A DNA stretch of 64,000 nucleotides. It comes from a virus. Numbering within the stretch: position 1 is the first letter of the stretch; the number at the start of each line of letters is the position of its first letter. The position numbers and the translations under genes were made by a program. The notes beneath the pieces are model-generated. The model was not told the DNA's origin. It did no database searches and was given only the letters and a program-made list of their open reading frames with translations. Positions 1 to 64,000 of the stretch are shown here, piece by piece. Where the stretch lies: positions 192,001 through 256,000 of the IMG/VR virus record IMGVR_UViG_3300045988_179268. One strand, 5' to 3'.

Positions 1-2
1 AC

Positions 3-500
3 GCATCGGCTCACAACGAGTATGCCAAGCGCCACCTGACGCATTGCGCCGTGGAAGCCATTAAGCGCGGCGAATACACGCTTTCACCACATCCCAGTGA
101 AGAGATTCACCTTACAAGCGCAGAGCCTCTAAGCATTACCTGGCCCCCTGAGACGCTAGAACCGACACTCACACTAGAAACAACATGGGAAGGGTATTGG
201 TGGGTAAGCGACACGATGAGAGCAATCGGCGCAGTTGTCACCACCCTCAATGTTACGATGCATTCACTTTCCGACTGTAGCCCCATAGAGGATGTAAGTC
301 AGCGTACTTACATTGTGGGAAGGTATGACTCTATCGCCATGTCAGGAGAGATTCGAAGTAACTTTATGGACAGAGTGTACCGGGGCGCGTCGAAGGCTCC
401 ATCAGGGGAAAGTTTTCAGCGTTCCCAATGTTCAAAAAATGAGCCACGCATAGGCGAGAGCATCCTCACGTTTAAACCTATGGAAATTGAAATTTCATAA
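3..500 (+). CDS. hypothetical protein, 5' end outside window
   Basis: frame open from nt 3 to TAA 498-500; track ORF 51..500 is the in-window part. Confidence 0.5.
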   Translation, partial: ASAHNEYAKRHLTHCAVEAIKRGEYTLSPHPSEEIHLTSAEPLSITWPPETLEPTLTLETTWEGYWWVSDTMRAIGAVVTTLNVTMHSLSDCSPIEDVSQRTYIVGRYDSIAMSGEIRSNFMDRVYRGASKAPSGESFQRSQCSKNEPRIGESILTFKPMEIEIS

Positions 501-575
501 TCATACCTGTGCTAACATGGTAATACCCCCATGTGCATGGGGCGCATTGCTCTAACCTGAAAGGAGAATTTAGTT

Positions 576-843
576 ATGCCTATTCTCAGCATCTTCATCT
601 CTGGAATATGCTGAGCCACACTCATTTTTATTAGTGTACAGTTCTTCCGCCTCGGCGGTTCGCTTAATCCCATGAGGAATGATGCGACGCAGAATTATGT
701 GCTAATAGCCATGATTAACCTATGCGTTTCGTATCCTGACGCTATTCCTAAACCCAATTGTTATGCTCATCATTTACGCCGTATCAATTATGGTTTCGGT
801 GGGTGTGATTATCGCTTCCCTGGTTGCCACTAACCGCCTATAA
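576..843 (+). pseudogene. disrupted member of small LNPxxN membrane-protein family
   Basis: ATG 576 after GAAAGGAG. In-frame TGA at 612-614, then FFRLGGSLNPMRND aligns with FLFKLGASLNPRKNN of 951..1280. The hydrophobic C-terminal half (PIVMLIIYAVSIMVSVGVIIASLVA) is readable only after a +1 shift near 709-720. Confidence 0.5.
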
Positions 844-950
844 GCACCCCTACGCACTGTAATTGTCATTGATATTAAACAGCATCACTAGCCAACTTTT
901 GAAGCGTTCAATATGGCGCTTCAACTATTTCATTGAAGGACTTTTTAATC

Positions 951-1280
951 ATGTCCACTAACGCGATATTCGCTTCTGGTTTTGCCTTTATTATTGTTAT
1001 CCTCGCGACTGTTTTTCTGTTTAAGTTGGGTGCTTCGCTAAACCCCCGAAAGAACAACGCACTGATTAACATTTTTGAGTTTGGTACAGTAAACCTTTTT
1101 ATTTGTGCTTTGCTCCCTATCGTGTCTCTCTGCTTTGGCAATGCTGTTGCGGCGGCTGTTCAGGTTGCAACTCTTATTGGCTCCGCTGTACTTCTTGCGT
1201 CTCTGCTGGTGTGGTGGAAACGTACCGAGCCTGAGATGGGCTTGCTTGCGGCAATGGATAAGCACCTATACGGCAACTAA
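951..1280 (+). CDS. small membrane protein (LNPRKNN family)
   Basis: ATG 951 after GAAGGA (track start TTG 933); hydrophobic segments; GASLNPRKNN shared with 1315..1752 and 576..843. Confidence 0.6.
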   Translation: MSTNAIFASGFAFIIVILATVFLFKLGASLNPRKNNALINIFEFGTVNLFICALLPIVSLCFGNAVAAAVQVATLIGSAVLLASLLVWWKRTEPEMGLLAAMDKHLYGN

Positions 1281-1314
1281 ACACTATTTTCGTTCTACCT
1301 GGAGGTTTTTAATA

Positions 1315-1752
1315 ATGACTGACACTTTACCACCCGTCTTGACCCCGTTTGAAGCTGGCTTTTCTGTAGCCCTGCTGGTTATTTCCTTGGGTTGCTTTAT
1401 CGCGTTAAAAGGCTCATTGAACCCGCGTAAAAATAACTTCAGACTCAACGTTCTTCTACTGGCTGTTGTAACTAACGGTTTTACCCTAGCGAAGCCTTGG
1501 ATAGCTGACACTTTTGGCATGGACACGTATGGGGTTGTTTCGGGCGCGGTGACTGTTGTTGCCATTATTGGTCTTATGCTGATTATCTTTCATCTTGCAG
1601 GGTTTGCGGTTGGCTCTAATGATGGCGACTGTATTGCGGAGTGTGATAGCCATCATGTATGCATGGCGAGCGGCAGGTGTGCCCATGCCACGAAGGATTC
1701 TGGGACCAACAAGGGTGCTGTTATCCAGCCTGATAAGGATGCGGGGGTATAG
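1315..1752 (+). CDS. small membrane protein (LNPRKNN family), Cys/His-rich tail
   Basis: ATG 1315 after GGAGG; track ORF 1105.. overlaps the previous gene; KGSLNPRKNN motif. Confidence 0.65.
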   Translation: MTDTLPPVLTPFEAGFSVALLVISLGCFIALKGSLNPRKNNFRLNVLLLAVVTNGFTLAKPWIADTFGMDTYGVVSGAVTVVAIIGLMLIIFHLAGFAVGSNDGDCIAECDSHHVCMASGRCAHATKDSGTNKGAVIQPDKDAGV

Positions 1753-1754
1753 GC

Positions 1755-2120
1755 GTGGAGGCTCAGAATGTCTCTCAAGCTATTAGTATTATCCTCCCGA
1801 CAGCTCTTCTAGCGCTTTATGTTTTTGCTATTGGGTTGCCCCGTAAGAAGGCTGGGTTTTATCGTAAGCAAGCTGGTGTTTCTGGACGTGCGCGGCGCGG
1901 TAGGATTCTGAATTTTTGGGGTTTCTTTGCGTTAGGTGCAATTGTGTTGGCTAGTAATATCGTGTTTATGACCGGCTTACTTGCATCTGACGTGATTGCC
2001 GTGTATTCTGTAGCCATTGGCAGTTTCTTACTACTGGTCATGCTCGGTCACGCTATCTATGTGTGGCTGGCTGATGGTAAAGAGACTACGAGTGTAGACG
2101 ACTGTTGCCAACTTTATTGA
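1755..2120 (+). CDS. membrane protein
   Basis: GTG start abutting the previous stop; hydrophobic segments; one of only three TGA stops seen. Confidence 0.5.
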   Translation: MEAQNVSQAISIILPTALLALYVFAIGLPRKKAGFYRKQAGVSGRARRGRILNFWGFFALGAIVLASNIVFMTGLLASDVIAVYSVAIGSFLLLVMLGHAIYVWLADGKETTSVDDCCQLY

Positions 2121-2193
2121 TATTGCGTTCATGGGCTAATATTGATAGCATTAGATACATTAGCCGTAGTCCAAGGATACCAGATGGGAGGGT

Positions 2194-3750
2194 GTGTTGG
2201 CGAAAAATCAGACGTACAGAGCTTTTACCGTGCGCCCGATGCATATTCTAGACCTGAACGGCGAACTAATGGACAGTGCATCTGTCATGTCCCAGCTTGC
2301 CGCTGAGGTTCGAGACATTTCAGCGTATGCCACTTACGTGGTTCGTAATGACACGAAGCTTGCGGCTGACCTGGCTCAGGTTACTGCTGTTCAGCCAGCG
2401 GTTGCGGGTCGTCGGGCGGGTGTGACCATGCCTAACTTCCTTGCGACAGGCAAGTCGGGTAGGTCGCGTAAAGAGTTTCTGGTTCAGCATAACGTAGTTA
2501 CAGCTTTCCGGTCATGGCAGGAACGCATTAAAGCCATCGAGGGCACCTCTTCCAAGTACGTTTCCCAGGGGTGGAGGCGTACTGTGGATACATCTGCACC
2601 CACGTATGGGGATGCTGATTTCATCAACTTGGGCGCTGTAGATAAGCAGTATGCGGTCATCGAGAATAACCCTGTCGCGGATGGCAAAATTGTCCTCAGG
2701 ATGGTAATTTGCGGTCAGTGGTATCGTCTGATTTTCCCCTTTGATAACTCACGGTTCCCTGAGGGTAAAGTAACTCTACCTGTCATTAAAGTTGAAAATA
2801 ATCAACCTGTTTTCATCTTCACGGTCGTTACTGATAACCCTATCATTCAGTTTTCGGGTGACTACACTATCGGTGTAGACGTTGGCATCAATGACTATGC
2901 TACTGTCGTTGTTCGCAACAGTGCTACAGGGCAGATAACCCGGAAAACCACGCTCTCTCAGCGTGTTCATTCGCTCTGGAACAGTGTTCGTGCGTCTGAA
3001 CGGCAGGTTCGCGCGCTTAATAATAAAGCAGATAAGCTTATCTATGACCGTCAGGCTCACATGTCTGCGTTTGATGAGGCTCAGTTTCATCGCGAGGCGG
3101 CTTCTCGTAAGAAACGTGAGTTGGCGATTCTTGTGGCGCAGGAAATTGCCTACCTATCTCACCGTTGGAATAACGCTGTTGTGGTGGTTGAAGACTTGGG
3201 GTGGATTCGCAATACCATGAGTAACGGCAGGTGGAATCGCGGTGCTTTCGTACAGTGGCTCACTCACTATGTCACCCAGAATGGTGGCTGGGTTGTCGCC
3301 GTGAATGCGTCTAATACATCCCAGGTATGCCATGTGTGCGGTGAAAAGGTCACCCATCCTGAGTACAAGGTTTCCATCTGCCCCGAGCACGGTGACATGG
3401 ATAGGGACGTTAATGCCGCCGCAAATATTGCCTCTAGAGCTGTCCCGAAGGTGGATAAAGCTCGTAAGACTCGCGCTAAGAACCGCAAGCTACAGCCACA
3501 GGCGGCTCTTAAGACTCCGCCTGCCCGCGAAACTCTAAAGTATCCCGGCAGGGATAGGACTAAAAATGTTCCTACTCCGAAGAGGAAGAACCGCATTTCT
3601 GAGGAGGTGAATCTCCCCTTTAGCCCCGCTAGGGTGAATATGACTACGGTACTAGCGGACTGCGACACATACGGTGCCGTGGAGACCTCTAAGGCGGCTA
3701 TCAATCAGGGTAATGTAACTCGCGAATATGGGTTATGTAGCCTAAATTGA
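2194..3750 (+). CDS. tnpB: TnpB/Cas12-like RNA-guided endonuclease family protein (518 aa)
   Basis: RuvC-I GVDVGIND, RuvC-II VVVEDL, zinc ribbon CHVCG..CPEHG, RuvC-III DRDVNAAANI; GGGAGGG RBS; basic C-terminal tail; no tnpA nearby. Confidence 0.8.
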   Translation: MLAKNQTYRAFTVRPMHILDLNGELMDSASVMSQLAAEVRDISAYATYVVRNDTKLAADLAQVTAVQPAVAGRRAGVTMPNFLATGKSGRSRKEFLVQHNVVTAFRSWQERIKAIEGTSSKYVSQGWRRTVDTSAPTYGDADFINLGAVDKQYAVIENNPVADGKIVLRMVICGQWYRLIFPFDNSRFPEGKVTLPVIKVENNQPVFIFTVVTDNPIIQFSGDYTIGVDVGINDYATVVVRNSATGQITRKTTLSQRVHSLWNSVRASERQVRALNNKADKLIYDRQAHMSAFDEAQFHREAASRKKRELAILVAQEIAYLSHRWNNAVVVVEDLGWIRNTMSNGRWNRGAFVQWLTHYVTQNGGWVVAVNASNTSQVCHVCGEKVTHPEYKVSICPEHGDMDRDVNAAANIASRAVPKVDKARKTRAKNRKLQPQAALKTPPARETLKYPGRDRTKNVPTPKRKNRISEEVNLPFSPARVNMTTVLADCDTYGAVETSKAAINQGNVTREYGLCSLN

Positions 3751-3809
3751 TACTGTAATTGTTGCTGAGCTTGACCGATTGAGGGCCGAGCAGGCGACCT
3801 GGAAACAGG

Positions 3810-4256
3810 ATGCAAAAGATTTGGAAGGAAACTCTGATGTTTAACTTTATTACCCATGATATTTACGGCTACGGATTCGCGTTTATTGGTTTTTCTGCAA
3901 TGTTCGTTGGCTTTGTCCTTAAGTATATTGTTGGAATGTTGGATAAGCGCAAGGGAACCGATATTGCCAACATGAAGGAAGCAACCTTTTTGTCGCCTAG
4001 TTGGTTCACGTACTGGAGTCTGGCTATCGCCTTTGGTGTGACTGCTGTAGGTGCTTTCCTTGGCGGTAATGGTCTACTTGATGATACCGCCAAGCAGACG
4101 CTTGTCATTATCACGTTCTTCGTTATGGTGACTGGAATCATCTCTGTGCTGGTAGACATCTTTAAGTCATGGGGTAAGAAGGATGACGATGGCGATAAGG
4201 GTGCGGATGCTAAGCGTGAGATTGAGGCATCTGTGGATAAGGTCGCTGGTAAGTAA
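3810..4256 (+). CDS. membrane protein
   Basis: several hydrophobic segments and a charged tail; start could be ATG 3837; strong terminator follows. Confidence 0.6.
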   Translation: MQKIWKETLMFNFITHDIYGYGFAFIGFSAMFVGFVLKYIVGMLDKRKGTDIANMKEATFLSPSWFTYWSLAIAFGVTAVGAFLGGNGLLDDTAKQTLVIITFFVMVTGIISVLVDIFKSWGKKDDDGDKGADAKREIEASVDKVAGK

Positions 4257-4272
4257 AAGGTACCTCTCGCAG

Positions 4273-4314
4273 GGGGTTTGGTCTATGTGGTGTATAGACC
4301 AAACCCCTTTTTTT
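4273..4314 (+). terminator. intrinsic terminator
   Basis: GGGGTTTGGTCTAT/ATAGACCAAACCCC stem followed by T7. Confidence 0.8.
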
Positions 4315-4353
4315 GTACCCCTGGACTTGTGTCACACCTCACCACCATTAGAC

Positions 4354-4383
4354 TTGCATGATATTTTAAATCTGTGATACGAT
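4354..4383 (+). promoter_or_regulatory. promoter
   Basis: TTGCAT, 18-nt spacer, TGTGATACGAT. Confidence 0.6.
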
Positions 4384-4457
4384 AGGTTTATCAGCAAGAG
4401 GTGAGACGAAATGCTCACCCATACAACAAAACATCCCTCGATTGAAAGGTGACCAAC

Positions 4458-4829
4458 ATGGCACATCTCGACCCGACCCTCTACGCAGTAGCAACCGGCG
4501 AACACCTCGACGGTGTAACCCCTTACGCAACCGCCGGTCAGCGCCTAGATGTGGACTCCTTCGACCTTCACGAAGAACTCGACCCCCTGGAAGAGCTAGA
4601 AGTTCGCGTTGCAGACGAAGAAGAAGGCGGCGTTTACACCCTCCAGCTCTTCGCATATGGCGAACCCCTGGTGGGCTATACCCCCGAAGGCGCGCAGTAT
4701 CACGTCTACGCAACCGTGTACACCCTCCAGTCGGATGTGCGCCTTGTACACGCTTTCCAGTCCCACGTAGGCACGGACGCACTTCTCGCAACGACCTACG
4801 TAGACTCTGAACTGTACTTCCAGTCCTAA
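4458..4829 (+). CDS. acidic hypothetical protein
   Basis: ATG 4458 after GAAAGG (track GTG 4449); promoter at 4354-4383. Confidence 0.6.
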   Translation: MAHLDPTLYAVATGEHLDGVTPYATAGQRLDVDSFDLHEELDPLEELEVRVADEEEGGVYTLQLFAYGEPLVGYTPEGAQYHVYATVYTLQSDVRLVHAFQSHVGTDALLATTYVDSELYFQS

Positions 4830-4867
4830 ACCCAATCGTTTAACCACTTTAAGGAGAGCATCTAACT

Positions 4868-5398
4868 ATGCAGACCCGTATTACTGTTACCCCGGAAACC
4901 CTGGTCAAGGCTCACGAACAGGCACGCAAGATTATGGAACTGACCGGCGGGAAGGCTAATGCAACTTTCACCACCCGCTTGGGCGCACGCATTAAGCCTG
5001 ATGCCCTTAACGAAGTCCTGGGTGCCCTCGTGGAAACCCTGGCAGACGGCAACGCCACCTCCATCTCCATCTACCGAACCGAAGTTTCCCCCATCGAAGC
5101 GGCACAGATGCTTGGTACCGACCGCCCGACCATTATGGCACTCATTCGCGGCGGTGACCTCAACGCTGTATCGAGTGGAAAGTACTACTCCATCAAGGTT
5201 ACCGACCTTGAGAAGGTTGCAGGTAAGGTCGAGTCCATGCGACAGCAGAAGGCTTCGCCTGTAGTGGTCAAGGTTGAGGAACCTCAGGCGGCTAATGAGT
5301 CGATTCAGAAGATTAAGAACGCTGTTTCTGTAATCCGAACCAGTGAAACTTTTGAAAAGGTTCAGCGCGCCACCCTCAAGCACTTCTTCCACGTGTAA
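4868..5398 (+). CDS. putative HTH DNA-binding protein
   Basis: AAGGAG RBS; IEAAQMLGTDRPTIMALIRGGDL resembles an excisionase/MerR-type helix-turn-helix. Confidence 0.6.
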   Translation: MQTRITVTPETLVKAHEQARKIMELTGGKANATFTTRLGARIKPDALNEVLGALVETLADGNATSISIYRTEVSPIEAAQMLGTDRPTIMALIRGGDLNAVSSGKYYSIKVTDLEKVAGKVESMRQQKASPVVVKVEEPQAANESIQKIKNAVSVIRTSETFEKVQRATLKHFFHV

Positions 5399-5415
5399 AG
5401 TTGCAGTGCATTAAA

Positions 5416-5465
5416 CCCCCTAGATATTCATCTTCTCGTGAGTATCTAGGGGGTTTGTTTGTTTT
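5416..5465 (+). terminator. intrinsic terminator
   Basis: CCCCCTAGATA/TATCTAGGGGG stem followed by a T-rich tail. Confidence 0.7.
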
Positions 5466-5567
5466 CTATTATGCGACACGGCGTGAGTAGCCGCCCTTGG
5501 AGTCGCTATCTAATCGCGCCTGAGTAAAAAAGAAGCCTGGTAGGAGGGAAAGGGCTTCCTGAGGCGG

Positions 5568-7001
5568 TTAGTAGGCGTACATCATAGCCAACGAGCCTCG
5601 ATGCGACATATAGAACCTCAAGGTGACCAATGTATTATCACTCACACCAGTCACGGCGTTCATCCTCTGAGGGTGGTACGACCCCCACGCCCATGCGGAA
5701 TCATAATTCATGCCCGCAACACGAATGTTTGGGTTATCGAGAGTTGGCTCGCTCATTCCATGAGGCGCGTCAATAGTTAGCTTCTCACGAGTGCCACTAA
5801 CGCCATTATAGACAACGCAATTCTTACCAACTGTGATGCGGTTCTTAACGGTTGTAATGATGCCGCCAGCCACCTGCGCCCCATCGCCAAGCTCAAGGGT
5901 AGCTCCGCCCCTCAGCGCAATCCGACCATCCACAAAAGAATTAGCAGGGATAACGAGCCGCTTATGGGCAGGCACCTCAATATCTCCAACCACAAAAGAA
6001 TCCCTCCATAGCTGGACAGTCTTATTGCGGTGAAGCAGGTAGCCAACATTCCTACCATAGTAAGGCTGGACATAGTAGTGCCCCTTATCGGCAGGGTCAT
6101 TTGAGAGGTAAGAACCTCCATTGGGCATACAACGGCTCTTCTGATACCCATCATTAACAGGTACGTAGTCAAATTTATTATCCCATGCCTTTGTCCAGGC
6201 TTCGTTGGATTTACGCCAATCTCGACGCTGACCACCCTGCAAATAGTAACGCTCACCAAACATGCTAGGCGTATCGCCAGACTCTCCAGCAGTGAAGCGC
6301 GCCCCTAGCGGAGAATAGGGGACGACACGACCCAAAAGGCTGTGAGCATCCAGGTAAGTTAAACCGTGAGGAGGTAGCCCGGTGCCTTTATCGTAAACCT
6401 GACCGTAAACCTTAGCACCCTCAGAAACCTTCACGCTTCCATCAAGCGAAATAATGCTACCAAAGATATGCGCATCCTCTGCGATAGTGATGTCACCCTT
6501 GGCTAGAATCGCCACCGAACACCACAATGGTAACGGTAACTTGTCATAGTCTACGCGGTTCGGGTTGCCCACAAATGCGTTGGAACCCACTAGTACGCCG
6601 CCACCGGCGCTAACACCACCCATAACCAGAGCGCCAGACTTAACGGCTGTAGTCGCGCTTGATAGCATTGAGCCAGTAACTACGCTGTTTACGCCTGCTT
6701 CTAGTCGCCCGTTTGCGGAGTGCATATCGCCTATGACAAAAAGGTTCTCTGGCAGAGCGAAGCTTCGCGGCGTATTGATTGAAGAAAATCCGTAAAGGTC
6801 ATTATTGAGGTAGAGTCGAGCGGCATTATCACAGGTACTTTCCAGGGCGGCATACTCTTTGCGGCTCAACATAGGGGTGACATTCTCACCCTCCCATCGA
6901 ATATTGGAGGGCACAACGTTTTTAGGGGCGTGACTTGTTGCGAATCGCCACCCGCCCAGAGTAGTCTCAGTAGTGACGTTGCCTTTCAGTGGCATAAACA
7001 A
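5568..7001 (-). CDS. beta-helix-like repeat protein, function unknown
   Basis: 477-aa ORF with its own minus-strand promoter copy at 7041-7056; repeated G/V/I-rich segments resembling bactofilin/LbH turns. Confidence 0.6.
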   Translation of the reverse strand: MFMPLKGNVTTETTLGGWRFATSHAPKNVVPSNIRWEGENVTPMLSRKEYAALESTCDNAARLYLNNDLYGFSSINTPRSFALPENLFVIGDMHSANGRLEAGVNSVVTGSMLSSATTAVKSGALVMGGVSAGGGVLVGSNAFVGNPNRVDYDKLPLPLWCSVAILAKGDITIAEDAHIFGSIISLDGSVKVSEGAKVYGQVYDKGTGLPPHGLTYLDAHSLLGRVVPYSPLGARFTAGESGDTPSMFGERYYLQGGQRRDWRKSNEAWTKAWDNKFDYVPVNDGYQKSRCMPNGGSYLSNDPADKGHYYVQPYYGRNVGYLLHRNKTVQLWRDSFVVGDIEVPAHKRLVIPANSFVDGRIALRGGATLELGDGAQVAGGIITTVKNRITVGKNCVVYNGVSGTREKLTIDAPHGMSEPTLDNPNIRVAGMNYDSAWAWGSYHPQRMNAVTGVSDNTLVTLRFYMSHRGSLAMMYAY

Positions 7002-7040
7002 ACCTTTCCGTAGTGAGTAACTAGCATTAAGTGATTATCT

Positions 7041-7056
7041 ATTAGTATACCACAAA
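7041..7056 (-). promoter_or_regulatory. promoter motif (minus strand) for 5568..7001
   Basis: reverse complement reads TTTGTGGTATACTAAT. Confidence 0.6.
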
Positions 7057-7093
7057 TAAAAAATCACCCAAGAGTTGCACACTCTCAAATATC

Positions 7094-7104
7094 TGTGGTA
7101 GACT
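7094..7104 (+). promoter_or_regulatory. promoter motif
   Basis: TGTGGTAGACT. Confidence 0.6.
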
Positions 7105-7145
7105 ATTTATATAAGTTAAGTTTTCCCTACGGAAAGGCATCAGCC

Positions 7146-7475
7146 TTGTACATCACCGCAAACCACGCAATCAACACCACCGCGAACATCACCGCACAGC
7201 AGGTCTTCGACACCCTCACCGAAAACACCGCTAACCTTGGTATCACCAAGATTACCACCCTCGATGTAGACCCCAACACTGCATACCTCGTAGAAAGCAT
7301 TAACGGCGCATACATGGTCACCTATGCCCCCGGCGAAAACGCTACTATCTACATCAGCCCCGTAAGCGGCATGGAAGACCTCGACCCCAACACTCCTGAG
7401 GGCGAACTGGCAGACGGCTTCGAAGGCTCCACCACCCACAAGGGCATCATCAGCCTCCTCGAAAACCTCGCCTAA
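7146..7475 (+). CDS. hypothetical protein
   Basis: TTG 7146 lies 8 nt after GAAAGG; track start 7095 lies inside the -10 element, so it is unlikely. Confidence 0.5.
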   Translation: MYITANHAINTTANITAQQVFDTLTENTANLGITKITTLDVDPNTAYLVESINGAYMVTYAPGENATIYISPVSGMEDLDPNTPEGELADGFEGSTTHKGIISLLENLA

Positions 7476-7526
7476 CCTCAAAGCTTCCCCACAACCAACC
7501 ATCAACCAACAAAAGGAGACATCCTA

Positions 7527-7856
7527 ATGATGAAGATTAAGATTACCGACATGAACTTCCACATCGAAGGCGACACCCTCAACAATATCAACACCTCCAA
7601 CTATGCAGAAACGGGTGAAGGAATCACCATCCCTGACGCACGATTCGAAGTGAACCCCAGCTACGGCGAAAGCTACGAGGTCGAATATCTCGACGGAACC
7701 GTAACCGTCGGAGATTCAACCCACAACATCACTATCGACCCTGGACATGAAATGGGTATGCTTGTCTTCGACATCGCCAACGAAAACGACATGAAGCTCC
7801 TCTATCGAAACGGCAAGTTCTACATCCACATTGACGAACTCAACACCCGCATCTAA
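7527..7856 (+). CDS. hypothetical protein
   Basis: ATG after AAAGGAG; TAA stop. Confidence 0.6.
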   Translation: MMKIKITDMNFHIEGDTLNNINTSNYAETGEGITIPDARFEVNPSYGESYEVEYLDGTVTVGDSTHNITIDPGHEMGMLVFDIANENDMKLLYRNGKFYIHIDELNTRI

Positions 7857-7874
7857 CACAAGAAAGGCGCACTC

Positions 7875-8255
7875 ATGGATGACATGTTCTACAACAACAT
7901 CCCCGCATCAGCGGTACCACTCCACACCTATAATGACTTCACCGTCCCCCTGCAAGTAACACCCTTCAACGGTTGCTCCATCGAGGAAACTGTAGAGTTT
8001 TTCAAGCGAACCATCTTCGATGCAATCCTCACCATCGACACCACCAACAAGCGCTACCTCATTGAGTTTTACCAAGGCAACACCAAGCTAGGGGAAACCG
8101 CCTACAGCCTCCCCAACCCACCCCACTACCACCACCTCGCACTAACAGAAGAACTCTTCGGAGAAATCACCATCCCATACCCCACCCTAGAAGCAGGCTC
8201 AGAAACAGAAGGGGCTAACGCAGAACTTAAAATTCACGCCATCGACATTAGCTAA
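7875..8255 (+). CDS. hypothetical protein
   Basis: ATG after GAAAGG; TAA stop. Confidence 0.6.
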   Translation: MDDMFYNNIPASAVPLHTYNDFTVPLQVTPFNGCSIEETVEFFKRTIFDAILTIDTTNKRYLIEFYQGNTKLGETAYSLPNPPHYHHLALTEELFGEITIPYPTLEAGSETEGANAELKIHAIDIS

Positions 8256-8289
8256 ATCACAGGCTTACGGCAACAGCTGACGCGAATCT

Positions 8290-8300
8290 TGTGATACTAT
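8290..8300 (+). promoter_or_regulatory. promoter motif (drives E0 and gene 8430)
   Basis: TGTGATACTAT. Confidence 0.55.
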
Positions 8301-8307
8301 ATTCACA

Positions 8308-8390
8308 GCACCTCATCTGCAAAAACAGGAGGGGTGCCGTGAAACAAACTGTCGAGGAAACCCCCGACCCGCCCTGCACGTGGACGACTC
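8308..8390 (+). ncRNA. E-module E0 (internally deleted copy)
   Basis: starts about 8 nt after the -10 at 8290-8300; P1-like hairpin GCACCTC..GAGGGGTGC, GTGAAACA loop remnant, then CCCGCCCTGCACGTGGACGACTC, which resembles the terminal repeat-like hairpin. Confidence 0.4.
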
Positions 8391-8429
8391 TAACTCATCC
8401 CGGCATATTATTTAGGAGAAATCATAACC

Positions 8430-8987
8430 ATGCCCCTTTCTACTACTGCAACTTCCATTACTGGTAAGCTTTCTACCACTTTCACCGAACTTCTTGCATC
8501 CAAGGCTTCCTCCCCTGCCTCCCGAAAGGCGAAGATGGATACCGCGACCCGCAATTTTGTCGATACTCTCTTGGACGCTGGCGAGAAGGGTCGCACTCTT
8601 TCACGCCTCGCCTACGATGAAGGCATGTCTGATTCTAAGTGGCTGAGCGAGATGCTGGAGGCTAAGCGCCAGCGTATCGGTAAGCCGGACGAACCGCTCA
8701 CCGGGGTCGAGAACGCCCGCACTAAAGCCATTCTCGCAATCAACACTAAGAAGCGTCGCAAGGCTCTAGGTATCGTCTTCGCCGCCAATTCAATCATGGC
8801 GGCATCCCTGGAAGACGACTTCATCGCCCTGCTTGAGATTGAGGACGACTCCACCTGGATTGAATACGCCCTCACTCGCGGCACTCTTTCACTAATGACG
8901 AACCTTGCTAAGTTTGGCAACTATCTGGCTGACAAGAATATCGCCAAGCTAAAGCGTGAACAGGCAGAACGCGGCGGCAGTCTGTAG
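8430..8987 (+). CDS. hypothetical protein
   Basis: ATG after AGGAGA; its 5' UTR carries truncated E-module E0. Confidence 0.6.
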   Translation: MPLSTTATSITGKLSTTFTELLASKASSPASRKAKMDTATRNFVDTLLDAGEKGRTLSRLAYDEGMSDSKWLSEMLEAKRQRIGKPDEPLTGVENARTKAILAINTKKRRKALGIVFAANSIMAASLEDDFIALLEIEDDSTWIEYALTRGTLSLMTNLAKFGNYLADKNIAKLKREQAERGGSL

Positions 8988-8999
8988 GGAACAGTCAAT

Positions 9000-9707
9000 A
9001 TGACCACTCGAAAGCTATTGCCTACTAAACGCATTTATGGGTATGTTCGTGTCAGTACCGCCGGGCAGAATCCTGACCGGCAGGTGTACAACATTCACGA
9101 ATGGGTCAAGGAGAACTATGGTGAAGACGTTTACCACAGCTTAACTCTTGACGGCGCAGATTTTGTCACGGCTGATAAGGTTAGTGGCGCTACCTCAGCT
9201 AATGAGCGTGACGGGCTATCCTATATCCTCGACAATATCCAGCCGCACGATGTGCTTATCACACCTACGGTTGAGAGGTTGGGGCGTGACTCAAAGCATG
9301 TCACAGAGGTGAGGGATATGCTTGAGAAGCGTAAGGTCATCGTTATTTATAGTGACGAGTTGCCGCTTCTTAGCACCCTTGCTACGGAGTCCGGTGAGTA
9401 TCCGCCGGAAAGCTCACTTGAAGCTAACCTTACGCATAAGCTTATCTCGGGTGTAATTTTCGATATTCTGGCGCGTGTTGCCGCATACGAGTACGAAAAC
9501 AGCCGCAAAAGACAGCGCCAAGGCATCGAACGAGCTAAGGCGCGCGGCGCGTACAAGAAACCTAAGTCTCTTACTAACGACAAGCTAGAGGATGCGCGCC
9601 GCAAGATTGACATGGGTATCCCAAAGGCTGAGGTAGCACGTCAGCTTAAGATTAGCCGCGCCACTTTGCGCCGCTACCTTGATGGAATCAGCGTTCCCGA
9701 CGAATAA
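9000..9707 (+). CDS. serine recombinase (resolvase/invertase family)
   Basis: N-terminal YGYVRVSTAGQNPDRQ catalytic-serine motif; C-terminal HTH EVARQLKISRATLRRYL. Confidence 0.85.
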   Translation: MTTRKLLPTKRIYGYVRVSTAGQNPDRQVYNIHEWVKENYGEDVYHSLTLDGADFVTADKVSGATSANERDGLSYILDNIQPHDVLITPTVERLGRDSKHVTEVRDMLEKRKVIVIYSDELPLLSTLATESGEYPPESSLEANLTHKLISGVIFDILARVAAYEYENSRKRQRQGIERAKARGAYKKPKSLTNDKLEDARRKIDMGIPKAEVARQLKISRATLRRYLDGISVPDE

Positions 9708-9711
9708 TTAC

Positions 9712-9757
9712 AATTCACCCCTCTATGACTAAGCTTCATAGAGGGGTGAATTGTTTC
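9712..9757 (+). terminator. hairpin terminator
   Basis: perfect 17-bp stem AATTCACCCCTCTATGA/TCATAGAGGGGTGAATT. Confidence 0.6.
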
Positions 9758-9773
9758 CATACACTCGCTAATC

Positions 9774-9784
9774 TGTGGTACAAT
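9774..9784 (+). promoter_or_regulatory. promoter motif
   Basis: TGTGGTACAAT. Confidence 0.65.
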
Positions 9785-9824
9785 TATTTCTGTAAGGAAT
9801 TTTAGGCAACAGAAAGGCATAGTC

Positions 9825-10763
9825 ATGGAACTTTCCCACGAGGAAATCGCAGACGCTATGCACGACCACTACCGTGAACTCACGCGACTTGAGTATAGTC
9901 TCGTCAGCGTAAGCCTTGAAGCAAGTAAGGCACTCAAGCACTACACGGCAATTATTACCAAATCCATCAACCTCATGGGGTCAGGTCAGTGGTACCCCTG
10001 GCAGGAAGACCGCCACCTACGCATGGTCTGGGCAGTAGTGAAGCAAACTCTCTACAAGACCGACCACTACATCCACCACCTACACAACGACATGAGTGAA
10101 ATGCTCACTAACTGGCATGAAAACTCCAACTGCGTTGAAACGTGCCAGCTTCTACTAGAAGAAGCTGAACAGTATGCGACCACTCGCTTCATTAAAAACG
10201 CTAAGCAGGTCATCCACCGCTGGAAAAACGTTTCACCCATCATTGACGAGATTCTATCCCAGGAGCGTGTACAGCCAGCCGAATACCCACTAGAGGTTCA
10301 CTGCGACGACTACATCACAATGATTAAGGGGTACCTGGAAGCAATGGATGCGGCTACCGACGGAATGATTCAAGCCATGAACATTGTCCGGCGCACAAAG
10401 ACCGTGTACGACCTATGGGATGCTGAGACAATCAACATGAGCACCGGGAAGCCATACCGCAACCGGCAGTACATCCACGACTTCCTCAAGCTTTTCAATT
10501 ATGCGGCAAATGATTCATACCATGAGTACCTGAACGCCCACCATGAGATTCTTTTCTGTTCCGAGACATACAGTCTAGGCGGTGGCTGGGCTGACAACCC
10601 GGAAGGGTTCGCCGGTCGCCTGGAACGCATCACTAAATGGCAGAACGAAAGCCCTGCCATCACTGTAGAAAGTGCAACTAAGGACTTGCGACGCTACAAG
10701 GAATGGTACCCTGACATGCTTAATCTGGTGAATGAAATCGCGGAGAATAATGGGTTTTATTAG
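9825..10763 (+). CDS. hypothetical protein
   Basis: ATG after GAAAGG, promoter at 9774-9784; a diverged copy of its last 59 nt lies at 10981-11039. Confidence 0.65.
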   Translation: MELSHEEIADAMHDHYRELTRLEYSLVSVSLEASKALKHYTAIITKSINLMGSGQWYPWQEDRHLRMVWAVVKQTLYKTDHYIHHLHNDMSEMLTNWHENSNCVETCQLLLEEAEQYATTRFIKNAKQVIHRWKNVSPIIDEILSQERVQPAEYPLEVHCDDYITMIKGYLEAMDAATDGMIQAMNIVRRTKTVYDLWDAETINMSTGKPYRNRQYIHDFLKLFNYAANDSYHEYLNAHHEILFCSETYSLGGGWADNPEGFAGRLERITKWQNESPAITVESATKDLRRYKEWYPDMLNLVNEIAENNGFY

Positions 10764-10789
10764 GGAAATAAACTAAAACCATTAAAATC

Positions 10790-10800
10790 TGTGATATTAT
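10790..10800 (+). promoter_or_regulatory. promoter motif (drives E1)
   Basis: TGTGATATTAT, 9 nt upstream of E1 P1. Confidence 0.6.
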
Positions 10801-10809
10801 ATTCGATAA

Positions 10810-10979
10810 CACCTCGCCCGTGAGAGACAGGAGAGGTGGATAATCTAAACGGGTAGGTAGCTTCGGTTGCCTGTCAAGACCAGGAAAGTTAGCCCTCTTG
10901 GGTTAGCTGGAGGGTCACCGTCAGGGCGAAGCCCTGGCTCATCCCCTGGGTGGCTCTCCCTTACACACGGGGATGACTC
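10810..10979 (+). ncRNA. E-module E1 (stand-alone transcription unit)
   Basis: own promoter at 10790-10800. P1 CACCTCGCCCGT/ACAGGAGAGGTG, AAACGG, AAGACCAGGA, GGAGGGTCACCGTC, P4 CAGGGC-GAA-GCCCTG. Ends CTCATCCCCTGGGTGGCTC plus TCCCTTACACACGGGGATGACTC. Bidirectional terminator at 11071-11125. Confidence 0.7.
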
Positions 10980-10980
10980 A

Positions 10981-11039
10981 GGTATGCCGACTTGCTAAAT
11001 CTAGTGAATGAAATAGCCGAAAATAACGGGCTTTAATCA
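10981..11039 (+). repeat. orphan diverged copy of the last 59 nt of gene 9825..10763
   Basis: ungapped alignment to 10705-10763 gives 45/59 identical. 8 of 14 differences are synonymous third positions. It reads YADLLNLVNEIAENNGL-stop against YPDMLNLVNEIAENNGFY-stop. Confidence 0.75.
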
Positions 11040-11070
11040 CCCGACCATATACTACACTCTCCGGCAGTGC

Positions 11071-11125
11071 ATAATAAATGGGAAAACCAATCAATGTAAT
11101 TTTGATTGGTTTTCCCATTTATTAT
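11071..11125. terminator. bidirectional hairpin between convergent units
   Basis: stem of about 24 bp, ATAATAAATGGGAAAACCAATCAA/TTGATTGGTTTTCCCATTTATTAT. Confidence 0.65.
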
Positions 11126-11141
11126 AGGCTAGTCGCCTACT

Positions 11142-11612
11142 CTAGAAAAGAGTGGGTTCATAGTCATTAATGAGGTTTCCTAGTGCTGGGCGTTTACGCA
11201 CACCCATGTACTCATCGTGGGTCACGCCTTCTAGTAGACCTAGTTCATAGTATTTAGCTTCGGTTGCAATAATTGCTGATACCATTAGCCTGATGCGTGA
11301 TACGCTGGCGCGCAACATTGAGTCGGATTTGTGGAAGCGAACATATTTAGGGTGTTCCATGCATTCTTCATGTATCCGTGCGTCCGTGTAGGCGTATCCC
11401 TCTGCGTCGCTACTGAGAGGAGATAGTCTTAAATCACCGACAGGGGGTAGGAGTACGCCTTGCCGGGCGGCTTTTAGGTACGACTCAGTGGCATATCTGC
11501 GATTGGTTGTGGCGCATTTTTCCAACGCCATCGCTAATTTAGTATCATTTGACACCCGGAGGGCACCCCCTTCAACATTAGGACTGTGGCTTATCCACCT
11601 GGGCGAAAGCAT
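11142..11612 (-). CDS. hypothetical protein (start uncertain)
   Basis: track ORF; overlaps the end of 11578..11958, so an internal start is possible. Confidence 0.5.
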   Translation of the reverse strand: MLSPRWISHSPNVEGGALRVSNDTKLAMALEKCATTNRRYATESYLKAARQGVLLPPVGDLRLSPLSSDAEGYAYTDARIHEECMEHPKYVRFHKSDSMLRASVSRIRLMVSAIIATEAKYYELGLLEGVTHDEYMGVRKRPALGNLINDYEPTLF

Positions 11613-11958
11613 CAGCGTCTACACGTAGGCGAGTTAGATGCTTGTATGGCTGGCAGTAAATGTTTGTGGCGTGGATATTGTTCGCCTTCATGACATCTAG
11701 TGCTTCGAGTACGTCCGGGTCGGTGGATACAACTTCGCCTGTGACATAAGGGGTTTTAATCTTGCGGTGAACCAAGGGTTTGCCGTCACTGTCATAGAAT
11801 CGAACAATATACTTTTCAGGGTTGTGTGGGTCACGTTCTGCACCGAAACTCTTGGCGTTGGCGCAGATGAACTCCATGAGGGAGCGTCGCTCAAGCGTAG
11901 TGTCTAGCTCTAGGTGAACTTCCAGAGGGTCATCGGCGGTATAAATCTTACTGGTCAT
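11578..11958 (-). CDS. hypothetical protein
   Basis: track ORF, ATG start, TAA stop. Confidence 0.6.
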   Translation of the reverse strand: MTSKIYTADDPLEVHLELDTTLERRSLMEFICANAKSFGAERDPHNPEKYIVRFYDSDGKPLVHRKIKTPYVTGEVVSTDPDVLEALDVMKANNIHATNIYCQPYKHLTRLRVDADAFAQVDKPQS

Positions 11959-12084
11959 GAGGTGTTTCTTCTCTGAGTTGTTTATTGTGCATGTAGTCCC
12001 AGCCTATTGGCTGATGGCTTTATGTATATTATTTTAGCATAGGAGGTTTACCTAAAAACTTTATTCATGCACTAACAGGAAAAA

Positions 12085-12945
12085 GTGCCACAAAACACAT
12101 CATTTAGGAACAACAGATTTGACTGGAATGAAGCTATACTAATGGGGTTACAGCCCCTACAGTACGTAAAGGTAAACGGGTACATGTCAGTTAAATATAT
12201 GCAGAGCATCAAAGGCACCTCCGAAGAGAACGAAGATGCTGTCGGCTATCAGGGCAACTATTATTGGGTTATTGATGGCGCAACCGCCCTATTCGAAAAC
12301 CCTATCTACCCACCCTTCACAGTAGCAGACATTGCGAACGACCTGAATGACACGCTACCAGAAAGCATTGACGACAATAAGTCACTAACCGAAATCCTGC
12401 ATGATGCGATTCAGACGGTCGCCCGATACCGCCTCTACACATCAGAGAACACGACCAGCCGCGAACAGTACGCAAAGTTACCGACGTTCGCCATTATGCT
12501 TATCAGAGTTGTGGGCGACACGCTGGAATACCTCTCGCTAGGCGACTGCTACCTTTCTGTCAATGGGAAAACGTTTACAGATAAACGCATTGAACCATTC
12601 GTTGCGAAGAATCGCGCCCTAATCCAGCAACTCATTAACGAAAACGGCTCCATTACGACAGAGCAACGCACACATATCTTCCAGGAGACACGACTCAAAG
12701 CTAACGCACCTAATGGATACCCCATCGGTAGTCTTGACCCGCACAGCGCATACGGTGCAAAAACGGGCACCATCAGCCTCCACAATATGAACGCCACCAT
12801 TATTCTATACTCAGACGGCTTTATGCCTTGCTATAATCCAGAGGAGCCTATCGAGAGTTCCCTAAAGAGCCTCGCATACTCAAATTGCACAGATAAAATT
12901 TATGGAAAGCGCGACGACGCTTCCGTCCTAGTAGTAGAGGTATAA
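12085..12945 (+). CDS. PP2C-like protein phosphatase
   Basis: NEDAVG, WVIDGATA, YSDGF and terminal DDASVLVV resemble PP2C/SpoIIE motifs; GTG start. Confidence 0.55.
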   Translation: MPQNTSFRNNRFDWNEAILMGLQPLQYVKVNGYMSVKYMQSIKGTSEENEDAVGYQGNYYWVIDGATALFENPIYPPFTVADIANDLNDTLPESIDDNKSLTEILHDAIQTVARYRLYTSENTTSREQYAKLPTFAIMLIRVVGDTLEYLSLGDCYLSVNGKTFTDKRIEPFVAKNRALIQQLINENGSITTEQRTHIFQETRLKANAPNGYPIGSLDPHSAYGAKTGTISLHNMNATIILYSDGFMPCYNPEEPIESSLKSLAYSNCTDKIYGKRDDASVLVVEV

Positions 12946-12950
12946 ACCCT

Positions 12951-13733
12951 ATGACTCAGTATGTTCCCCTTGACGGCTACACTGTAACTGCAACCACCGC
13001 CACCTCCAGGCTGAATATGCCATTCACCTCTGATGAGGTAGCTGAGCTTGCCCGCGTTGTCGGTGGCGAGAATGTGGTTAATGCGCCGGTTGCTCGACTG
13101 GAGGAGTTGCGTTTAGACGATGAGGCGAAGGTTGCTGAATTAGCGCTTTCTGAGTCTGACTTCTATAGCTTCCTGGCAACGAACATCCTCTATGGCGCGC
13201 CGGTTACTGTAGTCTCTCAGATTGAAGATGAGGCTCTGCGTGAGAAGGCGCTACTATTTAAGGACACTATGGTACCTGTGGGTGTTGTGACGACTCACGA
13301 TGTTCGCCTCGCTAACGCCCTGGCAACTAGCCTCATTATTGAGGATTCTGACAGCAATATTGTTCTGACTGAGCGTGTGGCTGGTCTGCCTGTGGGTGCT
13401 GGGCTGTATGGTGTCTCTGCAACAAGCGGTGTCAGCATTGATGATGTCCTTGATGGGGCACCTGTTGTGGGCGCAGTCGCACGTGAGGCACGCAAGAGCC
13501 TTGGCGTAGACATTGATGCAGGCGATATTGTTATTCAGGGTATCGGTTTCGGTAAGACGAAGCATCAGCCTGCTATTCTCTGCCATGTGAAGCTGTCTCA
13601 CCCTCTGTCTGTCGAGGATATTCAGGTGGGCGACAAGAATAAGCGTGCTCTTCTTGTGGCGAAGGATGACCAGGAGTTCTTCGATAGTGTGCAGATGAGT
13701 GAAATTGCGCGCCTGCACTTAAGCAAGATTTAA
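12951..13733 (+). CDS. hypothetical protein
   Basis: track ORF, tightly coupled to the previous gene. Confidence 0.6.
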   Translation: MTQYVPLDGYTVTATTATSRLNMPFTSDEVAELARVVGGENVVNAPVARLEELRLDDEAKVAELALSESDFYSFLATNILYGAPVTVVSQIEDEALREKALLFKDTMVPVGVVTTHDVRLANALATSLIIEDSDSNIVLTERVAGLPVGAGLYGVSATSGVSIDDVLDGAPVVGAVAREARKSLGVDIDAGDIVIQGIGFGKTKHQPAILCHVKLSHPLSVEDIQVGDKNKRALLVAKDDQEFFDSVQMSEIARLHLSKI

Positions 13734-13828
13734 GTAACAGTATAGAGATGATGCCCCTTCCAGGATGGTGAAAACCTAAATCTGGGAGGGGCATCACTAT
13801 GCCGCAAACACGCCATTCATCAAGTATT

Positions 13829-13839
13829 TGTGGTACACT
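13829..13839 (+). promoter_or_regulatory. promoter motif
   Basis: TGTGGTACACT. Confidence 0.65.
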
Positions 13840-13890
13840 ATTCATGTAAATTAATTATTTCCAATTCCTCTCAACTCAAGGAGTGAACAC

Positions 13891-14736
13891 ATGACCGCTT
13901 ACGCAGACATCGACCTTGCCGTCAAGGAAGAAGTCATGAAGCGTCTTCGCAAGCAGAACAAGACCCTTCACCAGGACGCTTGCGAAGCATTTAAGACCCG
14001 CCGCCTCGACATGACCAGCATTATTGCGCAGACATTCGACTTCTCTGAGGGGCTATGCTCATATATCCCCAAGAACATTAGCGATAGCGAATTTGAGAAC
14101 ATCATCTCTCGAAGCATTGTAGACGCAGATAACGCTGAACCTGTCGCTCGACTGTACTATGACCCCATTGAAGAGGATGTTAAGCGTTCCGAACTTACCC
14201 TGTATCGAGACGTTCTGCCTGAGTGGGAGAAGGACGAAGACCTTATCCGAGTACTGACTATGGACATCAGTATCCCCGACTGTAAGTATGATTGCACTTT
14301 CAACGTTGAGGAAGCCGCCCACATCAACCCCACTATGGAGGCACTGCTTCGCGTTGCCATTCTTGGCGACGAAGCACCTTCCCGCACTAAGATTTACGTG
14401 CTTATTTGGGGTTGCTATGCCTCTATCCGCGTCGCTCAGCTTCTCATCAACAAGTATCGTGGTTCTAGTGAGTCACCCGCATCGGATTGGGGCAAGCCTG
14501 ATTGGGAGGAGTTGTGTGATACTCACGCTCTAGCGTATTGCCTTGATACCGTTGATGACGCAGATATTGACCTTGATGCCTTGTATGCTATTGAGGATGA
14601 GGGTGAGAAGGAGCAGTTTGTGCGTGACTGGATTACTCATGAGTGGGCGGAGGCATATGCGGACTATGCGGAGTCCTTCTTGAGTGATTGGGCGAAGGAA
14701 GTTCAGGTTGAGATTGTGGACTACTCCCAAATGTAG
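13891..14736 (+). CDS. acidic hypothetical protein
   Basis: ATG after AAGGAG; promoter at 13829-13839. Confidence 0.65.
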   Translation: MTAYADIDLAVKEEVMKRLRKQNKTLHQDACEAFKTRRLDMTSIIAQTFDFSEGLCSYIPKNISDSEFENIISRSIVDADNAEPVARLYYDPIEEDVKRSELTLYRDVLPEWEKDEDLIRVLTMDISIPDCKYDCTFNVEEAAHINPTMEALLRVAILGDEAPSRTKIYVLIWGCYASIRVAQLLINKYRGSSESPASDWGKPDWEELCDTHALAYCLDTVDDADIDLDALYAIEDEGEKEQFVRDWITHEWAEAYADYAESFLSDWAKEVQVEIVDYSQM

Positions 14737-14820
14737 GTGCTTTGTCACTGAATTAGCATATTGCCCCCATGCGACCGTTACTTATGATGTCGCATGGGGG
14801 TAATATGCTATAGGTTCCAA

Positions 14821-14848
14821 TTGCATATTTCTGAATTTGTGGTACACT
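14821..14848 (+). promoter_or_regulatory. promoter
   Basis: TTGCAT, 16-nt spacer, TGTGGTACACT. Confidence 0.65.
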
Positions 14849-14892
14849 GATTTGTAGTTAGAAATTTTCCTACATCTAAGGAGCGACATTCA

Positions 14893-15300
14893 ATGTCCAC
14901 CCCTAAGCACCTCACCGAGGCAACCCTCATTACCTTCAAGCCGACCTGCACGAATCAGGCACCCTCTGCTATCGACCTTGCTCGCATTGCGGCGACTGCC
15001 GCCGGTTACGGCGTAAATAAGGATAAGAAGACCGGCTATTGGCGAGTTTCCCTCATCACCAACAACGGCTCTAACCTGATGGGACCCGGCAAGGTAGGCA
15101 TGATTCAGGGCGAGGTTACGTCGGTAACCGTCGGTCAGAACACCACCAAGGAAGAAGTGCTCGAATATCTCGACAATGAGATGATGTTCGCAGTCCTCAC
15201 CCCCGGCGACACCACCACCAACATTAACTACGACACCGGCGAAGTCACCTTTGCGTTCAAGGGTACCGAGGAAGACTTCAATATCTTCCTGATTGACTAG
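14893..15300 (+). CDS. hypothetical protein
   Basis: ATG after AAGGAG; promoter at 14821-14848. Confidence 0.65.
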   Translation: MSTPKHLTEATLITFKPTCTNQAPSAIDLARIAATAAGYGVNKDKKTGYWRVSLITNNGSNLMGPGKVGMIQGEVTSVTVGQNTTKEEVLEYLDNEMMFAVLTPGDTTTNINYDTGEVTFAFKGTEEDFNIFLID

Positions 15301-15315
15301 GCGGATATAGCCCAC

Positions 15316-15738
15316 ATGATGAAGAAGGAAACTGAAAAGATTGAGTTCTATCTAGAGGGCATCTGTGAGCTACCAGCATACCAGCGCCAGCTAGTGAACG
15401 ATGTAGTTAATCATGCAGACACTATCACTCTCCAGCCAGGGCGATACTTACCGTCAATACTGGAAGTCCTTGTGGGGCGCGCAGTATTCAGCAATAGCGC
15501 TACGGGTGAAACCATTATGCACCCAGAATCAGAGATTTACCACGCCGCCCCACAACCAGCAGTCTTCCCATACCTAGAGAAAGTGCTGGAACCTGGCATT
15601 GATTGGGGTGAGGATGAACACCCTCAGCCCAAGACTTTTCGCATCAAGAAGATTGAGCTACCCACCTTTAACAAGCAAACAAAACTGCATGACTATCTCA
15701 CAGTAACTCTTTTCACCACCCCTATTACCTCAAACTAA
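15316..15738 (+). CDS. hypothetical protein
   Basis: track ORF. Confidence 0.6.
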   Translation: MMKKETEKIEFYLEGICELPAYQRQLVNDVVNHADTITLQPGRYLPSILEVLVGRAVFSNSATGETIMHPESEIYHAAPQPAVFPYLEKVLEPGIDWGEDEHPQPKTFRIKKIELPTFNKQTKLHDYLTVTLFTTPITSN

Positions 15739-15756
15739 AAGGATAAGCTACCAATA

Positions 15757-16095
15757 ATGAGTAACACCACCTTTGAACTTCGATATGCCCGGATGCACAC
15801 CCGCAAGTACCTCAAGGGAAAAATGTCGCCCGCCTACGACAATAGGGACGTACACGATGCCTCCCTCAACACGAAGTACGACATGACCGTCACTATGAGC
15901 ATGGTTGAGCGCGACAGCTGGCGCTTACACAATGTGACTGTCCCTAGAGAGAATGTCACTGTTATTGGCGACCTTCGGAACGGGGAGCCTTACGTCATTG
16001 CTGATGATGATTTCAAGCGCTTTGAGGTGCATATTGACATGACCTTTGTTCACGGTGACATGATTAATTTTGTAGTCCCTGAGGTTAATTTCTAA
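15757..16095 (+). CDS. hypothetical protein
   Basis: track ORF, ATG after AAGGA. Confidence 0.6.
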   Translation: MSNTTFELRYARMHTRKYLKGKMSPAYDNRDVHDASLNTKYDMTVTMSMVERDSWRLHNVTVPRENVTVIGDLRNGEPYVIADDDFKRFEVHIDMTFVHGDMINFVVPEVNF

Positions 16096-16327
16096 CCGTA
16101 ACTGGGAATAACGAAAATCGCGAAACGATACTCGCTATTCCCAGGTTAATTTTAGGGTTTTTCAACCCAAGGTCTTACGGCTAACCTACTCCACATAAGC
16201 TCACCTGGTTTCAACTAAAGAGCCACACAACCAGACTTATCACTTACGCTTCTAAGGAGAACACTACCTTAAAGGGAGATGCGCCACTGCCTTGCGTGGC
16301 TACATCTGTATAAGGCTGTATGTAAGT

Positions 16328-17644
16328 TTATTTTACGCTATCTTTGTAGCCTTGTCCACGTCGCGCGATAACGTATGCGGCACCAACATGTGTGTTTAGT
16401 TTCATTGTTGGGCAGTAGAGTTGTTTCGCTAACCATGATGTCCACGCGGGGTTTACACGCCTCACAGATATAGCGCTCCTGTAGGCGCGTCGCTCGATTT
16501 TGTCTATAAACTGCCGATACGCAAGTGAGTGTAGCATCTCGTTGTACTTCCGCCCCTGTTTACGTAGGGTGCTTGCTTTTGCAGTCTTGAAGTTAAGGTC
16601 CTCAACGCAGATGTCCTTTCCTGTCGTTAGCGCGCGTTCCACAACCTTTGTCGCAATCAACTCTAAATCTGTGGACGTTCTATTTCCTGCCTTGAAACGA
16701 TAGGGTAGGAGTTGCGTGTCGGTTAGGTGTCCATACTGGTTCGTTTCCGCTAGGGTCACGAAGCCCTTGTTGAAGTCTAAGCCAATGGTTCCATGCGTGG
16801 AACGTGTCTGAAAGTCGCTCTTGTCCATCTGAATTTCAAAGGTGCAGTACAGGTAGAAACGTCCACGCTTTTTAATAATTTTGAAGCTCAAAGGGGTGTT
16901 GCGCTGGCGGAGCGCCTCTTTAATCCACCTTTTATGGTGGTTAAAATACACGCGACCGTAAACATACTTATCCTTAGCGTTCTTAAACCCGCCAATATCC
17001 TTGCGCAACCTCAGTTCAAACTGATTGTTCTTCGAGTTAAACCACAAATGCAAGATTTGGTTACCTGATGCTTCACTCTTCGAGCCAATAAACGACATAT
17101 GGGCGTCGCGTCTATCTATAAAAGCTTGGTAATCGGTTTGTAAGAGCCGCTTGCTACCAAAGCAGATTTCGTGCCGCCCAGATTCTATCTGGTAGCTCAA
17201 GTTTGCTGATTTTTGCTTCAGCTTATTGAGCTTACTTTTCTGAGCGACAAGCTTCCGTTTAAGGTTTCGGTACTTACCTAGACAGACAGGCAAACCTGTC
17301 TTTAGCGCGGACTTTCCAACCTCTAGGGCGTGGATATTGGCTTCTAGGACTTTGATTTTGTGGGCTAGTTGCTTTTGCTCATGAGCTTTCAGCTCTTTTA
17401 GTGCGTTGAGCTGACCTTGCGCATCGGCAATGATGGAGTTCGCTGTTCGTTTCAGAATTCCGTAAGTTTTTTGAAGATGGGTGTTGTAGCTAGATTTGTT
17501 AAAATCTGGACTGTTTCTGATAGCGTAGAAAGTTTTTCGCTGAGCCTGCGCGTAAGTCCCGCGAGCGCTCTCGAAATAATCGATAATGTCTTGGTTATTC
17601 TTTTCATGAAGCTGTGTCACAGTAGTGAACTTACGCTTAATCAC
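16328..17644 (-). CDS. TnpB-like protein, probably nuclease-degenerate
   Basis: RuvC-I GLDFNKG, RuvC-II CVEDLNF, NPAWTS. No CxxC zinc ribbon, and THVGAAYVIARRG stands where D-x-NAA-x-NI is expected. Long coiled-coil-like N-terminal half. Confidence 0.7.
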   Translation of the reverse strand: MIKRKFTTVTQLHEKNNQDIIDYFESARGTYAQAQRKTFYAIRNSPDFNKSSYNTHLQKTYGILKRTANSIIADAQGQLNALKELKAHEQKQLAHKIKVLEANIHALEVGKSALKTGLPVCLGKYRNLKRKLVAQKSKLNKLKQKSANLSYQIESGRHEICFGSKRLLQTDYQAFIDRRDAHMSFIGSKSEASGNQILHLWFNSKNNQFELRLRKDIGGFKNAKDKYVYGRVYFNHHKRWIKEALRQRNTPLSFKIIKKRGRFYLYCTFEIQMDKSDFQTRSTHGTIGLDFNKGFVTLAETNQYGHLTDTQLLPYRFKAGNRTSTDLELIATKVVERALTTGKDICVEDLNFKTAKASTLRKQGRKYNEMLHSLAYRQFIDKIERRAYRSAISVRRVNPAWTSWLAKQLYCPTMKLNTHVGAAYVIARRGQGYKDSVK

Positions 17645-17831
17645 GCTTCTCCCCTTACATCTTGTAACTTAAACCCATTAGCAAGTTCCTCAGTACTCAC
17701 ATAATACCATACACCCAATGAATACAAAGCACGAAAAATAGGAATAATTTCATTGTTTTTCTACATTATCTGAAACTGCTGATTTACCCCCTCTCCTATT
17801 TCTACCCAAGCATTGTCGAAGCCCTTAAATA

Positions 17832-17842
17832 TGTGGTACAAT
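17832..17842 (+). promoter_or_regulatory. promoter motif
   Basis: TGTGGTACAAT. Confidence 0.65.
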
Positions 17843-17877
17843 TTAACTAAGTATTTTTCTAAATAGAAGGAACTATT

Positions 17878-19059
17878 ATGCACATCTATGATAAGCATGG
17901 AAACACCCTGCATTCCCTCAAGGCAGGCGAAGAAGTCATCATCTTCAAGAAGGGAATTATTGCACCCAGGGCAGAACACACCTTTGGCAACCCCAATGTA
18001 ATTTTGGGCAACATCCTTGCCGCAACCAACACATCCGCCCTATTTATGCAGTGGAACACATCAGCCCCTACCCACCGCATCCCTGTAGGTAACGCTAAGA
18101 CTAACGCTCGAACCCTTCTCTACCCCCTCACTGACCAGGAACGACCTTACGGTATTGAAAGTATCCAGACTTGCGGTAAGAACCACCGCTACCGCGACAT
18201 TATGGAAGCTTACGCCTGGGCTAAGCACTACCTCACCACAAGCCCTGTTTACAGTTCCGCGCAGATGCAGAAGAAGCTGTCTGACGGCGCATACAAGAGC
18301 GACCTCAACTTCTCCGCCGAAGAACAGTTGAAAGAAAGCCTCTGCAACACGCTAGCGTCAGTCATTACGCTCACCACCTCCCTATTCCAGGCGGCGAAGT
18401 CCGAAGCGCTAGAAGCTAACGCTAAGGCGCTGAACGCGGTCAATAACCGCTACACCGTCGCCATGCACAACTTCACTGCGCTAGAGGCTGACACGGAGCG
18501 ACACTTCCTGCACGAACGTCTCCTAGTGGCAACTGGTGACATCCTGCGCCTCCATCTGCCCGGCGGAATTGTCCACTACGCGCAGGTGACAGGATTCACG
18601 AAGAAGGGCGATGGCGTGTACCAGGTTCATCTAATGTATGGCAACGGTAATGCTGGTAGCGTCATGCATACTCGCGACCGTGTAATGAATGGTTACATTT
18701 TGGAGGGTGTAGATGCGGCTATCACCGCTGAGAGCATTGACGTTCTCCCTCTTAAATCTATTCAGCAGGCGGAAAGTTGGGCAAGTAAAGCAGAATGGCG
18801 TAAGGTAGGCGAGAATAGCCGCGAAAGCATTATTGCCGCATACGAGAACAATGCCGCAACCCCTGAGGTATTTAAAGCTCCCCTGCGAGAAATTCACCTG
18901 TACCCCAACCCCTATGAAGTAGACCGTCACTATGACATGGAGGACATGCTTGAAGAAGTTCTACTTGAAAACTTCTACACCGAAGGTGAAGGCTACCAGG
19001 CATACCGCAAGGCAGTAGAAGCCCTCACTAATATTATTGCTCACATCAAAACCTGCTAA
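17878..19059 (+). CDS. hypothetical protein
   Basis: ATG after GAAGGA; promoter at 17832-17842. Confidence 0.65.
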   Translation: MHIYDKHGNTLHSLKAGEEVIIFKKGIIAPRAEHTFGNPNVILGNILAATNTSALFMQWNTSAPTHRIPVGNAKTNARTLLYPLTDQERPYGIESIQTCGKNHRYRDIMEAYAWAKHYLTTSPVYSSAQMQKKLSDGAYKSDLNFSAEEQLKESLCNTLASVITLTTSLFQAAKSEALEANAKALNAVNNRYTVAMHNFTALEADTERHFLHERLLVATGDILRLHLPGGIVHYAQVTGFTKKGDGVYQVHLMYGNGNAGSVMHTRDRVMNGYILEGVDAAITAESIDVLPLKSIQQAESWASKAEWRKVGENSRESIIAAYENNAATPEVFKAPLREIHLYPNPYEVDRHYDMEDMLEEVLLENFYTEGEGYQAYRKAVEALTNIIAHIKTC

Positions 19060-19076
19060 AAGGAGTTTAACCTCAT

Positions 19077-19829
19077 ATGATTAAGACTGATAGTCGAGAG
19101 TTAATGACTGACCAGCAGAGGTGGGTTATGGACAATCTGCTAGGCGAAACGGTAACTAGCACCCAATATGAGGTAGCTAACCTTCCCGCCTATGGTATCC
19201 GTGGTTCACGAAGCTACCAGCCATACATCATTGCGACGAACCAGCTGGGCATGAAAATCTACGAGCCTGTTTCTAGGCTTATCAATAAGTCGTCTATCGA
19301 CAGCCAGGGGTATCTCACAGCCCTTCTAAAGCAGGTGGGCGAGGATGATGACGCTACCTTGCGTCTCATTGAACATTTCTGTGTACTATCCACTAATGTT
19401 GATAGTGGTTCGCACTGGGTGCCAGTGAAGCGTGACCGCAAGGCGGGACATGTGGGTAAGTCCTACCGCCTTATGCCCATTGGAAGGGACTATGTGGTGC
19501 TTCGCCTATGGAACCAGACAGCGGAATTGGCGAACGTGGGTGAGTTCCTGCCGTTTTCCGCATGGCAGACCATCAGTTCCTCGGAGTGGGCGGAGATTGC
19601 GCCACGTCAGCGAGGGGTTATCCCTCATGCCTCCCTGGGTAATGGTGACGACAAGTCGGCTCTTGCCTTGGTTGCGCAGTGGAAGAGCGGTTCTGTAGCG
19701 ATTAGCGATGTGGAGGTGAATCCAGGTAGGGTTTCCCTCGACTTCACTGCCGCAACATACGCTTTCACAGCAGATTCTCATAACATTAAATATGCCGACT
19801 TCATTATCCCCCTAGAGGAGCTTGCGTAA
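19077..19829 (+). CDS. hypothetical protein
   Basis: ATG after AAGGAG. Confidence 0.65.
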   Translation: MIKTDSRELMTDQQRWVMDNLLGETVTSTQYEVANLPAYGIRGSRSYQPYIIATNQLGMKIYEPVSRLINKSSIDSQGYLTALLKQVGEDDDATLRLIEHFCVLSTNVDSGSHWVPVKRDRKAGHVGKSYRLMPIGRDYVVLRLWNQTAELANVGEFLPFSAWQTISSSEWAEIAPRQRGVIPHASLGNGDDKSALALVAQWKSGSVAISDVEVNPGRVSLDFTAATYAFTADSHNIKYADFIIPLEELA

Positions 19830-19889
19830 TCTGGAGGTCGTTTACCGTTGCTGGTGGTAAAATTATTTCTGTGCCACTCGCAACGGTAG

Positions 19890-19919
19890 TTGCGCAACCT
19901 TCAAAATATGTGGTATAGT
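19890..19919 (+). promoter_or_regulatory. promoter
   Basis: TTGCGC, 18-nt spacer, TGTGGTATAGT. Confidence 0.6.
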
Positions 19920-20032
19920 TTAGGTAGATTGAAATTTGAGGTGGCTACAGGGAGGAAACCTGAAAGCACCTACAAACCAACCACAGCTCAAAGAATACCT
20001 GTGGCGACCGCTACCCCCTAAGGAGAGACGCA

Positions 20033-20998
20033 ATGACTTCAAGTAACCCACAAGTCAAGAACGCAATCAACATCATCAACAACACCCTAGAGAGCATGAA
20101 GAAGCCATCCCAGTATGGCACGGAACTCACTAAGGACAAGCTGGATAAAATTGCAACCCCTGAACTGGGGTATCTGCTGAACATTATGCATCAGCAGTGG
20201 GAAATCATTAAGACCGTAGGTGTCACTACCAACAGTGGTGAAAAGCGACGCAATTACGAGCGTGCAACCAATATCCTGCGCGAAACGCTCATCACCATCC
20301 TGGACGAAGGTCATAAGACCAACTCCCGCAAGCAGGAAGTCCGCAAGGAATACTACACTAAGCTTGCACGTCACGCCGGTAAGCTCAACGCAATCTGGCA
20401 CAGCATCACCCCTATCGGAACCCCTCGAAAGACCCCTAACGCACCCTACACGGAGGAATACATGGAACGCCGCAACACTCTTAACGCCGACAAGGAACTG
20501 AACACCCTGCGCGGAATCAACGCCGCAAACATCATCACCCTCTGGGAAGCTGAACTGCGTAAGTCCGTAGCGAAGGCTAACAAGAACGCCCTCGATGAAA
20601 GCATCCGAACCATCTACGCAAGTGGCAGTAAGGACACTGAGGCGAAGGGTGTAGCAAGCCGCGCGGCAACCGGCGCTAACTACATCAAGAACACCGTTAT
20701 GCGTAACCTTGACTCCGCAATGGAACAGCTTAACACCATCATCGACTCCACTAGCGACCTCATTATCAAGCGTGAGAACCAGCTGACCAGTGAAGCACTT
20801 AGTGACAGTGGTGAAAACATCCTGCACCTCATCAAGACCCCTAAGAAGGGTTCTGCTGACGGCAAGGAAGTGAAGCGTAAGGCTGAACAGGTTAGCCAGC
20901 ACCTCAAGGCGTACAGTGAAATCACCAGCGAAGATAAGAAGTTTGAAGATATTGACGCTGACATGTACATTGACCAGTTGCTCAAGGACGGTGAATAG
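20033..20998 (+). CDS. hypothetical K/E-rich protein
   Basis: ATG after AAGGAGAG; the antisense ORF 20087..20902 is judged a shadow. Confidence 0.65.
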   Translation: MTSSNPQVKNAINIINNTLESMKKPSQYGTELTKDKLDKIATPELGYLLNIMHQQWEIIKTVGVTTNSGEKRRNYERATNILRETLITILDEGHKTNSRKQEVRKEYYTKLARHAGKLNAIWHSITPIGTPRKTPNAPYTEEYMERRNTLNADKELNTLRGINAANIITLWEAELRKSVAKANKNALDESIRTIYASGSKDTEAKGVASRAATGANYIKNTVMRNLDSAMEQLNTIIDSTSDLIIKRENQLTSEALSDSGENILHLIKTPKKGSADGKEVKRKAEQVSQHLKAYSEITSEDKKFEDIDADMYIDQLLKDGE

Positions 20999-21000
20999 CC

Positions 21001-21597
21001 ATGCGTGCAGACAAGACGCTCACCCGCATCAATGAACTGGAAGCCGCCCTCTGGGATGAAATCACCAGCGAGTCCACTTTGTGCGACCAGTACGGTCTTA
21101 TCCCTAATCCCACCCGCGTCGAACAGCTGAACAGCACCGCTAAGGTAAGCCGTGAAGTGGCACAGGCGCAAGGATTCGACGTATTGGGTGAAAATGTGGC
21201 AGGCGTGCTACTCTGGTTCCTCGGCAGTATCATTGCCCCCATTGCAACCCTACTACTTATCCTCGTGTCACCCTATTCGCTCATCCCGGTAGTTCTTATT
21301 CATGTTTGGGCGCGATATGTCCACAAGGTAGTGAACGCAAGCTCACTCATGGGCGCTATCCTGTTCGTGCGCGGCACCACCGAAGAAGATAAAGACATCG
21401 ACAAGATGTTTATCGGCGGCATTTGCGCCGCATTTGCCCTCCACGTCGTCACGGCGCTTTTCTTCATTGGCTGGAGTCCGGTAATCAGTACCGCACATAT
21501 GCTCCTGTGGTTGTCTGTGCCGCTACTGGTACTGGAAATCATTGGTTTGATTGGTGCTAAGGTAATGGCTGTTCGTGACCGTAAGGCAACCGACTAG
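21001..21597 (+). CDS. membrane protein
   Basis: translationally coupled to the previous gene; several hydrophobic segments. Confidence 0.65.
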   Translation: MRADKTLTRINELEAALWDEITSESTLCDQYGLIPNPTRVEQLNSTAKVSREVAQAQGFDVLGENVAGVLLWFLGSIIAPIATLLLILVSPYSLIPVVLIHVWARYVHKVVNASSLMGAILFVRGTTEEDKDIDKMFIGGICAAFALHVVTALFFIGWSPVISTAHMLLWLSVPLLVLEIIGLIGAKVMAVRDRKATD

Positions 21598-21620
21598 TCA
21601 CGTAGTGACATGCCCTTAAC

Positions 21621-21690
21621 AAAAAGTTAGGTTGAAAGTGTTCCTCTTCCGATATGGGAGAAATAACACTTTCAACCTAACTTTTTTCTT
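21621..21690 (+). terminator. intrinsic terminator
   Basis: 21-bp stem AAAAGTTAGGTTGAAAGTGTT/AACACTTTCAACCTAACTTTT followed by T-rich sequence. Confidence 0.7.
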
Positions 21691-21753
21691 TTATTGAGGG
21701 GCATATGGGCGCTACTGACGTTATTGTTCAGATTCTAGGTCTTGGCGTAAGCG

Positions 21754-22278
21754 TTGGGCTTTGCTTCATGGGGTATGTTGGCAGGGGGGGGGGTGAGGTA
21801 TATTTCTGTCTATACGGCGACCCTTACTGCTATCCAGTCAATTCTTCTAAATCAGCCCGCCGTACTAGCAATGAACCTTGTGAATTTGCTCTACTACACG
21901 GCTACTCTCTTTGAAGGTAAATTCCCTTTTCTTGAAAAGGCGGGTTACCGGGTTGCCGCAATTTCAATATCTTTAGGAACGGCGGCATACGTCCAGTATG
22001 TTGTTTTGGGGTGGGGCTTCTTCTCACCTGGTACTTTAGCGATTCTTGGGGGCGCTACGGGGTTGTTGATGGTTATCGCGCATAGTTTCGCCGCACTTAA
22101 GACATATACGGTTCTGAATGTTATCTGCTGGTCGTCATACTGTATTGTTGTTGGTAGTTTTGGGAATCTGGTAGGCAACGCATTTGTCCTTATTGGAGTA
22201 GCTATTTCGGTTTGGAAACACGTTAAAGCGAGACGTTGCGCCACAGAATCGAGAACCAGCATGTCAGAACAGCTTTAA
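21754..22278 (+). CDS. multi-pass membrane protein (probably begins at ATG 21705, frame broken at the G10 tract)
   Basis: long ORF starts at TTG 21754 with no RBS. ATG 21705 has a GAGGGG RBS and a TM-like N-terminus but is in another frame. The frames meet at G10, 21784-21793. Confidence 0.55.
   Translation: MGFASWGMLAGGGVRYISVYTATLTAIQSILLNQPAVLAMNLVNLLYYTATLFEGKFPFLEKAGYRVAAISISLGTAAYVQYVVLGWGFFSPGTLAILGGATGLLMVIAHSFAALKTYTVLNVICWSSYCIVVGSFGNLVGNAFVLIGVAISVWKHVKARRCATESRTSMSEQL
21784..21793 (+). repeat. G10 homopolymer at the junction of two reading frames
   Basis: 10 consecutive G; loss of one G fuses ATG 21705 to the 21754..22278 frame. Confidence 0.9.
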
Positions 22279-22281
22279 ACC

Positions 22282-22292
22282 TGTGGTATAAT
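22282..22292 (+). promoter_or_regulatory. promoter motif
   Basis: TGTGGTATAAT. Confidence 0.65.
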
Positions 22293-22330
22293 ATTCATAT
22301 ATATTGACAATCAACTTTGGAGGATGCCTC

Positions 22331-22657
22331 ATGGCAACTATTGATATTGATTCACTATTCGGAGTGGTAGACATTGACAATGTGGCTATCCGGGTTTTTG
22401 AAGAACCTGCCCAGGAGCCTGAGATGTGGGGTAAGCAGACCTTGCATCACTACCACATCGAAGTTATTAACAACGCTACTGGAGAGCCTATTGGTGGTGA
22501 AATCTCTACCGTAATGCCGCTGACAGCTTCTCTAGCGACCTGTTCTGATGATACTGTACGCTGGCTCGTCGGTGAGCAGATTAGCCTCCTAGAGGGCGGT
22601 CTGACGGATGACAGCATCGACGCTCTTGTTGGCGGACTCGACGTAGTTCGAGAATAA
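22331..22657 (+). CDS. acidic hypothetical protein
   Basis: ATG 22331 after GGAGGA; promoter at 22282-22292. Confidence 0.6.
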   Translation: MATIDIDSLFGVVDIDNVAIRVFEEPAQEPEMWGKQTLHHYHIEVINNATGEPIGGEISTVMPLTASLATCSDDTVRWLVGEQISLLEGGLTDDSIDALVGGLDVVRE

Positions 22658-22740
22658 AACATTAAGTGAGTCACAATATAAATAATATTGCGGCTCACTT
22701 TTTCTTTACGTTCAACACAACAAAACGGAGTTTTTAGAAA

Positions 22741-23271
22741 ATGCACCCAGAGGAACTACAAAGTCGCATCTCAACCCCAACTCTCGCTATCGGAGACGGA
22801 TTACTCCTCTTCCTACACGTATCAAGAAACACCCTAAAACCGCAACTATACAGAATCAGTGAAATAACAACGGGCGACAGATTCAAAGCAACGGCGGCAG
22901 ATAATAGCGACACTACTATTACTGGAACTTTGAGAAATGGCGACATAAAAGACATTGCAGGAGACGTAGACCCCTTATCTGTCCAGTATGCGCTGAATGT
23001 TGGCGGCAAGGTCAGCCAAACAGCCCTAGAGCCATACACTCCAGATGGAGAAGAGACGGTTCTACACCTATACCGACTGGGCGACACCTACACCCCACCT
23101 GACGGCAAACCCACAAGGATTAAAGCAATTTACGACTATGGACTTATCGCCTTAGATGACGGGGAGTTAGTTATGGATGAAGAACTACGCGAAGACGTAG
23201 AACACGACATTAACCTAAATACTATTGCCCCGCAAGAAATTTTAATGCCCCGATTGGCTGGGAACATATAA
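22741..23271 (+). CDS. hypothetical protein
   Basis: track ORF. Confidence 0.6.
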   Translation: MHPEELQSRISTPTLAIGDGLLLFLHVSRNTLKPQLYRISEITTGDRFKATAADNSDTTITGTLRNGDIKDIAGDVDPLSVQYALNVGGKVSQTALEPYTPDGEETVLHLYRLGDTYTPPDGKPTRIKAIYDYGLIALDDGELVMDEELREDVEHDINLNTIAPQEILMPRLAGNI

Positions 23272-23339
23272 ACACATGGTACTATAGAAGTGACAGCGCA
23301 GAAACACTGCGACATACAACTAAAAGGAAAATAAATCCG

Positions 23340-24278
23340 ATGACTATTCAGCCTGGCGACGGACTGCTCGCCATCTACGAACTCGATAAGAGTGACCAGC
23401 CTGATACTCCTACTATCGACGGCGACCTTGTAGATTTGCAAGAGGTGCTTGACCGCCTCGAAACTCACAAAGCAACACTTCTTAAGGTTACCGACGTTCA
23501 TAAAGAGGGTTGGGGAGCAAAGACCATTGCTGTAAGCGACAATGATAAAATTGTCACCTATGCCTACAATAATGGTGAGAACAAGCTTGTTGCAGTGGAC
23601 GGCGAACCAGCGCTAGAAGGCACCGTTGGTGAACCTGTTACCCTAATCCATTTAGGTCCCCCACTCCCTTTCCACACCCCACTCTCTGAGGAGCTGTACC
23701 TGCCTGAGGTGCTTGTGCGTTGGTGGAGTCCCGACGCTAAGCCTGGTAACACTCAGACTGCGCCCATCACCAATGCTTATAAGGATGTTTGCACTGTCTC
23801 CGGCGTGCCGGGGATTCTTGCCTCTGGTCCGCTTCGCGAGTTTATTTACGGAATTATTGGCAATGACACTCATGTTGTGAATCTGAATGCGCGAAGCCGA
23901 TATATCCCTATTCCTGGAAGTTCAGCTGTGGCTCTTGATGCGGTGGAACAGGCGGATGGATGGCGTGACCTACTTAATCTAGTCATGGATGTGCGCGACA
24001 TCTCCTATGAGGATGATTACTCTTTCCTGTTAGATGACTTCTATGCGGCTCACAGCAATGTGGAAGGCGCACCTTATGGCAGGCTTGAGGCAGAAATCGT
24101 TGCAGGATACCTTGACAATGTTCGCGTATCCCTTGAGGCACTATCAGAGAAATTGCCCCAACTTGTTTCTGTAATCAATGAGCAGGTTAAGTATCTCGAA
24201 CACACCCATAAGTTCAACCTTAATGATGACTCTGTAGAGGTTGAGGGAAATGAAGATGCCGAAGAGGTCAGTCGGTAA
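23340..24278 (+). CDS. hypothetical protein
   Basis: track ORF. Confidence 0.65.
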   Translation: MTIQPGDGLLAIYELDKSDQPDTPTIDGDLVDLQEVLDRLETHKATLLKVTDVHKEGWGAKTIAVSDNDKIVTYAYNNGENKLVAVDGEPALEGTVGEPVTLIHLGPPLPFHTPLSEELYLPEVLVRWWSPDAKPGNTQTAPITNAYKDVCTVSGVPGILASGPLREFIYGIIGNDTHVVNLNARSRYIPIPGSSAVALDAVEQADGWRDLLNLVMDVRDISYEDDYSFLLDDFYAAHSNVEGAPYGRLEAEIVAGYLDNVRVSLEALSEKLPQLVSVINEQVKYLEHTHKFNLNDDSVEVEGNEDAEEVSR

Positions 24279-24366
24279 TTAAATTAAGCGTTCGATGTGG
24301 CGGTTTGTTATGAATGTGGTTTCATGACAAACCGCCACTGTCTTGTATTATGCGATGCTTTAAAAA

Positions 24367-24377
24367 TGTGGTACAAT
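24367..24377 (+). promoter_or_regulatory. promoter motif
   Basis: TGTGGTACAAT. Confidence 0.65.
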
Positions 24378-24412
24378 TTATTAGTTAAGATTTTCCTATT
24401 GAAAGGCAAGAC

Positions 24413-25981
24413 ATGCGACACATGTACTTCCTCACAGGGGCACCTGGTTCTGGTAAGAGTACTTACGTCAAGAATGTAATTAAGCGACACAAACTGGGTC
24501 GCGTCATCTCCTGGGATGACTACCGCAATCGTTTCCGTGACCCTCACAATGATGAAACCTACGACATCCCCGTATATGCCGAAGAAGACGGGGTTGCTGT
24601 AGAAACCAGTGTGAAGCCACTCACCAAGGCGCAAGAAAAGATGGCAATCGACATCTCCTATATGGAAACTGAAATGCATGTACGCAACGGTGAAACCATC
24701 TTCATTGATAACACCAACACCAAGGTTCGCAATATGCGCGGCTTCCTCGACCTTGCGGAACGGTACGCCTACAAGGTATGGTTCATCGACATTCAGGGCG
24801 ACCAGACCCTAGAGCAGATTCTTGAACAGAACGCTTACCGCACCGGATACAAGCGAGTCTCTGATGAAATTGTGTCCAACATGCACGCACAGAACATTGA
24901 GCTACGTGCGAACTGGCGCAACATCTTCCAGGACAAGGATAACGTCAAGGGGTATATTGCCCCTGATGCCCTCATTGATAATCTCAAATCCTACGTGAAC
25001 TTCCAGAAGCCTGTTCGTTCACTCACTATGGGCACAGACTTTGGCAGGCAATACGAGCGAGTATGCATCTTTGGCGACGTTCAGGGAATGGGCGACACTC
25101 TAGAAGCCGCAATCCATAGCCTTTCACCTGACAAGGGGCTACACGACATGAGCACCCTTTGGATTTTCATTGGCGACCTGTTCGACCGAGGCAACAACCC
25201 CGTCAAGGTGGCAGAACTTGTACTACCTCACCTGCTTAACAACGCCCGCAACGTGAAGCTCATCAACGGCAACCACGAGTCGCAGGTACTTAACGCATAC
25301 GCAGGCGCTAACACCAATAAAGACACCCTGGACACTATTCGGGCACTTAGGGCGGCTGGGTATGGAGATGCCTGGGTCAAGACGGCTTTAACTGAGGCAC
25401 TACCCGCCGCCGAGCTTCGCCTCGACAGTGTAGATGAAGACGGTAGTATCTACAGCAAGTACCTGTACCTAACCCACGCGGGCGCACACCCGAAACTACA
25501 CGTCGATTCACTACACATCAAGGAGAATGGTTCCGGTAGGGGCAACCCCTACGGTAGCATCTACCGCTTACCTCTCAAGTATTGGGAAACCGGCTATAGT
25601 GACATTGAAGACTTCCGATACGGGTACAGCACCTACAAAGGTTGGGCTGAACCCCTCAACGACCTCTATGCTAAGGCGACCCGCCTGCACGTAGAGAACG
25701 GTGGGCACCCCAAGAGTGAACTTGTCGCAGTGTGTGGGCACCGTGGCGGATACGGCGACCCTGCACAGTACTCGAACCTTATTCCCCTGGAGTCCGAGGT
25801 AGAGTACGAGGGTGGCTCCCTTAGCGTTGCGGTATTTACCGCCCGCAAGGTGAAGCCTGTCACCTTTGGCTATCGGAAGACTTTTAAGCATGTTTGGGAT
25901 TATGAGCGACGCGAATACCCAGGCAATAGTGATGCTGAAAGGTTCTGGGTTTCCACTTCGGAGAAGCGCCAGAGCAAATAG
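24413..25981 (+). CDS. polynucleotide kinase / metallophosphoesterase (Pnkp-like RNA-repair enzyme)
   Basis: P-loop GAPGSGKST N-terminal domain; calcineurin-like motifs GDVQG, GDLFDRG, GNHE in the C-terminal half. Confidence 0.75.
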   Translation: MRHMYFLTGAPGSGKSTYVKNVIKRHKLGRVISWDDYRNRFRDPHNDETYDIPVYAEEDGVAVETSVKPLTKAQEKMAIDISYMETEMHVRNGETIFIDNTNTKVRNMRGFLDLAERYAYKVWFIDIQGDQTLEQILEQNAYRTGYKRVSDEIVSNMHAQNIELRANWRNIFQDKDNVKGYIAPDALIDNLKSYVNFQKPVRSLTMGTDFGRQYERVCIFGDVQGMGDTLEAAIHSLSPDKGLHDMSTLWIFIGDLFDRGNNPVKVAELVLPHLLNNARNVKLINGNHESQVLNAYAGANTNKDTLDTIRALRAAGYGDAWVKTALTEALPAAELRLDSVDEDGSIYSKYLYLTHAGAHPKLHVDSLHIKENGSGRGNPYGSIYRLPLKYWETGYSDIEDFRYGYSTYKGWAEPLNDLYAKATRLHVENGGHPKSELVAVCGHRGGYGDPAQYSNLIPLESEVEYEGGSLSVAVFTARKVKPVTFGYRKTFKHVWDYERREYPGNSDAERFWVSTSEKRQSK

Positions 25982-26112
25982 GTGTATGTGCGGTGCTTGC
26001 CGCCTCGAAATGTTGTGCTAATCACAATATGGTAAGCACCCGCATTACACCATCAGCACTTAGATGTGATACACTTGATAATGACCAGCCAGCACTACGA
26101 AAGGAAACCCCT

Positions 26113-27183
26113 TTGGCTACTGTAAAGACTTATGAACTGACCGTCCAGCACGAGCGTGTCGATGGCAACCCTAAGGCAAATCACACCTTCACCTATGAGG
26201 GTACCCTCCAGCAGATTGCAGACCAGATTCGTGAAGACGTGAACCGCGTCTCCAGCGTAGACGATGTACCCGCTATTACCGAACCGCTGGATAAGACCGA
26301 CAATATCCACATGACCAACAACTACATCAACCTGGAAACTCAGGTTGTGGCGCATAACAGCGAACTACATGTCTGGTTTACCGATGTTGCGGACATTAAT
26401 CCTGACCTGCTGACCTCCAAGACTCGAACCCTTATGGAGAAGATTCCTTCCAGCATCTTCCAGCCTTACGATATTTGGAACCTTATTGATTCTGAGCGTC
26501 GTGGCGATTCCAAGGTTCCCGGCGAGTCCATTCGCAAGATGGCAGAAGTTGTCGCCGCCGCCGCAACCGTTGTTACACATGCTGAGGCGATGCCGCTGAC
26601 CCCGAAGAACCTTGTTAGCTACGCTCAGGTGATGTATGATGAGTACTTCTTTGACGCGGCAGGGCGCGGTATCACGACTGCATCTATCGAGTTCCTGGGT
26701 AAGGAAAAGGTGAAGAAGGAAGCGTCTAATGATGCTGAGGAAGAAGCTCCTTCTCACGATATTGCAGATGAGATGCTTGAAGACTTCCTACTTGGCTCTC
26801 TGGGCAACCTCTTCTCTTCCTTGCTGGACGACAAGGACTCCGAGGAAGGTGACTCTGAATGCGGCGATTGCGACTGTGGCGAGGTGCCGGACTTCATTTT
26901 CTCCAAGATTGCAGAATTTGCTAAGCAGTTCGGTGGTTCTGTTGATGGTGAAGACTGTGACTGTGAGTCCGAGGAAGACTGCCGCCCGGACGTGAAGTCT
27001 TTCCTGGACGCAATGTTTGCTACTGAGGAAGACGAGGAGCCTTGTAACGAGTGCCCTGCCAAGGAGTCAGGTTGCGAAAAGGGCTCTGAGGATACTGAGC
27101 ACCGCTATGTTGTGGTTGGCTCCTGCGACTCCCTTAAGAACTTGGACAACCTGGCAGATGCCCTGGATAAGCTTGACATCTAG
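26113..27183 (+). CDS. acidic Cys-rich hypothetical protein
   Basis: TTG 26113 lies 7 nt after GAAAGGA (track GTG 25993); C-terminal CGDCDCG, CDCESEEDC and CNECP clusters. Confidence 0.55.
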   Translation: MATVKTYELTVQHERVDGNPKANHTFTYEGTLQQIADQIREDVNRVSSVDDVPAITEPLDKTDNIHMTNNYINLETQVVAHNSELHVWFTDVADINPDLLTSKTRTLMEKIPSSIFQPYDIWNLIDSERRGDSKVPGESIRKMAEVVAAAATVVTHAEAMPLTPKNLVSYAQVMYDEYFFDAAGRGITTASIEFLGKEKVKKEASNDAEEEAPSHDIADEMLEDFLLGSLGNLFSSLLDDKDSEEGDSECGDCDCGEVPDFIFSKIAEFAKQFGGSVDGEDCDCESEEDCRPDVKSFLDAMFATEEDEEPCNECPAKESGCEKGSEDTEHRYVVVGSCDSLKNLDNLADALDKLDI

Positions 27184-27195
27184 AGTTGAGTCGTA

Positions 27196-27245
27196 GCGAA
27201 GGCGCTGTAGCGAGTAACATCTTCGCTACAGCGCCTTTCTTTACC
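27196..27245 (+). terminator. hairpin terminator
   Basis: GCGAAGGCGCTGTAGCGA/TCGCTACAGCGCCTT stem. Confidence 0.6.
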
Positions 27246-27254
27246 CCTCAAATA

Positions 27255-27265
27255 TGTGGTACACT
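27255..27265 (+). promoter_or_regulatory. promoter motif
   Basis: TGTGGTACACT. Confidence 0.65.
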
Positions 27266-27310
27266 ATTTACAGATAATTGTTAGTTTGCCTCAACCTGAA
27301 GGAGTAAGCC

Positions 27311-28438
27311 ATGAACGCATGGTCAGCAGAAGACATTAAGGCTGGCGACGTAATCCTCGCCATCAGGAACCACGATGTATACATTCACGGTGGCGGCGTA
27401 AGCAACACGCTACTCATGGCTGAAAAATTCAACAGCGAGAAGGGTGCAATCGACTGCCTCAAAGGTAGCTGGGCACTCACCAAACGCGAATGCCTCAACG
27501 ACCTCAAATCCTATGAATATGTAGGCAACGGCGATAACGTGTACGCAGAATACGTAGAACGCATTGAGCTGGCTAAGAAACTGGACAAGCTGTCCGTATG
27601 GAGCCACACCCACTATGGACGCTACTTCACCTACGCTGACCGCTCCCTCAACATTACCGACAAAGCACAGGCGGAAGCACTCAAGGCGCACCTGGCAAAA
27701 ATCAAGACCGAACTTAAAAAGGTTCGCAACTACATCCAGGAACACTACTACGCCCTCTATGTCGGAACCCTACGCGAGTGGAAGCACATAAACATTCTGG
27801 ACACTACCGGCTTCACTGGACGCATCTACGCAAGTGGTAACGCCTTCACTGAGGCAGGTATCACCGCCGGAACCATCCTAAACATCTACACCAGTAATGG
27901 TCAGTTTGAGGAGCACTTCAATATTGTTGCCCGCGTCAAATCTGCAACCAAGAAGATGCTGACCCTCACCTTTGCAAACGGATTGACCGGCACCCTCAAG
28001 GCAGGAAAGAACCTAGAGCTCACTATCGACGGTAGCCGAATGCACTTTGCCCGTGTCTACGTTGCCGGATGCGGCACCGAAAAGCAGATGCAACAGTATA
28101 TTGACGCTCTTGCCGCCGACAAGGATAATGCACTCAACGCAATCAGCCTGTATCAGAACTTCTTCCTCAGCAAGGACACCTTTATGCAGAGGTGCGTTTT
28201 TGACTATGTTGCCAGGAGCACTAAGATTAACCATGACCACAGGTGGTTGCTTGGCTTGAGTGAATACTGGCGAAAGGGTAATCTATGGGATGACTACAAC
28301 GTCGCCCACATCAACGAAATCCTAGCTGTCACCCAGGAAGTCATGGATGATGCCATGTCTAACCTAGACCGCCTAAATGCCTCCGTAAGCGAAGGATACA
28401 AGCTAATCAATAAAGTGTACGCCTTGGAGGAAAACTAA
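27311..28438 (+). CDS. GDV-motif paralog 1 of 6
   Basis: N-terminal KAGDVILA and central LTIDG motifs shared with five downstream genes. Confidence 0.7.
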   Translation: MNAWSAEDIKAGDVILAIRNHDVYIHGGGVSNTLLMAEKFNSEKGAIDCLKGSWALTKRECLNDLKSYEYVGNGDNVYAEYVERIELAKKLDKLSVWSHTHYGRYFTYADRSLNITDKAQAEALKAHLAKIKTELKKVRNYIQEHYYALYVGTLREWKHINILDTTGFTGRIYASGNAFTEAGITAGTILNIYTSNGQFEEHFNIVARVKSATKKMLTLTFANGLTGTLKAGKNLELTIDGSRMHFARVYVAGCGTEKQMQQYIDALAADKDNALNAISLYQNFFLSKDTFMQRCVFDYVARSTKINHDHRWLLGLSEYWRKGNLWDDYNVAHINEILAVTQEVMDDAMSNLDRLNASVSEGYKLINKVYALEEN

Positions 28439-28537
28439 CGTCACAGTGGCGTGTAGGGGTGATTGAGTGGCATAAAACCTGCAATCACCCCTATGCGCAG
28501 AAACACACCTGCATATTCCACGGAAGAAGGCTCACAT

Positions 28538-29671
28538 ATGACCACCAAAGACATCCGAAACGTTACCACTGGTGACGTAATCCTCGCCACCAACAAGCTT
28601 CACGGAATGTGGTGGAACCCAGACGACGAAGTGTACTATGTTCTACGTCCCGAAGAACCCCACGACACCCGCTACAAAGGAGGTGTCACTGTAAGTGGTG
28701 AAACCGCCTACCTCTCAAACTTACCCCTCGTCAAGCTTGACGCTTGCGACGCAGAAATTGTTGGTCATGGGTATAAGGACTACGCGCATAAAGCGTTAGA
28801 GCTAAATCTGCACGAACTGCAAAAGAGCATGAACTACTCACCTAGCAACTACACTTACCCTGTGAGTAGCGTCAGAACGGAAGCTGACGTGGATAACATT
28901 GTGAACACAATGCGGAGCGACCTGAAAACCCTAGAGGGAACCCGTCAGTATCTCAACGAGAAAATGTACCCCTTCATTGAAAAGGTGGAAGCAAGTCAAG
29001 TCACATACCCTAAGCATCATGAGTTGATGAGTCTAGCCATTACACGTCTTACCGACCTAGCGGCAGAGGTGTACGAGGGCGATGTAATCATCCTCTCTGA
29101 GAAGAACCAGGAAGTTAGCCCCTACCACTCAGTAATTGTTCGCGTAGAAAGCAAGACTAATAGAACCTTTAAAGTAGCCACCCCTGACGGTATCGAAGGA
29201 ACCATTAGAAAGGGAACGGTGAACACTGTTAATGGCAGACTTCTAGATGTGACTATTGACGGCGTTACCATGCCCTGCAACTATGCGGTAATCGTCCGAC
29301 TCATCAAGCCCACTACCGAAAAAATGCAGGCGTACATTGACGCTAAGCATCAAGAGCACGCCAACATTCAGAAGCTTATCGCCGCATACCGAGACATCTT
29401 CTTCCACGAAGACACGCCTCAGTTCATTAAAGACACTTTCCAGGAATACGCCCAAGATAAGTATAGTTACACCTCGCACCAATGGACTGTAAGCCCTACT
29501 CTTAACTACCGAGCATGGGACCTTGCGGACACAAACCCCATGTTTGACATCCTCAACAGTGCGCTAAAGATTTGGGCTACCATCCTTACAGCAATCACAA
29601 ACACGGCGAGACGAATCGAATCAGCTACGGACTTTCTAAGTTATGAAGGTCAGCGGCTAATCTCCGAATAA
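28538..29671 (+). CDS. GDV-motif paralog 2 of 6
   Basis: ATG 28538 after GGAAGAAGG; TTGDVILA, VTIDG. Confidence 0.7.
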   Translation: MTTKDIRNVTTGDVILATNKLHGMWWNPDDEVYYVLRPEEPHDTRYKGGVTVSGETAYLSNLPLVKLDACDAEIVGHGYKDYAHKALELNLHELQKSMNYSPSNYTYPVSSVRTEADVDNIVNTMRSDLKTLEGTRQYLNEKMYPFIEKVEASQVTYPKHHELMSLAITRLTDLAAEVYEGDVIILSEKNQEVSPYHSVIVRVESKTNRTFKVATPDGIEGTIRKGTVNTVNGRLLDVTIDGVTMPCNYAVIVRLIKPTTEKMQAYIDAKHQEHANIQKLIAAYRDIFFHEDTPQFIKDTFQEYAQDKYSYTSHQWTVSPTLNYRAWDLADTNPMFDILNSALKIWATILTAITNTARRIESATDFLSYEGQRLISE

Positions 29672-29746
29672 ACCCCTGTATGGTGGCGCTAACCCTAAAT
29701 CTAGGTAAGAGTTAGTGCCACCATACGCGACACACCAAAGGAAACC

Positions 29747-30832
29747 ATGAGCCACATCAGCAACATTGCTAACCTCAAGGCAGGTGACGTACTCTATGCG
29801 CCTAACCTCACCTATCCAACCTTCGTAAATGGCTCCATCAAGCGTAACGTCATGATGGTAGAGGCGACAGACCCAGAAAGTGACAGTATCAACCTCATTC
29901 GCGCCGATGGGGTGGTCATTAGTGCAAACCTAGCCGACAGTGAGCTACACGCCGCTGGTCATGGCTACCAGAGGTTTGCAGAACTTATCTATGCCCACTA
30001 TCAGCCAGACGGTTCTATCCGCCCATTAGGAACCGGGCTTGGCATCATGCGCCTTAGGGGGCAAATATCGGATGACACGCTGGAATGCCTATGGGACAAA
30101 GCTACCGACGCAATGAAGATGGCAGAGGATATGATGCAGAATGTTGCTCTCTGGAAGGGGATTCTCCCCTCAGAAATTAGCACCCTCGCTTCCACTGGCT
30201 ACCCTTTTATGGATAGGTCTTCACCCCATCTTCACCTCTATCCGGTAGCGGCTTTTCAGCGCCATTTTTCGGAAGGAGCGACGTTCGTCATATCTACAAG
30301 TAGTGCCGCTTCGCCGGAAACGTCTTTCATTGTGACTGTCACCAGCCGTAAGGGTAAAGTAGCGCAAATTGCCACCATTCAGGGTGCGACAGGAACGGCG
30401 ACTTATTCCCCTATGTCCTCAAAAGAACTACGTGTAGTCATTGACGGAATTAAGGTACCTGTCACTTCCATCTATCAGGTAACCCTTAAAGATGGAAGTC
30501 AGCTAGAGGAGTATGTGGAAGCATATAACCTGGAGCACGACAGGAAGCGTCAGGCGATGCAACTATGCCAAAGCGTATTCGGGGAGGAAATTAATCTTGA
30601 ACCCCTATTTAAAGGTACAAGGGGCTGGTACAATAGCAACTGGGAGACAGGTACACGCACTTATGACTACATCCAACCACACATGGGCAACCGAAGTATA
30701 ATTCCGCACATTCTTTCCATCTCAATGATGCTTCTCAAAACTGCAATCGACTACGCCGAAAGGACAATCAGCGAAGCACATGAAACTCTAACCCTTCTCC
30801 AACAAGAACACCCAGACCTATTCCAATACTAG
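29747..30832 (+). CDS. GDV-motif paralog 3 of 6
   Basis: KAGDVLYA, VVIDG. Confidence 0.7.
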   Translation: MSHISNIANLKAGDVLYAPNLTYPTFVNGSIKRNVMMVEATDPESDSINLIRADGVVISANLADSELHAAGHGYQRFAELIYAHYQPDGSIRPLGTGLGIMRLRGQISDDTLECLWDKATDAMKMAEDMMQNVALWKGILPSEISTLASTGYPFMDRSSPHLHLYPVAAFQRHFSEGATFVISTSSAASPETSFIVTVTSRKGKVAQIATIQGATGTATYSPMSSKELRVVIDGIKVPVTSIYQVTLKDGSQLEEYVEAYNLEHDRKRQAMQLCQSVFGEEINLEPLFKGTRGWYNSNWETGTRTYDYIQPHMGNRSIIPHILSISMMLLKTAIDYAERTISEAHETLTLLQQEHPDLFQY

Positions 30833-30858
30833 CCCCCATACGAAAGGCATCCATTGCA

Positions 30859-31971
30859 ATGTTTGACGCAAAGACCAATAGTATCTACGGTAGTCACATC
30901 AAGTACACCCCCAAAGAAGACCTTAAGCCCGGTGACGTATTCTACCTGCCTGGCAGGGATTGCCCAGAGTATGTAGAAGACCTTACCACTCTCAAGGAGG
31001 ACTTCGGAGTCTTTGTCGGTACTTCGGGACATTACGGCTGTAGCGAACTAGCGAATGTAGATAAGGTTGAAGTGGCTGGCAACGGGCTTGAGGTGTTGGC
31101 TAATAAATGGGTTAAGTATCGCCTCGATAATTGGTATCGTTGCGTGTGCCCCACTGTGCCGCCAACAGATATTGCGGAACAGCTAGAAAATGCTCGAAAG
31201 CAGTACCTAGAACTTAAAGCCGTCATGAAAAAGGCTGACAACCTTAAGAAGCATGTCAAGGGCAACCTGTCTGCATTTGCGCAACAGGCAGAGCTACTTA
31301 AACCGAATTACCCCGCAGGGTCTTTGCGTCACCACAGACCTATCAGGCACTTTCACTACCTAAACAGTGTTGCTGTGGGAGAGATGCTTGTTATGAACTC
31401 TACACCAGCTAATGAAGAGGGGCTTGAATCAGCACGTAATGTTGCCATCATGGTTACTAAGAAGCGCAAGCGGAGCGTCGAGTTTATGACACTCACGGGT
31501 GTTAAGGGGTTGCATGGGGAAATTAAGCATACGCAGAAGACTGAGAAGCACGGAGTTTTGAAAGTAACCCTTGATAATGTGAGTATGTTTTGCAGGAGCA
31601 TCTACACTACGGGTATTGTGAATCGCCATGCCATCAAAGAGTACATCGACATCCTCTTGAATGAAGAAGAGCGGACTCAAAACATGCTGGATGCATACTG
31701 GAGCATGTTCCTTGATGATTCCATGCGTGACCTTGCGGCTGAGTTTATTCAGTACTGCGAGGAGAAAGAAGTTGATAACCCCTGGAAGTATCGCGAGGGT
31801 GCTAGTTTCCGACTTGCACCTGACTTTGTTGATGATGAAGAGGTCGTTTTCCATATCCTGCATGGCGCATGTGAGATGGCGACTGACATTTTCGACTGGG
31901 CATCAAAAATGCACAGAGGCGCGGAATATGCCATTGAGCGACTATTTATCCACTATCCCTCTTTGAAGTAA
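30859..31971 (+). CDS. GDV-motif paralog 4 of 6
   Basis: KPGDVFYL, VTLDN. Confidence 0.7.
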   Translation: MFDAKTNSIYGSHIKYTPKEDLKPGDVFYLPGRDCPEYVEDLTTLKEDFGVFVGTSGHYGCSELANVDKVEVAGNGLEVLANKWVKYRLDNWYRCVCPTVPPTDIAEQLENARKQYLELKAVMKKADNLKKHVKGNLSAFAQQAELLKPNYPAGSLRHHRPIRHFHYLNSVAVGEMLVMNSTPANEEGLESARNVAIMVTKKRKRSVEFMTLTGVKGLHGEIKHTQKTEKHGVLKVTLDNVSMFCRSIYTTGIVNRHAIKEYIDILLNEEERTQNMLDAYWSMFLDDSMRDLAAEFIQYCEEKEVDNPWKYREGASFRLAPDFVDDEEVVFHILHGACEMATDIFDWASKMHRGAEYAIERLFIHYPSLK

Positions 31972-32095
31972 GCCGTATAAGCAAAGAGCTTTACAGTGTA
32001 CCCCAGATTGTGTACAATAGATACATAATCTGGGGTACACTTATGTGACACCCCTACAGTTCACTTATTGCAACCGTACACAAAGGAGGAGTTTC

Positions 32096-33277
32096 ATGGA
32101 AGCCACCGAAAACCAATTCCCTAAAACTGGCGATGTCATCTACAACTACCGCAAGCGAGATAAGCCTACTAATAACGGCTTTAACCTATATGACGATATT
32201 CAAGTAATCTACGTCGAATCCGCTGACCCGGAAGGTCAAACAATCACCTACTTCGAGGAAGGTAGGTACTCTAACGAGTTTAGGACAGAAAAGCTTAACC
32301 TCTCCACCTACGACGGTTTTAGCTTCTCCAACCGTCACTCTTACTACACTGAGCATTATGTCGTTGCAGGTCACGGCGTGGACGACTACGCTAAGTACAC
32401 CAATCTTGCCACAAATGCAGGACTGATTACAGGCAGTAACTACTGGAATAACTCAGTGTATGGCTCTAGCGACTACATTGATGAGTATCGACCTGAGTTC
32501 AACATTCTTGATAAGAGTCAGTATCAGTTCTGTATCTCGAACTTCTCGAAGAAAATCTCTTGGGCTCGCGAATCACTGAAGGCTCTCAAAGATACCTATG
32601 AGAGTGAGTTCGTACCTTTCGTTAAGTCTCTTAGCTATGACCTGCCCAGGGTTTCAGAGCGTAAAGATTATCGAGCCAGGACATTTAATAAAATAGAGGT
32701 TGGCGACGTGCTAGTACTGACAATTCGTGACTTGGGCAACCGACCAGACATGATTGTGCAGGTCAAGGCATTCAACAAGGATTCAGCATCCATTGAGACA
32801 GTAGGTGGACTGGAAGGCGTATTGACGGAGTTAAAGCGTGGAGACAACGACTTCAAGGTTGAAATTGATGGTCTTACACTATATGCTGTGAGTGCCGAGG
32901 TTACTTCGGCGGCTTCCGTTGAAGATGCTGTATATAACGAGGCAATTAAGAAGCAGTACCAAGCAGACCTGGAGAGTGCAAGCGACTTCTTTAAGAAGCT
33001 GTTTAATTCCAGCGATGCCGACCCGAATGTTAGTGCCCTCTATAGGACAGCCGTAAATCATGACAATAGCCGTTATGAGTGGTGGAGATTTGGACGTGGT
33101 GGAGACGGCGTTGGGCTGTTTAATTACGGCAAGGGGTATGTTCCTGTTGGTCAGCATATACTGCGCCACACCACACGAATGATTGCCAGTATCGAAGATA
33201 CTGTTACAACCATCATTAATGGTACTGAGCAGATGATTGACAAGATGAACGCCGTGTATGGGTACACCTCGGCGTGA
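32096..33277 (+). CDS. GDV-motif paralog 5 of 6
   Basis: ATG 32096 after AAGGAGGA; KTGDVIYN, VEIDG; TGA stop. Confidence 0.7.
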   Translation: MEATENQFPKTGDVIYNYRKRDKPTNNGFNLYDDIQVIYVESADPEGQTITYFEEGRYSNEFRTEKLNLSTYDGFSFSNRHSYYTEHYVVAGHGVDDYAKYTNLATNAGLITGSNYWNNSVYGSSDYIDEYRPEFNILDKSQYQFCISNFSKKISWARESLKALKDTYESEFVPFVKSLSYDLPRVSERKDYRARTFNKIEVGDVLVLTIRDLGNRPDMIVQVKAFNKDSASIETVGGLEGVLTELKRGDNDFKVEIDGLTLYAVSAEVTSAASVEDAVYNEAIKKQYQADLESASDFFKKLFNSSDADPNVSALYRTAVNHDNSRYEWWRFGRGGDGVGLFNYGKGYVPVGQHILRHTTRMIASIEDTVTTIINGTEQMIDKMNAVYGYTSA

Positions 33278-33354
33278 TATAGCTGAGTGTTTTTGTGGCG
33301 GGCAACCCCCTTTCTCGCGGTGGAGTTGCCCGCCACAACTATGCACACAACATA

Positions 33355-33365
33355 TGTGGTACAGT
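33355..33365 (+). promoter_or_regulatory. promoter motif
   Basis: TGTGGTACAGT. Confidence 0.6.
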
Positions 33366-33415
33366 ATAATTGTATCCATGTTGGAGAAATATTCAGAGAA
33401 ATTAGAGGCAGGAAA

Positions 33416-34603
33416 TTGACCGAACACACCAAGTTCCATGCAGTAGAAGCCCACGAAGTTAAGCCAGGCGACATCCTCATTGAAGCACCTAGTGAAACAT
33501 GGTTGGGGAAGCATTTTCAAGCCGCCCACCTCGTCACCAAGATTACAGACGCTAACGAAATAGTGAGCATCAGCACCCATCAGCCACACGAACCCCTCAA
33601 CATTACAGAAACCCCTATAGCCATCATTAAGGAAGGCAGTGCCAACGGGAGCTGGGAACAGTACAGCAAAGCAGTTGGAGCAGTCGTTGAATATAGTGAA
33701 GAGTTATTCAATATTACTAGTAAGCTTGACTCACTCAAGAACCTCTTCCATGACATCAAATCATGGCGCGAGAAGTTCACCCCCAGTATCCCGCTAACCT
33801 ATGGTGAATACGAATCGCTGGTTGCAAGTCACACCCAGCTTCTAGACACCATAGAAACTGCCATCGAGTATGCCGACAAGCACTTCATTCCCACCATACA
33901 GCACCTATACTCAACTGAGCTTGACGGCATTTCAGAGCGCCAGCAGAAACAGTATACTCCGCCGGTAACTGTTGTGGGCGGAGGTATGACCAAGAACGAT
34001 AAGGTGGCTAAAGCTTTCGAGTCCCTAAAACATGGTAGCTACCTTGCCATCAAACTAGATAACACAGATGGAGAAACAGACTACTGTATTGCAAAATTTG
34101 AAGGCGTTAAGGGCAACATCCGAAAGTTTGCACACCTAAAGTTCCACAATGGAGAAATCGACGGCGACATAGCTTTTGGGCGCAAAAACCTCTACTCCTC
34201 ACGACGAACTCTACATGTAGACGGGCTAGAGAAGAAGGTGGGGGTAATTTTCCTTACTCCAACCAAATCCTACAAATCTGCGTTGGAATACGTGGAAGTC
34301 ATGGATGTACAAGTGAGACTTATGCATTCATTTGATAGCGCGATGCTCTTTTGCCCCAACTCTCTCTGGAAGGACTCTCTGAAAGCCGTAACGCACAACA
34401 AGGCACTCATGGAGCGAAAAGCACACGAAGATAACACTTATGATGGGTGGACATCTGACAGGTTCCTGTGCGCTATAACTGAGACATACGGTAAGCTAAC
34501 TGAAATTGCGGGCAAGCTACGAGCAGTAACACCCCTGCTAGAACAAATGAACCACGCAAACCACAAGTTGCAACCCGAACAGCGACAGCCAAGCATTGAG
34601 TAA
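33416..34603 (+). CDS. GDV-motif paralog 6 of 6
   Basis: TTG 33416 lies 7 nt after GAGG and downstream of promoter 33355-33365; KPGDILIE; track start 33287 lies inside the terminator and promoter. Confidence 0.6.
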   Translation: MTEHTKFHAVEAHEVKPGDILIEAPSETWLGKHFQAAHLVTKITDANEIVSISTHQPHEPLNITETPIAIIKEGSANGSWEQYSKAVGAVVEYSEELFNITSKLDSLKNLFHDIKSWREKFTPSIPLTYGEYESLVASHTQLLDTIETAIEYADKHFIPTIQHLYSTELDGISERQQKQYTPPVTVVGGGMTKNDKVAKAFESLKHGSYLAIKLDNTDGETDYCIAKFEGVKGNIRKFAHLKFHNGEIDGDIAFGRKNLYSSRRTLHVDGLEKKVGVIFLTPTKSYKSALEYVEVMDVQVRLMHSFDSAMLFCPNSLWKDSLKAVTHNKALMERKAHEDNTYDGWTSDRFLCAITETYGKLTEIAGKLRAVTPLLEQMNHANHKLQPEQRQPSIE

Positions 34604-34775
34604 GGGGCAATGCTGTTGCATCCATCTACTCAGCCATTACCAGAGCGAGGGGTGGGTGTTTGTGAGGTTGCGTGTGTAATACTTCCTTTGCTTGGCGCGA
34701 AGCATTAAATGGGAAATGTGCTGAGGCGAAAGAATAAACTTCTTTTGCCTCAGCACATTTAAAATCGCATCAATA

Positions 34776-34786
34776 TGTGGTACACT
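34776..34786 (+). promoter_or_regulatory. promoter motif
   Basis: TGTGGTACACT. Confidence 0.65.
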
Positions 34787-34858
34787 GTATATAGATTGTT
34801 AGTAAGTGGGTGAAACTCACGCCCCCACAACCAAACCAACAAAAAAGGAAGTTCAAGA

Positions 34859-36061
34859 ATGAACCTACTAGAGCATTACCGCGACAACTACAGCCATGTT
34901 GTTCGCCTCAATAAGCATGAGGCAACCGGGCTAACCTGCGTCAAGTACAAGCCTGACGTTTATGACTTTACTGACCCTTACGTCCGAATGGCGCGAGGTC
35001 TAGTCCTCAACGACCAGGGCGACATTATCCTGCGAGGATTCAATAAGTTCTTCAACTGGAAGCAGTACGACCTCAAGACCACGGTAGACCGTAAGTTCAA
35101 GGAAGAGTTTACCCACATGGGGTCATTTGCGCCTGACGAGAAGGTCACCTTCTATGAGAAGCTAGACGGAACCTGCATCATTGTTGGACTCTACGAAGGC
35201 GAATACCTGTTTGCTACTCCCGGCGCTGTTGAAACCCCTAAGTATCAGGAGCCGGTACATCGACTACTAAACGAAGCTCCGCAAGTTAAGGCATGGCTGG
35301 AAGAAAACCCGGACATGTGCCTCATCTTCGAGTACACTTCCCCCTACAACATCATTAACGTGCTGTACGAGGAGGAGAACCTTACTCTCATTGGTCTGGC
35401 AAGTAAGACTTACGGCGACCGTAGCCCCCTGGAAATGCTCGAAGTAGCCGAGAAGCTAAACCTCCCCGCACCGAAGGTCTACCACATGACCATTCCCGAA
35501 GTGTCACAGGTTCAGGAAGAAACCAAGGGCATTGAAGGATTCATTGCTGTAAACCAGTATGGGCACCTCTTGAAGTTCAAGACCGAGGACTGGTTCATGC
35601 ACAGCAACGACTTCCTCCACCCCTATGTGAACAAGTCGTCACGTCCCGCCGTCCGCCGAATCATCCAGGCAGTCGCAAACGGAACGATTGACGACATGCT
35701 GGCACGCCAGGCAACCCTATCCGAGAAGGATATTGAGGATAAGATTTCCGTTGTTGTTGAATGTGTTGAAGAGCTTCTAGCTGAGGGGCAGGAGAAGTAC
35801 CTCCAGCTCAAGCAGGCGCTTGACTCTGCGCCGACCGAGGAAGCTAAGTATGAGGCTCGTGTAAAGTTCTTCGACCCGAAGAGCAAGAGTGCAACGAACC
35901 CTCAGATGGCACTAGTGACCACTCACCTGCGAGGCAAGACGTTCTCCCAGCTTATCGAAGAACACCCGGCACGCCTCAAGTCCTTCACCCAGGACATCAT
36001 GGAGCGACTTATCGCCCGAGGGGTCAGCGTGACCATCGAAAAGCCGCGCCCCAAGCAGTAA
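34859..36061 (+). CDS. RNA ligase
   Basis: nucleotidyltransferase motifs EKLDGT (KxDG), IFEY, EGFIAV, LKFK. Confidence 0.8.
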   Translation: MNLLEHYRDNYSHVVRLNKHEATGLTCVKYKPDVYDFTDPYVRMARGLVLNDQGDIILRGFNKFFNWKQYDLKTTVDRKFKEEFTHMGSFAPDEKVTFYEKLDGTCIIVGLYEGEYLFATPGAVETPKYQEPVHRLLNEAPQVKAWLEENPDMCLIFEYTSPYNIINVLYEEENLTLIGLASKTYGDRSPLEMLEVAEKLNLPAPKVYHMTIPEVSQVQEETKGIEGFIAVNQYGHLLKFKTEDWFMHSNDFLHPYVNKSSRPAVRRIIQAVANGTIDDMLARQATLSEKDIEDKISVVVECVEELLAEGQEKYLQLKQALDSAPTEEAKYEARVKFFDPKSKSATNPQMALVTTHLRGKTFSQLIEEHPARLKSFTQDIMERLIARGVSVTIEKPRPKQ

Positions 36062-36241
36062 GTGACGCAATAGGGGTAGATAGGAAAGCCTGAAACATAC
36101 GATGAGTGGTTGGAACGGATGGAAGACCTTACCGGCGTAAACCCCGCCACATACCTACCTCTCTAATTTAGGTGCCCATCAAGTACCTCATTCGATATGG
36201 GAGATGTGATAAACTGACCTTGTAACGAGTGAGGTACTTTT

Positions 36242-37444
36242 ATGCCCACTGAAATTTCTGATTCCTACTTGGAGGGAATAATGGCTCTAGCTGACAGCAT
36301 TGGCATGGTTAAAGGAAGCAGGCGTAATGTGAGGGCTTCCTTACCTAAGCGCGTCTCTGACGCTGTGATTGCTAATACTTACGGTATTGACTCCCAGATT
36401 GCGATGTGTGCGGTTGCTACCCGTAAGGCGGAGACTCACATCATGGAGTTGGGCGGACGTTACGCCACGGTAGAAGAATACAACGAATGGCTTGAAACCT
36501 ACCTTAAGCTGGGTGGGACAATTGATGTCTACCATGATTACCCGATGCCACTGAACGCCTTTTTCTTCTTCGCTAACCCATCATGGCTAGACCTTCATAC
36601 AGCATTTGAGTATTCGTTACCTATTAATGTGCTTGCAAGCCCTAACTACAACCTTAAAAGCCACCCCTTCAAAGGCTCCAATAATATTGATTGCATGGTC
36701 AGCTTCTTCGGGTGGGCTCCCACTAGTGAAGGTGACCTCTCCCCGGCGATTAGCGGCAACAACACAGTGCATGTTTGGAGTGACACGGTGGATAGGGTTC
36801 TCATGCGTGAGGATGCCGAAGATGCCGCTCTGTCTGCCCGGCTGAGGACTATGTATGATGAGTGGCATGACGACTCTACCCTTGGGAATATTGATGGGCA
36901 GATGCGTGCCCATCACATGTCAGGGGCAGGCTCGCCGCTTGTGCAGGCGTTGCGTGAATCTGTTGGTACGGTATTTAGTGAACCTGCAACGAGTAGCGAT
37001 TATGCTGAGTGGTTGCAGGAGTATGTGAACTATCTGGACAGCACGGGTGGCAAGCCAAGTGACTCACAGTATGGGAATCTGGTACATTCTGAACCTTACG
37101 CCACCTTAGCGTATATGAACGGTTTCAATCTTGATGCGAGGGCTTTTGTTCGTGTTTACAAGTTTGCTTTGCCGTTCTCTGTGCTACCGTGGGCATACGA
37201 TACTGAATGCTTCCTCTTATTGGATAAGGGCATTGATGCTGTTGAGTATGCAGACAATATTGCCCGGATGCAGGCAAGGTATGGTTTTGACAACCCTCAC
37301 ATCGTTGTTTTTGGATGGAATGCCGAAGGTGTCCCTGTTGTAATTAACGGTATAGCCCCTATTTATCGTGAGTGTCTTGACGCCCCCTCTAGGGCTATTA
37401 TCATGACTGCTTTCGATAAGGATGTTTGGGCATCCTATAGCTAG
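36242..37444 (+). CDS. hypothetical protein
   Basis: track ORF. Confidence 0.65.
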   Translation: MPTEISDSYLEGIMALADSIGMVKGSRRNVRASLPKRVSDAVIANTYGIDSQIAMCAVATRKAETHIMELGGRYATVEEYNEWLETYLKLGGTIDVYHDYPMPLNAFFFFANPSWLDLHTAFEYSLPINVLASPNYNLKSHPFKGSNNIDCMVSFFGWAPTSEGDLSPAISGNNTVHVWSDTVDRVLMREDAEDAALSARLRTMYDEWHDDSTLGNIDGQMRAHHMSGAGSPLVQALRESVGTVFSEPATSSDYAEWLQEYVNYLDSTGGKPSDSQYGNLVHSEPYATLAYMNGFNLDARAFVRVYKFALPFSVLPWAYDTECFLLLDKGIDAVEYADNIARMQARYGFDNPHIVVFGWNAEGVPVVINGIAPIYRECLDAPSRAIIMTAFDKDVWASYS

Positions 37445-37466
37445 AGTGAAGTTTCCTCGTTTTTAG

Positions 37467-37513
37467 AAAGTTCCCCTTTGCGTGACTGCACATAAGGGGA
37501 ACTTTCTTCTTTG
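37467..37513 (+). terminator. intrinsic terminator
   Basis: GAAAGTTCCCCTT/AAGGGGAACTTTC stem followed by TTCTTT. Confidence 0.7.
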
Positions 37514-37567
37514 TATGGTGGGCATAGCCGGAGCCGCATGTCTTAGATTTGTTTCAATACGCAAATC

Positions 37568-37578
37568 TGTGGTACGCT
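37568..37578 (+). promoter_or_regulatory. promoter motif
   Basis: TGTGGTACGCT. Confidence 0.6.
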
Positions 37579-37610
37579 TATCCTGTAAGGCAATGACGAA
37601 AGGATTCGCA

Positions 37611-38087
37611 ATGCAGAAAAAGAACCAACCCCTCAGTGGCGATGAAATCTTTTCATACGTGGCGTTGGCGTTTATGCTAACTCTCATGGTAGTAGGCATC
37701 GGGTATGCCGCATGGATTAACCGACCCACCCCTACCATTGACACTAACCACAACTTTCAGGTTACTCGCATCGAAACCCGGAACTTCAAAGAAGGTGAAT
37801 GGCATCGCTACAGCCACTTCGGAGATTGCCGAAACATCGACGGAAGCACTTACACCTGCATCGTAGATGACGACTACTGGGTAGGTGACACCTTTGAATG
37901 GCGCGAAGCTGACAAGTACGAAAACGCCGACGAAGGCTGGGTTAAGGTTGAAAGCGACGTAAAACCAACCGACACCGAATATGCATACCGCAAGGTATCC
38001 GACTGGGACGTTGTGCGAGATGCCCCCGGTGACAGCCGCAACGGTCAGGTAGTCAAGCATGTACACCTTGACGAGTTCTACCTCTAA
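37611..38087 (+). CDS. membrane-anchored hypothetical protein
   Basis: ATG 37611 after GAAAGGA and downstream of promoter 37568-37578; one N-terminal TM segment. Confidence 0.6.
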   Translation: MQKKNQPLSGDEIFSYVALAFMLTLMVVGIGYAAWINRPTPTIDTNHNFQVTRIETRNFKEGEWHRYSHFGDCRNIDGSTYTCIVDDDYWVGDTFEWREADKYENADEGWVKVESDVKPTDTEYAYRKVSDWDVVRDAPGDSRNGQVVKHVHLDEFYL

Positions 38088-38229
38088 AGCGCCCAAATAA
38101 GCGGCGGACTATGTGTTAATCCGCCGCTTATAGTAATATTTGGAATATGCAACGAACGTTCCTCGAAGAAGAACCTTCTTGCACAACAGAAACACCCATA
38201 ACCAGTAACAAGAAAGGGATAACTACAAC

Positions 38230-39384
38230 ATGCCGTCCAAGGAACTTCCTGTAAAGGTAGGCAAGCTTAAAGTCTACGTTCATCTCAAAGTAAATGACCG
38301 CAAGGTGCAAGACTCCATGCTGGAGTACTACAACGCATACATTAAAGTATGCAACCTAGCCAGCAAAGTCGCATACACCCTCAACACGGTAAGCGTGAAC
38401 CGAATCCACGCCCGCGTAAAGAGCGACGCGCGATTCTACGAAGAACAGCACCCTGGAGTACTAGACCGCGCCATTGACGCAGTAACCAAAGACTACGCAA
38501 ATCACGTGGCAGGCGTGAATAAATTCCCCGAAGCACGCACATACAGCGTCCACGACATCCCTGTATGTCAGGACACTGATTACGACTTCATTCCGCTGGG
38601 CAATAATCGACATGGCGTGGAACTCTACCTTGCTAACCGTAGTAGCGGATTCCCTATCACCGTACAGTTCTTGGCGGAATGGCTAAACCTACCCAATGGT
38701 CACGCATACTCCACAACCGCCTCTACCGCCGAACTGTCGTTCGACCACAAGCTAGGTTGGCTCCTTAAGTACGACATGTACACTGTACAGAATACCGTAG
38801 TGGGCATTGACCTGGGCACACGTTTCCTTGCCGTCACCTACGACGGTAAGGAAACTAAGTTCTATCGTGGCGGTGACACCCCCCTCCGGCATGAGATGGC
38901 GACGTATAGCCGCCGCCGCCTAAGTCTCAAGGAGAAGGGTACTCGTAGCGCCCGTAAGCGACTCAAAGCCCTCTCAGACGACTGGCATAAGCATCTGGAA
39001 GCAAATATTAAGAAGACTGTCAAGGAAATTCTTAAGGGTGCTGAGCCTCATACTGTGTTCGCTCTAGAAGATATTGCCGCATCTCCAGAATTGCGAGAGC
39101 GATTCGCCAAAGAAGACGTGGGTAAGCTACCGACCGTCATCTTTGACATGTTCATCCGAACCCTCCGAGATGAGGCGCAGAAACGTGGACATATTTTTAT
39201 TACCGTTTCTAAGGCAAAAACTAGCACAAGGTGCCCCGCATGTGGTATGATTATTAAAAGCAACAGGAAGCAGGGCAAACACATCTACGGATGCTCCTGT
39301 GGTTTCAGGTCTAACGACGACCGTGTAGCCGCAATTAATATCCGTGAACGTGGCATTGTTCGGCTAACTGAACGCCTAGCATAA
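38230..39384 (+). CDS. tnpB: TnpB-family RNA-guided endonuclease (384 aa)
   Basis: GIDLGTRF, ALEDI, zinc ribbon CPACG..CSCG, NDDRVAAINI. Confidence 0.85.
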   Translation: MPSKELPVKVGKLKVYVHLKVNDRKVQDSMLEYYNAYIKVCNLASKVAYTLNTVSVNRIHARVKSDARFYEEQHPGVLDRAIDAVTKDYANHVAGVNKFPEARTYSVHDIPVCQDTDYDFIPLGNNRHGVELYLANRSSGFPITVQFLAEWLNLPNGHAYSTTASTAELSFDHKLGWLLKYDMYTVQNTVVGIDLGTRFLAVTYDGKETKFYRGGDTPLRHEMATYSRRRLSLKEKGTRSARKRLKALSDDWHKHLEANIKKTVKEILKGAEPHTVFALEDIAASPELRERFAKEDVGKLPTVIFDMFIRTLRDEAQKRGHIFITVSKAKTSTRCPACGMIIKSNRKQGKHIYGCSCGFRSNDDRVAAINIRERGIVRLTERLA

Positions 39385-40416
39385 GCGCCAGGGAACATGT
39401 TTCCTGACGTGGGGTGAGATGCTACCACCCCACCAGGCTTAGGGTAGTAGGTTAAGCGGTAAAACGCTTAACCTCAGCAAACACCCTTTAGGGCACATAA
39501 AACATAAGTGCATGATGATAGGTGACGGTAGTCAAGGGTCGAACCGCTTTTATCTGGTAGAGAGGCAAAACTCTCCAGAGCCACTTCTCGGAAGGGGGAT
39601 GCGGCGCGGGAGTCTTGAACGCTTAACTCTATCGGATTGTGTTTATGTTTTCGCCAGCCTGACGAAGTTCCACTCACGCGGGAACCTGATGACTCATGCT
39701 TGCTAGTATGACGAGGGTACCTGCGGCGCGTGTTTGTACACATAAGCGTATAGTAGAAGGGACAAGCTGACCCGCAACTAGCGCCACCGTTAGCTTCATT
39801 GATAGTGCAATAGGCTAATAGCGGCAAAAGGACGCAGGTCAATACAGCAGAATAGCGACATTCGCACAATGCATGTGCAGGGAACACACTTTATAACTTC
39901 CACATGTTCACAACCTGCCCTGTATTTAACGGATGTTAGAGACACCCCAACGGACGTTTGGGTAAGTGGACGGTAAAGCTGAATCAAAGCCCCAATAAGG
40001 CATGACGAAGCATTATCACACCAGAAGCGTGTCACTGTGCAACTATGTTGCCCGCCAGTAAATGAGCAAAGCTGGCATTATCGGGCACCGCCAATAGTTG
40101 CCGGCTGTTTGCCCAGCCACACAGTATTTCATGGGCACACTGGATGTGACAAAAATACCAGCCACTTACAAATGCTCAAACCAACGTCACCACCAGAAGG
40201 TTCAATATAACGAGCCTCACAGTGGTTTGAGGAACGACGACCTACCCCTCTTGCAGGAGGGTGAAGTCGGGCCAACAGTTGAACGCAACACAACGCAGGA
40301 AACTGATTCGTTACTTATCGTTGCGGGTGTCTCTCTTTTTATGTGCAAAAATAGCCTCTCACCTATGGGGGAAACCTCAAACAATTACATCGCAAAGACT
40401 CGCACGAATTAAAATT

Positions 40417-40427
40417 TGTGGTACAAT
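40417..40427 (+). promoter_or_regulatory. promoter motif
   Basis: TGTGGTACAAT. Confidence 0.65.
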
Positions 40428-40506
40428 TAAATTGAAATAAGATTCATGGAATATAGTTACGGTTCCATGCACAACTAACGCACCTACACGGAAAGGCAAA
40501 AACGCA

Positions 40507-41460
40507 ATGACCTGCAACTACTTCATCGAAGCCGGAGAACTACTAGTACTCCCTGCCGACCCCAATGAAAACCCCGGACGACTATACGACACCTACCTTT
40601 GCATCCGAGGTGAAGACGGAATGCCGGGACGTGTCGCATCCCTCAACCCAGAAGACATGGGGAAAGAATGGGACGTCACGAAAGACAAATTCAAGCTGGA
40701 GGAAAGCACGAAGCTCACGCTCTGGTGTACCAAACCTGGTCACGGCTTGTACGCTAACACGCTACACCCGCACAAGAAGGTCTACCCCTGCCGCCCCATG
40801 AGGTTCGATTACTACAAAGCATATGAATGGGTGGAAGCGGGCAATAAAGTTTATGACATGCTAACTAATAAGGATACCCAGCCTTACAATGCTGACCCCG
40901 AAATTAGCTTCTACTTCGACGCGCTTCGTAAACTCATCCTCCAGAACCATAAATATCGAGAGTTCGTTGGGTCTGTAGGCATGGAAAACGGGGCGGTTGA
41001 AACCCTCACCAGTTTCATTACCACTAGCATGAATAATGTGAAATCATTACTACGCGCAGATGCAGGTGCTCTGGAACGTGCCGCTATGAAAACCCAACAC
41101 GCCCTCACCTACGCCCATGATGAGGAAAAGAGTGAACGGGTCACAGATGCACTCAACACCCTCAAGTCAATCCGTAACAAGGGGGCGCTAAACACTTCCA
41201 TTAGCGCCGCCGCTATCGAGAAGGCTTTGGCTTGGGTGGAAGAAGCGGCAGAAATCCACAAGAACACCGACGCACTGTTCCCCAACGATTATATGCCTCT
41301 CACCCTTGCCACCAAGGAACTGCGAAAAGTAGGCACTTCACTTCTTGCACCTGTAGAAGAATGGCATAACACCATTAGCAAGCTCATCACCATTCAGAGC
41401 CCAGAGTACGACGAAGCACGCAAGAAGTACCTCAACAAGCCTTCCAATAGCATCTGGTAG
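40507..41460 (+). CDS. hypothetical protein
   Basis: ATG after GAAAGG; promoter at 40417-40427. Confidence 0.65.
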   Translation: MTCNYFIEAGELLVLPADPNENPGRLYDTYLCIRGEDGMPGRVASLNPEDMGKEWDVTKDKFKLEESTKLTLWCTKPGHGLYANTLHPHKKVYPCRPMRFDYYKAYEWVEAGNKVYDMLTNKDTQPYNADPEISFYFDALRKLILQNHKYREFVGSVGMENGAVETLTSFITTSMNNVKSLLRADAGALERAAMKTQHALTYAHDEEKSERVTDALNTLKSIRNKGALNTSISAAAIEKALAWVEEAAEIHKNTDALFPNDYMPLTLATKELRKVGTSLLAPVEEWHNTISKLITIQSPEYDEARKKYLNKPSNSIW

Positions 41461-41802
41461 CTAAACCTTGTAGTTTCGTTACACTGGGTGTCGCCAACCA
41501 AAAAAGAATAATCAACGCAAGTAACCCAAAGTCAGCTTCACTGCCAGGTAGCCACAATCATAACCAGCAGTGAACAAAGAAGAGGTGTAGTTGTAGCACA
41601 CTCGCTGTTAAAAACCAGTTGAAGTGTCGCAACTACACCTCAAACTATTTATCAACAAAACCGTTAAAGATAAAAGCCGACTATTGTCCACATCTGGGCG
41701 ATGAACATTCAACCAGAACATGAGTAAGCACTCAATGTGAGCAGTCTCTCACCATGAAAACCAATAAATGCATCCAATGCACTAACACAGCTGGGAAGCA
41801 CC

Positions 41803-41813
41803 TGTGATATACT
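41803..41813 (+). promoter_or_regulatory. promoter motif
   Basis: TGTGATATACT. Confidence 0.55.
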
Positions 41814-42112
41814 TTTTGCAAGCGGGATGAACACGCCGCCTGCACCACGGCACCCAAACTATAGGGTGACTATGATATAGTGCGCAAACCTAACCTTAAC
41901 GGGTAGAAGTGTACCCAGAGAATGCCTACAAGCACCTCCGGTACATGGTGGCAGGCGACAAAACCGCATAATAGGCACACTAATGAGGCACCATTCCCCG
42001 GCAGACAACCCGCCAAACGCCAAACCCAGGCAACACGCCTAAAAAGGTGTGGGGAAGCCTCAATGAAAAGCCTGACAACAAACCATAACTAACATGGACA
42101 TAGGAGAGACAC

Positions 42113-43960
42113 TTGTCTACTACCCCCAACGAAACCCCAGCAACCTTCGCCAGCGCAAAGCGTAAGGTGGCAGGCGCAGTCATGCTGTCCGTTCTCACCC
42201 TTGGTGGTGGCTTCGGTGGCGCGGCAATGCTCAACGTAGCACACGCCGCCGAGGTAGCATCCGCTACCGCAACCACCCAGGCACGCACTGAAAGCACCGT
42301 AAACCTCACCACTAAGGATTTCACTGGCGAGGCACCCAAGGAAACTATTCAGAACTACGTGAACTGGGTTGTTAATCAGGATAAGGTTTCCCCTTTCTCC
42401 GCCGACAACACCACCACCTATAAGGTTAATGTGGCTGACCTTGTTGGCAAGGGGCTCACCATCAAGCCTGGTACACTACAGCTTGGCATTGGTGCTTACG
42501 GTGGTGCAGAGACTAGCTTCGACCTGCCCCTCTATGGCGAGCAGGATACTGCAATCCCCCGCGCTACCACCCTCCAGTATGGTTACGGTGACGGCGCGCC
42601 AATCACCGTAACTGCTAACGCTGATGGAACCATCAGCATCCCCCGCCCGGACGATGCAAAGATGGACATTAACGTCCTCTACTCCGTCGAGGTAGAAGGC
42701 GGTAAGACTGTCACGCAGATGATTACCATTAAGGCACCAAAACCTACTGTTGAGGCAGGTACATTTAGCGCCTCCACCACTCTTGGTGAGCTTGGCACAA
42801 CCAAGGACGCACCTACCGAAGTTAAGGCGAACGAGTCCGGTAAGGTAACTTTCACCTACACTAACAACTCGAAGCTGACTGCAACCACCGCAACGGGTAG
42901 CCCGAAGGATGACCAGAAGATTCATCTGACTATTGCGCGCGACGGTAACAACATTGAGCTTCCTGTAGTTGAGATTGCGCCCGGCGAAACGAAGACCTTC
43001 TCTGTCGAGAATATTGCCGCTTCCAGCAAGTCGGGCGAGGTGACGGGAGCTGACTTCAAGCTAACTGAGGCTTTGCCCCAGAACATTGAGTACATCTCCG
43101 CACGCCCCTGTGACCACCTTGCGGCTTCACCTATCATTGCTCCGTCCACAACAGCAGACTTCTTGAAGCTGTTCACCAGCGGCAATCATGAGCGAGTCGC
43201 ACCTATCCTCCCTGATGGTGCTACCGTGAACCTTCACGACGCTAAGGCTCCCGCAGACTATATCGGAACTTACAAGCTTGGTGGCGCATGTGGCGATGAC
43301 ACCTATGAGAGCTACATTAACCCTTATGATGGTCAAGTGGGCATTGGCTTCGGTGGCAGGGGCGCGTCCAACTACTACGGCTGGAACGACGTTAAGCAGA
43401 ACGTAACCGATTACAGCGTCTACGTTAAGCCTGTCGAGGTTGCAGAGCCTACTCCTGAGCCTACTCCTACGACAACCCCGACTCCTGAGGTAACCCCGGA
43501 ACCCACCCCGTCTGAGACTCCTATCGAGACTCCGGCACCTACTCCCAGCGAGTCTGCTACCCCGCCTGCTCCTACTGTAGAGCCTTCGCCGTCTACTCCG
43601 GCTGAGTCTCCTACCCCTGAGCCGGTTCCGACTAGCCCGACTGCCGTTCCTTCGGTAGACCCGACACCGACCGCTACCACTCCGGTCCCTTCGGCAAGCC
43701 CGTCTGAACCTGCTATTGAGAAGCCTTCGGAGCCTGGCGTGAAGCCGAGTGAGCCTGCTAAGCCTGTTGAGGCTAAAACTGGTCACGAGTTCGACTCTGC
43801 TAAGCCGGTTCTTGGCGGCATCCTTGGTGCCCTGGCTCTTGGCGCTGTAGCTGGTCTTTGGATTTTCGGCAGGAAGAAGAAGGGCGAGGCTGTGAAGCCT
43901 GAGGCTACCACTTCCGAGACTGATACTGAGGCTACTACTGAGGGAACTGACTCTAAGTAG
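42113..43960 (+). CDS. secreted/surface protein with PT-rich linker and C-terminal membrane anchor
   Basis: TTG after AGGAGAG; signal-like N-terminus ending AHA; long P/T/E/S linker; C-terminal hydrophobic segment followed by RKKKGE. Confidence 0.7.
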   Translation: MSTTPNETPATFASAKRKVAGAVMLSVLTLGGGFGGAAMLNVAHAAEVASATATTQARTESTVNLTTKDFTGEAPKETIQNYVNWVVNQDKVSPFSADNTTTYKVNVADLVGKGLTIKPGTLQLGIGAYGGAETSFDLPLYGEQDTAIPRATTLQYGYGDGAPITVTANADGTISIPRPDDAKMDINVLYSVEVEGGKTVTQMITIKAPKPTVEAGTFSASTTLGELGTTKDAPTEVKANESGKVTFTYTNNSKLTATTATGSPKDDQKIHLTIARDGNNIELPVVEIAPGETKTFSVENIAASSKSGEVTGADFKLTEALPQNIEYISARPCDHLAASPIIAPSTTADFLKLFTSGNHERVAPILPDGATVNLHDAKAPADYIGTYKLGGACGDDTYESYINPYDGQVGIGFGGRGASNYYGWNDVKQNVTDYSVYVKPVEVAEPTPEPTPTTTPTPEVTPEPTPSETPIETPAPTPSESATPPAPTVEPSPSTPAESPTPEPVPTSPTAVPSVDPTPTATTPVPSASPSEPAIEKPSEPGVKPSEPAKPVEAKTGHEFDSAKPVLGGILGALALGAVAGLWIFGRKKKGEAVKPEATTSETDTEATTEGTDSK

Positions 43961-44173
43961 TAAGTGAAGGGCGACCTTCATTTGTCCACCTGCTGTTGCC
44001 GGGTGGCGGTTAGGTTAGATTTCCGCCCAGTGTCGCGGCGCTAGTTCTGCCTGGTCGCCACCTGGCGTAGGTGGCGGGTGTTGCGGTCTACATTGTAGGT
44101 TGGCTTTAGTAACTTACCTACGTTGCGACGATTTGTGTAGACCGCATGTGCATAATTTCATAAGACACCGTTC

Positions 44174-44247
44174 ATAGGGGCTGAGTGTAATGTTAGGTTC
44201 TCACTGTTTATTGATTATCTAACACATACACTCAGCCCCTATTTTTG
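44174..44247 (+). terminator. intrinsic terminator
   Basis: ATAGGGGCTGAGTGTA/TACACTCAGCCCCTAT stem followed by TTTTT. Confidence 0.7.
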
Positions 44248-44450
44248 TGCGCACAATATATATCCAGGTGTATTAAACATGTGTGATAGAGATAACATGA
44301 CCGCACCTTCTAGATGGGTGTTTGTCCTGCATGGAGGGCGTATAATGAAAACGCCTGTGAGTATGCTGAAATTATGTATCTCCGCGCATTTTTGAGGTAC
44401 AATATACCTGGAACATCATTTATTTTCCGTCTATAGAAAGGAAGTGTCTT

Positions 44451-45437
44451 ATGGTGCGTAAGAAAAAGGAACAGTCGCAAGAAGATACCCTGCATGTTGA
44501 GCTTACCCCCGCCCGTAAGCTCAGGCAAGAAATCGCACAAAGCAACGCCTTACTGATTTATTCCCGACTAGGTTGGGGTGGTATTGGTCTACCCAAAAAC
44601 AATACGCCGCCTGTAGGTTCGCTAACCTTACAAAACGCCATCGTCCAGTACTACAACACTGTCACCAGTGCAACGACCTTAACGGACATAGAGCGAGCCT
44701 ACGCAGACCTACACCGTGAAACTGAGAACGCACTATATGAGCATTATCAGCACAGCGGCGTAACGAAAGAGGAACTGGCAAGCATCGCATCTGGAGAGAG
44801 GATTCTACAAATCATGACCGCTATCGACAAGAACGTAGGTTCTGACCCGACCATCAGTGAAGCTTTAGACACTGTTATTACCATGCGCAAAGCATTAGGT
44901 AACAGCGCCCTACCCATTATGGCGACCATCACTGACGCTAAACTCCTAGAAGCTGACATTAAGAACCTCAGTGACCGTATCGACTCCAACCTACGTGAAG
45001 AGAAGAGGCTCACCAATAAGGCGACGCTCAGTAACGAAGAGAAGAATCAGCTTGAGGTAATCCGCAAGACACTAACCCTTGACGCAATGCAAATCCGCGA
45101 TAAGGAACACCGCCTCAAGAACAACATCTCCATTCAAGACGGTTACCGTAACCTTATTGACGCGAAATCTGAACTCATCGACAAGGAAGAAGCCGCCCTC
45201 CTAAGCCTGCAAACCTATAAGCAGTACGAAAGCGACCAGGAACAGCTACAGCGAATCAGCCTCGCCCTGAACATGGGTGACAACACTGTAGACGGGCTAG
45301 ACTCGGCTGTGAACGCCGCAAGAGCAAGACTGCAAGCATGGGACGAGGTACGCAACAGCAGTATTGACGAAGCGAACAAAGAGTTTGCCATGATTGAAGC
45401 TGGTAACTACCTAGACGAACGCCGCCGCAACCTCTAA
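44451..45437 (+). CDS. coiled-coil hypothetical protein
   Basis: track ORF, ATG after GAAAGGAAG. Confidence 0.65.
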   Translation: MVRKKKEQSQEDTLHVELTPARKLRQEIAQSNALLIYSRLGWGGIGLPKNNTPPVGSLTLQNAIVQYYNTVTSATTLTDIERAYADLHRETENALYEHYQHSGVTKEELASIASGERILQIMTAIDKNVGSDPTISEALDTVITMRKALGNSALPIMATITDAKLLEADIKNLSDRIDSNLREEKRLTNKATLSNEEKNQLEVIRKTLTLDAMQIRDKEHRLKNNISIQDGYRNLIDAKSELIDKEEAALLSLQTYKQYESDQEQLQRISLALNMGDNTVDGLDSAVNAARARLQAWDEVRNSSIDEANKEFAMIEAGNYLDERRRNL

Positions 45438-45525
45438 ACAACCAAACCTACTGGTGGGTGCCCGCACATACTTATATGATATGCGGGTGCCCACCACACA
45501 AACAGCCGCATGAAAGGTGGTGACA

Positions 45526-46287
45526 ATGACCAACGAAGAACCAAAAATTACCTTTGAAAGCATCCTGCAAAACTGGAACGCACATTATAACCCTATCGCT
45601 AAGGCGCAGACACAACAGCCCATTAAGGCATTAGAGTTAAGCGCCACCATGCGTAACCCCCAAACACCGGCAGGCACATACCCCGCGTTCGAAACCTACC
45701 TTGGTGTTGATGTACTCGAAAAGAAATGTCAGCTTAGACAAGAGAAGCGGCGAAAGCGTAAGGAAATCAGAGGGAAACTCTTTGACTTCCTGAAAGTTGT
45801 CATCACTATACTGCTTGTAGGTGGCGCAATCATCGGCGGTTTCATGTTCTTCAAGCCCAGCACCCCACAGAACACTAGCAATGGTGATATTCAAAACGTC
45901 CCTCAGGCGGCAGAAACCATTACAATAGCATCACCGACCACCACCACCTCGGCGGCACCCACCCCGACAGCGGTACCCGAAGGAACCGTAACGCCCACAG
46001 CGGACGCCACACCAGAACAGAAACACTGCCTTACCACCCCAACCAAATCTCCATTCTTGGACGGTAACGGTGCGTTACACTATGGAAAAGGCACTGGACA
46101 TGATTCATACTATGTTCCCGCCAATGAGGACTGTGGTGTGCGATACACGGCAGAGGACGGAAGTAGCTACCATGAAGAGGACGACAACTCAGTAGGTAAA
46201 GAGATTGCCAAAGCTATCCTCCTCATTGTGAGTGTAGCTATAGGCATGATTCTTCTCGTGATGTTCATTGCCATCCTCGCCATCTAG
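45526..46287 (+). CDS. membrane protein, paralog of 46396..47106
   Basis: ATG after GAAAGGTGG; shared NPxTPxGTYPAFE and YYVPxNEDCGVRYT motifs, central TM, PT-rich stretch, C-terminal TM. Confidence 0.6.
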   Translation: MTNEEPKITFESILQNWNAHYNPIAKAQTQQPIKALELSATMRNPQTPAGTYPAFETYLGVDVLEKKCQLRQEKRRKRKEIRGKLFDFLKVVITILLVGGAIIGGFMFFKPSTPQNTSNGDIQNVPQAAETITIASPTTTTSAAPTPTAVPEGTVTPTADATPEQKHCLTTPTKSPFLDGNGALHYGKGTGHDSYYVPANEDCGVRYTAEDGSSYHEEDDNSVGKEIAKAILLIVSVAIGMILLVMFIAILAI

Positions 46288-46310
46288 ACGACCTCCAAAA
46301 AGAAACCCAT

Positions 46311-46361
46311 ATTGCGACTGGGTGCCTAGCACTATAAGTAGTGCAGGTACCCAGTCGCAAT
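46311..46361 (+). terminator. hairpin terminator
   Basis: ATTGCGACTGGGTGCC/GGTACCCAGTCGCAAT stem. Confidence 0.55.
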
Positions 46362-46395
46362 AACCTACAAGAAAGAAAGGTAGGACAAGAAACCA

Positions 46396-47106
46396 ATGCC
46401 CAGTAAGAGCAATAAGCGACTAGCCGGTGATACCACTAAAAGCTGTATCAGCCACGGTAACACCAAATCGTTAAACGCCGCTACCCGCAACCCTGCAACT
46501 CCGACAGGAACATACCCAGCATTTGAGAGTCACCTCGGGGTTACTGCGCTTGAAAAGAAACATGAACACAAACAAGCTAAACAGCATAAGTGGGTAGCCC
46601 GCAAAGAAAGCATCTCACTACTCCTCAAAACCGTAGTGCCCGTATTCCTTGTAACCGGGGTACTACTTGGTGGCATTATGCTCTTCGCTGGCAACACTCC
46701 ACGAACCAACACTGATAATCAAGCCACTGTTAGTGCCCAGATGACCGCAACACCTCAACCTACCGCCACTCCCACCCCCGAAGCAACAGCAAAGCCAACC
46801 CCAACAAAAACATCTACCGCCTTTATTCAGAAATTGTGTTCCACCACCCCCACGGCAACCCCTTACAGGGACAGCAACGGAGTTATGCAACACCCGGCGG
46901 GTTCAGGAAGAGACGCATACTATGTTCCCTTCAACGAGGACTGTGGCGTGCGATATACGCAAGCGAAGACTGATAAGCCTGCCTCCTCATCAAGCCTGGG
47001 TGACTACCCTATCCTCTTCATCCCTCTCGTTATCGCAATAATGCTAATCGGTGGCGGCGGAATCGCCATAATGGTTGAGAAAACCATGCAAAATTTAACT
47101 AGCTAA
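46396..47106 (+). CDS. membrane protein, paralog of 45526..46287
   Basis: same motifs and architecture as its neighbour. Confidence 0.6.
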   Translation: MPSKSNKRLAGDTTKSCISHGNTKSLNAATRNPATPTGTYPAFESHLGVTALEKKHEHKQAKQHKWVARKESISLLLKTVVPVFLVTGVLLGGIMLFAGNTPRTNTDNQATVSAQMTATPQPTATPTPEATAKPTPTKTSTAFIQKLCSTTPTATPYRDSNGVMQHPAGSGRDAYYVPFNEDCGVRYTQAKTDKPASSSSLGDYPILFIPLVIAIMLIGGGGIAIMVEKTMQNLTS

Positions 47107-47136
47107 CCCCACTCTTGAAGCAAAGGAGAAGTTACT

Positions 47137-47346
47137 ATGAACATGAACGACCTTAAAGAAAAGCTTCCCGATGGAATTTTAGGCAAGTTGCTGTGGCTTG
47201 CCACCATGCTTGTCATTGTCGTTATCGCTTTCCAGCTTGTAAAGGTATTGGCGTACATTCTGAGTATCGTGTTATTGGGTGCGTCTGCTTATCTTCTCTA
47301 CGATTCATGCCGCAAGCTCAAGAAAATGAACTCAGACAAGCATTAG
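47137..47346 (+). CDS. small membrane protein
   Basis: ATG after AAGGAGAAG; two hydrophobic segments. Confidence 0.5.
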   Translation: MNMNDLKEKLPDGILGKLLWLATMLVIVVIAFQLVKVLAYILSIVLLGASAYLLYDSCRKLKKMNSDKH

Positions 47347-47490
47347 CTTCCAATGGAGCCAGGTTAGCACCCATAATTGGGTGGCTAAGTGAAGAATCAA
47401 CATGGGAAAGACATACTCATTAAGGTTCTTTACTTAGTCACCCTTCTTAATACCTTATGCGGCATGTGTGACATGTCACAAAAACTAGGC

Positions 47491-47520
47491 TTGTGCAGTA
47501 GTAAAAATATGTGGTACACT
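47491..47520 (+). promoter_or_regulatory. promoter
   Basis: TTGTGC, 18-nt spacer, TGTGGTACACT. Confidence 0.65.
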
Positions 47521-47585
47521 TTTTGTAGCAAGTGAAGGGAAAGCCTTCACAGAGAATCAATGCAATCTACCGAAAGGTGCCCACA

Positions 47586-47996
47586 ATGACCAAGCAGACC
47601 ACCGAAACCCCCAAGGTAATCAAGCTCACCGACGAATGGGGCGACCCTCTCATCGACGGAGACGGAAACCTCCTCGTACCCAAGGAAATTAAGGTAGGCG
47701 CAACCATCAAATTCGACACTTTCCGCAACGATGGTACCCGCGTAACCTCAACCCGCTTCATCACCGGCGGCAACAGTACCCGCCTCACCATTAAGGATTA
47801 CACCGGAAAGCCCGACGGCACCCTCAACGTAATCCAGTGCAACCGCGAATGCTTCACCTGCTGGGAAGACACTGACGACGAACTCCACAGCGAAGAAAAC
47901 TGCACCGGAGCCGTAACCTTCGACGGACTCGAATACATCAACGGTCAGGACATGAACTTCGGACAGGCACTCAATATCACTGTAACCAACCCCTAA
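47586..47996 (+). CDS. hypothetical protein
   Basis: ATG 47586 after GAAAGG; promoter at 47491-47520. Confidence 0.6.
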   Translation: MTKQTTETPKVIKLTDEWGDPLIDGDGNLLVPKEIKVGATIKFDTFRNDGTRVTSTRFITGGNSTRLTIKDYTGKPDGTLNVIQCNRECFTCWEDTDDELHSEENCTGAVTFDGLEYINGQDMNFGQALNITVTNP

Positions 47997-48025
47997 ATAC
48001 AGGGACTTTGCTTACACGTAAGATG

Positions 48026-48036
48026 TGTGCTACACT
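48026..48036 (+). promoter_or_regulatory. promoter motif (drives E2/E3)
   Basis: TGTGCTACACT. Confidence 0.55.
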
Positions 48037-48046
48037 AAAAATATCA

Positions 48047-48189
48047 CACCTCGCCTGTGAGAGACGGGAGAGGTGGATAATCTAAACGGATAGGTGGCAT
48101 CGGTTACCTGTCAAGACCAGGATAACTGGCATCAGACAGTTTGAGGGTCACCGTTAAGGAAAATCCTTAACTCATCTACCGAATGACTC
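48047..48189 (+). ncRNA. E-module E2
   Basis: begins 11 nt after the -10 at 48026-48036; P1, TCTAAACGG, TCAAGACCAGGA, TTGAGGGTCACCGT, P4 GTTAAGGA-AAA-TCCTTAAC; ends CTCATCTACCGAATGACTC. Confidence 0.7.
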
Positions 48190-48231
48190 TGGGTAATACG
48201 GATTAGCGGGGTAATCACCCTTGCCAGGAAG

Positions 48232-48333
48232 CGTATTCTCCGTACACGCGGGGATGACTCCGGTTTCTGCCCCGTAAATGGGTTAGCCTCATGGCACGCC
48301 GCATCGTATTCTCCGTACACGCGGGGATGACTC
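48232..48333 (+). CRISPR. two identical type I-E-like repeats, non-canonical 44-nt interval
   Basis: CGTATTCTCCGTACACGCGGGGATGACTC at 48232-48260 and 48305-48333 (29/29 identical); the interval itself contains a degenerate repeat, TTTCTGCCCCGTAAATGGGTTAGCCTC. Confidence 0.5.
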
Positions 48334-48447
48334 TATAAACGGGTGGGCAACATTCGTGTCGCACGTCAAGACCAGGAGAGTTAGGTAACTAGCTTGAGGG
48401 TCACCGCCTAGTGAAACACTAGACCCACCCCGCGCAGGGGATGGCTC
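48334..48447 (+). ncRNA. E-module E3 (lacks P1; a full repeat sits in its place)
   Basis: TATAAACGG, GTCAAGACCAGGA, TTGAGGGTCACCG, CTAGTG-AAA-CACTAG; ends CCCACCCCGCGCAGGGGATGGCTC. Confidence 0.65.
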
Positions 48448-48568
48448 CCCGAGTCAGCAACAGGCAACCCAGACATCTTAACCGCGTTCCCTATATACGC
48501 GGGATGACTCACAGGCTCACCCTCACATACTCGCTGGGTGGATTCTCCAACATACGTAGGGCTGGCTC
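48419..48568 (+). CRISPR. mini-array: E3 terminal repeat plus two degenerate repeats
   Basis: repeat ends at 48447, 48510 and 48568 (periods 63 and 58 nt); repeats CGCGTTCCCTATATACGCGGGATGACTC and GGATTCTCCAACATACGTAGGGCTGGCTC. Confidence 0.45.
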
Positions 48569-48604
48569 ATACCAGGTGTGTGACACAGATAACACAAAAT
48601 CAGG

Positions 48605-48634
48605 TTGCGTACCATGAAAAACATGTGGTACACT
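48605..48634 (+). promoter_or_regulatory. tRNA/E operon promoter
   Basis: TTGCGT, 18-nt spacer, TGTGGTACACT; upstream palindrome TGTGTGACACA. Confidence 0.7.
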
Positions 48635-48718
48635 TGATATATAAGGCGCGGGGGTTTGAGAAAGCCGCCAATGCAAAGCTCATTGATAACTATATAGGGT
48701 AAAAACTATTGAACATAA

Positions 48719-48802
48719 GCCGCAGTGCCTGAGTTTGGAAAAAGGGGCTGACTGTAAATTAGCTGTCGTTCGACTACGGGGGTTCAAATCCCTCCTGCGG
48801 CA
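48719..48802 (+). tRNA. tRNA-Tyr(GTA)
   Basis: acceptor GCCGCAG/CTGCGGC, anticodon arm GCTGA-CTGTAAA-TTAGC, long variable arm, T-loop TTCAAAT; no encoded CCA. Confidence 0.85.
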
Positions 48803-48831
48803 CGCAACACATCATTAAGATGTGTTCTATA

Positions 48832-48990
48832 TACCTCGCCTGTTGGTGAGATGGGAGAGGTAGTAAAAATAAACGGGTAGGCAACAGTGTTTGTCACGCC
48901 AAAACCTGAAAAGCAGGTTATAGCCACAGGGCAATCTGGGCGCTCCTTGACCGTGCAACAAGGGGTCACCAAAAATCAAAGCACGGGTAT
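48832..48990 (+). ncRNA. E-module E4 (divergent variant)
   Basis: P1 TACCTCGCC..GGGAGAGGTA and AATAAACGGG are conserved; the central part is replaced by other hairpins; GGGGTCACC is retained; 3' end unclear. Confidence 0.4.
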
Positions 48991-49020
48991 GTTCAACACG
49001 TCAGCATAATTGAGTGCTGT

Positions 49021-49174
49021 GACCTCGACCTGCGAGGGGCGGGGAGGTCGAAAAAATAAATGGGCAGGCGGCTACCAGCTATCCTGTCAAGACCAGGAAG
49101 GCTGACGACAGTCAGCTGGAGGGTTACCGTCTAGTGAAACGCTAGACCCAACTCATATAGAGGAAATCCGGCTC
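49021..49174 (+). ncRNA. E-module E5
   Basis: P1 GACCTCGACCTGC/GCGGGGAGGTC (compensatory changes), TCAAGACCAGGA, GGAGGGTTACCGTC, P4; terminal hairpin CTC-ATATA-GAG covaries with CCC..GGG in other copies. Confidence 0.7.
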
Positions 49175-49260
49175 AGTATATATCAGGGGTCACTTTCCCA
49201 TACACGCGAGGATGGCTCCATAGCGGGATGGTTGAAACCTCCCTACATGCGGGATGGCTC
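49146..49260 (+). CRISPR. degenerate repeat cluster after E5 (13-15-nt intervals)
   Basis: repeat-like units end at 49174, 49218 and 49260; ..CCCATACACGCGAGGATGGCTC and ..CCCTACATGCGGGATGGCTC. Confidence 0.35.
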
Positions 49261-49287
49261 CCGCAACAAAATAATACGAAACCAGGC

Positions 49288-49316
49288 TTGCAAACCACAA
49301 AAACATGTGGTACACT
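49288..49316 (+). promoter_or_regulatory. tRNA/E operon promoter
   Basis: TTGCAA, 17-nt spacer, TGTGGTACACT. Confidence 0.7.
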
Positions 49317-49327
49317 GGTTTACATAG

Positions 49328-49398
49328 GCCCATCTAGCTTAATGTAAAGCAACAGTCTTCAAAACTGTGAGATGTCGGTTCAAGTCCGGCGGTGGGTG
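49328..49398 (+). tRNA. tRNA with UCA anticodon (UGA-reading; suppressor or Trp-like)
   Basis: acceptor GCCCATC/GGTGGGT, D arm GCTT/AAGC, anticodon arm ACAGT-CTTCAAA-ACTGT, T arm GTCGG-TTCAAGT-CCGGC, discriminator G. Confidence 0.8.
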
Positions 49399-49447
49399 CT
49401 TGCAAGTAACAAAACCGGAGTTCTAGCCGAAAGTGGCGTAACTTGCG

Positions 49448-49529
49448 GCGTGTAATGACCACGAAGGCAAGTGGCGAGCCCAGTTAGAATGGGCACGTAA
49501 TAGTAGGGGTCGGTTCCCTTCTACACGCT
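49448..49529 (+). tRNA. non-canonical tRNA-like element, possible pseudo-tRNA
   Basis: perfect 7-bp terminal stem GCGTGTA/TACACGC and an anticodon-like arm GCCCA-GTTAGAA-TGGGC (TAG), but the D and T arms do not fold canonically. Confidence 0.3.
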
Positions 49530-49534
49530 CTACA

Positions 49535-49674
49535 CTCCTCGTCTGCGAGAGATTGGGAGAGGAGGATAATAAAAACGGGCGCTAACCGCGTCAAGACCAG
49601 GAAAGCCAACGATAGTCAGCTTGAGGGTCACCGTCTAGTGAAACACTAGACCCAGCCCACGTAAGGGGCGGCTC
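49535..49674 (+). ncRNA. E-module E6
   Basis: P1 CTCCTC../..GAGGAG (compensatory changes), AAAAACGGG, TCAAGACCAGGA, TTGAGGGTCACCGTC, P4; ends CCCAGCCCACGTAAGGGGCGGCTC. Confidence 0.7.
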
Positions 49675-49728
49675 AAGAGCAGTGCTTTTACACAGCAAAG
49701 GTCGTGGGTTCAAATCCCTCACGAACCA
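49675..49728 (+). pseudogene. 3' fragment of a Tyr-type tRNA abutting E6
   Basis: GTCGTGGGTTCAAATCCCTCACGAACCA matches the T arm and acceptor 3' strand pattern of the Tyr tRNAs, but no complementary 5' acceptor strand lies upstream. Confidence 0.5.
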
Positions 49729-49756
49729 CACTTGGTACCCTTTTATAGGGCATCAA

Positions 49757-49829
49757 GTCTCTTTAGCTCAGATAGTAGAGCGCCCGCCTGAAGAGCGGGA
49801 GGTCGCCAGTGCAAGCCTGGCAGGAGACA
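49757..49829 (+). tRNA. tRNA-Phe(GAA)
   Basis: acceptor GTCTCTT/AGGAGAC, anticodon arm CCCGC-CTGAAGA-GCGGG, T arm GCCAG-TGCAAGC-CTGGC. Confidence 0.85.
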
Positions 49830-49861
49830 CGTAAGCCCACCTATTTTTTCGGTGGTGCATT

Positions 49862-50004
49862 ACCTCTCGCCTGTGAGAGACGGGAGAGAGTGAAAACGGA
49901 CGGGCGGCTTCGGTTGCCTGTCAAGACCAGGAGAATTAACTTCGGTTAATTTGAGGGTTACCGTCTAGTAAAATACTTAGACCCACCCATGTATGGGAAG
50001 GCTC
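49862..50004 (+). ncRNA. E-module E7
   Basis: all conserved blocks present; P3 AATTAAC-TTCG-GTTAATT; ends CCCACCCATGTATGGGAAGGCTC. Confidence 0.7.
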
Positions 50005-50064
50005 ATCCAGTCTACAGCTAAGAAAGCGCGCGGTGCAGTATTTCTTATATACACGGGATGGCTC
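49976..50064 (+). CRISPR. one-spacer unit after E7
   Basis: terminal repeat ends at 50004, 33-nt spacer 50005-50037, repeat GTATTTCTTATATACACGGGATGGCTC at 50038-50064. Confidence 0.45.
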
Positions 50065-50202
50065 TCTTACAGTCTGGTTCCTTTTTTGCGCCCATGTGGG
50101 CTGACTGGGAATTACTTATATGAAGAAAGAAGAGATGTGGCATCACTAACATGCACTGCTTTATCTCTGTTTTTTCAGTGACACAGATAACACAAAATCG
50201 AG

Positions 50203-50232
50203 TTGCAAACCACGAAAAACATGTGGTACACT
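50203..50232 (+). promoter_or_regulatory. tRNA/E operon promoter
   Basis: TTGCAA, 18-nt spacer, TGTGGTACACT. Confidence 0.7.
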
Positions 50233-50314
50233 TTATATATGAGACGTGAGGGCTTGAAAGAGTCCCCGACGCAAAAGCTCATTGAAAACCTTATAGAGTA
50301 AACTATTTAATCAA

Positions 50315-50398
50315 GCCGTTGTATCCAAGTGGTCAAAGGAAACTGTCTGTAAAACAGTCGCTATCGAAGCTTCGTGGGTTCGACTCCCTCCGGCGGCA
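50315..50398 (+). tRNA. tRNA-Tyr(GTA), second copy
   Basis: acceptor GCCGTTG/CGGCGGC, anticodon arm ACTGT-CTGTAAA-ACAGT, long variable arm, T-loop TTCGACT. Confidence 0.85.
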
Positions 50399-50469
50399 CG
50401 AGACACATTACTAGAATGTGTTTAGCTACATCATCTATACGTGCTATAGTTGTTGCAGTAAATATTTTT

Positions 50470-50540
50470 GGCGTACTAGTTTAGTGGTAAAACCTCAGTC
50501 TTCCAAACTGATGATACGGGTTCGATTCCCGTGTACGCCT
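50470..50540 (+). tRNA. tRNA-Gly(TCC)
   Basis: acceptor GGCGTAC/GTACGCC, anticodon arm TCAGT-CTTCCAA-ACTGA, T arm ACGGG-TTCGATT-CCCGT, discriminator T. Confidence 0.85.
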
Positions 50541-50544
50541 CTAT

Positions 50545-50683
50545 GCTCCTCGCCTGTGAGAGACGGGAGAGGAGCTAAATCTAAACGGACACTCACGTGT
50601 CAAGACCAGGAGAGTTGGGCAACCTACTCAAGGGTTACCGTCAAAGTAAAGCTTTGGCACGCTCCGCATAAGGTCGATGACTT
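50545..50683 (+). ncRNA. E-module E8
   Basis: starts 5 nt after tRNA-Gly; P1 GCTCCTCGCCTGT/ACGGGAGAGGAGC, TCTAAACGG, TCAAGACCAGGA, AAGGGTTACCGTC; degenerate end ..GGTCGATGACTT. Confidence 0.65.
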
Positions 50684-50818
50684 AGAGTAAGTATCTACAT
50701 GTTCTAAGTCATCGTGCGGGATTCGCGTCTCACTAAATCCTGCGTGTCTAAGGATTCTCCTTCTCATTAGAGAGACTATAGATGCGTTTTACATAATCTG
50801 AAATAACTAACACTTTAA

Positions 50819-50900
50819 GCGCTTGTGGCGGAATTGGCAGACGCGGCAGACTTAGAATCTGTTGTCAGCAGACGTGTGGGTTCGAGTCCCACCAGGCGCA
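50819..50900 (+). tRNA. tRNA-Leu(TAG)
   Basis: acceptor GCGCTTG/CAGGCGC, anticodon arm GCAGA-CTTAGAA-TCTGT, long variable arm, T arm GTGGG-TTCGAGT-CCCAC. Confidence 0.85.
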
Positions 50901-50930
50901 CTTGGTGTCCACAAGTGCATGTGGGTGCCC

Positions 50931-51052
50931 GCTTCCGTATCCAAGCTAGGTTAAGGGGAGCGTCTTTCATGAGCCTTCTGCACATAACGGCTATGGGAGC
51001 GCTTGCGGTGCATGAGAGTGCCCGCGCGCCGGTTCAAATCCGGTCGGAAGCA
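50931..51052 (+). tRNA. over-long (122 nt) tRNA-like element, anticodon not assignable
   Basis: acceptor GCTTCCG/CGGAAGC and T arm GCCGG-TTCAAAT-CCGGT are canonical, with a plausible D arm; about 35 extra nt lie in the anticodon/variable region. Confidence 0.35.
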
Positions 51053-51084
51053 CGTAACGCCACCTACTATGGTGGCTTGTTACT

Positions 51085-51227
51085 CACCTCGCCTATGAGA
51101 GATGGGAGAGGTGAATAATCTAAACGGACACTAACCATGTCAAGACCAGGAGAACTAGCTTACGCTGGTTAGAGGGTCACCGTCTAACAAAATGTTTAGA
51201 CCCGCCTCGTATTTATGGGGTAGGCTT
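51085..51227 (+). ncRNA. E-module E9
   Basis: P1 CACCTCGCCTAT/ATGGGAGAGGTG (G-C to A-T compensation); all blocks present; ends CCCGCCTCGTATTTATGGGGTAGGCTT. Confidence 0.7.
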
Positions 51228-51309
51228 TCAGCCTCATTAGGTAACCTATTGAGGCACCCTTATTGCAATAGGGGAGCCTTCGGGCTTCTGGCTTTTATCA
51301 CTCATTCTT

Positions 51310-51339
51310 TTGCGAGATTGAGTGTTGGTGTGGTATACT
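51310..51339 (+). promoter_or_regulatory. tRNA operon promoter
   Basis: TTGCGA, 18-nt spacer, TGTGGTATACT. Confidence 0.65.
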
Positions 51340-51358
51340 TATCATGCTTACTCTTTAG

Positions 51359-51438
51359 GCGCTTGTGGCGGAACTGGCAGACGCGGCGGACTTAAAATCC
51401 GCTTCTTCGGAGTGTGGGTTCGAGTCCCACCTGGCGCA
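51359..51438 (+). tRNA. tRNA-Leu(TAA)
   Basis: anticodon arm GCGGA-CTTAAAA-TCCGC, long variable arm, T arm GTGGG-TTCGAGT-CCCAC. Confidence 0.85.
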
Positions 51439-51468
51439 CGCAACCACCCTTAACTGGGAGGTTTATAT

Positions 51469-51542
51469 TCCCTTGTAGCTCAATTGGCAGATGCGCCCGA
51501 CTGTTAATCGGGAGGTTACTGGTTCGAGTCCAGTCTGGGGAG
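51469..51542 (+). tRNA. tRNA-Asn(GTT)
   Basis: acceptor TCCCTTG/CTGGGGA, anticodon arm CCCGA-CTGTTAA-TCGGG, T arm ACTGG-TTCGAGT-CCAGT. Confidence 0.8.
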
Positions 51543-51594
51543 CTTACGTCACTTATGCGTGGCGTTGATACCTTAGCTTTTTTGTTAAGGTTCT

Positions 51595-51670
51595 GGTCTG
51601 TTAGCTCAGTGTTGGTTAGAGCACCGCCCTGTCACGGCGGAGGCCGCGGGTTCGAGCCCCGTACAGACCG
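51595..51670 (+). tRNA. tRNA-Asp(GTC)
   Basis: acceptor GGTCTGT/ACAGACC, anticodon arm CCGCC-CTGTCAC-GGCGG, T-loop TTCGAGC. Confidence 0.85.
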
Positions 51671-51692
51671 CGTATAGTTTTTTTGGCTATGC

Positions 51693-51831
51693 CTCTCGCC
51701 TGTGAGAGACGGGAGAGAGTAAAAACGGACAGGTAGCTTCGGTTACCTGTCAAGACCAGGATAGCGGGGTAACCTGCTTGAGGGTCACCGTCTGACAAAA
51801 TGTTAGACCCAGCCCACGTAGGGGATGGCTC
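51693..51831 (+). ncRNA. E-module E10
   Basis: follows tRNA-Asp; all blocks present; ends CCCAGCCCACGTAGGGGATGGCTC; followed by a 32-nt spacer and a full repeat. Confidence 0.75.
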
Positions 51832-51892
51832 CTTGGACTCGAAGTTTTGACGAATAGGGAGTCCGTTTTCCCAGCACACGCGGGAGTGGCTC
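51803..51892 (+). CRISPR. one-spacer unit with exact 29+32 nt geometry after E10
   Basis: terminal repeat ends at 51831, spacer 51832-51863 (32 nt), repeat CGTTTTCCCAGCACACGCGGGAGTGGCTC at 51864-51892; period 61 nt. Confidence 0.6.
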
Positions 51893-51932
51893 ACCGTGAC
51901 CTCCTGTGTGATACAGGTAACATAAAAACGGC

Positions 51933-51962
51933 TTGCATACCATAGAAACTATATGGTACACT
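51933..51962 (+). promoter_or_regulatory. tRNA operon promoter
   Basis: TTGCAT, 18-nt spacer, TATGGTACACT; upstream palindrome CCTGTGTGATACAGG. Confidence 0.65.
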
Positions 51963-52029
51963 TGCTATATATGGTTCGGGGAAACCTGAAAGACCGATAC
52001 GCTATTTCTTAATTGAATGAATTTTTTTT

Positions 52030-52103
52030 GCCTCCTTAGCTCAGTTGGTTAGAGCATCTGTCTTGTAAACAGAGGGTCGCCGGTTCGACTCCGGCAGGAG
52101 GCT
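52030..52103 (+). tRNA. tRNA-Thr(TGT)
   Basis: acceptor GCCTCCT/AGGAGGC, anticodon arm TCTGT-CTTGTAA-ACAGA, T arm GCCGG-TTCGACT-CCGGC. Confidence 0.9.
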
Positions 52104-52139
52104 CGCTAAAGTAGATAGTTTTACTGTTTGCTTTTATGA

Positions 52140-52212
<73 letters not shown>

Positions 52213-52242
52213 CTCACACGCCTGTTGCAGGTTGTGTGTTAA

Positions 52243-52315
52243 GCGCCTTTAGCTCAGTCGGTAGAGCAGTGGACTTTTAATCCTCGGGTCGCGGGTTCGA
52301 GCCCCGCAGGGCGCA
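52243..52315 (+). tRNA. tRNA-Lys(TTT)
   Basis: acceptor GCGCCTT/AGGGCGC, anticodon loop CTTTTAA, T arm GCGGG-TTCGAGC-CCCGC. Confidence 0.85.
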
Positions 52316-52552
52316 CGTAGCATGAAGGGATGTAGCTAATCCTTTCGTAATACACCGGATAAACACTATTCAGAAGGTCGTAGGTTAAAATCCTGCCACG
52401 TGCCACATTGCACGTGTAGCTCGGTGTTATAAGAGCGTCTGGACGGTGCCGGTTTAAGCCATACACAGGGGAAGTGACCTACACACTTCCATAGGGGTAG
52501 CGCCCCGGCTGTCTTGTAGGATAAGGGTACCTCTTAGCGGGGGTGCTCTCAT

Positions 52553-52628
52553 GGTCTGTTAGCTCAGTGTTGGTTAGAGCACCGCCCTGTCACGGCGGAG
52601 GTCGCGGGTTCAAGTCCCGTACAGACCG
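52553..52628 (+). tRNA. tRNA-Asp(GTC), second copy
   Basis: near-identical to 51595-51670; T-loop TTCAAGT. Confidence 0.85.
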
Positions 52629-52666
52629 CTTATATGGCGCACTGACCGCCTAAATAGTCAGTCTAA

Positions 52667-52740
52667 GCCCTTGTAACTCAGCTGGTTAGAGTGCCGCTCT
52701 GATAAGGCGGATGCCGGTGGTTCAAGTCCACCCAAGGGCA
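52667..52740 (+). tRNA. tRNA-Ile(GAT)
   Basis: acceptor GCCCTTG/CAAGGGC, anticodon arm CCGCT-CTGATAA-GGCGG, T arm GGTGG-TTCAAGT-CCACC. Confidence 0.9.
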
Positions 52741-52742
52741 CT

Positions 52743-52814
52743 GTGTGTGAAGCCGGATAGCGAGGCGCTTGCTTGTGGCGCAAGTAGTAGCGGGTGCGAT
52801 TCCCGTCACACACC
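52743..52814 (+). tRNA. tRNA-His(GTG)
   Basis: acceptor GTGTGTG/CACACAC, anticodon arm CTTGC-TTGTGGC-GCAAG, T arm GCGGG-TGCGATT-CCCGT, discriminator C. Confidence 0.85.
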
Positions 52815-52816
52815 CC

Positions 52817-52891
52817 GCTCCCCTAGTTCAGTCTGGATAGAACGCCGTGCTACGAACGCGGAGGTGGCAGGTTCAAATCCTGCGGGGAGCA
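52817..52891 (+). tRNA. tRNA-Arg(ACG)
   Basis: acceptor GCTCCCC/GGGGAGC, anticodon arm CCGTG-CTACGAA-CGCGG, T arm GCAGG-TTCAAAT-CCTGC. Confidence 0.9.
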
Positions 52892-52924
52892 CGTAACAGC
52901 ACCTATTATGGTAGTGTGTTATAT

Positions 52925-53070
52925 ACCTCGCCTGTGAGAGACGGGAGAGGTGGTAAATCTAAACGGATAGGTGGCATCGGCTACCTGTCAAGACCAGGAT
53001 GGCGGGGCAACCTGCTTGAGGGTCACCGTCTAGTGAAACACTCAGACCCAACCCACATAAGGGAAAACGT
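52925..53070 (+). ncRNA. E-module E11
   Basis: follows tRNA-Arg(ACG); all blocks present; degenerate end CCCACATAAGGGAAAACGT. Confidence 0.65.
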
Positions 53071-53120
53071 AAGGTGAATCTATTTTGCGGCTTGACCCGG
53101 TATTAAGCCTAGTCAGGAAG

Positions 53121-53205
53121 ATTTTTCCCTACGCATGTGAGGCTGGCTCTACTCAGCCTAACATGCGTAGGCGACGTTTTCTCCGTACACGCGAGGGGAT
53201 GGCTC
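53121..53205 (+). CRISPR. two degenerate repeats after E11
   Basis: ATTTTTCCCTACGCATGTGAGGCTGGCTC at 53121-53149 and GTTTTCTCCGTACACGCGAGGGGATGGCTC at 53176-53205; 26-nt interval; the first repeat and the interval form a long inverted repeat. Confidence 0.4.
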
Positions 53206-53288
53206 CGGCTAGGATACGCCCTTCAAGGCGGCGCTACTTTCTTTACATACATAGAAAGTCAGCTTTTATCAATATGCTCACAACATAT

Positions 53289-53361
53289 GCCCCCATCGTC
53301 TAGATGGTTAGGATACTACCCTTTCAAGGTAGAGATGCGGGTTCGAGTCCCGTTGGGGGTA
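53289..53361 (+). tRNA. tRNA-Glu(TTC)
   Basis: acceptor GCCCCCA/TGGGGGT, anticodon arm CTACC-CTTTCAA-GGTAG, T arm GCGGG-TTCGAGT-CCCGT. Confidence 0.85.
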
Positions 53362-53496
53362 CGCAAGCTTCAAGAGTTATATTTGTAGCTTTTGGAAGCT
53401 GGCATGGGGTCATGCTGTTTTTATAGTTATGGTCACAATTTAACCTTTCGTTACATCGAGTAGCGGCTCGCCGTCTTGTTGGTTGCCGCTATTCTT

Positions 53497-53570
53497 ATCC
53501 CAGTAGCTCAGTGGATAGAGCGCCCGCCTCCTAAGCGGGGTCGTCACAGGTTCGACTCCTGTCTGGGATA
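53497..53570 (+). tRNA. tRNA-Arg(CCT)
   Basis: acceptor ATCCCAG/CTGGGAT, anticodon arm CCCGC-CTCCTAA-GCGGG, T arm ACAGG-TTCGACT-CCTGT. Confidence 0.85.
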
Positions 53571-53604
53571 CTTTTAGGTAAACCTGTTTTTTAGGTTTAC
53601 CGTT

Positions 53605-53677
53605 GCCTCCTTAGCTCAGCGGATAGAGTACCCGATTCCGAGTCGGGTGGTCACAGGTTCGATTCCTGTAGGAGGCG
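53605..53677 (+). tRNA. tRNA-Arg(CCG)
   Basis: acceptor GCCTCCT/AGGAGGC, anticodon arm CCCGA-TTCCGAG-TCGGG, T arm ACAGG-TTCGATT-CCTGT. Confidence 0.85.
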
Positions 53678-53678
53678 C

Positions 53679-53750
53679 GTCCCCGTGGTCTAATCGGGAG
53701 GATGCCGCTCTCTCAAGGCGGCGATGCGGGTTCGAGTCCCGTCGGGGGTA
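53679..53750 (+). tRNA. tRNA-Glu(CTC)
   Basis: acceptor GTCCCCG/CGGGGGT, anticodon arm CCGCT-CTCTCAA-GGCGG, T arm GCGGG-TTCGAGT-CCCGT. Confidence 0.8.
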
Positions 53751-53874
53751 CGCTCATGCGCGGCTTTTTGTTGCGTGTGTTGTGGTGACTTTCGGTAGTT
53801 ACCTTTTTTGTACGGCTTGGGCTGGGTTTGGTTTTTCCTCACTTTTGCCTTACTCAGGTTTCTGGTCGTGTTTC

Positions 53875-53947
53875 GCGCTTTTAGCTCAGTTGGTAGAGCA
53901 AGGGACTCTTAATCCCTGGGTCGCGGGTTCGAGCCCCGCAGGGCGCA
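53875..53947 (+). tRNA. tRNA-Lys(CTT)
   Basis: acceptor GCGCTTT/AGGGCGC, anticodon arm AGGGA-CTCTTAA-TCCCT, T arm GCGGG-TTCGAGC-CCCGC. Confidence 0.85.
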
Positions 53948-53977
53948 CGTAGCACATTCCTTTTGGGTGTGTTTACT

Positions 53978-54128
53978 CACCTCGCCTGTGAGGGACTGGG
54001 AGAGGTGGCTAATCTAAACGGATGGGTAGCTTTGATTGCCTGTCAAGACCAGGAGAATCTGCCTTTGGTGGGTTTGAGGGTCACCGTCTAATAAAATATT
54101 AGACCCAACCCTGTGCAGGGGATGGCTC
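53978..54128 (+). ncRNA. E-module E12
   Basis: follows tRNA-Lys(CTT); all blocks present; ends CCCAACCCTGTGCAGGGGATGGCTC. Confidence 0.7.
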
Positions 54129-54175
54129 GACAAAAAAGTCAGGCGGTGTTTTCCCTGTATACGCGGGGATGACTC
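54100..54175 (+). CRISPR. E12 terminal repeat plus one repeat, 18-nt interval
   Basis: repeat TGTTTTCCCTGTATACGCGGGGATGACTC at 54147-54175. Confidence 0.4.
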
Positions 54176-54206
54176 ACCGCTAATATGTACAATTCCATAC
54201 CTTTTT

Positions 54207-54279
54207 GCCCTAGTAGCTCAGGGGATAGAGCAGTCGCCTTCTAAGCGATTGGTCGCAGGTTCGAATCCTGCCTGGGGCA
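54207..54279 (+). tRNA. tRNA-Arg(TCT)
   Basis: acceptor GCCCTAG/CTGGGGC, anticodon arm GTCGC-CTTCTAA-GCGAT, T arm GCAGG-TTCGAAT-CCTGC. Confidence 0.85.
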
Positions 54280-54306
54280 CGCTATATGCCTCAAGGTGTG
54301 TCGCAA

Positions 54307-54459
54307 CACCTCGCCTGTGAGGGACTGGGAGAGGTGGTTAATCTAAACGGGTGGGTGGCTTTGGTTGCCTGCCAAGACCAGGAAAGCTGGCTTCGGTCAG
54401 TTTGAGGGTCACCGTCAAAGTAAAACTTTGGCTCATCTACCGCATAAAGTGAATGGGAA
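54307..54459 (+). ncRNA. E-module E13
   Basis: follows tRNA-Arg(TCT); all blocks present; end of the E2 type, CTCATCTACCGCATAAAGTGAATGGGA. Confidence 0.7.
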
Positions 54460-54495
54460 ATGTGGGTTGGCGAGGTGTTTATCCTTGTCAATAAG

Positions 54496-54638
54496 GATTT
54501 TCCCCGTACACGCGGGGATGGCTCCTGGACCCTCAAACTTGCTAGAGTAGAGCACGTATTTTCCCCGTACACGCGGGGATGGCTCTAACGTCAAGCCTAT
54601 TAGCGTTTACGTTTTCCCTTGTATGCGTGGGGTGACTC
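54496..54638 (+). CRISPR. three-repeat, two-spacer type I-E-like mini-array
   Basis: R1 54496-54524 and R2 54557-54585 are 28/29 identical (ATTTTCCCCGTACACGCGGGGATGGCTC). Spacer 1 is 32 nt (period 61). Degenerate terminal repeat at 54610-54638 after a 24-nt spacer. Confidence 0.65.
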
Positions 54639-54669
54639 ACAATAACCCTTTTATATATTCACAACATAT

Positions 54670-54743
54670 GCCCCCGTGGTCTAATTGGTCAGGATGCCAC
54701 TTTCTCAAGGTGGGTGGTACGGGTTCGAGTCCCGTCGGGGGTA
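54670..54743 (+). tRNA. tRNA-Glu(CTC), second copy
   Basis: acceptor GCCCCCG/CGGGGGT, anticodon arm CCACT-TTCTCAA-GGTGG. Confidence 0.8.
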
Positions 54744-54775
54744 CGTTCATGCGCGGTTTTTGTTGCGTGTGTTTT

Positions 54776-54848
54776 GCGCTTTTAGCTCAGTTGGTAGAGC
54801 AACGGACTCTTAATCCGTGGGTCGCCGGTTCGAGTCCGGCAGGGCGCA
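54776..54848 (+). tRNA. tRNA-Lys(CTT), second copy
   Basis: anticodon arm ACGGA-CTCTTAA-TCCGT, T arm GCCGG-TTCGAGT-CCGGC. Confidence 0.85.
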
Positions 54849-54878
54849 CGTAGCACATTCCTTTTGGGTGTGTTTACT

Positions 54879-55029
54879 CACCTCGCCTGTGAGGGACTGG
54901 GAGAGGTGGCTAATCTAAACGGATGGGTAGCCTTTGGGTTGCCTGTCAAGACCAGGAAAATTAGCTTAGGCTGATTCGAGGGTCACCGTCTGGCAAAATG
55001 GCAGACCCACCCTTTGTAGGGGGCGGCTC
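54879..55029 (+). ncRNA. E-module E14
   Basis: follows the second tRNA-Lys(CTT); near-duplicate of E12; ends CCCACCCTTTGTAGGGGGCGGCTC. Confidence 0.7.
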
Positions 55030-55098
55030 AGTGTTTGAGAATGAGGGTTGCGCCCTCAGCGAGTATTTCCCGTAAATATAATTACTATTTCACATTGT

Positions 55099-55172
55099 TC
55101 CCTTGTAGCTCAATTGGCAGATGCGCCCGACTGTTAATCGGGAGGTTGTAGGTTCGAGTCCTTCCGGGGGAG
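55099..55172 (+). tRNA. tRNA-Asn(GTT), second copy
   Basis: 5' two-thirds identical to 51469-51542; acceptor TCCCTTG/CGGGGGA. Confidence 0.8.
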
Positions 55173-55188
55173 CTTTTAATATTGTGTT

Positions 55189-55225
55189 ACGCCCTTGCTG
55201 GTTTTTGCCGGTGAGGGCGTTTTTG
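55189..55225 (+). terminator. terminator closing the tRNA island
   Basis: ACGCCCT..AGGGCGT stem followed by TTTTT. Confidence 0.7.
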
Positions 55226-55236
55226 TTGTATAATTG

Positions 55237-55247
55237 GTGTACCACAT
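55237..55247 (-). promoter_or_regulatory. promoter motif on the minus strand facing the tRNA island
   Basis: reverse complement reads TGTGGTACACC; a plus-strand TATAAT at 55230-55235 overlaps the region. Confidence 0.4.
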
Positions 55248-55274
55248 ATTTTTTAGTTGAAAGGTTTTCATAGA

Positions 55275-56309
55275 ATGTTTGTTTGCGAGGATGTGTCCCC
55301 TGTTGGTTCTGGCAAGGTTCAGTCTATTTCTTTGGGGGAGTCATTTTTGCCTGGTGACGTGATGGATGTATTGAATCCGTCTATTCCGAGTGCGGCGGCG
55401 CGTATGGTATTGATTTATAAGCGTGATGTTGTCTCTGCTGGTGCGCAGTTGGTGGGCGTTTTCACTGTTTCTGCCGACCCTGCTACTTTTGCGGGTGGTG
55501 TTGATGGTCAGGGTATTATTCCAGGTGTTGCCTCTGGTTCGCTTGTTGAGCGTGTCGTTGAGAGTGTTCCTGTGCAGGGTGGTGATTACGCCTCACATGC
55601 GTTGAAGGTTGCGTCCTGGTTGTCTAATTCTGGTGTGCCGCTGGGTTATGGTGGTGATTTGCGCAATGGTTTTGCTTTTACTGCGTTTGAATCTGCTGAG
55701 GGCGCATGTGCTGTGCCTGATGCGTTTGAGTTTTTGGATGCGGCGGGTGTGTCTGTCCCTTGGTATAACGAGGGTAACTATTTCGGGTACACTGTTTCTG
55801 GTGTTAGTAAGATTAGTTCCCTTAAGGGTGTGGGTTCTGTGTTGGGCGACCTTGGTGACGTTGGTGTGGACTCCCGCGCGCTGAGTCAGGGGGTTGATGG
55901 TGCTGGCGACAATGCTTATGTCGCGTGGTTGCTGTGGGGTGTTGATGATGGTGGTCGTGTTGGGGATGTGCATCTTGTGGCTGGTGACCCGACGCTAAAT
56001 GGGTTCCCGACTGTGGGGTTGCCGTTTATTAAGGGCGCTCCTCAGCTTGTGGGTGTCCCGGTTGAGGAGTATGGTTATCGTTTGGTGACGAAAATGTTCA
56101 CTAATTTCACTTCTGTTTTTGTCACTATTAAGTCCCCTTTGTTTAATGCTAATCGTGTTTGTTATGATGCTGGTAAGGGTTTGTATTCTTTGCCTGTTGT
56201 GGTGACTTTGGGGTCTGAGTCGCCATTGTGGGTGCCTGGCGATTTGGGGGCGCGTATGCGCTATGTTAAGGCTGTTTTGGGGCGCGATGGGGCTTTAAAT
56301 ATCTTGTAA
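55275..56309 (+). CDS. G/V-rich paralog A in the GT-biased island
   Basis: ATG 55275 after GAAAGG (track TTG 55257); C-terminal YDAGKGLYSLPVVV matches the two downstream genes. Confidence 0.55.
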   Translation: MFVCEDVSPVGSGKVQSISLGESFLPGDVMDVLNPSIPSAAARMVLIYKRDVVSAGAQLVGVFTVSADPATFAGGVDGQGIIPGVASGSLVERVVESVPVQGGDYASHALKVASWLSNSGVPLGYGGDLRNGFAFTAFESAEGACAVPDAFEFLDAAGVSVPWYNEGNYFGYTVSGVSKISSLKGVGSVLGDLGDVGVDSRALSQGVDGAGDNAYVAWLLWGVDDGGRVGDVHLVAGDPTLNGFPTVGLPFIKGAPQLVGVPVEEYGYRLVTKMFTNFTSVFVTIKSPLFNANRVCYDAGKGLYSLPVVVTLGSESPLWVPGDLGARMRYVKAVLGRDGALNIL

Positions 56310-56388
56310 ATAGCCTTTTTGGGGAGCTTGTCATACTTTTGTGTGGCAGGCTCCTTTTTGTGTGTTTTCCGGGTTTTGGGCGGGTTGG

Positions 56389-56399
56389 TGTGGTAGACT
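56389..56399 (+). promoter_or_regulatory. promoter motif
   Basis: TGTGGTAGACT. Confidence 0.55.
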
Positions 56400-56462
56400 G
56401 GTGGTGGGGTTGCGTCGGGTCTTGACGTTGCCCCCTTTTTTCTATCTTTTTCTACTATTTTT

Positions 56463-57455
56463 TTGGAGGTTGTTGTGGCTTTTGATTGGTTGAGGGGCAT
56501 TTTTGGTGGTTCTGGTGATGGTGAGCCTGTTGAGGGTGGTGCTTTTAGGGAGTCGGGGGTTTCTGATGCTGATGTGATTGCTGAGTTGGAGGCTTCGTTG
56601 GGTGCGCCGTCTGGTGGTGTTGATGTTTCGCGTCTGGTTAGTTGTGAGTTTGGGTTGCCGGGGCATGTGTTGTTTTTGTTTAAGCCTGTGGGTGGTGGGT
56701 TTGTTTTGGATGGTGTGGTGTGTGTTGGTGTGAGTGGTCGTGGTGTTGGTGGTGTTGGTAATGGTCGTGGGGTGGTTTGTTTTGGGCAGGAGCCTGTGTT
56801 GGAGGTGTTGGGTGGTTCTAGGGTTTATTCTGTGGAGGATAATTTTAGTGAGGTTGGGCGTGGGTTGTATGGTGAGGTTTTGAGTGAGGGGTGTTTGTTT
56901 GTTGGGGTTGGTGAGTCTGGTGGTTTGGATTTGTTGAGGGTTGTTGAGTCGGATGGTGTTGATTTTATTTTGGGTGACCCGTCGTTGGTGGGTTTGGAGG
57001 TGGAGTCTTTTGATGGGGGTGAGTTTGTGTGTGTGATTGCGCATAATGTGCGTGTTGATTTGTCTGCTTCGGTTTCTGTTGGTGAGGCTGTTGGTTCTGT
57101 GGGTGATGTGGGTTCTGTGGCGCGTGAGTATGTTGGTGTTGAGGGTGCTATGGTCGGTTGGTTCTGTTGGTGGGCTTCGGCGGCTGGCGTTGAGTGGGGG
57201 TATGTTTTGGGTGACCCGCGTGGGGGTGGTTCGCCGGTGATGGATGTTCCGCTTGGCGGTATTTCGGGGTTGTTTAGTGGGCTTATTGCTGGTGTTGGCA
57301 GTATTGAGGATGTTGGTGTTAGGGTTGCTGGTTCGTTTAGGAATACTCGTTTCGGTAATGTTGAGTGGGTTGCTCCTTTGTATGATGATGGTCGTGCTTA
57401 TTATGATGAGGCGGCGCAGTTGTATGCGATGCCGGTGGTGACTGTTCTGCATTAG
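56463..57455 (+). CDS. G/V-rich paralog B in the GT-biased island (start uncertain, GTG 56475 possible)
   Basis: open frame in a stretch that is about 85 percent G+T; C-terminal YDDGRAYYDEAAQLYAMPVV. Confidence 0.5.
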   Translation: MEVVVAFDWLRGIFGGSGDGEPVEGGAFRESGVSDADVIAELEASLGAPSGGVDVSRLVSCEFGLPGHVLFLFKPVGGGFVLDGVVCVGVSGRGVGGVGNGRGVVCFGQEPVLEVLGGSRVYSVEDNFSEVGRGLYGEVLSEGCLFVGVGESGGLDLLRVVESDGVDFILGDPSLVGLEVESFDGGEFVCVIAHNVRVDLSASVSVGEAVGSVGDVGSVAREYVGVEGAMVGWFCWWASAAGVEWGYVLGDPRGGGSPVMDVPLGGISGLFSGLIAGVGSIEDVGVRVAGSFRNTRFGNVEWVAPLYDDGRAYYDEAAQLYAMPVVTVLH

Positions 57456-57577
57456 CGCCTTTACCCGCTTTCGGGGGTATGGGTTTTGCGCTGTGGGGTG
57501 TTAGAATAAGGTGTGTTGCTTGTCCCCTTTTTGGGGTTCGGTGATGCACCTTATTCTTTTTTGTTTTTGGGAGGTTT

Positions 57578-58585
57578 TTGTTGTCTTCGTCGTTCATGAA
57601 GGACCCGAATGTTGCTAGTTCGCCTGTTGATGGTCAGGTGTACAATATTGTTCCTTTGGAGGATTTGAATGAGTTTGACCGGGTGGATACGAGTCATTTC
57701 GTGTCTGAGCCTACGTTGGATTCGTTGGATGGGTTGGCTAATTTTGCGTTAGGTTCATCGTCTGAGTTCCTGTTCTTGTTTGAGGATTTGGACGGGGTTC
57801 CGGTTCTTTCTGGGATTGTGTTTGCGGTGACTACGCCTAACGGTGTTGGTCGAGCTATCTTGCCTGCGCATGACCGTATTGTGTCTAGCGTGTGGGATGA
57901 GGTTTGTAAGCGTTCCTCTTCAACTTCGCGTGAGCGTCTGTCTGTGGCGTGTGCCGAGGTACTGGTTGAGCGTGGCACAGCGTTCATGTCTGCTTATACT
58001 GATGCGTTGCCTATTGGTGTTGCTAGGAAGTTGCGTGGTAAGAATAATGGGCGTGAGGTGACAGCCCAGTATGTGTTGGATAACTATGGTTTGATGCCTC
58101 AAGATGCTGTGAAAGCACATGCTGTTGGGGTGTCTGCTGACTTCATGGTTTCGGATGCGGTGAAGGTTCTTTATCGGAAGGATTCTGAGGCTATTAACCC
58201 GGTGTCTGCGGGTCGTCCTGGGTGGGCGCATGTGGGTTGGTTGCAGTGGCGTATGAGTCCGACTACAGGTCTTGAGTTAGGATTGGGCTTTGGTGCTCCT
58301 TTTGGGGAGGCTGATTCTTTGCCTTACGTGCCGCTGGTTCCCGTCTTTAAAGACACCTTTAAGCGTATGGTTATGGCGTATTCTCCTTCTGAGGGTGCCG
58401 TCGGTGCTACATTTATGTCCATCATTCAGGATGGCACGTTTAAGGGTAACGGTGACGAGTTCACTATTGGTGGCGCACTTTATAATGACGGCAGGTACGC
58501 TTATGATTCCGCTTCGGGGGTTTATGCTATGCCTATTATTATTGAACAGCCGCGCGCCACGGCTAAGGTGTTCATGGTGAACTAG
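57578..58585 (+). CDS. paralog C in the GT-biased island (start uncertain)
   Basis: GGGAGG upstream; C-terminal YNDGRYAYDSASGVYAMPII. Confidence 0.55.
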   Translation: MLSSSFMKDPNVASSPVDGQVYNIVPLEDLNEFDRVDTSHFVSEPTLDSLDGLANFALGSSSEFLFLFEDLDGVPVLSGIVFAVTTPNGVGRAILPAHDRIVSSVWDEVCKRSSSTSRERLSVACAEVLVERGTAFMSAYTDALPIGVARKLRGKNNGREVTAQYVLDNYGLMPQDAVKAHAVGVSADFMVSDAVKVLYRKDSEAINPVSAGRPGWAHVGWLQWRMSPTTGLELGLGFGAPFGEADSLPYVPLVPVFKDTFKRMVMAYSPSEGAVGATFMSIIQDGTFKGNGDEFTIGGALYNDGRYAYDSASGVYAMPIIIEQPRATAKVFMVN

Positions 58586-58813
58586 TAGAAGTGCCAGTTA
58601 AGTGATATGTTTCACACTGGAAATGGTTGTTTTGAAGTGAAATAGCCTTTTGAGTGTGCTAGACTAGTGTTATCCACAAGTGGTGCGAGGATAAACGCCC
58701 TTCGTGCCACTGCTTAGGTGGTAAAAATTATTCATTTTAACCTACTATTTATGCATTGTGGATGACTGTATGCTGGGGAGGCTTTATAGTGCTCTTTTAA
58801 AGCCTCCCCTCTA

Positions 58814-58894
58814 GCGCTTGTGGCGGAATTGGCAGACGCGCCTGGCTCAAAATCAGGTTCCTTTGGAGTGTGGGTTCGAGTCCCACCTGGCGCA
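58814..58894 (+). tRNA. tRNA-Leu(CAA)
   Basis: acceptor GCGCTTG/CTGGCGC, anticodon arm CCTGG-CTCAAAA-TCAGG, long variable arm, T arm GTGGG-TTCGAGT-CCCAC. Confidence 0.85.
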
Positions 58895-59013
58895 CTCCTG
58901 TAACGGCGTAAAACCGTGTCCCAAGTCTTTCTGGGATGTGGGTATCAGAAGGGGTTTTTAAAGGTTTCACTCTTCTGTAAACAACATTCATGATTGATGA
59001 ATGCCTTTCTGTT

Positions 59014-59055
59014 GCATGACCCTCTTACCTTCGGGTGAGAGGGTCATGCTGTTTC
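59014..59055 (+). terminator. hairpin terminator after tRNA-Leu(CAA)
   Basis: GCATGACCCTCT/AGAGGGTCATGC stem with a TTCG-containing loop. Confidence 0.6.
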
Positions 59056-59059
59056 CATT

Positions 59060-59088
59060 TTGCAAGCCTGCTAGATATGTGGTACACT
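59060..59088 (+). promoter_or_regulatory. promoter
   Basis: TTGCAA, 17-nt spacer, TGTGGTACACT. Confidence 0.7.
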
Positions 59089-59141
59089 TGAGTTAATAGC
59101 TTATTTTGTTTATTAATCTACAAGAAGGAATTACAAACCTT

Positions 59142-59648
59142 ATGCGCCCCTACGCCCGTACCTCTTCCCCTCGCACTCAGCTCCAGTCTCTTAAGGCACC
59201 TGTGTATCGAGAGATGAATAAGGTTAAGAATCGTATTGCTACTGAGAATACCCGCAATAACAATATTCTCATTAATACTCTTACCCCCTTGCTGTTTAAT
59301 TACCCTGAGTCTGAGGAGCGAACTCAGAAGACTCGCCTTCTGTTGGATGCGTCCGGCATTCATACTGCTAATATTGCTGTTCTGAGTAAGAAGAATGAGA
59401 AGTTGATGACTCTCTATGGGCAGTTGGTGACTGCTGAGCATCGAGCTTTGGTTACTCAGGTTTTTGTGGATGGACTCAATGATGAGTTTCAGAAGATTTT
59501 GAAGATGGATGGTGATTTGCGTTCGCCGTCTGCTGAGCTTCGTCGGTCGGTTGAGGATGTGCGCGCGCTAGTTTCTCCCGCTAAGACCAAGTTTAACCTG
59601 CCGCCCGTTCGGGCTTATGTATTGCCGCGTGAGTCTGTTGCGGCGTAA
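59142..59648 (+). CDS. hypothetical protein
   Basis: ATG 59142 after GAAGGA; promoter at 59060-59088. Confidence 0.6.
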   Translation: MRPYARTSSPRTQLQSLKAPVYREMNKVKNRIATENTRNNNILINTLTPLLFNYPESEERTQKTRLLLDASGIHTANIAVLSKKNEKLMTLYGQLVTAEHRALVTQVFVDGLNDEFQKILKMDGDLRSPSAELRRSVEDVRALVSPAKTKFNLPPVRAYVLPRESVAA

Positions 59649-59670
59649 GGGCTTTACAGTACGCAAAATA

Positions 59671-59681
59671 TGTGATATACT
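59671..59681 (+). promoter_or_regulatory. promoter motif
   Basis: TGTGATATACT. Confidence 0.55.
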
Positions 59682-59765
59682 ATAAATAAATTTATTCTAC
59701 TAGGCTGACTACATTCCGCATATAGGGTACTGAGTCAGCCCGCCAAAACAAGGAGATATTAAAAT

Positions 59766-60986
59766 ATGGAAACCACTGTTAAGCGAACTCTCGAAACTCC
59801 GCTGGATGCAACCGTCCGAGGTAATATTATTGCCGCCCGTAAGAATCAGGAAACCGGCACCGAATTTTACAACCTGTCTGCATATTACAAGGAACTGCTT
59901 GGGTTCCCTTATGCTTTTTCTACCCCGTCGCCACAGCATGTCGTTATTGACGAGAATCATTACCGCACTACAACTCTTAGCCCCCTAGATAGTGCGACTG
60001 TAGAGCATCTGACCCTGACTGCTTCCGAGAAGACCCCTGTCATTATCGAGGGCGTAGCTATCACTGGTCAGTATGTTGTAGGTTCAACTGGTGCTGTTCA
60101 CAGTCTGGTTGATTTGGGTAGTGTGGATGAGAACTACCTTATTGGCACTGGTCGTAGCATCTTCTATGCGCCGGTTAAGACCAAGGTCTTCTATTCGGTT
60201 GGTAACCTTGCGGCGAAGTATGGTCACCTGGGGGGCGTTGCAATGATTAACACTCTTGTGACGATGTACCGCGACTCCCACCCTGGCTATAAGAACGCTA
60301 TTGAGAAGGGTGAGTTGGAGGATTTTATTAAGTTTGCGGAGGCTCAGCCTAAGGGTGCCCGCGCTTTGGCTCTAAATGCTCCTAAGAGTGATGAGCCGCC
60401 TGCCGATTTCACTCTAGTCCCTTCCCTTGATGGCGCTGTTGTTGATAACCCTGCCGTGGTTTACAGTAATGAGCTTCTTTGTCGCTCCCTGTACCTTTCT
60501 CCTGAGCGTCACCGCGCCCTGGGTGGTACTGGTAAGCTCCCCGTATTCCTTGCCGCTGATGTCCGCCCTCGCGTAGAGGTGCTATTGAAGGCGGCGGGCC
60601 GTTCGCTGACTTATGATTTTGCGTGGCGTAAGGGTGTGCCGACTTCTCCGCTGTACACGGCAGAGCAGTACACTATGATTCGCTCTTGGATTCGCGCTGA
60701 GGGCGACAAGAAAAAGCCGTCTGATGAGTGGGTTGAACAGGCACGCGAGGTTTTCCCTGCCACTAAGCCGACCACCATGTATGCTTTGAGCCGACCCTTG
60801 CGCACTATTGTCGTGAATCAGGGTGAGGATATTGTGGTTGATGCCATTAAGAAGCATAAGGCTGAGATGGTGAAGATTGTCCGATTCAATAGTAAGGGCG
60901 TGGAGCCTATTAAGCTCCCTAGCTTGCTGTACACCAAGGAAACCGCTGATGCTCTTATGGGGGAGCTGACAGGTAAGGGTATCTAG
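59766..60986 (+). CDS. hypothetical protein
   Basis: ATG after AAGGAGA; promoter at 59671-59681. Confidence 0.65.
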   Translation: METTVKRTLETPLDATVRGNIIAARKNQETGTEFYNLSAYYKELLGFPYAFSTPSPQHVVIDENHYRTTTLSPLDSATVEHLTLTASEKTPVIIEGVAITGQYVVGSTGAVHSLVDLGSVDENYLIGTGRSIFYAPVKTKVFYSVGNLAAKYGHLGGVAMINTLVTMYRDSHPGYKNAIEKGELEDFIKFAEAQPKGARALALNAPKSDEPPADFTLVPSLDGAVVDNPAVVYSNELLCRSLYLSPERHRALGGTGKLPVFLAADVRPRVEVLLKAAGRSLTYDFAWRKGVPTSPLYTAEQYTMIRSWIRAEGDKKKPSDEWVEQAREVFPATKPTTMYALSRPLRTIVVNQGEDIVVDAIKKHKAEMVKIVRFNSKGVEPIKLPSLLYTKETADALMGELTGKGI

Positions 60987-60993
60987 ATAGATT

Positions 60994-61032
60994 AAGTGGG
61001 GGTGTTAGGCGTATTACCTAACACCCCCACTT
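60994..61032 (+). terminator. hairpin terminator
   Basis: AAGTGGGGGTGTTAGG/CCTAACACCCCCACTT stem. Confidence 0.6.
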
Positions 61033-61059
61033 GTATCCCATTGCAATATGTGGTACACT
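61031..61059 (+). promoter_or_regulatory. promoter
   Basis: TTGTAT, 17-nt spacer, TGTGGTACACT. Confidence 0.65.
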
Positions 61060-61135
61060 TTAATTAATATGCAAGAAAGTTGGAGGCAATGAATACAGCC
61101 TTCCAGTAAAATAACTAACTTAAAGGAGAAACCTT

Positions 61136-61738
61136 ATGACCCCCACCCCGCTTATTATGGCAAAGACTGCGCCTAAGCCGCGCCCGCCAAAGAGTCGCCC
61201 TCAGTACGCGAATAAGACTTCTAAGAAGGAGCCTCGTGAACTGGGCGTAGAGGCAACCCTGGCATACCCTGACTGGTATGCAGGGCACAATATGCGTGAG
61301 TATTTCCGAGCCGTAGAAGCAACCCTCAAGGGAATTAAGGAAAAGGGTATTAAGGTAACCTATACGGCGGCATATAACGCATACAGTAACCGTTACACCA
61401 TTAGCTTGCGCCTTAAGAACAAGCGAAACAGCCTACTGACCACCAATGTACGGGGCGCATCATACCCGATTAAGTTCACCACCAACCCCTACACTGCTGT
61501 TGCCGACCACGGGCGCGAAGCACCTTACGAACTTTCCGCCTTTGCGGGTGTCCTAGATAAGGTTGCTCTAGCGAACCGAACCGAAGTGTCTCGCATTGAA
61601 ACACCTATTACCAGCAACAACCCTAGCGACAAGGCTCTTACTAACGGCGTGTACCGTCTGCACCTCAAGCTTCACCCTAAAAGTGGGGCTCAGCGTCGGG
61701 TAGAAAAGCTTAAGCGTGACGCACGTGAACAGGGGTAG
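61136..61738 (+). CDS. basic hypothetical protein
   Basis: ATG after AAGGAGAA; promoter at 61031-61059. Confidence 0.6.
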   Translation: MTPTPLIMAKTAPKPRPPKSRPQYANKTSKKEPRELGVEATLAYPDWYAGHNMREYFRAVEATLKGIKEKGIKVTYTAAYNAYSNRYTISLRLKNKRNSLLTTNVRGASYPIKFTTNPYTAVADHGREAPYELSAFAGVLDKVALANRTEVSRIETPITSNNPSDKALTNGVYRLHLKLHPKSGAQRRVEKLKRDAREQG

Positions 61739-62637
61739 TGGGCACGATGCTAGATTGGCTTAACAGTAATGGCACAACAACTGTTGTCAATACTGCGTTC
61801 ACTATCGTCCTCCTACTGATATTTCTTTTTCTTCTTATTCTGCACCTGCTAAGTAAGCGTGATAATGAAGGGGCGCTAGGTGCGCCTATCGACTTGACTG
61901 AGGTAGAGGAGGAAAGCGACCACGATTACGGAAGCTGGCTAGACCTCACCCCCGAGGAACCCATACTCGACACCGATGACACTAAAGACATCCCCCTTGA
62001 TTGGTCATACACTCCGATTCGTCGTGATGCAAGCGATTGGGCAAAGGAACTCGACTTAACTTTAGGTAGGCGCGCCACAACGTTCCGTACAGCCGGTTCA
62101 CAGCGGCGAACCTACACGAAGTACAACCCTCGTTCTGCACGACCGCAAGGCATTATTTATGCGCGAACTGAACAGGTCAGTGAGGCACGAAATATCAACC
62201 TGTATGTAGGCGTGGATACCTCAGCGTCTATGAATGAGTATGCACAGTCGCGTCGTGCCGCGCAAGCGCTTGATGAGATTATCCGTAAGGACAACTACCA
62301 CACGCTAGTGACATGCGTAGATACCGTTTTTAAGGGGTGGCAGAGCGGCAGTAAGGTTGAAGAGATTTTCGTATCCGGTGGCGGCGGAACCTACATGACT
62401 TCCTTCTTTGAAGAACTCGACAAGATTCGCTGTAACCCTAGCGAGAAACTTACCACCCCTGACGCGGCAGTACTGATTACCGACGGCGAGCTGAATGACT
62501 GCGACTGGGAGAACATTATTGGGCACACACAAACTTTCAGTAGGCAAGAAATGCCCGTATTCATTATCATCACTAACCCGAAGATTAATCCGCCGGAACC
62601 TTTAAAGAACTTCGCCTACGTTTACCACGCTGAATAA
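61738..62637 (+). CDS. VWA-domain protein with N-terminal TM
   Basis: MIDAS-like VDTSASM, later TDGELND; start GTG 61738 or ATG 61747. Confidence 0.65.
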   Translation: MGTMLDWLNSNGTTTVVNTAFTIVLLLIFLFLLILHLLSKRDNEGALGAPIDLTEVEEESDHDYGSWLDLTPEEPILDTDDTKDIPLDWSYTPIRRDASDWAKELDLTLGRRATTFRTAGSQRRTYTKYNPRSARPQGIIYARTEQVSEARNINLYVGVDTSASMNEYAQSRRAAQALDEIIRKDNYHTLVTCVDTVFKGWQSGSKVEEIFVSGGGGTYMTSFFEELDKIRCNPSEKLTTPDAAVLITDGELNDCDWENIIGHTQTFSRQEMPVFIIITNPKINPPEPLKNFAYVYHAE

Positions 62638-62664
62638 CTAGCTAACCAGAAAGAGTTAAACCTT

Positions 62665-64000
62665 ATGCTTGAAGTGCAGGATGTAAACCTTGCCGATGCA
62701 ATTGACATCATTGAAGATACCGCGTTTCCACAGTACGACGAAATCACTGGGGAATTTGTGGCACCTGGAGAGAACGTCTTCCTTATCGGTCCCGCCGGTG
62801 TAGGTAAGACACAGGCTATCAATGCCCTTGCCGAGAAGATGGGGTACGAACTTATCACCCTTATTACCTCACAGATGAACGCTGAACAATTCCAAGGCAT
62901 CCCGTCTGTAGGGTCTATCACCGCCACGAACAGTAAGGGTGAGAGCGTAAAGTACCCGTCGGTCGAGTACCTGCTTGACGCATGGCAGGCGAAAACATTC
63001 ACTCTAGCAGACAGCGGCAAGCCGGTCGTACTATTTTTTGACGAATTGCGTAACGCGCCACTGGATGTACTTGCCGCATCTCTTAACATCCTGGCAGACC
63101 GCAAGGTGAACGGCATTGACCTCCCCAAGGAAACGGTTATCATTGCCGCATCAAACTCTGGTAAGGATTCTGTGAATCCGTCTAGGTTTAGCACGCCCAT
63201 TCAGGGGCGCTTTACCTGGTATGCGGTTCGCCAGACTGTCGAAGATTGGTGTGCGGGCGCTGAAACTAATTGGGGCAAGCGACTCACCTATAAAGAAAGT
63301 ATTATCCGTACAGCAATTGTGGACGCGATTCGTGACGGCAAGGCTACGCTTATGGAGCCTACCGGAAACGGTGGTGCTCCCGCAAACCTAAGTGTTGGAG
63401 GCTCCAGCGTTGAGGCTCGTGAGGTGGCTGAGTTTGCGTGGCGTTCCCCACGAAGCTGGAACAGGCTTATTTCTCAGCTGAGCGCTATTCGCACTAAGGG
63501 TCGTTCAGCGGCTGTCTGGTCGCAACGTGCAACTACTGTTACTACTGGAACTGTTGGACTTTTGGGTTTTCGGGAGATTGAAGGCATCCTTAAGTCGCTT
63601 TCTGCTTCTGTGTGCGATATTCAGAAGCAGGTTGCTTCGGCTCAGGGACAGCGTGACTTAGCTAAGACGTTCGGTCAGAGAATCTATAATGAAGGTCGCT
63701 GTACCGCAACTTTAAGGAGCATGTTCCGTGAGTACAAGGGACTTCTTGGCTCATGGACGGCATTGCAGGACTTAACTGGTGCTGTTTCATCAGGTTTCCT
63801 GGAGCGTGTTAATGAGCGCTTGACTGACATGAATCTAAGCGATAATGACCATGCTAAGAAGCAGGTGGCTGATGAAATTTGGCGGGCTGTTTCTATCCTT
63901 AAGAATTTCCATGAAGACCTTGCATCTGAAAGTGAAAATAACTTTGATATTGACTTGATGGTTACTTCCGACATTACCACTAAGCTTGTTGAAGATTGGA
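62665..64000 (+). CDS. MoxR-like AAA+ ATPase, 3' end outside window
   Basis: Walker A GPAGVGKT, Walker B LFFDE, IIAASN; frame read codon by codon with no stop to nt 64000; absent from the track because it has no stop. Confidence 0.75.
   Translation, partial: MLEVQDVNLADAIDIIEDTAFPQYDEITGEFVAPGENVFLIGPAGVGKTQAINALAEKMGYELITLITSQMNAEQFQGIPSVGSITATNSKGESVKYPSVEYLLDAWQAKTFTLADSGKPVVLFFDELRNAPLDVLAASLNILADRKVNGIDLPKETVIIAASNSGKDSVNPSRFSTPIQGRFTWYAVRQTVEDWCAGAETNWGKRLTYKESIIRTAIVDAIRDGKATLMEPTGNGGAPANLSVGGSSVEAREVAEFAWRSPRSWNRLISQLSAIRTKGRSAAVWSQRATTVTTGTVGLLGFREIEGILKSLSASVCDIQKQVASAQGQRDLAKTFGQRIYNEGRCTATLRSMFREYKGLLGSWTALQDLTGAVSSGFLERVNERLTDMNLSDNDHAKKQVADEIWRAVSILKNFHEDLASESENNFDIDLMVTSDITTKLVEDW

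What the first reader, a model, noticed from the sequence alone, without database searches (positions are those of the whole stretch)
49328..49398. UGA-reading tRNA(UCA) in a window that almost never uses TGA as a stop
A well-folded 71-nt tRNA has the anticodon loop CTTCAAA (UCA) and discriminator G, as in bacterial tRNA-Trp, whose loop is CTCCAAA. Of the 58 ORF ends I read, 55 are TAA or TAG. Only 3 are TGA (1755..2120, 2194..3750, 32096..33277), which is far below expectation for DNA of roughly balanced GC content. Avoiding TGA both as a stop and as a sense codon in early-type genes, together with a suppressor tRNA, is the pattern described for phages that recode a stop codon in late genes.
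Basis: partly seen in the sequence, partly recalled or inferred. Interest (0 to 1): 0.75.

Follow-up and report, generated by a model that had tools for sequence, protein, structure and literature searches.

The report
Tryptophan tRNA mutated to read UGA
One strain of a widespread, uncharacterised ~320-kb phage-like element has its own tryptophan tRNA with the anticodon changed from CCA to UCA, so it should read the stop codon UGA, but nothing I could reach shows that any gene uses UGA as a sense codon.

Summary
A sound 71-nt tRNA with anticodon UCA and discriminator G lies at 49328-49398. Only 3 of 49 plus-strand ORFs of at least 100 aa in the window end in TGA.

The tRNA is an ortholog of a tRNA-Trp(CCA). 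Eight related genomes carry CCA at the same place in the tRNA array, between tRNA-Tyr and tRNA-Phe. Every stem difference keeps base pairing. Only this genome, and an identical second assembly, has UCA.

The recoding interpretation is not borne out by what could be reached. TGA stops are equally rare in the CCA-carrying relatives (about 9%), so the depletion is older than the UCA change and is not tied to it. No gene has an in-frame TGA in 77 kb of this genome. Code 4 gives no real gain in coding density. No RF1 or TrpRS gene was seen.

The best reading is a strain-specific opal-suppressor allele of the element's own tRNA-Trp, tolerated because the genome is already poor in TGA stops. This matches the "standard code plus suppressor" state described next to TGA-recoded phages.

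The other 242 kb of the 319-kb genome could not be fetched, so late-gene recoding remains untested. The contig was catalogued as a plasmid, and no phage structural gene was recognised.

The parts
49328..49398 (+). tRNA-Trp-derived tRNA with anticodon UCA (anticodon at 49359-49361; discriminator G at 49398). It has a 7-bp acceptor stem, a 4-bp D stem with a short 6-nt D loop lacking GG, a 5-bp anticodon stem, a 5-nt variable loop and a 5-bp T stem.
   Evidence: Searches show it is a tRNA. Searches show orthology with tRNA-Trp(CCA) and pairing kept in all 21 stem pairs.
49288..49316 (+). Inferred promoter directly upstream of the tRNA: -35 TTGCAA (49288-49293), 17-nt spacer, and TGTGGTACACT (49306-49316), which is a TRTG-type extended -10 plus TACACT.
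   Evidence: The motif TGTGGTAYAMT recurs about 24 times on the plus strand of 77 kb, nearly always between genes. It is conserved upstream of the CCA orthologs in close relatives. The generic sigma-70 scan does not call it because it scores 8/12 against a threshold of 9. Function is inferred.
48719..55173 (+). tRNA array of 25 tRNAs in which the UCA tRNA is second. tRNA-Tyr(gta) at 48719-48803 and tRNA-Phe(gaa) at 49757-49830 are the synteny anchors on either side.
   Evidence: The same order, Tyr - Trp(CCA) - (Val) - Phe, is seen in relatives.
49670..49720 (+). Degenerate tRNA-Val(UAC)-like remnant between the UCA tRNA and tRNA-Phe. The two IMG/VR relatives have an intact tRNA-Val(tac) here.
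   Evidence: Rfam tRNA 28.9 bits, model positions 9-63; relatives.
1755..2120 (+). One of the three plus-strand genes ending in TGA (121 aa), immediately upstream of a TnpB gene. The next in-frame TAA/TAG lies 75 codons downstream.
2197..3750 (+). TnpB-like (Cas12f1-like_TNB) transposon gene ending in TGA, probably of foreign origin. The next TAA/TAG lies 99 codons downstream.
32096..33277 (+). 393-aa gene ending in TGA. In this genome it is in frame with the next paralog, so the open frame would run to 34603. In relative L002 the two genes are in different frames, so a read-through fusion is not conserved.

Best explanation
This is the element's own tRNA-Trp gene in which the first anticodon base has changed from C to U (CCA to UCA) in one strain. 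Shown: it is a structurally intact tRNA, orthologous and syntenic to tRNA-Trp(CCA) genes in eight related genomes, and it sits behind the same promoter-like motif. Inferred from established knowledge of tRNA-Trp identity (G73, C35 and A36 retained) and of U34 wobble: the host TrpRS charges it with tryptophan and it reads UGA as well as UGG, so it acts as an opal suppressor while still serving as a Trp tRNA. The element can tolerate this because the whole family already ends about 91-95% of its genes in TAA or TAG, a trait that predates the mutation. In the parts that could be read, the genome is in the standard code. It therefore sits in the 'standard code plus suppressor tRNA' state, which has been proposed as a possible first step towards TGA-to-Trp recoding. 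It is not a demonstrated recoded genome. Whether the allele is adaptive (for example by causing read-through of host UGA stops while the element's own genes are spared) or a tolerated recent mutation is not known.
For: It is a tRNA. Orthology and synteny: Tyr(gta) - Trp(CCA) - Phe(gaa) in IMGVR_174689 (L040), IMGVR_174371 (L043) and six closer genomes L046 and L048-L052. Alignments A1-A4 show the same acceptor stem, the same odd short D loop, the same T arm and G73. All 63 stem cells pair, with 2 compensatory and 3 wobble-preserving changes. L050 has the same anticodon stem as the window but with CCA, so C34 to U is the only distinctive change. It is not an assembly error: Logan contig ERR589699_17286 is identical over 14,111 nt including the tRNA. 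TGA-stop depletion. The depletion is family-wide. Standard code in the 77 kb of this genome. The same holds in about 30-40 kb more from close relatives and about 156 kb of a CCA relative. Precedent: a standard-code Agate phage with 4/146 TGA stops, and standard-code relatives that acquired a TGA suppressor tRNA (bioRxiv 10.1101/2021.08.26.457843).
Against: Charging with Trp and decoding of UGA are inferred, not shown. C34 is itself part of TrpRS recognition in E. coli (from memory), so charging may be weakened. The D loop lacks the usual G18 G19, although the CCA orthologs share this. Three real genes end in TGA with no nearby back-up stop; efficient suppression would extend them by 75, 99 and 441 codons, which argues for weak suppression or some cost. 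About 242 kb (76%) of this genome was not seen, so 'standard code' is established only for the region examined. It is not known whether the two assemblies with UCA come from independent samples.
Confidence: 0.65

Rival explanations
1. The genome really is TGA-to-Trp recoded (code 4) in late, structural or lysis genes that lie in the 242 kb not examined. The window would then be the standard-code early region.
For: The tRNA is a Trp-type UGA reader. TGA stops are rare. The region examined looks early: it has host-type promoters, a tRNA array, Pnkp and RNA ligase. In Agate phages the code differs between genomes sharing more than 90% ANI, and recoding is confined to structural and lysis genes.
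Against: About 70 genes in 77 kb have no in-frame TGA. All 8 relatives examined have CCA and no other suppressor tRNA in arrays of up to 23 tRNAs, so any recoding would be very recent. No RF1 or TrpRS gene was seen. There is no purge of TGA stops relative to relatives. No structural genes were identified at all, and the contig was catalogued as a plasmid.
Confidence: 0.15
2. The UCA allele is a selected tool against the host or competitors. Read-through of host UGA stops would disturb host or rival-phage translation, while the element's own TAA/TAG-terminated genes are spared. No TGA sense codons would be needed.
For: The element is almost free of TGA stops. The tRNA sits behind a host-type promoter of the class used across this early-looking region. 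The structure is fully maintained.
Against: This is pure inference. Only one strain of nine has the allele, which is not what a strongly beneficial trait would predict. The host and its TGA usage are unknown.
Confidence: 0.1
3. A neutral or slightly harmful recent mutation with little functional consequence: the tRNA is poorly charged or poorly expressed, and is a transient variant caught in a metagenome.
For: The allele is private to one strain among nine. C34 contributes to TrpRS recognition (from memory). Three TGA-terminated genes lack back-up stops.
Against: The allele is the consensus base in two assemblies. The genome was recovered as a contig of about 319 kb catalogued as complete. All stems are intact.
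Confidence: 0.08
4. A selenocysteine tRNA (ARAGORN's label), or a tRNA-Gly(UCA) of the code-25 kind.
For: ARAGORN prints 'tRNA-SeC' for the tca anticodon.
Against: It is 71 nt long, with a 7-bp acceptor stem, a 4-bp D stem and a 5-nt variable loop, not the long-armed 8/5 tRNA-Sec form. It is orthologous to tRNA-Trp(CCA). Discriminator G73 fits Trp rather than Gly, which has U73 (from memory). Genes contain no in-frame TGA, unlike the phages of code-25 hosts.
Confidence: 0.01

Closest known systems
Standard-code relatives of TGA-recoded Agate phages that carry a TGA suppressor tRNA and have almost lost TGA stops (Borges et al., bioRxiv 10.1101/2021.08.26.457843; read)
   Same: The code is standard in what can be read. 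TGA is rare as a stop (4/146 there; 3/49 to 6/70 here), with TAG and TAA used instead. A TGA-reading tRNA is present. The authors propose this state as a step that may precede recoding.
   Different: Here the origin of the suppressor can be traced: it is an in-place C34 to U change in the element's own tRNA-Trp, with CCA in 8 relatives. The element is about 320 kb, unrelated in sequence to any deposited phage, and of uncertain nature (phage or plasmid). No recoded sister genome is known for this family.
TGA-to-Trp (code 4) recoded gut phages: Jade and Agate clades (same paper)
   Same: A suppressor tRNA reading UGA, Trp as the inferred amino acid, a large genome, and standard code in early or replication regions.
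   Different: The defining in-frame TGAs in structural and lysis genes were not found in the 24% of the genome examined. No TrpRS/RF1 'code change operon' was seen. Relatives have CCA.
tRNA-Trp(UCA) of Mycoplasma/Spiroplasma and mitochondria, derived from tRNA-Trp(CCA) (from memory, not checked here)
   Same: The same anticodon change on a tRNA-Trp body. U34 is expected to read both UGA and UGG.
   Different: In those systems UGA is an established Trp codon throughout the genome and RF2 is absent. Here no UGA sense codon is seen, and the host's release factors are unknown.
Laboratory opal suppressors derived from E. coli tRNA-Trp (from memory, not checked here)
   Same: A mutation in tRNA-Trp gives UGA read-through with Trp insertion.
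   Different: Those were selected in the laboratory in a cellular gene. This one is a natural allele in a mobile element's tRNA array.

Membership tests
tRNA-Trp (bacterial type) | Canonical cloverleaf that scores as a tRNA | tested here: met
   Rfam 60.6 bits; called by ARAGORN; the MFE fold is the cloverleaf.
tRNA-Trp (bacterial type) | Common descent with tRNA-Trp(CCA) genes (orthology and synteny) | tested here: met
   Same position between Tyr(gta) and Phe(gaa) in 8 relatives. Shared acceptor stem, D arm, T arm and G73.
tRNA-Trp (bacterial type) | Identity elements G73, C35, A36 and C34 | tested here: inconclusive
   G73, C35 and A36 are present. C34 is replaced by U. The effect on charging cannot be computed.
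Opal suppressor / UGA-decoding tRNA | Anticodon complementary to UGA on an otherwise intact tRNA | tested here: met
   Anticodon UCA; all 21 stem pairs intact.
Opal suppressor / UGA-decoding tRNA | Actual aminoacylation and UGA read-through | not testable with these tools
   Needs a reporter assay, mass spectrometry or a charging assay.
Stop-codon-recoded phage, code 4 (Borges et al.) | In-frame TGA in conserved (structural or lysis) genes; coding density clearly higher under code 4 than code 11 | tested here: not met
   Not met in the 77 kb of this genome that could be read (24%): coverage is 0.80 under code 11 against 0.85 under code 4, the same gain as the TAG and TAA controls, and no real ORF has an in-frame TGA. 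The other 242 kb is untested.
Stop-codon-recoded phage, code 4 (Borges et al.) | Suppressor tRNA for the recoded stop codon | tested here: met
Stop-codon-recoded phage, code 4 (Borges et al.) | Accessory code-change genes (RF1, TrpRS), present in some clades | tested here: not met
   None found by Pfam or PHROGs among about 50 proteins of the window and flanks. A weak class-I aaRS hit in 9825-10763 (16 bits against a cut-off of 27) has no PDB match.
Stop-codon-recoded phage, code 4 (Borges et al.) | It is a phage, with recognisable virion, packaging or lysis genes | tested here: inconclusive
   No structural gene was recognised in any region reached. The contig is from a 'complete plasmids' dataset, but relatives are filed in IMG/VR as viral genomes.
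Standard-code element with acquired suppressor tRNA (pre-recoding state) | Standard code, rare TGA stops and a TGA-reading tRNA together | tested here: met
   for the part of the genome examined.
tRNA-Sec | Extended acceptor/T arms (8/5), 6-bp D stem, long variable arm, about 90-100 nt | tested here: not met
   71 nt, 7/5 arms, 4-bp D stem, 5-nt variable loop.

The most novel reading that the evidence does not exclude
This strain has been caught at the very start of a genetic-code change. A resident tRNA-Trp became a UGA reader in a TGA-poor giant element, and the first TGG-to-TGA substitutions (or functional read-through extensions) already exist in the unseen 242 kb. With eight CCA-carrying sister genomes, this would give a dated, step-by-step natural series from standard code to code 4.
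Probability: 0.15. Interest if true: 0.65.

Novelty: new member of a known kind. Interest (0 to 1): 0.4.

Why it matters
Models of stop-codon reassignment in phages propose this order of events: the stop codon becomes rare, a suppressor tRNA appears, and then in-frame stops accumulate. Here the first two steps can be ordered with sequence evidence inside one family. TGA depletion is shared by all members, while the suppressor arose later by a single anticodon change in the element's own tRNA-Trp in one strain. That makes this family (many assemblies of 280-410 kb in metagenomes, several of them from human-cohort studies) a convenient natural system for asking whether and how fast sense TGAs follow. 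There is also a practical point: ARAGORN's 'SeC' label and a count of rare TGA stops are not enough to call a genome recoded.

Tried and rejected
1) Recoding within the window. Code-4 ORFs with in-frame TGA were checked. The 167-codon frame at 39940-40440 lies in a 1.1-kb conserved non-coding region, and the same TGAs occur in CCA relatives. The 32096-33277 TGA gene is in frame with the next gene here but not in L002.

2) Apparent split genes in relatives. L001 has frameshifts. The 'code-4 ORFs' in L032/L033 are antisense frames opposite a long plus-strand ORF that runs off the locus end. The L034/L035 difference is a frameshift.

3) Reaching the rest of the genome. The exact-protein look-ups that succeeded reached at most 10 kb to either side of the gene asked for. 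Several others found no record, in most cases for ORFs with GTG or TTG starts. Two long concatenated protein queries found nothing and one shorter query worked. The single metagenome scan and the viral scans allowed a walk along relatives, but those relatives turned out to carry CCA, so their standard code says little about this strain.

4) Host identification. Two genome-collection scans found nothing. TnpB homologs in plasmids and phages are only about 25% identical. No relatives were found among deposited phages or plasmids.

5) The promoter motif was rejected as a probe for a collection scan because it is too short and is sparse in distant relatives.

6) A TrpRS-like reading of the protein at 9825-10763 was rejected.

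7) Second tRNA-like signals at 50931-51052 and 49670-49720 are not Trp or suppressor tRNAs.

Full report
**Where the window comes from.** Exact-protein look-ups place the window at 192,001-256,000 of JGI contig 3300053491|Ga0557493_018680, which is 319,371 bp long. [quoted passage not shown] The element was therefore catalogued as a complete plasmid, whereas two relatives are in IMG/VR as viral genomes. The family is common: each protein cluster has about 157 sequence variants, on contigs of 280-412 kb, several of them from assemblies named after human-cohort studies. It has no relative among deposited phages or plasmids. Nearly all proteins are ORFans in Pfam and PHROGs. The exceptions are a polynucleotide kinase/phosphatase, a T4 Rnl1-type RNA ligase, a resolvase, several TnpB genes and an AAA_5/VWA-like pair. 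No virion, packaging or lysis gene was recognised anywhere I could reach.

**The observation.** The tRNA is real. ARAGORN calls it at 49328-49399 with anticodon tca. Rfam scores it 60.6 bits. The cloverleaf is the minimum-free-energy fold. It is the second gene of a 25-tRNA array (48719-55173), and no tRNA-Trp(CCA) is present. Over 77 kb of the contig (the window plus both flanks) the counts are TAA 41, TAG 23 and TGA 6 of 70. TGA makes up 38-46% of stop trinucleotides in the background, giving p of about 3e-8 or lower. Two of the three real TGA stops in the window belong to, or sit directly upstream of, a TnpB transposon gene.

**What the tRNA is.** A lineage-specific repeat served as a probe and retrieved the tRNA arrays of two IMG/VR relatives. 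A 69-aa protein next to the array retrieved seven closer relatives at about 83-91% DNA identity. In all eight genomes that reach the site, a tRNA-Trp(CCA) lies between tRNA-Tyr(gta) and tRNA-Phe(gaa), exactly where the window has UCA. The alignments show shared features: the acceptor stem, an unusual 6-nt D loop without GG, the T arm and discriminator G73. On a three-sequence alignment all 63 stem cells pair, two anticodon-stem pairs changed on both sides, and three changes keep a G-U pair. With only three sequences the shuffle control is weak (54/500), but no substitution breaks a pair. Relative L050 has the window's anticodon stem with CCA, so the only distinctive change is C34 to U. The promoter-like motif upstream (TTGCAA, 17 nt, TGTGGTACACT) is shared with the close CCA relatives. 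A second assembly, Logan ERR589699_17286, is identical to the window over 14,111 nt including the tRNA, so the base is not an assembly error. ARAGORN's 'SeC' label reflects only the anticodon; the molecule has none of the tRNA-Sec architecture.

**Is the genome recoded?** In the 77 kb of this genome, code 11 gives long, tightly packed ORFs. Treating TGA as sense raises coverage from 0.80 to 0.85, no more than treating TAG (0.84) or TAA (0.85) as sense. Each candidate ORF with in-frame TGA was examined and rejected. The same holds for about 30-40 kb more from close relatives and about 156 kb of a 360-kb IMG/VR relative. Those relatives carry CCA, however, so they speak for the family and not for this strain. 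No RF1 or TrpRS gene was seen. The three TGA-terminated genes have no nearby back-up stop; read-through would add 75, 99 and 441 codons. The in-frame arrangement of 32096-33277 with the next gene is not kept in relative L002.

**Is the TGA depletion linked to the tRNA?** No. The share of TGA stops is 6/70 in this genome. It is 14/163 in close relatives whose anticodon was not seen, 12/135 in the two IMG/VR genomes with CCA, and 9/86 in six close genomes with CCA, most of those nine being spurious minus-strand ORFs. Orthologous genes nearly always keep the same stop codon. This genome has TAA or TAG where a relative has TGA in three genes, and the reverse in one. The depletion is therefore a family trait that predates the UCA change. 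It may reflect the host. The promoters carry a TRTG-type extended -10 element and genes have Shine-Dalgarno sites, which from memory is typical of Bacillota, several of which use TAG more often than TGA. The host itself could not be identified.

**Interpretation.** The best-supported reading is a strain-specific opal-suppressor allele of the element's own tRNA-Trp. It is expected, by inference, to be charged with Trp and to read UGA and UGG, and it is tolerated because the genome is already poor in TGA stops. This corresponds to the state Borges et al. describe beside TGA-recoded Agate phages: a standard-code genome with 4/146 TGA stops, and standard-code relatives that acquired a TGA suppressor tRNA, which they suggest may precede a code change. 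True recoding of late genes remains possible. The 242 kb not examined could hold it, and in Agate phages the code differs between genomes sharing more than 90% ANI. I put this at about 0.15, because all relatives have CCA and none of about 70 genes seen has an in-frame TGA.

**Limits.** Aminoacylation, expression and suppression are inferred. It is unknown whether the two UCA assemblies come from independent samples.

Noticed in passing
window 10806-10980 and twelve sites from 48043 to 55110 (anchors GTCAAGACCAGGA at 10873, 48110, 48365, 49086, 49590, 49920, 50599, 51139, 51749, 52987, 54042, 54371, 54945): A 160-200-nt repeat occurs 13 times, 12 of them interleaved with the tRNAs. RNAalifold on 12 copies gives 4 helices and 31 pairs, 16 with compensatory changes, plus conserved single-stranded blocks (TCTAAACGG, GTCAAGACCAGGA, GAGGGTCACCGTC). 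It has no Rfam match even at E<=1, and in IMG/VR it occurs only in the two relatives. It is a candidate for an undescribed structured RNA family tied to this element's tRNA arrays.
   Followed up: partly
whole window; source contig 3300053491|Ga0557493_018680: The 319-kb element was catalogued as a complete metagenomic plasmid (geNomad training set), while relatives are in IMG/VR as viruses. No structural or packaging gene was recognised in any region reached. The family is widespread, with about 157 variants per protein cluster on contigs of 280-412 kb. Its nature (jumbo phage, megaplasmid or other giant element) is unresolved.
   Followed up: partly
window 39385-40510: A roughly 1.1-kb stretch between a TnpB gene (38230-39384) and the next gene has stops in all frames, yet its DNA is more conserved among relatives than the flanking genes. 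It has no Rfam match. It may be a large non-coding RNA, perhaps linked to the TnpB.
   Followed up: partly
window 50931-51052 (+): A tRNA-like RNA of 122 nt scores 35.7 bits on the Rfam tRNA model, above the gathering score. It has a 7-bp acceptor stem, a normal T arm, a greatly extended anticodon arm (30-nt insertion) and a long variable arm. ARAGORN does not call it. Its function is unknown.
   Followed up: partly
window 16092-17644 (-); also 2197-3750 (+) and 38230-39384 (+): An IS605-orfB-I RNA (omega-RNA type, 195.9 bits) lies next to a 438-aa TnpB gene, and there are two further TnpB-like genes. Relatives have extra TnpB insertions, for example a 521-523-aa gene just before the tRNA array in L046-L053 that is absent from the window. 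TnpB elements are therefore actively polymorphic in this family.
   Followed up: no
window 24413-37444 (+): An RNA-repair module: Pnkp-like kinase/phosphatase (24413-25981) and a T4 Rnl1-type RNA ligase (34859-36061). They are embedded in a run of about ten ORFs of 360-440 aa with no family match, about 12 kb upstream of the tRNA array.
   Followed up: no
window 55257-58585 (+): Three consecutive genes of similar length (350, 330 and 335 aa) have no family match; the first is G- and V-rich. They lie in a stretch with extreme strand composition: GC skew +0.46 and AT skew -0.55 at 56-58 kb. Long ORFs are open on both strands.
   Followed up: no
77 kb around the window, e.g. window 9774, 13829, 17832, 24367, 27255, 34776, 40417, 47510, 48624, 49306, 50222, 59078, 61049: A promoter-like motif TGTGGTAYAMT (a TRTG-type extended -10 element) occurs about 24 times, almost only on the plus strand and between genes. 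It is much sparser in the distant IMG/VR relatives.
   Followed up: partly
L007 19799-20983; L010 16553-20211; L024 8698-13417: To the right of the window lies a run of 330-415-aa genes, several of which visibly share a C-terminal CxC...WYPL motif. At least two also contain repeats such as GNxxIxG that suggest a beta-helix. None has a family match beyond weak hits to PHROGs of unknown function.
   Followed up: no

Follow-up and report, generated by a model that had tools for sequence, protein, structure and literature searches.

Among described systems, the type V-N system of Rothia dentocariosa stands closest to the locus analyzed here. In bacteria, the tracrRNA and crRNA of its effector family, Cas12n, are separate molecules, and they were artificially joined by GAAA in a single-guide RNA (sgRNA) (PMC12216341). 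The Cas12n tracrRNA overlaps the open reading frame (ORF), and its scaffold was reported to consist of five stems and a pseudoknot, which in R. dentocariosa Cas12n (RdCas12n) is formed by positions -4 to -2 pairing near stem 1 (PMC12216341). RdCas12n was found to prefer the protospacer-adjacent motif (PAM) 5'-AAC, and a guide of 20 nt was used for Cas12n (PMC12216341). Cas12n is regarded as an early intermediate in the transition from TnpB, which has one fused omega-RNA, to CRISPR Cas12, which has a split tracrRNA and crRNA.

Here, we analyzed computationally a 64,000-nt stretch of viral DNA (positions 192,001 to 256,000 of IMG/VR record IMGVR_UViG_3300045988_179268), which we refer to as the window. 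It represents a tRNA region of a phage, in which all 26 tRNA genes lie on the + strand, and a near-identity search of isolated phages returned no near relative of it, tRNA fragments being the only matches. The window also contains 14 copies, every one on the + strand, of a conserved structured RNA, the E-module, and eight of the 14 begin 4-32 nt past a tRNA. One copy, E10, starts 20 nt past the end of tRNA-Asp and is physically fused to a CRISPR-type guide unit, in which a handle derived from a repeat is followed by a spacer and then by a repeat. Both the guide unit and its fusion to a conserved structured RNA within a tRNA operon had been proposed in the first-pass annotation of this DNA, and both were confirmed, the former by the sequence and by a family-wide peak in repeat spacing. 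We estimate at roughly 80% the probability that the E-module is a tracrRNA/omega-RNA-type scaffold of Cas12n (type V-N) and the E10 unit a natural sgRNA. The parts of the unit and its surroundings are as follows.

51272-51289: terminator-like hairpin closing the preceding transcription unit, ahead of the E10 promoter-like site
51310..51339, + strand: promoter-like site, TTGCGA-18-TATACT with TG; putative start of the E10-bearing transcription unit
51359..51671, + strand: tRNA-Leu(taa), tRNA-Asn(gtt), and tRNA-Asp(gtc), immediately 5' of E10
51692-51831, + strand: E10 as a whole, hairpin and ATGGCTC included (from the sequence)
51692..51811, + strand: E10 scaffold core, stems P1-P4 (covariance model, covariation)
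51693-51719, + strand: stem P1; its loop UGUGAGAGA includes the GAG of the putative pseudoknot
51720-51728, + strand: conserved joint TAAAAACGG
51729-51750, + strand: stem P2
51751-51761, + strand: conserved joint CAAGACCAGGA
51762-51779, + strand: stem P3
51780-51790, + strand: conserved joint GAGGGTCACCG
51791-51808, + strand: stem P4
51812..51824, + strand: P5 mini-hairpin GCCCACGTAGGGG (GCCC-ACGUA-GGGG) (sequence, fold, Rothia locus, and sgRNA description)
51825-51831, + strand: handle ATGGCTC, directly after the P5 hairpin
51825..51832, + strand: probable repeat 3' end including an extra base, ATGGCTCC (by analogy with the Rothia repeat)
51832-51863, + strand: 32-nt spacer CTTGGACTCGAAGTTTTGACGAATAGGGAGTC
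51833..51863, + strand: guide TTGGACTCGAAGTTTTGACGAATAGGGAGTC, in the register one base later
51864-51892 (to 51893 in the shifted register), + strand: terminal repeat CGTTTTCCCAGCACACGCGGGAGTGGCTC (repeat matrix, 36.5 bits; fold)

The handle ends at 51831 and is followed after 32 nt by the 29-nt repeat, which gives a period of 61 nt from handle end to handle end, and the coordinates originally assigned to these parts were right. To judge from the Rothia repeat, the repeat boundary probably lies one base beyond that first drawn, at the end of ATGGCTCC, which would make the guide 31 nt long. The terminal repeat of E10 is degenerate, with a bulged stem and GTGGCTC instead of ATGGCTC (handle GTGGCTCA); the stem is intact in the orthologous repeat of the related locus L136. 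Judging from the sequence, P5 stands where the anti-repeat:repeat duplex (stem 5) would be and appears to be a natural tracr-crRNA junction; because this mini-hairpin would occupy the place of the duplex, we read E10 as a natural tracr-crRNA fusion, similar in kind to the engineered RdCas12n sgRNA and to the omega-RNA of TnpB. In addition, positions -4 to -2 of E10 (CUC) are complementary to the GAG of the P1 loop, and the two can pair as the likely counterpart of the Cas12n pseudoknot.

The scaffold family and the Cas12n tracrRNA

The E-module was without a family match in Rfam, both at the gathering threshold and at E<=1. Relatives were collected by means of an E-module core pattern, which yielded two IMG/VR jumbo contigs and more than 115 metagenome stretches, many of the latter originating from contigs of 160-360 kb. 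Nine viral-contig pattern matches with a fixed length of 47 nt proved to be a protein-coding gene and were discarded, as were 19 high-GC metagenome pattern matches attributable to chance; with the chance matches dropped, the related set comprised 103 loci with a mean GC content of 51%. The E-module fold is backed by compensatory changes in P2, P3, and P4 among the window copies and 45 diverse copies. Scaffold and array are joined in two forms: in that of E10, the spacer comes directly after the mini-hairpin and handle, and in the other, a conserved extension (...AGTCAGGAAG) is followed by a full repeat.

A covariance model was built with the phage E-modules as its sole input. It placed E10 at 51692-51838 with 133.7 bits (E=1.6e-36) and gave scores of 112-138 bits for 12 of the 14 window scaffolds. 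The same model matched the 3' end of the R. dentocariosa cas12n gene full length, with 59.4 bits (E=2e-15), at positions 5510-5675 of locus L173, where the stop codon of cas12n is at 5629. The 3' end of R. mucilaginosa cas12n scored 47.6 bits, and the range for R. mucilaginosa and two further loci (L178 and L179), likewise matched full length, was 43-48 bits. Blocks common to the Rothia sequence were also recognized by eye, namely CTCGCC...GGGAGAG, TAAACGG, GTCAAGACCA, GAGGGTCACCGT, the P4 hairpin, and the ...TAGTCAGCAAGC extension. Covariation links the handle to the P1 loop: the pairing is CUC:GAG in the phages and UUC:GAA in R. dentocariosa, and R. mucilaginosa, L178, and L179 all have GCC:GGC. 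This amounts to three compensatory states from few independent lineages.

At least 16 related loci have, on the E-module strand, a gene for a protein of about 522 amino acids, which in L156, for example, is located at 2245-3810. In the 16 loci that cover its 3' end, the E-module anchor lies 71-91 nt past the stop codon and repeats come after it (16/16), and in all 16, no more than about 25 nt separate the stop codon from the start of the scaffold. The product of this gene was identified by PADLOC as Cas12u4 (E=1e-164) and matched RdCas12n of R. dentocariosa (PDB 9J09/9UDI) over its full length (E=6e-173); its nearest cellular homologues are Rothia proteins, with 53-58% identity. Most relatives have their own cas12n adjoining the scaffolds, and Rothia chromosomes encode Cas12n together with a homologous tracrRNA. 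A TnpB-like gene of 518 amino acids in the window (2194-3750) was considered as an effector and rejected: its best PDB match, UnCas12m4a, is distant (E=2.6e-4), and it adjoins a scaffold in 0 of 7 loci.

Repeats, guides, and their targets

A repeat matrix detected 11 sites in the window (12 matches, two being overlapping registers at one site), all on the + strand, where matches scored 15-44 bits; the - strand of the window had no sites, with a top score of 8.9 bits. In 928 kb of related loci, 270 matches fell on the strand of the E-module, compared with 2 on the opposite strand. The family repeat consensus is CGTTTTCCCCGTACACGCGGGGATGGCTC, in which the six terminal bases are best conserved (TGGCTC, 84-97% per position among 185 family repeats). 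The phage repeat folds into a self-contained hairpin of the type I-E kind, whose 6-bp C/G stem and tetraloop are followed by a tail of 7-8 nt; no such self-contained hairpin is formed by the R. dentocariosa repeat. The array beside R. dentocariosa cas12n has the repeat GTCTGCCCCGCGTGTGCATGGATGGTTCC and a 61-nt period, and the R. mucilaginosa repeat, GTTTTCCCCGTATGCGCGGGGATGAGCCC, shares 24 of 29 bases with the phage consensus and folds into the same "I-E-like" hairpin. Rothia arrays beside cas12n are composed of 29-nt repeats and 32-nt spacers. When an anti-repeat for the downstream repeats was sought in the scaffold, the only complementarity found was an unconvincing one of 5 nt (CGTTT:AAACG).

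Across the 103 related phage loci, the distance from repeat to repeat shows a sharp peak at 61 nt (52 of 104 spacings). The distance from the E-module handle to the handle of the next repeat also has its mode at 61 nt (11/51), with a second cluster at 44-50 nt, and pseudo-spacers of 15-21 nt were present in 16 of the 51 fused units of the phage family. Periods in the window range from 42 to 73 nt and are exactly 61 nt in two cases only, and some window scaffolds have degenerate handles. The pairing of a 29-nt repeat with a 32-nt spacer, which had been noticed in E10, is found there and recurs in the family, and this arrangement of the guide unit occurs far more often than chance would produce.

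Spacers belonging to 12 independent families have matches, on one strand or the other, in other phages of the family. When the PAM was tallied by spacer family rather than by match, with some counts derived from orthologous targets, AA directly adjoined the 5' side of the matched sequence in 10 to 12 of the 12 families and was followed by C in most; this C coincides with the last base of the repeat. The consistent PAM in related phages that the first-pass annotation had envisaged is thus present, and the AA(C) motif of the family spacers is the PAM published for RdCas12n. For the E10 guide itself, no protospacer was found: searches of IMG/VR with the exact 32-mer and 19-mer of the E10 spacer yielded no target, nor was one for E10 found when 62 family spacers were compared with 50,697 phage records by BLAST, nor did the window and 122 related sequences contain one, and the comparison with plasmids gave just one 21-nt chance match. 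Matches of spacers to related phages, also envisaged at the outset, were found for the family but not for the spacer of E10.

Among the targets of the family spacers are tRNA genes of phages (antisense), copies of the scaffold, and the cas12n 3' end. Since the guides mostly match related phages at such sites, we suggest that the system serves phage-phage conflict. The orthologous arrays of closely related phages carry different spacers, indicating that spacers turn over. Orthologues of the E10 guide were found in L136, with a single deletion, and in the related loci L098 and L084. In L098 and L084, the first 19 of the 32 spacer nucleotides (i.e., 18 nt of the guide) are identical to those of E10, and all five differences lie in the last 13 positions, for which the chance is about 0.006. 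This PAM-proximal conservation fits a nuclease that reads about 20 nt.

Source of the effector and alternative explanations

No cas gene for the unit is present in the window, as the first-pass annotation had stated: tblastn of Cas12n against the window gave no match, and no type I-E cas families were detected among its 65 ORFs, nor among 123 ORF-cluster representatives from the 103 related loci. The scaffolds and repeats other than those of the E10 unit are arranged as follows.

10810..11035, + strand: solitary scaffold not in the tRNA region; its repeat spans 10951-10979
48047..48568, + strand: site of cas12n in relatives; here scaffold E48113, extension, repeats, and a truncated scaffold, with cas12n missing
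48232 and 48305, + strand: repeats at the cas12n site; degenerate ones at 48483 and 48540
48309-48454, + strand: 5'-truncated scaffold at the cas12n site
48832, 49021, 49535, 49863, 50546, 51085, 52924, 53978, 54307, and 54879, + strand: scaffold copies amid the tRNAs, in addition to E10 (range to 55036)
49190, 53121, 53175, 54147, 54496, and 54557, + strand: repeats tied to the scaffolds of the tRNA region

The syntenic order in L136 is scaffold, cas12n, scaffold, and array, and its equivalent in the window is collapsed to 48026-48262, followed by the 5'-truncated scaffold; from this comparison, the cas12n of the window has been deleted between two scaffold copies. Among the Cas12n homologues listed, none that is JGI-sourced lies on a contig as long as the 319-kb (319,371-bp) contig of the window, which suggests that the whole phage is without cas12n. 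Because the window has no cas12n, the effector would have to come from another source, namely elsewhere in the phage genome, a co-infecting relative, or the host, which, to judge from protein and repeat similarity, is most likely Rothia (oral).

We propose that one promoter transcribes the E10 unit along with tRNA-Leu, tRNA-Asn, and tRNA-Asp, and that the 5' end of the E10 RNA would be freed by tRNA 3' processing. The RNA would then load into a Cas12n protein, which would be directed to double-stranded DNA having 5'-AAC beside the guide match. The predicted target of E10 would be AAC-flanked TTGGACTCGAAGTTTTGA, and about the first 18-20 nt of the guide would be expected to matter. A bolder scenario, which we consider tentative and rather unlikely as a whole, is that a phage lacking cas12n loads about a dozen tRNA-flanked sgRNAs into the Cas12n of its Rothia host, thereby diverting the nuclease from its own crRNAs and against rival phages, with tRNA enzymes releasing the guides and with the copy at 10.8 kb acting as an RNA-guided homing element. 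The guide of that copy (10981-11035) duplicates, in diverged form, the 3' end of the gene upstream of it.

The scaffold copies might instead be decoy or anti-CRISPR RNAs, by analogy with Racr RNAs and Cracr arrays, and soak up or mis-program a chromosomal Cas12n of the host after the loss of cas12n. RNA anti-CRISPRs and viral crRNA-like arrays have been documented (PMC10651486; bioRxiv 10.1101/2024.10.29.618823), and the presence of 14 scaffolds and zero cas12n in the window, the chromosomal Cas12n of Rothia with its homologous tracrRNA, and the absence of a detectable repeat within 220 nt from about 45% of 252 scaffolds of the phage family all agree with such a role. However, most relatives have cas12n by their scaffolds, which points to guiding as the ancestral role, the guides match rival phages with a consistent PAM, and the conserved PAM-proximal part of the E10 guide would be needless for a pure decoy. 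We consequently give this explanation little credence.

It is also conceivable, but quite improbable, that the units are decaying relics, non-functional since the deletion of cas12n and passively transcribed with the tRNAs. The deletion at the syntenic site, which left a 5'-truncated scaffold, and the irregular periods of the window would be expected of a relic, as would the degeneration of several handles and repeats, the terminal repeat of E10 among them. Against this, the family-model scores of 12 of the 14 window scaffolds indicate little decay, the CUC:GAG pairing is retained, and the E10 guide is one deletion away from that of L136 and has the same first 18 nt in more distant relatives.

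The first-pass annotation had assigned the unit to type I-E, such that host Cas6e would cut the hairpins, a 61-nt crRNA would enter the host Cascade, and the E-module would be an unrelated leader. The repeat has the canonical I-E shape, the 29/32 spacing is that of I-E, and the observed PAM belongs to the class AAN, which is also typical of type I-E. The last base of the E. coli I-E repeat is PAM-derived, and that of the phage repeat behaves in the same manner. Furthermore, similar repeats are found in genuine I-E arrays, such as that of Aquimonas (GTTTCCCCCGCGTACGCGGGGATGGCCCC). The hairpin, tail, and spacer size of the E10 unit do have the I-E form, but they are common to the Rothia V-N arrays and thus do not discriminate: the Rothia arrays that flank cas12n, with no I-E genes within 4 kb, have this geometry and this type of repeat too. 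Because Rothia V-N arrays show them, the features that suggested type I-E are taken to be native to type V-N.

Bacterial genomes were also scanned for the repeat with the strict pattern TYCCCCGN6CGGGGATGRCTC. Among 185,579 species genomes, 40 single matches were obtained, some of which are variant repeats inside true I-E arrays, and no array had the phage handle as its consensus. The handle is a poor anchor for such a scan, and the R. mucilaginosa repeat deviates exactly there. The bacterial loci fetched for I-E cas genes contained arrays only. The I-E assignment is not supported, since the fused RNA is a homologue of the Cas12n tracrRNA that adjoins cas12n in 16/16 relatives; nor is the proposed use of host Cas6e and Cascade, given that the handle corresponds to the Cas12n pseudoknot strand and the PAM to the AAC of Cas12n. 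With a P5 stem of just 3-4 bp in E10 and no I-E Cas protein in the window or the family loci as well, a type I-E crRNA gene is very improbable. The I-E look of the arrays (a 29-nt hairpin repeat, a 32-nt spacer, and a last repeat base that matches the PAM) was probably acquired through spacer uptake by a type I-E adaptation module in trans, and a secondary role of host I-E adaptation or of Cas6e on the I-E-like repeats is compatible with the Cas12n model.

Significance and comparison with known systems

In a limited search of the searchable literature, we found no account of Cas12n guides that are naturally fused, phage-borne, and tRNA-embedded, and the literature matches to the sequence strings were primers only. 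The phage family has both RNA layouts for one effector, that is, guide-fused scaffolds and scaffolds with repeat-spacer arrays, and at least one scaffold copy has a guide that is the flank of its own insertion. With the two layouts side by side and a flank-derived guide, the proposed "RNA splitting" step may be directly observable in nature. The family would also represent a class 2 guide system multiplexed in tRNA operons, with spacers aimed at the tRNA genes, scaffolds, and cas12n of rival phages, and the retention of guides after the loss of the nuclease gives rise to the idea of a phage hijacking host Cas12n. At about 140 nt, compared with 194 nt for the engineered RdCas12n scaffold, the natural single-guide scaffolds are compact and may offer ready designs for a miniature genome editor that has an A-rich PAM.

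The system most similar to that of the phages is type V-N of R. dentocariosa (RdCas12n, PDB 9J09/9UDI; Nat Commun 2025, PMC12216341), whose effector is homologous to that of the phage relatives (54% identity, E=6e-173). The scaffolds are homologous as well: they have the joints TAAACGG, GTCAAGACCA, and GGGTCACCGT in common, and both are located at the ORF 3' end. In both systems, repeat positions -4 to -2 form a 3-bp pseudoknot with the stem-1 loop, the array is of the 29/32 kind, and the PAM is AAC. Unlike its bacterial counterpart, the phage system is located in the tRNA region of a jumbo phage, with 14 scaffold copies in the window and no cas12n there. About 40% of the phage scaffolds are fused straight to the 3' end of a repeat, whether or not another repeat is detectable downstream, in contrast to the separate tracrRNA and crRNA of bacteria; the handle is ATGGCTCC in the phages and ATGGTTCC in R. 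dentocariosa.

TnpB guides arise as a copy of the DNA flanking the insertion. The omega-RNA of TnpB (reRNA; IS200/IS605 and IS607) resembles the phage units in that scaffold and 3' guide are in one RNA, in that the scaffold begins at the 3' end of the nuclease gene, and in that the guide of the 10810-11035 copy duplicates DNA flanking the insertion. It differs in that the phage guide is followed by CRISPR repeats, spacers turn over, and copies are located in tRNA operons; neither transposon ends nor TnpA were identified for the phage scaffolds.

Mini-CRISPR arrays and solitary repeat units of viruses are reported to be similarly short, to have no adjacent cas genes, and to carry spacers against close relatives (Medvedeva 2019; Faure 2019). 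They are composed of repeats and spacers only and rely on class 1 effectors of the host, whereas each phage array begins with a tracrRNA-type scaffold of class 2, and the effector gene is present in most relatives. Racr and Cracr (PMC10651486; bioRxiv 10.1101/2024.10.29.618823) likewise involve a repeat-mimicking phage noncoding RNA that engages Cas proteins encoded elsewhere, and short pseudo-spacers are another shared feature; unlike in Racr, the mimic here would comprise an entire tracrRNA scaffold instead of a repeat, and E10 has a conserved spacer. Complementarity to a cas promoter was not found in the phage units. In engineered polycistronic tRNA-gRNA arrays, tRNAs alternate with sgRNAs within one transcript, and tRNA processing releases the guides. 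The phage region shows the same alternation, but in a natural, phage-borne, and Cas12n-type form, in which guide release by tRNA processing is putative.

Scaffolds as putative targets and a solitary copy

Within the window, one copy of the Cas12n tracrRNA-type scaffold stands alone, and its layout looks TnpB-style, with the putative guide formed by the insertion flank.
10705-11035: whole region of interest
10810-10968: solitary scaffold
10951-10979: its 29-nt CRISPR-type repeat
The "guide" 3' of this scaffold was found to copy the upstream gene's 3' end at the 80% level, and AAT lies immediately 5' of the homologous site in that gene end. Five of the first 20 guide positions differ from the phage's own resident copy, and only 2 of 20 differ from the alleles of two related phage loci, L081 and L133. 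Judged from these sequences, the element is possibly engaged in RNA-guided homing.

The scaffolds of rival phages, in turn, appear from sequence matches to be spacer targets. A spacer of the related locus L091 agrees with a scaffold core in 28 of 32 nt, with an AA flank. In the window, the spacer at 54525-54556, which separates its two best repeats (54496 and 54557), contains 12 nt complementary to the scaffolds' own conserved AGTTTGAGGGTC joint. Separately, a structured region also has a spacer match.
52320-52550, + strand: structured region 3' of tRNA-Lys, weakly resembling a Y RNA (YrlA)
At 28 bits, the YrlA match stays under the threshold. L128, also a related phage locus, has a spacer that matches the antisense strand of 52337-52368 with 3 mismatches and a GAA flank.

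Transcription units, tRNAs and neighboring genes

47465-47521, 48579-48635, 49271-49316, 50177-50233, 51907-51963: repeated 57-nt unit
49328-49399, + strand: 72-nt tRNA called "SeC", anticodon TCA
24413-25981 and 34859-37444, + strand: polynucleotide kinase/phosphatase-RNA ligase fusion and T4 Rnl1-type RNA ligase match
55500-57320: G/T-rich degenerate repeat region (TGGTGTTGGTGG...), just 3' of the tRNA array

Each copy of the 57-nt unit heads one tRNA/scaffold transcription unit and consists, in order, of a palindrome (TGTGACA...TGTCACA type), TTGC.., a spacer of ~17 nt and GGTACACT; the copies look like phage promoters of one family, all sharing an operator. An opal (UGA) suppressor is the likelier identity of the tRNA called "SeC" and, if so, would be a hint that this phage reassigns a stop codon or reads through it. 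The kinase/phosphatase-RNA ligase fusion and the Rnl1-type ligase, whose match possibly comes from one of two 400-aa ORFs at 34859-37444, together suggest a kit for repairing tRNAs close to the tRNA array, and hence pressure exerted by anticodon nucleases of the host. The degenerate repeats fall within ORFs of ~330-350 aa, which may encode glycine/valine-rich repeat proteins.

TnpB/Cas12-like genes and a second lineage

2194-3750, + strand: TnpB/Cas12-like protein, 518 aa
16092-17644, - strand: IS605-orfB-I RNA (Rfam, 195.9 bits) and 438-aa ORF

The 518-aa protein has an intact-looking RuvC, and TNB was the sole domain recognized; among PDB entries, UnCas12m4a matches it best (E=2.6e-4). Homologues with 61-80% identity occur at varying positions in 7 related loci, in none of which does a scaffold adjoin them. 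The IS605-orfB-I RNA lies directly 3' of the 438-aa ORF, in which RuvC-like motifs were judged by eye; this ORF lacks a zinc-finger end, gave no TnpB match in Pfam or PADLOC, and possibly represents a relative of TnpB that is degenerate or nuclease-dead.

ENA ERZ28625018 scaffold_8 (160 kb), 511-5134: L179, multiple scaffolds and cas12n

L179, a cas12n locus whose Cas12n is 61% identical, represents a second lineage at greater distance, with GTGAGCTCCCTGTGTGTGGGGATGAGCC as its repeats. Several scaffold copies surround cas12n there too, and multiplied Cas12n scaffolds are thus not limited to one phage clade.

Follow-up and report, generated by a model that had tools for sequence, protein, structure and literature searches.

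Type I-E-like CRISPR mini-arrays coupled to a conserved structured RNA in the tRNA cluster of an uncultivated phage

The window analysed here is a stretch of 64,000 nucleotides from an uncultivated phage of about 319 kb. According to ARAGORN it contains 26 tRNA genes, 25 of which lie at 48.7-55.2 kb. Inside this cluster, between tRNA-Arg(TCT) and tRNA-Glu(CTC), a conserved structured element that we call the E-module is followed by a short array of repeats and spacers. The features of this locus are as follows.

54207-54280, plus strand: tRNA-Arg(TCT), called by ARAGORN and matching the Rfam tRNA model at 70.4 bits; upstream of the module, with a 24-nt linker
54305-54433, plus strand: E-module copy of the array (covariance-model match 54305-54449, 143.2 bits, E 6e-39)
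54307-54336, plus strand: E-module helix P1, a nested hairpin
54350-54373, plus strand: E-module helix P2
54376-54410, plus strand: E-module helix P3, enclosed by a GACC/GGUC clamp
54414-54431, plus strand: E-module helix P4
54434-54495, plus strand: leader-like conserved segment (62 nt) from module to R1, CTCATCTACCGCATAAAGTGAAT...GGTGTTTATCCTTGTCAATAAGGA
54496-54524, plus strand: repeat R1, GATTTTCCCCGTACACGCGGGGATGGCTC, type I-E class, 44.5 bits under the repeat model
54525-54556, plus strand: spacer 1, CTGGACCCTCAAACTTGCTAGAGTAGAGCACG, 32 nt
54557-54585, plus strand: repeat R2, TATTTTCCCCGTACACGCGGGGATGGCTC, 44.8 bits under the repeat model, 61 nt from R1
54586-54609, plus strand: spacer 2, 24 nt, below the canonical size
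54610-54638, plus strand: degenerate terminal repeat R3, CGTTTTCCCTTGTATGCGTGGGGTGACTC, 28.9 bits under the repeat model, R3 itself being in the training set of that model
54670-54744, plus strand: tRNA-Glu(CTC), called by ARAGORN, the downstream boundary of the array

Direct reading of the DNA bears out the array as it was described in the initial annotation. R1 and R2, which are GTTTTCCCCGTACACGCGGGGATGGCTC-like, agree at 28 of 29 positions, and both direct reading and a repeat search find their last 28 nt fully identical; spacer 1 is 32 nt long and the period from R1 to R2 is 61 nt. Each of the two repeats carries the hairpin CCCCGT/ACAC/GCGGGG, with 6 bp including one G-U, and then ATGGCTC, which in R1 corresponds to a predicted Cas6e-type hairpin with a 7-nt handle. 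The degenerate R3 indeed follows a 24-nt spacer (54586-54638), and the array does sit between tRNA-Arg(TCT) and tRNA-Glu(CTC) in the same direction, all on the plus strand by ARAGORN. It had also been called the cleanest array in the window, and R1 and R2 are the two top-scoring repeats under the repeat model. The 27-nt repeat core occurs five times within 3 mismatches, always on the plus strand, against 0.00 expected from 100 shuffles. The covariation of the E-module and the recurrence of module plus repeats, about 14 times in the window, were absent from that annotation.

About nine repeat clusters lie in the tRNA region, the array under study among them, and each is 3' of an E-module copy. 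The elements of this larger system, together with a unit located elsewhere in the window, are listed below.

47990-55090, plus strand: larger system, in which 13 E-module copies and their repeat hairpins are interspersed among 25 tRNA genes
48045-48188, 49019-49164, 49533-49668, 49861-49999, 50544-50675 and 51083-51218, plus strand: module copies
51690-51825, 52922-53064, 53976-54121, 54305-54449 and 54877-55023, plus strand: module copies
48830-48958, plus strand: variant module copy
48307-48441, plus strand: module copy (78.6 bits; 48304-48441 including the repeat) in which a full repeat takes the place of P1 and is fused directly to the TAAACGG segment of the module
48231-60, 48304-33, 48482-510, 48539-68, 49189-218 and 49234-60, plus strand: other repeat hairpins
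50036-64, 51863-92, 53120-49, 53174-205 and 54146-75, plus strand: other repeat hairpins
10780-11130, plus strand: stand-alone module unit, with the module at 10808-10955 and repeat hairpins and no spacer (10950-10979)

The stand-alone unit is not part of the tRNA cluster and precedes a terminator-like palindrome. On either side of it (10706-11041) the 3' end of ORF 9825-10763 is directly, though imperfectly, duplicated (about 44 of 57 nt identical), which looks like the insertion of a cassette at the end of that ORF. Compared with the window at 58895/58896, the related phage ERZ773046.1 (L166, 4800-5215) has an extra block of about 410 nt, placed precisely where the tRNA-Leu(CAA) 3' end would otherwise meet TCCTGTAACGG. 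This block consists of a linker hairpin, a module, a leader, a repeat-spacer-repeat unit and a tRNA-Lys, and module, array and tRNA therefore behave as a cassette that can be gained or lost.

Promoter-like elements of the form TTGCnnACCA..TGGTACACT are found by pattern at 48605, 50203 and 51933, by inspection at 49287, and also at about 48010; elements of this kind, TTGCnnACCA..(A)AAAACATGTGGTACACT, divide the cluster of tRNA genes into several units, and the first module (48045) starts a few bases after one of them. A generic promoter scan did not pick up the recurring TTGCnn..TGGTACACT elements. Among the tRNAs, a 72-nt gene with anticodon TCA (49328-49399) is reported as tRNA-SeC by ARAGORN, but it is too short for a selenocysteine tRNA and is thus probably an opal suppressor; the ORFs of the window read normally with code 11. 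Three further tRNA-like pieces have no ARAGORN call: a 122-nt full-model Rfam tRNA match with a long insertion (50931-51052), a partial tRNA (49670-49720), and, in the interval from tRNA-Lys to tRNA-Asp, a weak Y-RNA-like (YrlA) match (52352-52458).

The window has no nucleotide relative among GenBank phages, and protein searches against the same phages returned only a 27% identity to a Herelleviridae Pnkp, or nothing. Its proteins are mostly unannotatable, a resolvase and a VWA-like domain being among the few that Pfam and PHROGs recognise. At 24413-25981 and 34859-36061, a kinase-phosphatase of the Pnkp type (AAA_33 plus Metallophos) and an RNA ligase resembling T4 Rnl1 together suggest a tRNA-repair pair. 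Six tandem ORFs of 361-438 aa at 27311-34603 look paralogous and have no Pfam family, and four of them that were tested (including 27311-28438, 28463-29671 and 33287-34603) have no PHROGs family. In the element at 16092-17644, minus strand, a 438-aa ORF that looks TnpB-like from its position and on inspection, and that has no Pfam family, is immediately followed by an IS605-orfB-I RNA (195.9 bits); the TnpB-like ORFs at 2194-3750 and 38230-39384, both on the plus strand, have a Cas12f1-like TNB domain. None of the three TnpB-like ORFs is linked to an E-module, and the IS element, searched against PLSDB as a clue to the host, gave no match.

The E-module is a genuine covarying RNA family. All 14 copies in the window are on the plus strand, and an alignment of 19 sequences yielded a four-helix consensus with compensatory changes in 20 of the 38 pairs. 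A covariance model retrieved 145 module copies in 86 loci. Over 147 aligned copies, 96.5% of the cells are standard pairs, the figure being 83.1% for shuffled sequences and 33-47% for slid partners, and double-sided changes occur in 29 of the 38 pairs. The frequency of G-U pairs suggests a structure of the plus-strand RNA; the same abundance of G-U pairs disfavours the module as a DNA-level leader. A candidate extra helix, ACGG/CCGU, would close P2 and P3, with both of its sides nearly invariant.

The module is found in huge phages. A pattern scan of IMG/VR located it in two huge viral contigs (306,861 and 360,643 bp), and a scan of metagenome contigs located it in many of 160-360 kb. Nine single 48-nt matches from the first viral scan were taken as chance, and the two that were read are protein-coding sequence. 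No match of Rfam 15 at E<=1 over 47900-56500 overlaps any module copy; the sub-threshold non-tRNA matches are Plastid-ycf2 and YrlA only, on tRNA genes or at 52165-52873, and at gathering score the window yields tRNAs and IS605-orfB-I only. No database or paper that we searched describes the E-module. Two known roles were considered and set aside: no segment of the module is complementary to the repeat on inspection, as would be expected of a tracrRNA, and both the place and the copy number are wrong for a TnpB omega-RNA, the IS605-orfB-I RNA of the window being separate, at 16092-16316.

The module is near-obligately coupled to CRISPR-like elements on its 3' side. After P4, one form continues with a short hairpin and then (A/C/G)TGGCTC, in effect the 3' half of a repeat (R0 type). 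The other form has a conserved tail of about 60 nt (..AAGTGAAT..CTTGACCAGGyATTTAGCCTAGTCAGGAAG) and then a full repeat. With a crude regular expression, a repeat or leader motif was detected 3' of the module in 107 of 129 copies, compared with 12% of random windows, and most of the modules that it missed also carry such a motif by eye. On the 5' side, a same-strand tRNA ends 2-32 nt before the module in 86 of 146 cases (59%), with 84 of these distances at 15-32 nt and the commonest at 26-27 nt. The linker of about 26 nt between tRNA and module holds a small hairpin, for example at 53949-53975 and 52893-52921, whose arms vary between copies with pairing kept (GCACAT..GTGTGT, GCCACC..GGTGGC); the hairpin could belong to the unit as an additional helix, or mark a site of processing.

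In the window the repeat model finds 14 significant copies, all on the plus strand and all beside modules, and a further 175 in related metagenomic contigs of 160-360 kb. Among adjacent repeat pairs with a gap of 26-36 nt, the only ones taken into the count, 45 of 60 have a gap of 31 nt, which with the 30-nt repeat model amounts to a 61-nt period. Arrays of related phages reach up to 5 repeats, and the first base of the spacer is C in 28 of 42 spacers. The long-form tail of the segment at 54434-54495 also precedes multi-repeat arrays of related phages (..AAGTGAAT..GGTrTTTAsCC..TAGTCAGGAAG). When cellular genomes were scanned with a loose repeat pattern, the last 15 nt of the repeat (ACGCGGGGATGGCTC) proved identical to those of a cellular array with a 61-nt period in Streptoalloteichus tenebrarius (L030), and the repeat of a Kitasatospora array is also close. 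The only true cellular arrays among the matches listed are L030 and L119, both actinobacterial and with a common 3' half of the repeat; most of the other listed matches are solitary GC-rich hairpins or REP-like repeats. The flank of L030 offered no obvious cas genes to use as probes, and tblastn gave nothing. A literature search found no paper on the repeat sequence. By sequence, the repeats belong to the I-E class.

Within the window, half of the gaps between repeats are non-canonical (15-28 or 43 nt). From these gaps, the short spacer 2 and the degenerate R3 we conclude that part of the system has decayed. Irregular gaps and decayed copies would also be expected if the repeats were not CRISPR at all, and were instead processing or stability hairpins of the tRNA operon, or functionless repeated relics, that happen to resemble I-E repeats; similar solitary CCCCG..CGGGGATGACTC hairpins do occur as non-CRISPR repeats in unrelated bacteria. 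Against this explanation speak the 61-nt mode, the replacement of spacer blocks, the AA flanks and the sequence identity to cellular I-E repeats, and we regard it as extremely improbable.

The replacement of spacers is seen in two near-identical phages, L005 (IMG/VR 3300045988_174689) and L139 (ERZ773267.2). They are identical at 229 of 230 positions through the module, the leader and the first repeat, then have two unrelated leader-proximal spacers each, beyond which, starting with the third repeat, no difference is left. A second array pair follows the same pattern. Replacement next to the conserved tail is the classical signature of leader-end acquisition, and it marks the tail as a leader. 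As judged by comparing genomes, arrays of the family gain or lose spacers at the leader end. The spacer turnover that the initial annotation had proposed to look for at syntenic loci was thus found in the family; no orthologue of the array under study was present among the fetched loci, and turnover is accordingly established for its sister arrays only.

Targets were likewise found in the family. Five independent family spacers match non-array sites elsewhere in the clade, in other phages, at 25-30 of 31 nt, and in all five protospacers the flank is AA at positions -2 and -1. One example is spacer s32, which matches a G+T-rich gene of phage L187 at 30 of 31 nt with a GAA flank, while the carrier's own copy of the gene has the flank GAG and mismatches at seed positions 3 and 5. 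Spacers 1 and 2 of the array under study, for which a search of phage and plasmid databases had been suggested, have no match in GenBank phages or PLSDB at E<=10, none in IMG/VR and none among the fetched related loci, and the other spacers of the window have no match in GenBank phages, PLSDB or IMG/VR either. The reading as an I-E-like mini-array therefore draws its support mostly from family-level evidence, namely the 61-nt period, the turnover of spacers and the AA-flanked protospacers.

Two sites of the window itself are matched by spacers of related phages:

58315-58345, minus strand: protospacer-like site in the gene at 57578-58585, 25 of 31 nt matching the L166 (ERZ773046.1) spacer 5049-5079, with 5'-AAA
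50586-50616, plus strand: site inside the module copy at 50544, 26 of 31 nt matching the phage L187 spacer 1837-1867, with 5'-AAA

The L187 spacer matches the E-modules of other phages, the AA flank being supplied by the conserved TAATCTAAACGG of the module. The ERZ773046.1 spacer behind the first of these sites (58345-58315) finds an equally good match in its own genome, which we cannot account for by competition alone. Spacer s37 matches its own carrier genome at 25 of 31 nt, with the AAA flank preserved and no mismatch in the seed, and this fits poorly with pure targeting of competitors. The gene at 57578-58585 is the last of three tandem paralogues (55257-56309, 56463-57455 and 57578-58585) that have an extremely G+T-rich coding strand and no Pfam family; at 56-58 kb the GC skew reaches +0.46 and the AT skew is -0.55. 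Spacers in the arrays of related phages match homologues of these paralogues repeatedly.

Could such self-matches point to crRNAs directed at the phage itself? In a CreA-like arrangement, partial matches would guide binding of Cascade without cutting and so tune phage genes or modules. Besides the self-match of s37, the spacer at 48511-48542 matches 56530-56499 over its first 16 nt except at position 12, where I-E complexes flip the base out. Spacer 1 and the spacer at 48448-48483 are each antisense to module cores over 12 nt (spacer 1 to the core at 54399-54410), 3-4 spacer-module antisense matches of 12 nt or more are observed where 0.39 would be expected, and a single-sequence fold, to which we give little weight, pairs spacer 1 with the module. 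The antisense enrichment is, however, marginal, since up to 3 such matches were obtained in 200 shuffles, the partial matches in the window have no AA flank, and partial self-matches are expected anyway when spacers come from homologous genes of relatives. We therefore consider regulation of this kind a very doubtful explanation of the arrays.

The proteins that would serve these arrays have also to be accounted for. No Pfam Cas family was found in window ORFs of at least 100 aa (64 of about 319 kb), none was recognised by PHROGs, and none is among the Pfam annotations of L255 (about 10 kb more). As there is no adjacent cas operon, we file the array with orphan or viral arrays and not with complete systems. 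The arrays could instead serve a CRISPR-Cas system of the phage's own, encoded in the approximately 255 kb outside the window. Huge phages often encode such systems, sometimes partial, according to two surveys (PMC7162821, PMC12297358), polarised acquisition implies an adaptation module acting on phage DNA, and the survey for cas genes covers 64 of 319 kb plus about 10 kb in L255. Against a system of its own speak the lack of any cas gene in the window or in the Pfam annotations of L255 and the scattering of the arrays through the tRNA cluster and not beside a cas operon; on balance it seems distinctly improbable. A cas-less type I-E mini-array that serves a borrowed host I-E system is, in our judgement, the probable identity of the locus, and the most likely use of the array is to borrow that host system for attacking competing phages.

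The many units that contain no spacer raise the further question of whether the repeats themselves inhibit the host system. As RNA anti-CRISPR decoys of the Racr type, RNAs made at the level of the tRNA operon would soak up host Cas6e or Cascade subunits, and the spacers would be irrelevant. Solitary or degenerate hairpins that continue directly from the module (R0 type) make up many of the units, and no spacer accompanies the stand-alone module and repeat at 10780-11130. Within 7 kb there are at least 15 repeat hairpins, all oriented like the tRNAs, and the spacers of the array under study match no known target. Promoter-driven solitary repeat units inhibit I-F, I-E and other systems in a dose-dependent manner, and even a non-targeting crRNA lowers interference (PMC10651486). 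Nevertheless, a decoy needs no strict 61-nt period, no replacement of spacers at the leader end and no AA-flanked protospacers in rival phages, and as an exclusive explanation we think it unlikely. Decoy and targeting are compatible, so that a decoy effect would be more of a second function.

Validated I-E examples exist among Racr and other solitary repeat units (PMC10651486), and they resemble the present system in having a phage repeat hairpin at the 3' end of a small RNA, the layout of the 10780-11130 unit and of the R0-type units. They differ from it in being a single spacer-less repeat with its own promoter, whereas the array under study has three repeats, two spacers and a leader, and the 5' part here is a conserved fold of 130 nt and not an unstructured stretch that Cas7 could coat.

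For targeting by way of a host system we propose the following course of events. The unit would be co-transcribed with the tRNAs, and 3' processing of the upstream tRNA would free the 5' end of the module. A Cas6e-type endoribonuclease is predicted to cut at the 3' base of each hairpin and to release a 61-nt crRNA made up of the handle AUGGCUC, a 32-nt spacer and the hairpin, while the module would stay attached to the first hairpin wherever one abuts it. Loaded into host Cascade, the crRNA would, together with Cas3, destroy co-infecting related phages, and the carrier would be spared by differences of its own copies in the flanking motif or the seed. New spacers would be inserted at the leader by I-E Cas1-Cas2. 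Abundant phage crRNAs would probably also dilute those of the host. By our own comparison, this mechanism matches documented viral mini-arrays and the cas-less arrays of huge phages.

Viral CRISPR mini-arrays are directed at related viruses by means of Cas proteins of the host (Faure et al. 2019; Medvedeva et al. 2019; see PMC11656645 for a review). As in these, the array has one or two spacers and no cas genes nearby, and family spacers match close viral relatives with the carrier's copy mutated in the flank or the seed. In contrast to them, there are many arrays per genome here, located in a tRNA cluster and each behind a conserved structured RNA, and relatives have up to 5 repeats with clear turnover at the leader end. 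Cas-less compact arrays have been reported in huge phages (Al-Shayeb et al. 2020, PMC7162821) and in oral huge phages of Actinobacteriota (PMC12297358). Phage genomes of 160-360 kb, compact arrays, the targeting of other phages and the relative BNJU01003487 from saliva all fit this group. The difference is again the linkage to tRNAs and to a structured RNA, neither of which is described in the available text of PMC7162821 and PMC12297358; in that of the latter, the oral phage paper, the word 'tRNA' is absent.

Canonical I-E arrays (E. coli K-12, S. thermophilus CRISPR4, the Streptoalloteichus array L030) share with the phage arrays a repeat of 28-29 nt, a 6-bp GC hairpin with a 3' handle of 7-8 nt, the 61-nt period, acquisition at the leader end and an AA-type flanking motif. 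The I-E flanking motif is AAG in E. coli and AA in S. thermophilus. Canonical arrays have an adjacent cas operon and an AT-rich leader with its own promoter, whereas the phage arrays are tiny, have no adjacent cas operon, and have upstream a structured RNA fused to a tRNA. In engineered polycistronic tRNA-guide RNA arrays the guides are placed between tRNAs and their release is helped by tRNA processing. The phage system likewise embeds guide RNAs between tRNAs, but it is natural, and release of its crRNAs is predicted to depend on Cas6e.

The array under study is a member of an already known kind, the cas-less viral mini-arrays, while the E-module and the tRNA-linked layout appear to be new. 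As a working guess, the module could be a stable domain at the 5' end, serving either to protect or favour the phage pre-crRNA or to hold Cas6e. Going beyond this, we tentatively suggest that the E-module possibly represents a new class of structured RNA associated with CRISPR, a 5' domain acting in cis and fused to phage pre-crRNAs, usually right after a tRNA, that gives the phage control over the borrowed I-E system, for example by retention of Cas6e, by favoured loading of phage crRNAs or by inhibition of Cascade. On the same reading, module, leader, array and tRNA would form a portable cassette exchanged between oral huge phages.

As to where such an exchange would take place, the relative BNJU01003487 comes from a human saliva assembly, the nearest cellular repeats among the matches listed are actinobacterial, and oral huge phages of Actinobacteriota with CRISPR arrays targeting other phages have been catalogued (PMC12297358). 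We treat the oral habitat and the actinobacterial host as hints only.

What sets this family apart is the large number of mini-array copies, wired into a tRNA operon and near-obligately coupled to a conserved folded RNA. If the module modulates Cas6e or Cascade, CRISPR immunity would here be subject to a new form of control by RNA, and the system would be a natural counterpart of the engineered tRNA-guide arrays. The turnover at the leader end points to CRISPR adaptation acting on phage genomes, possibly in the human mouth, and thereby makes phage-against-phage warfare within this clade directly testable.
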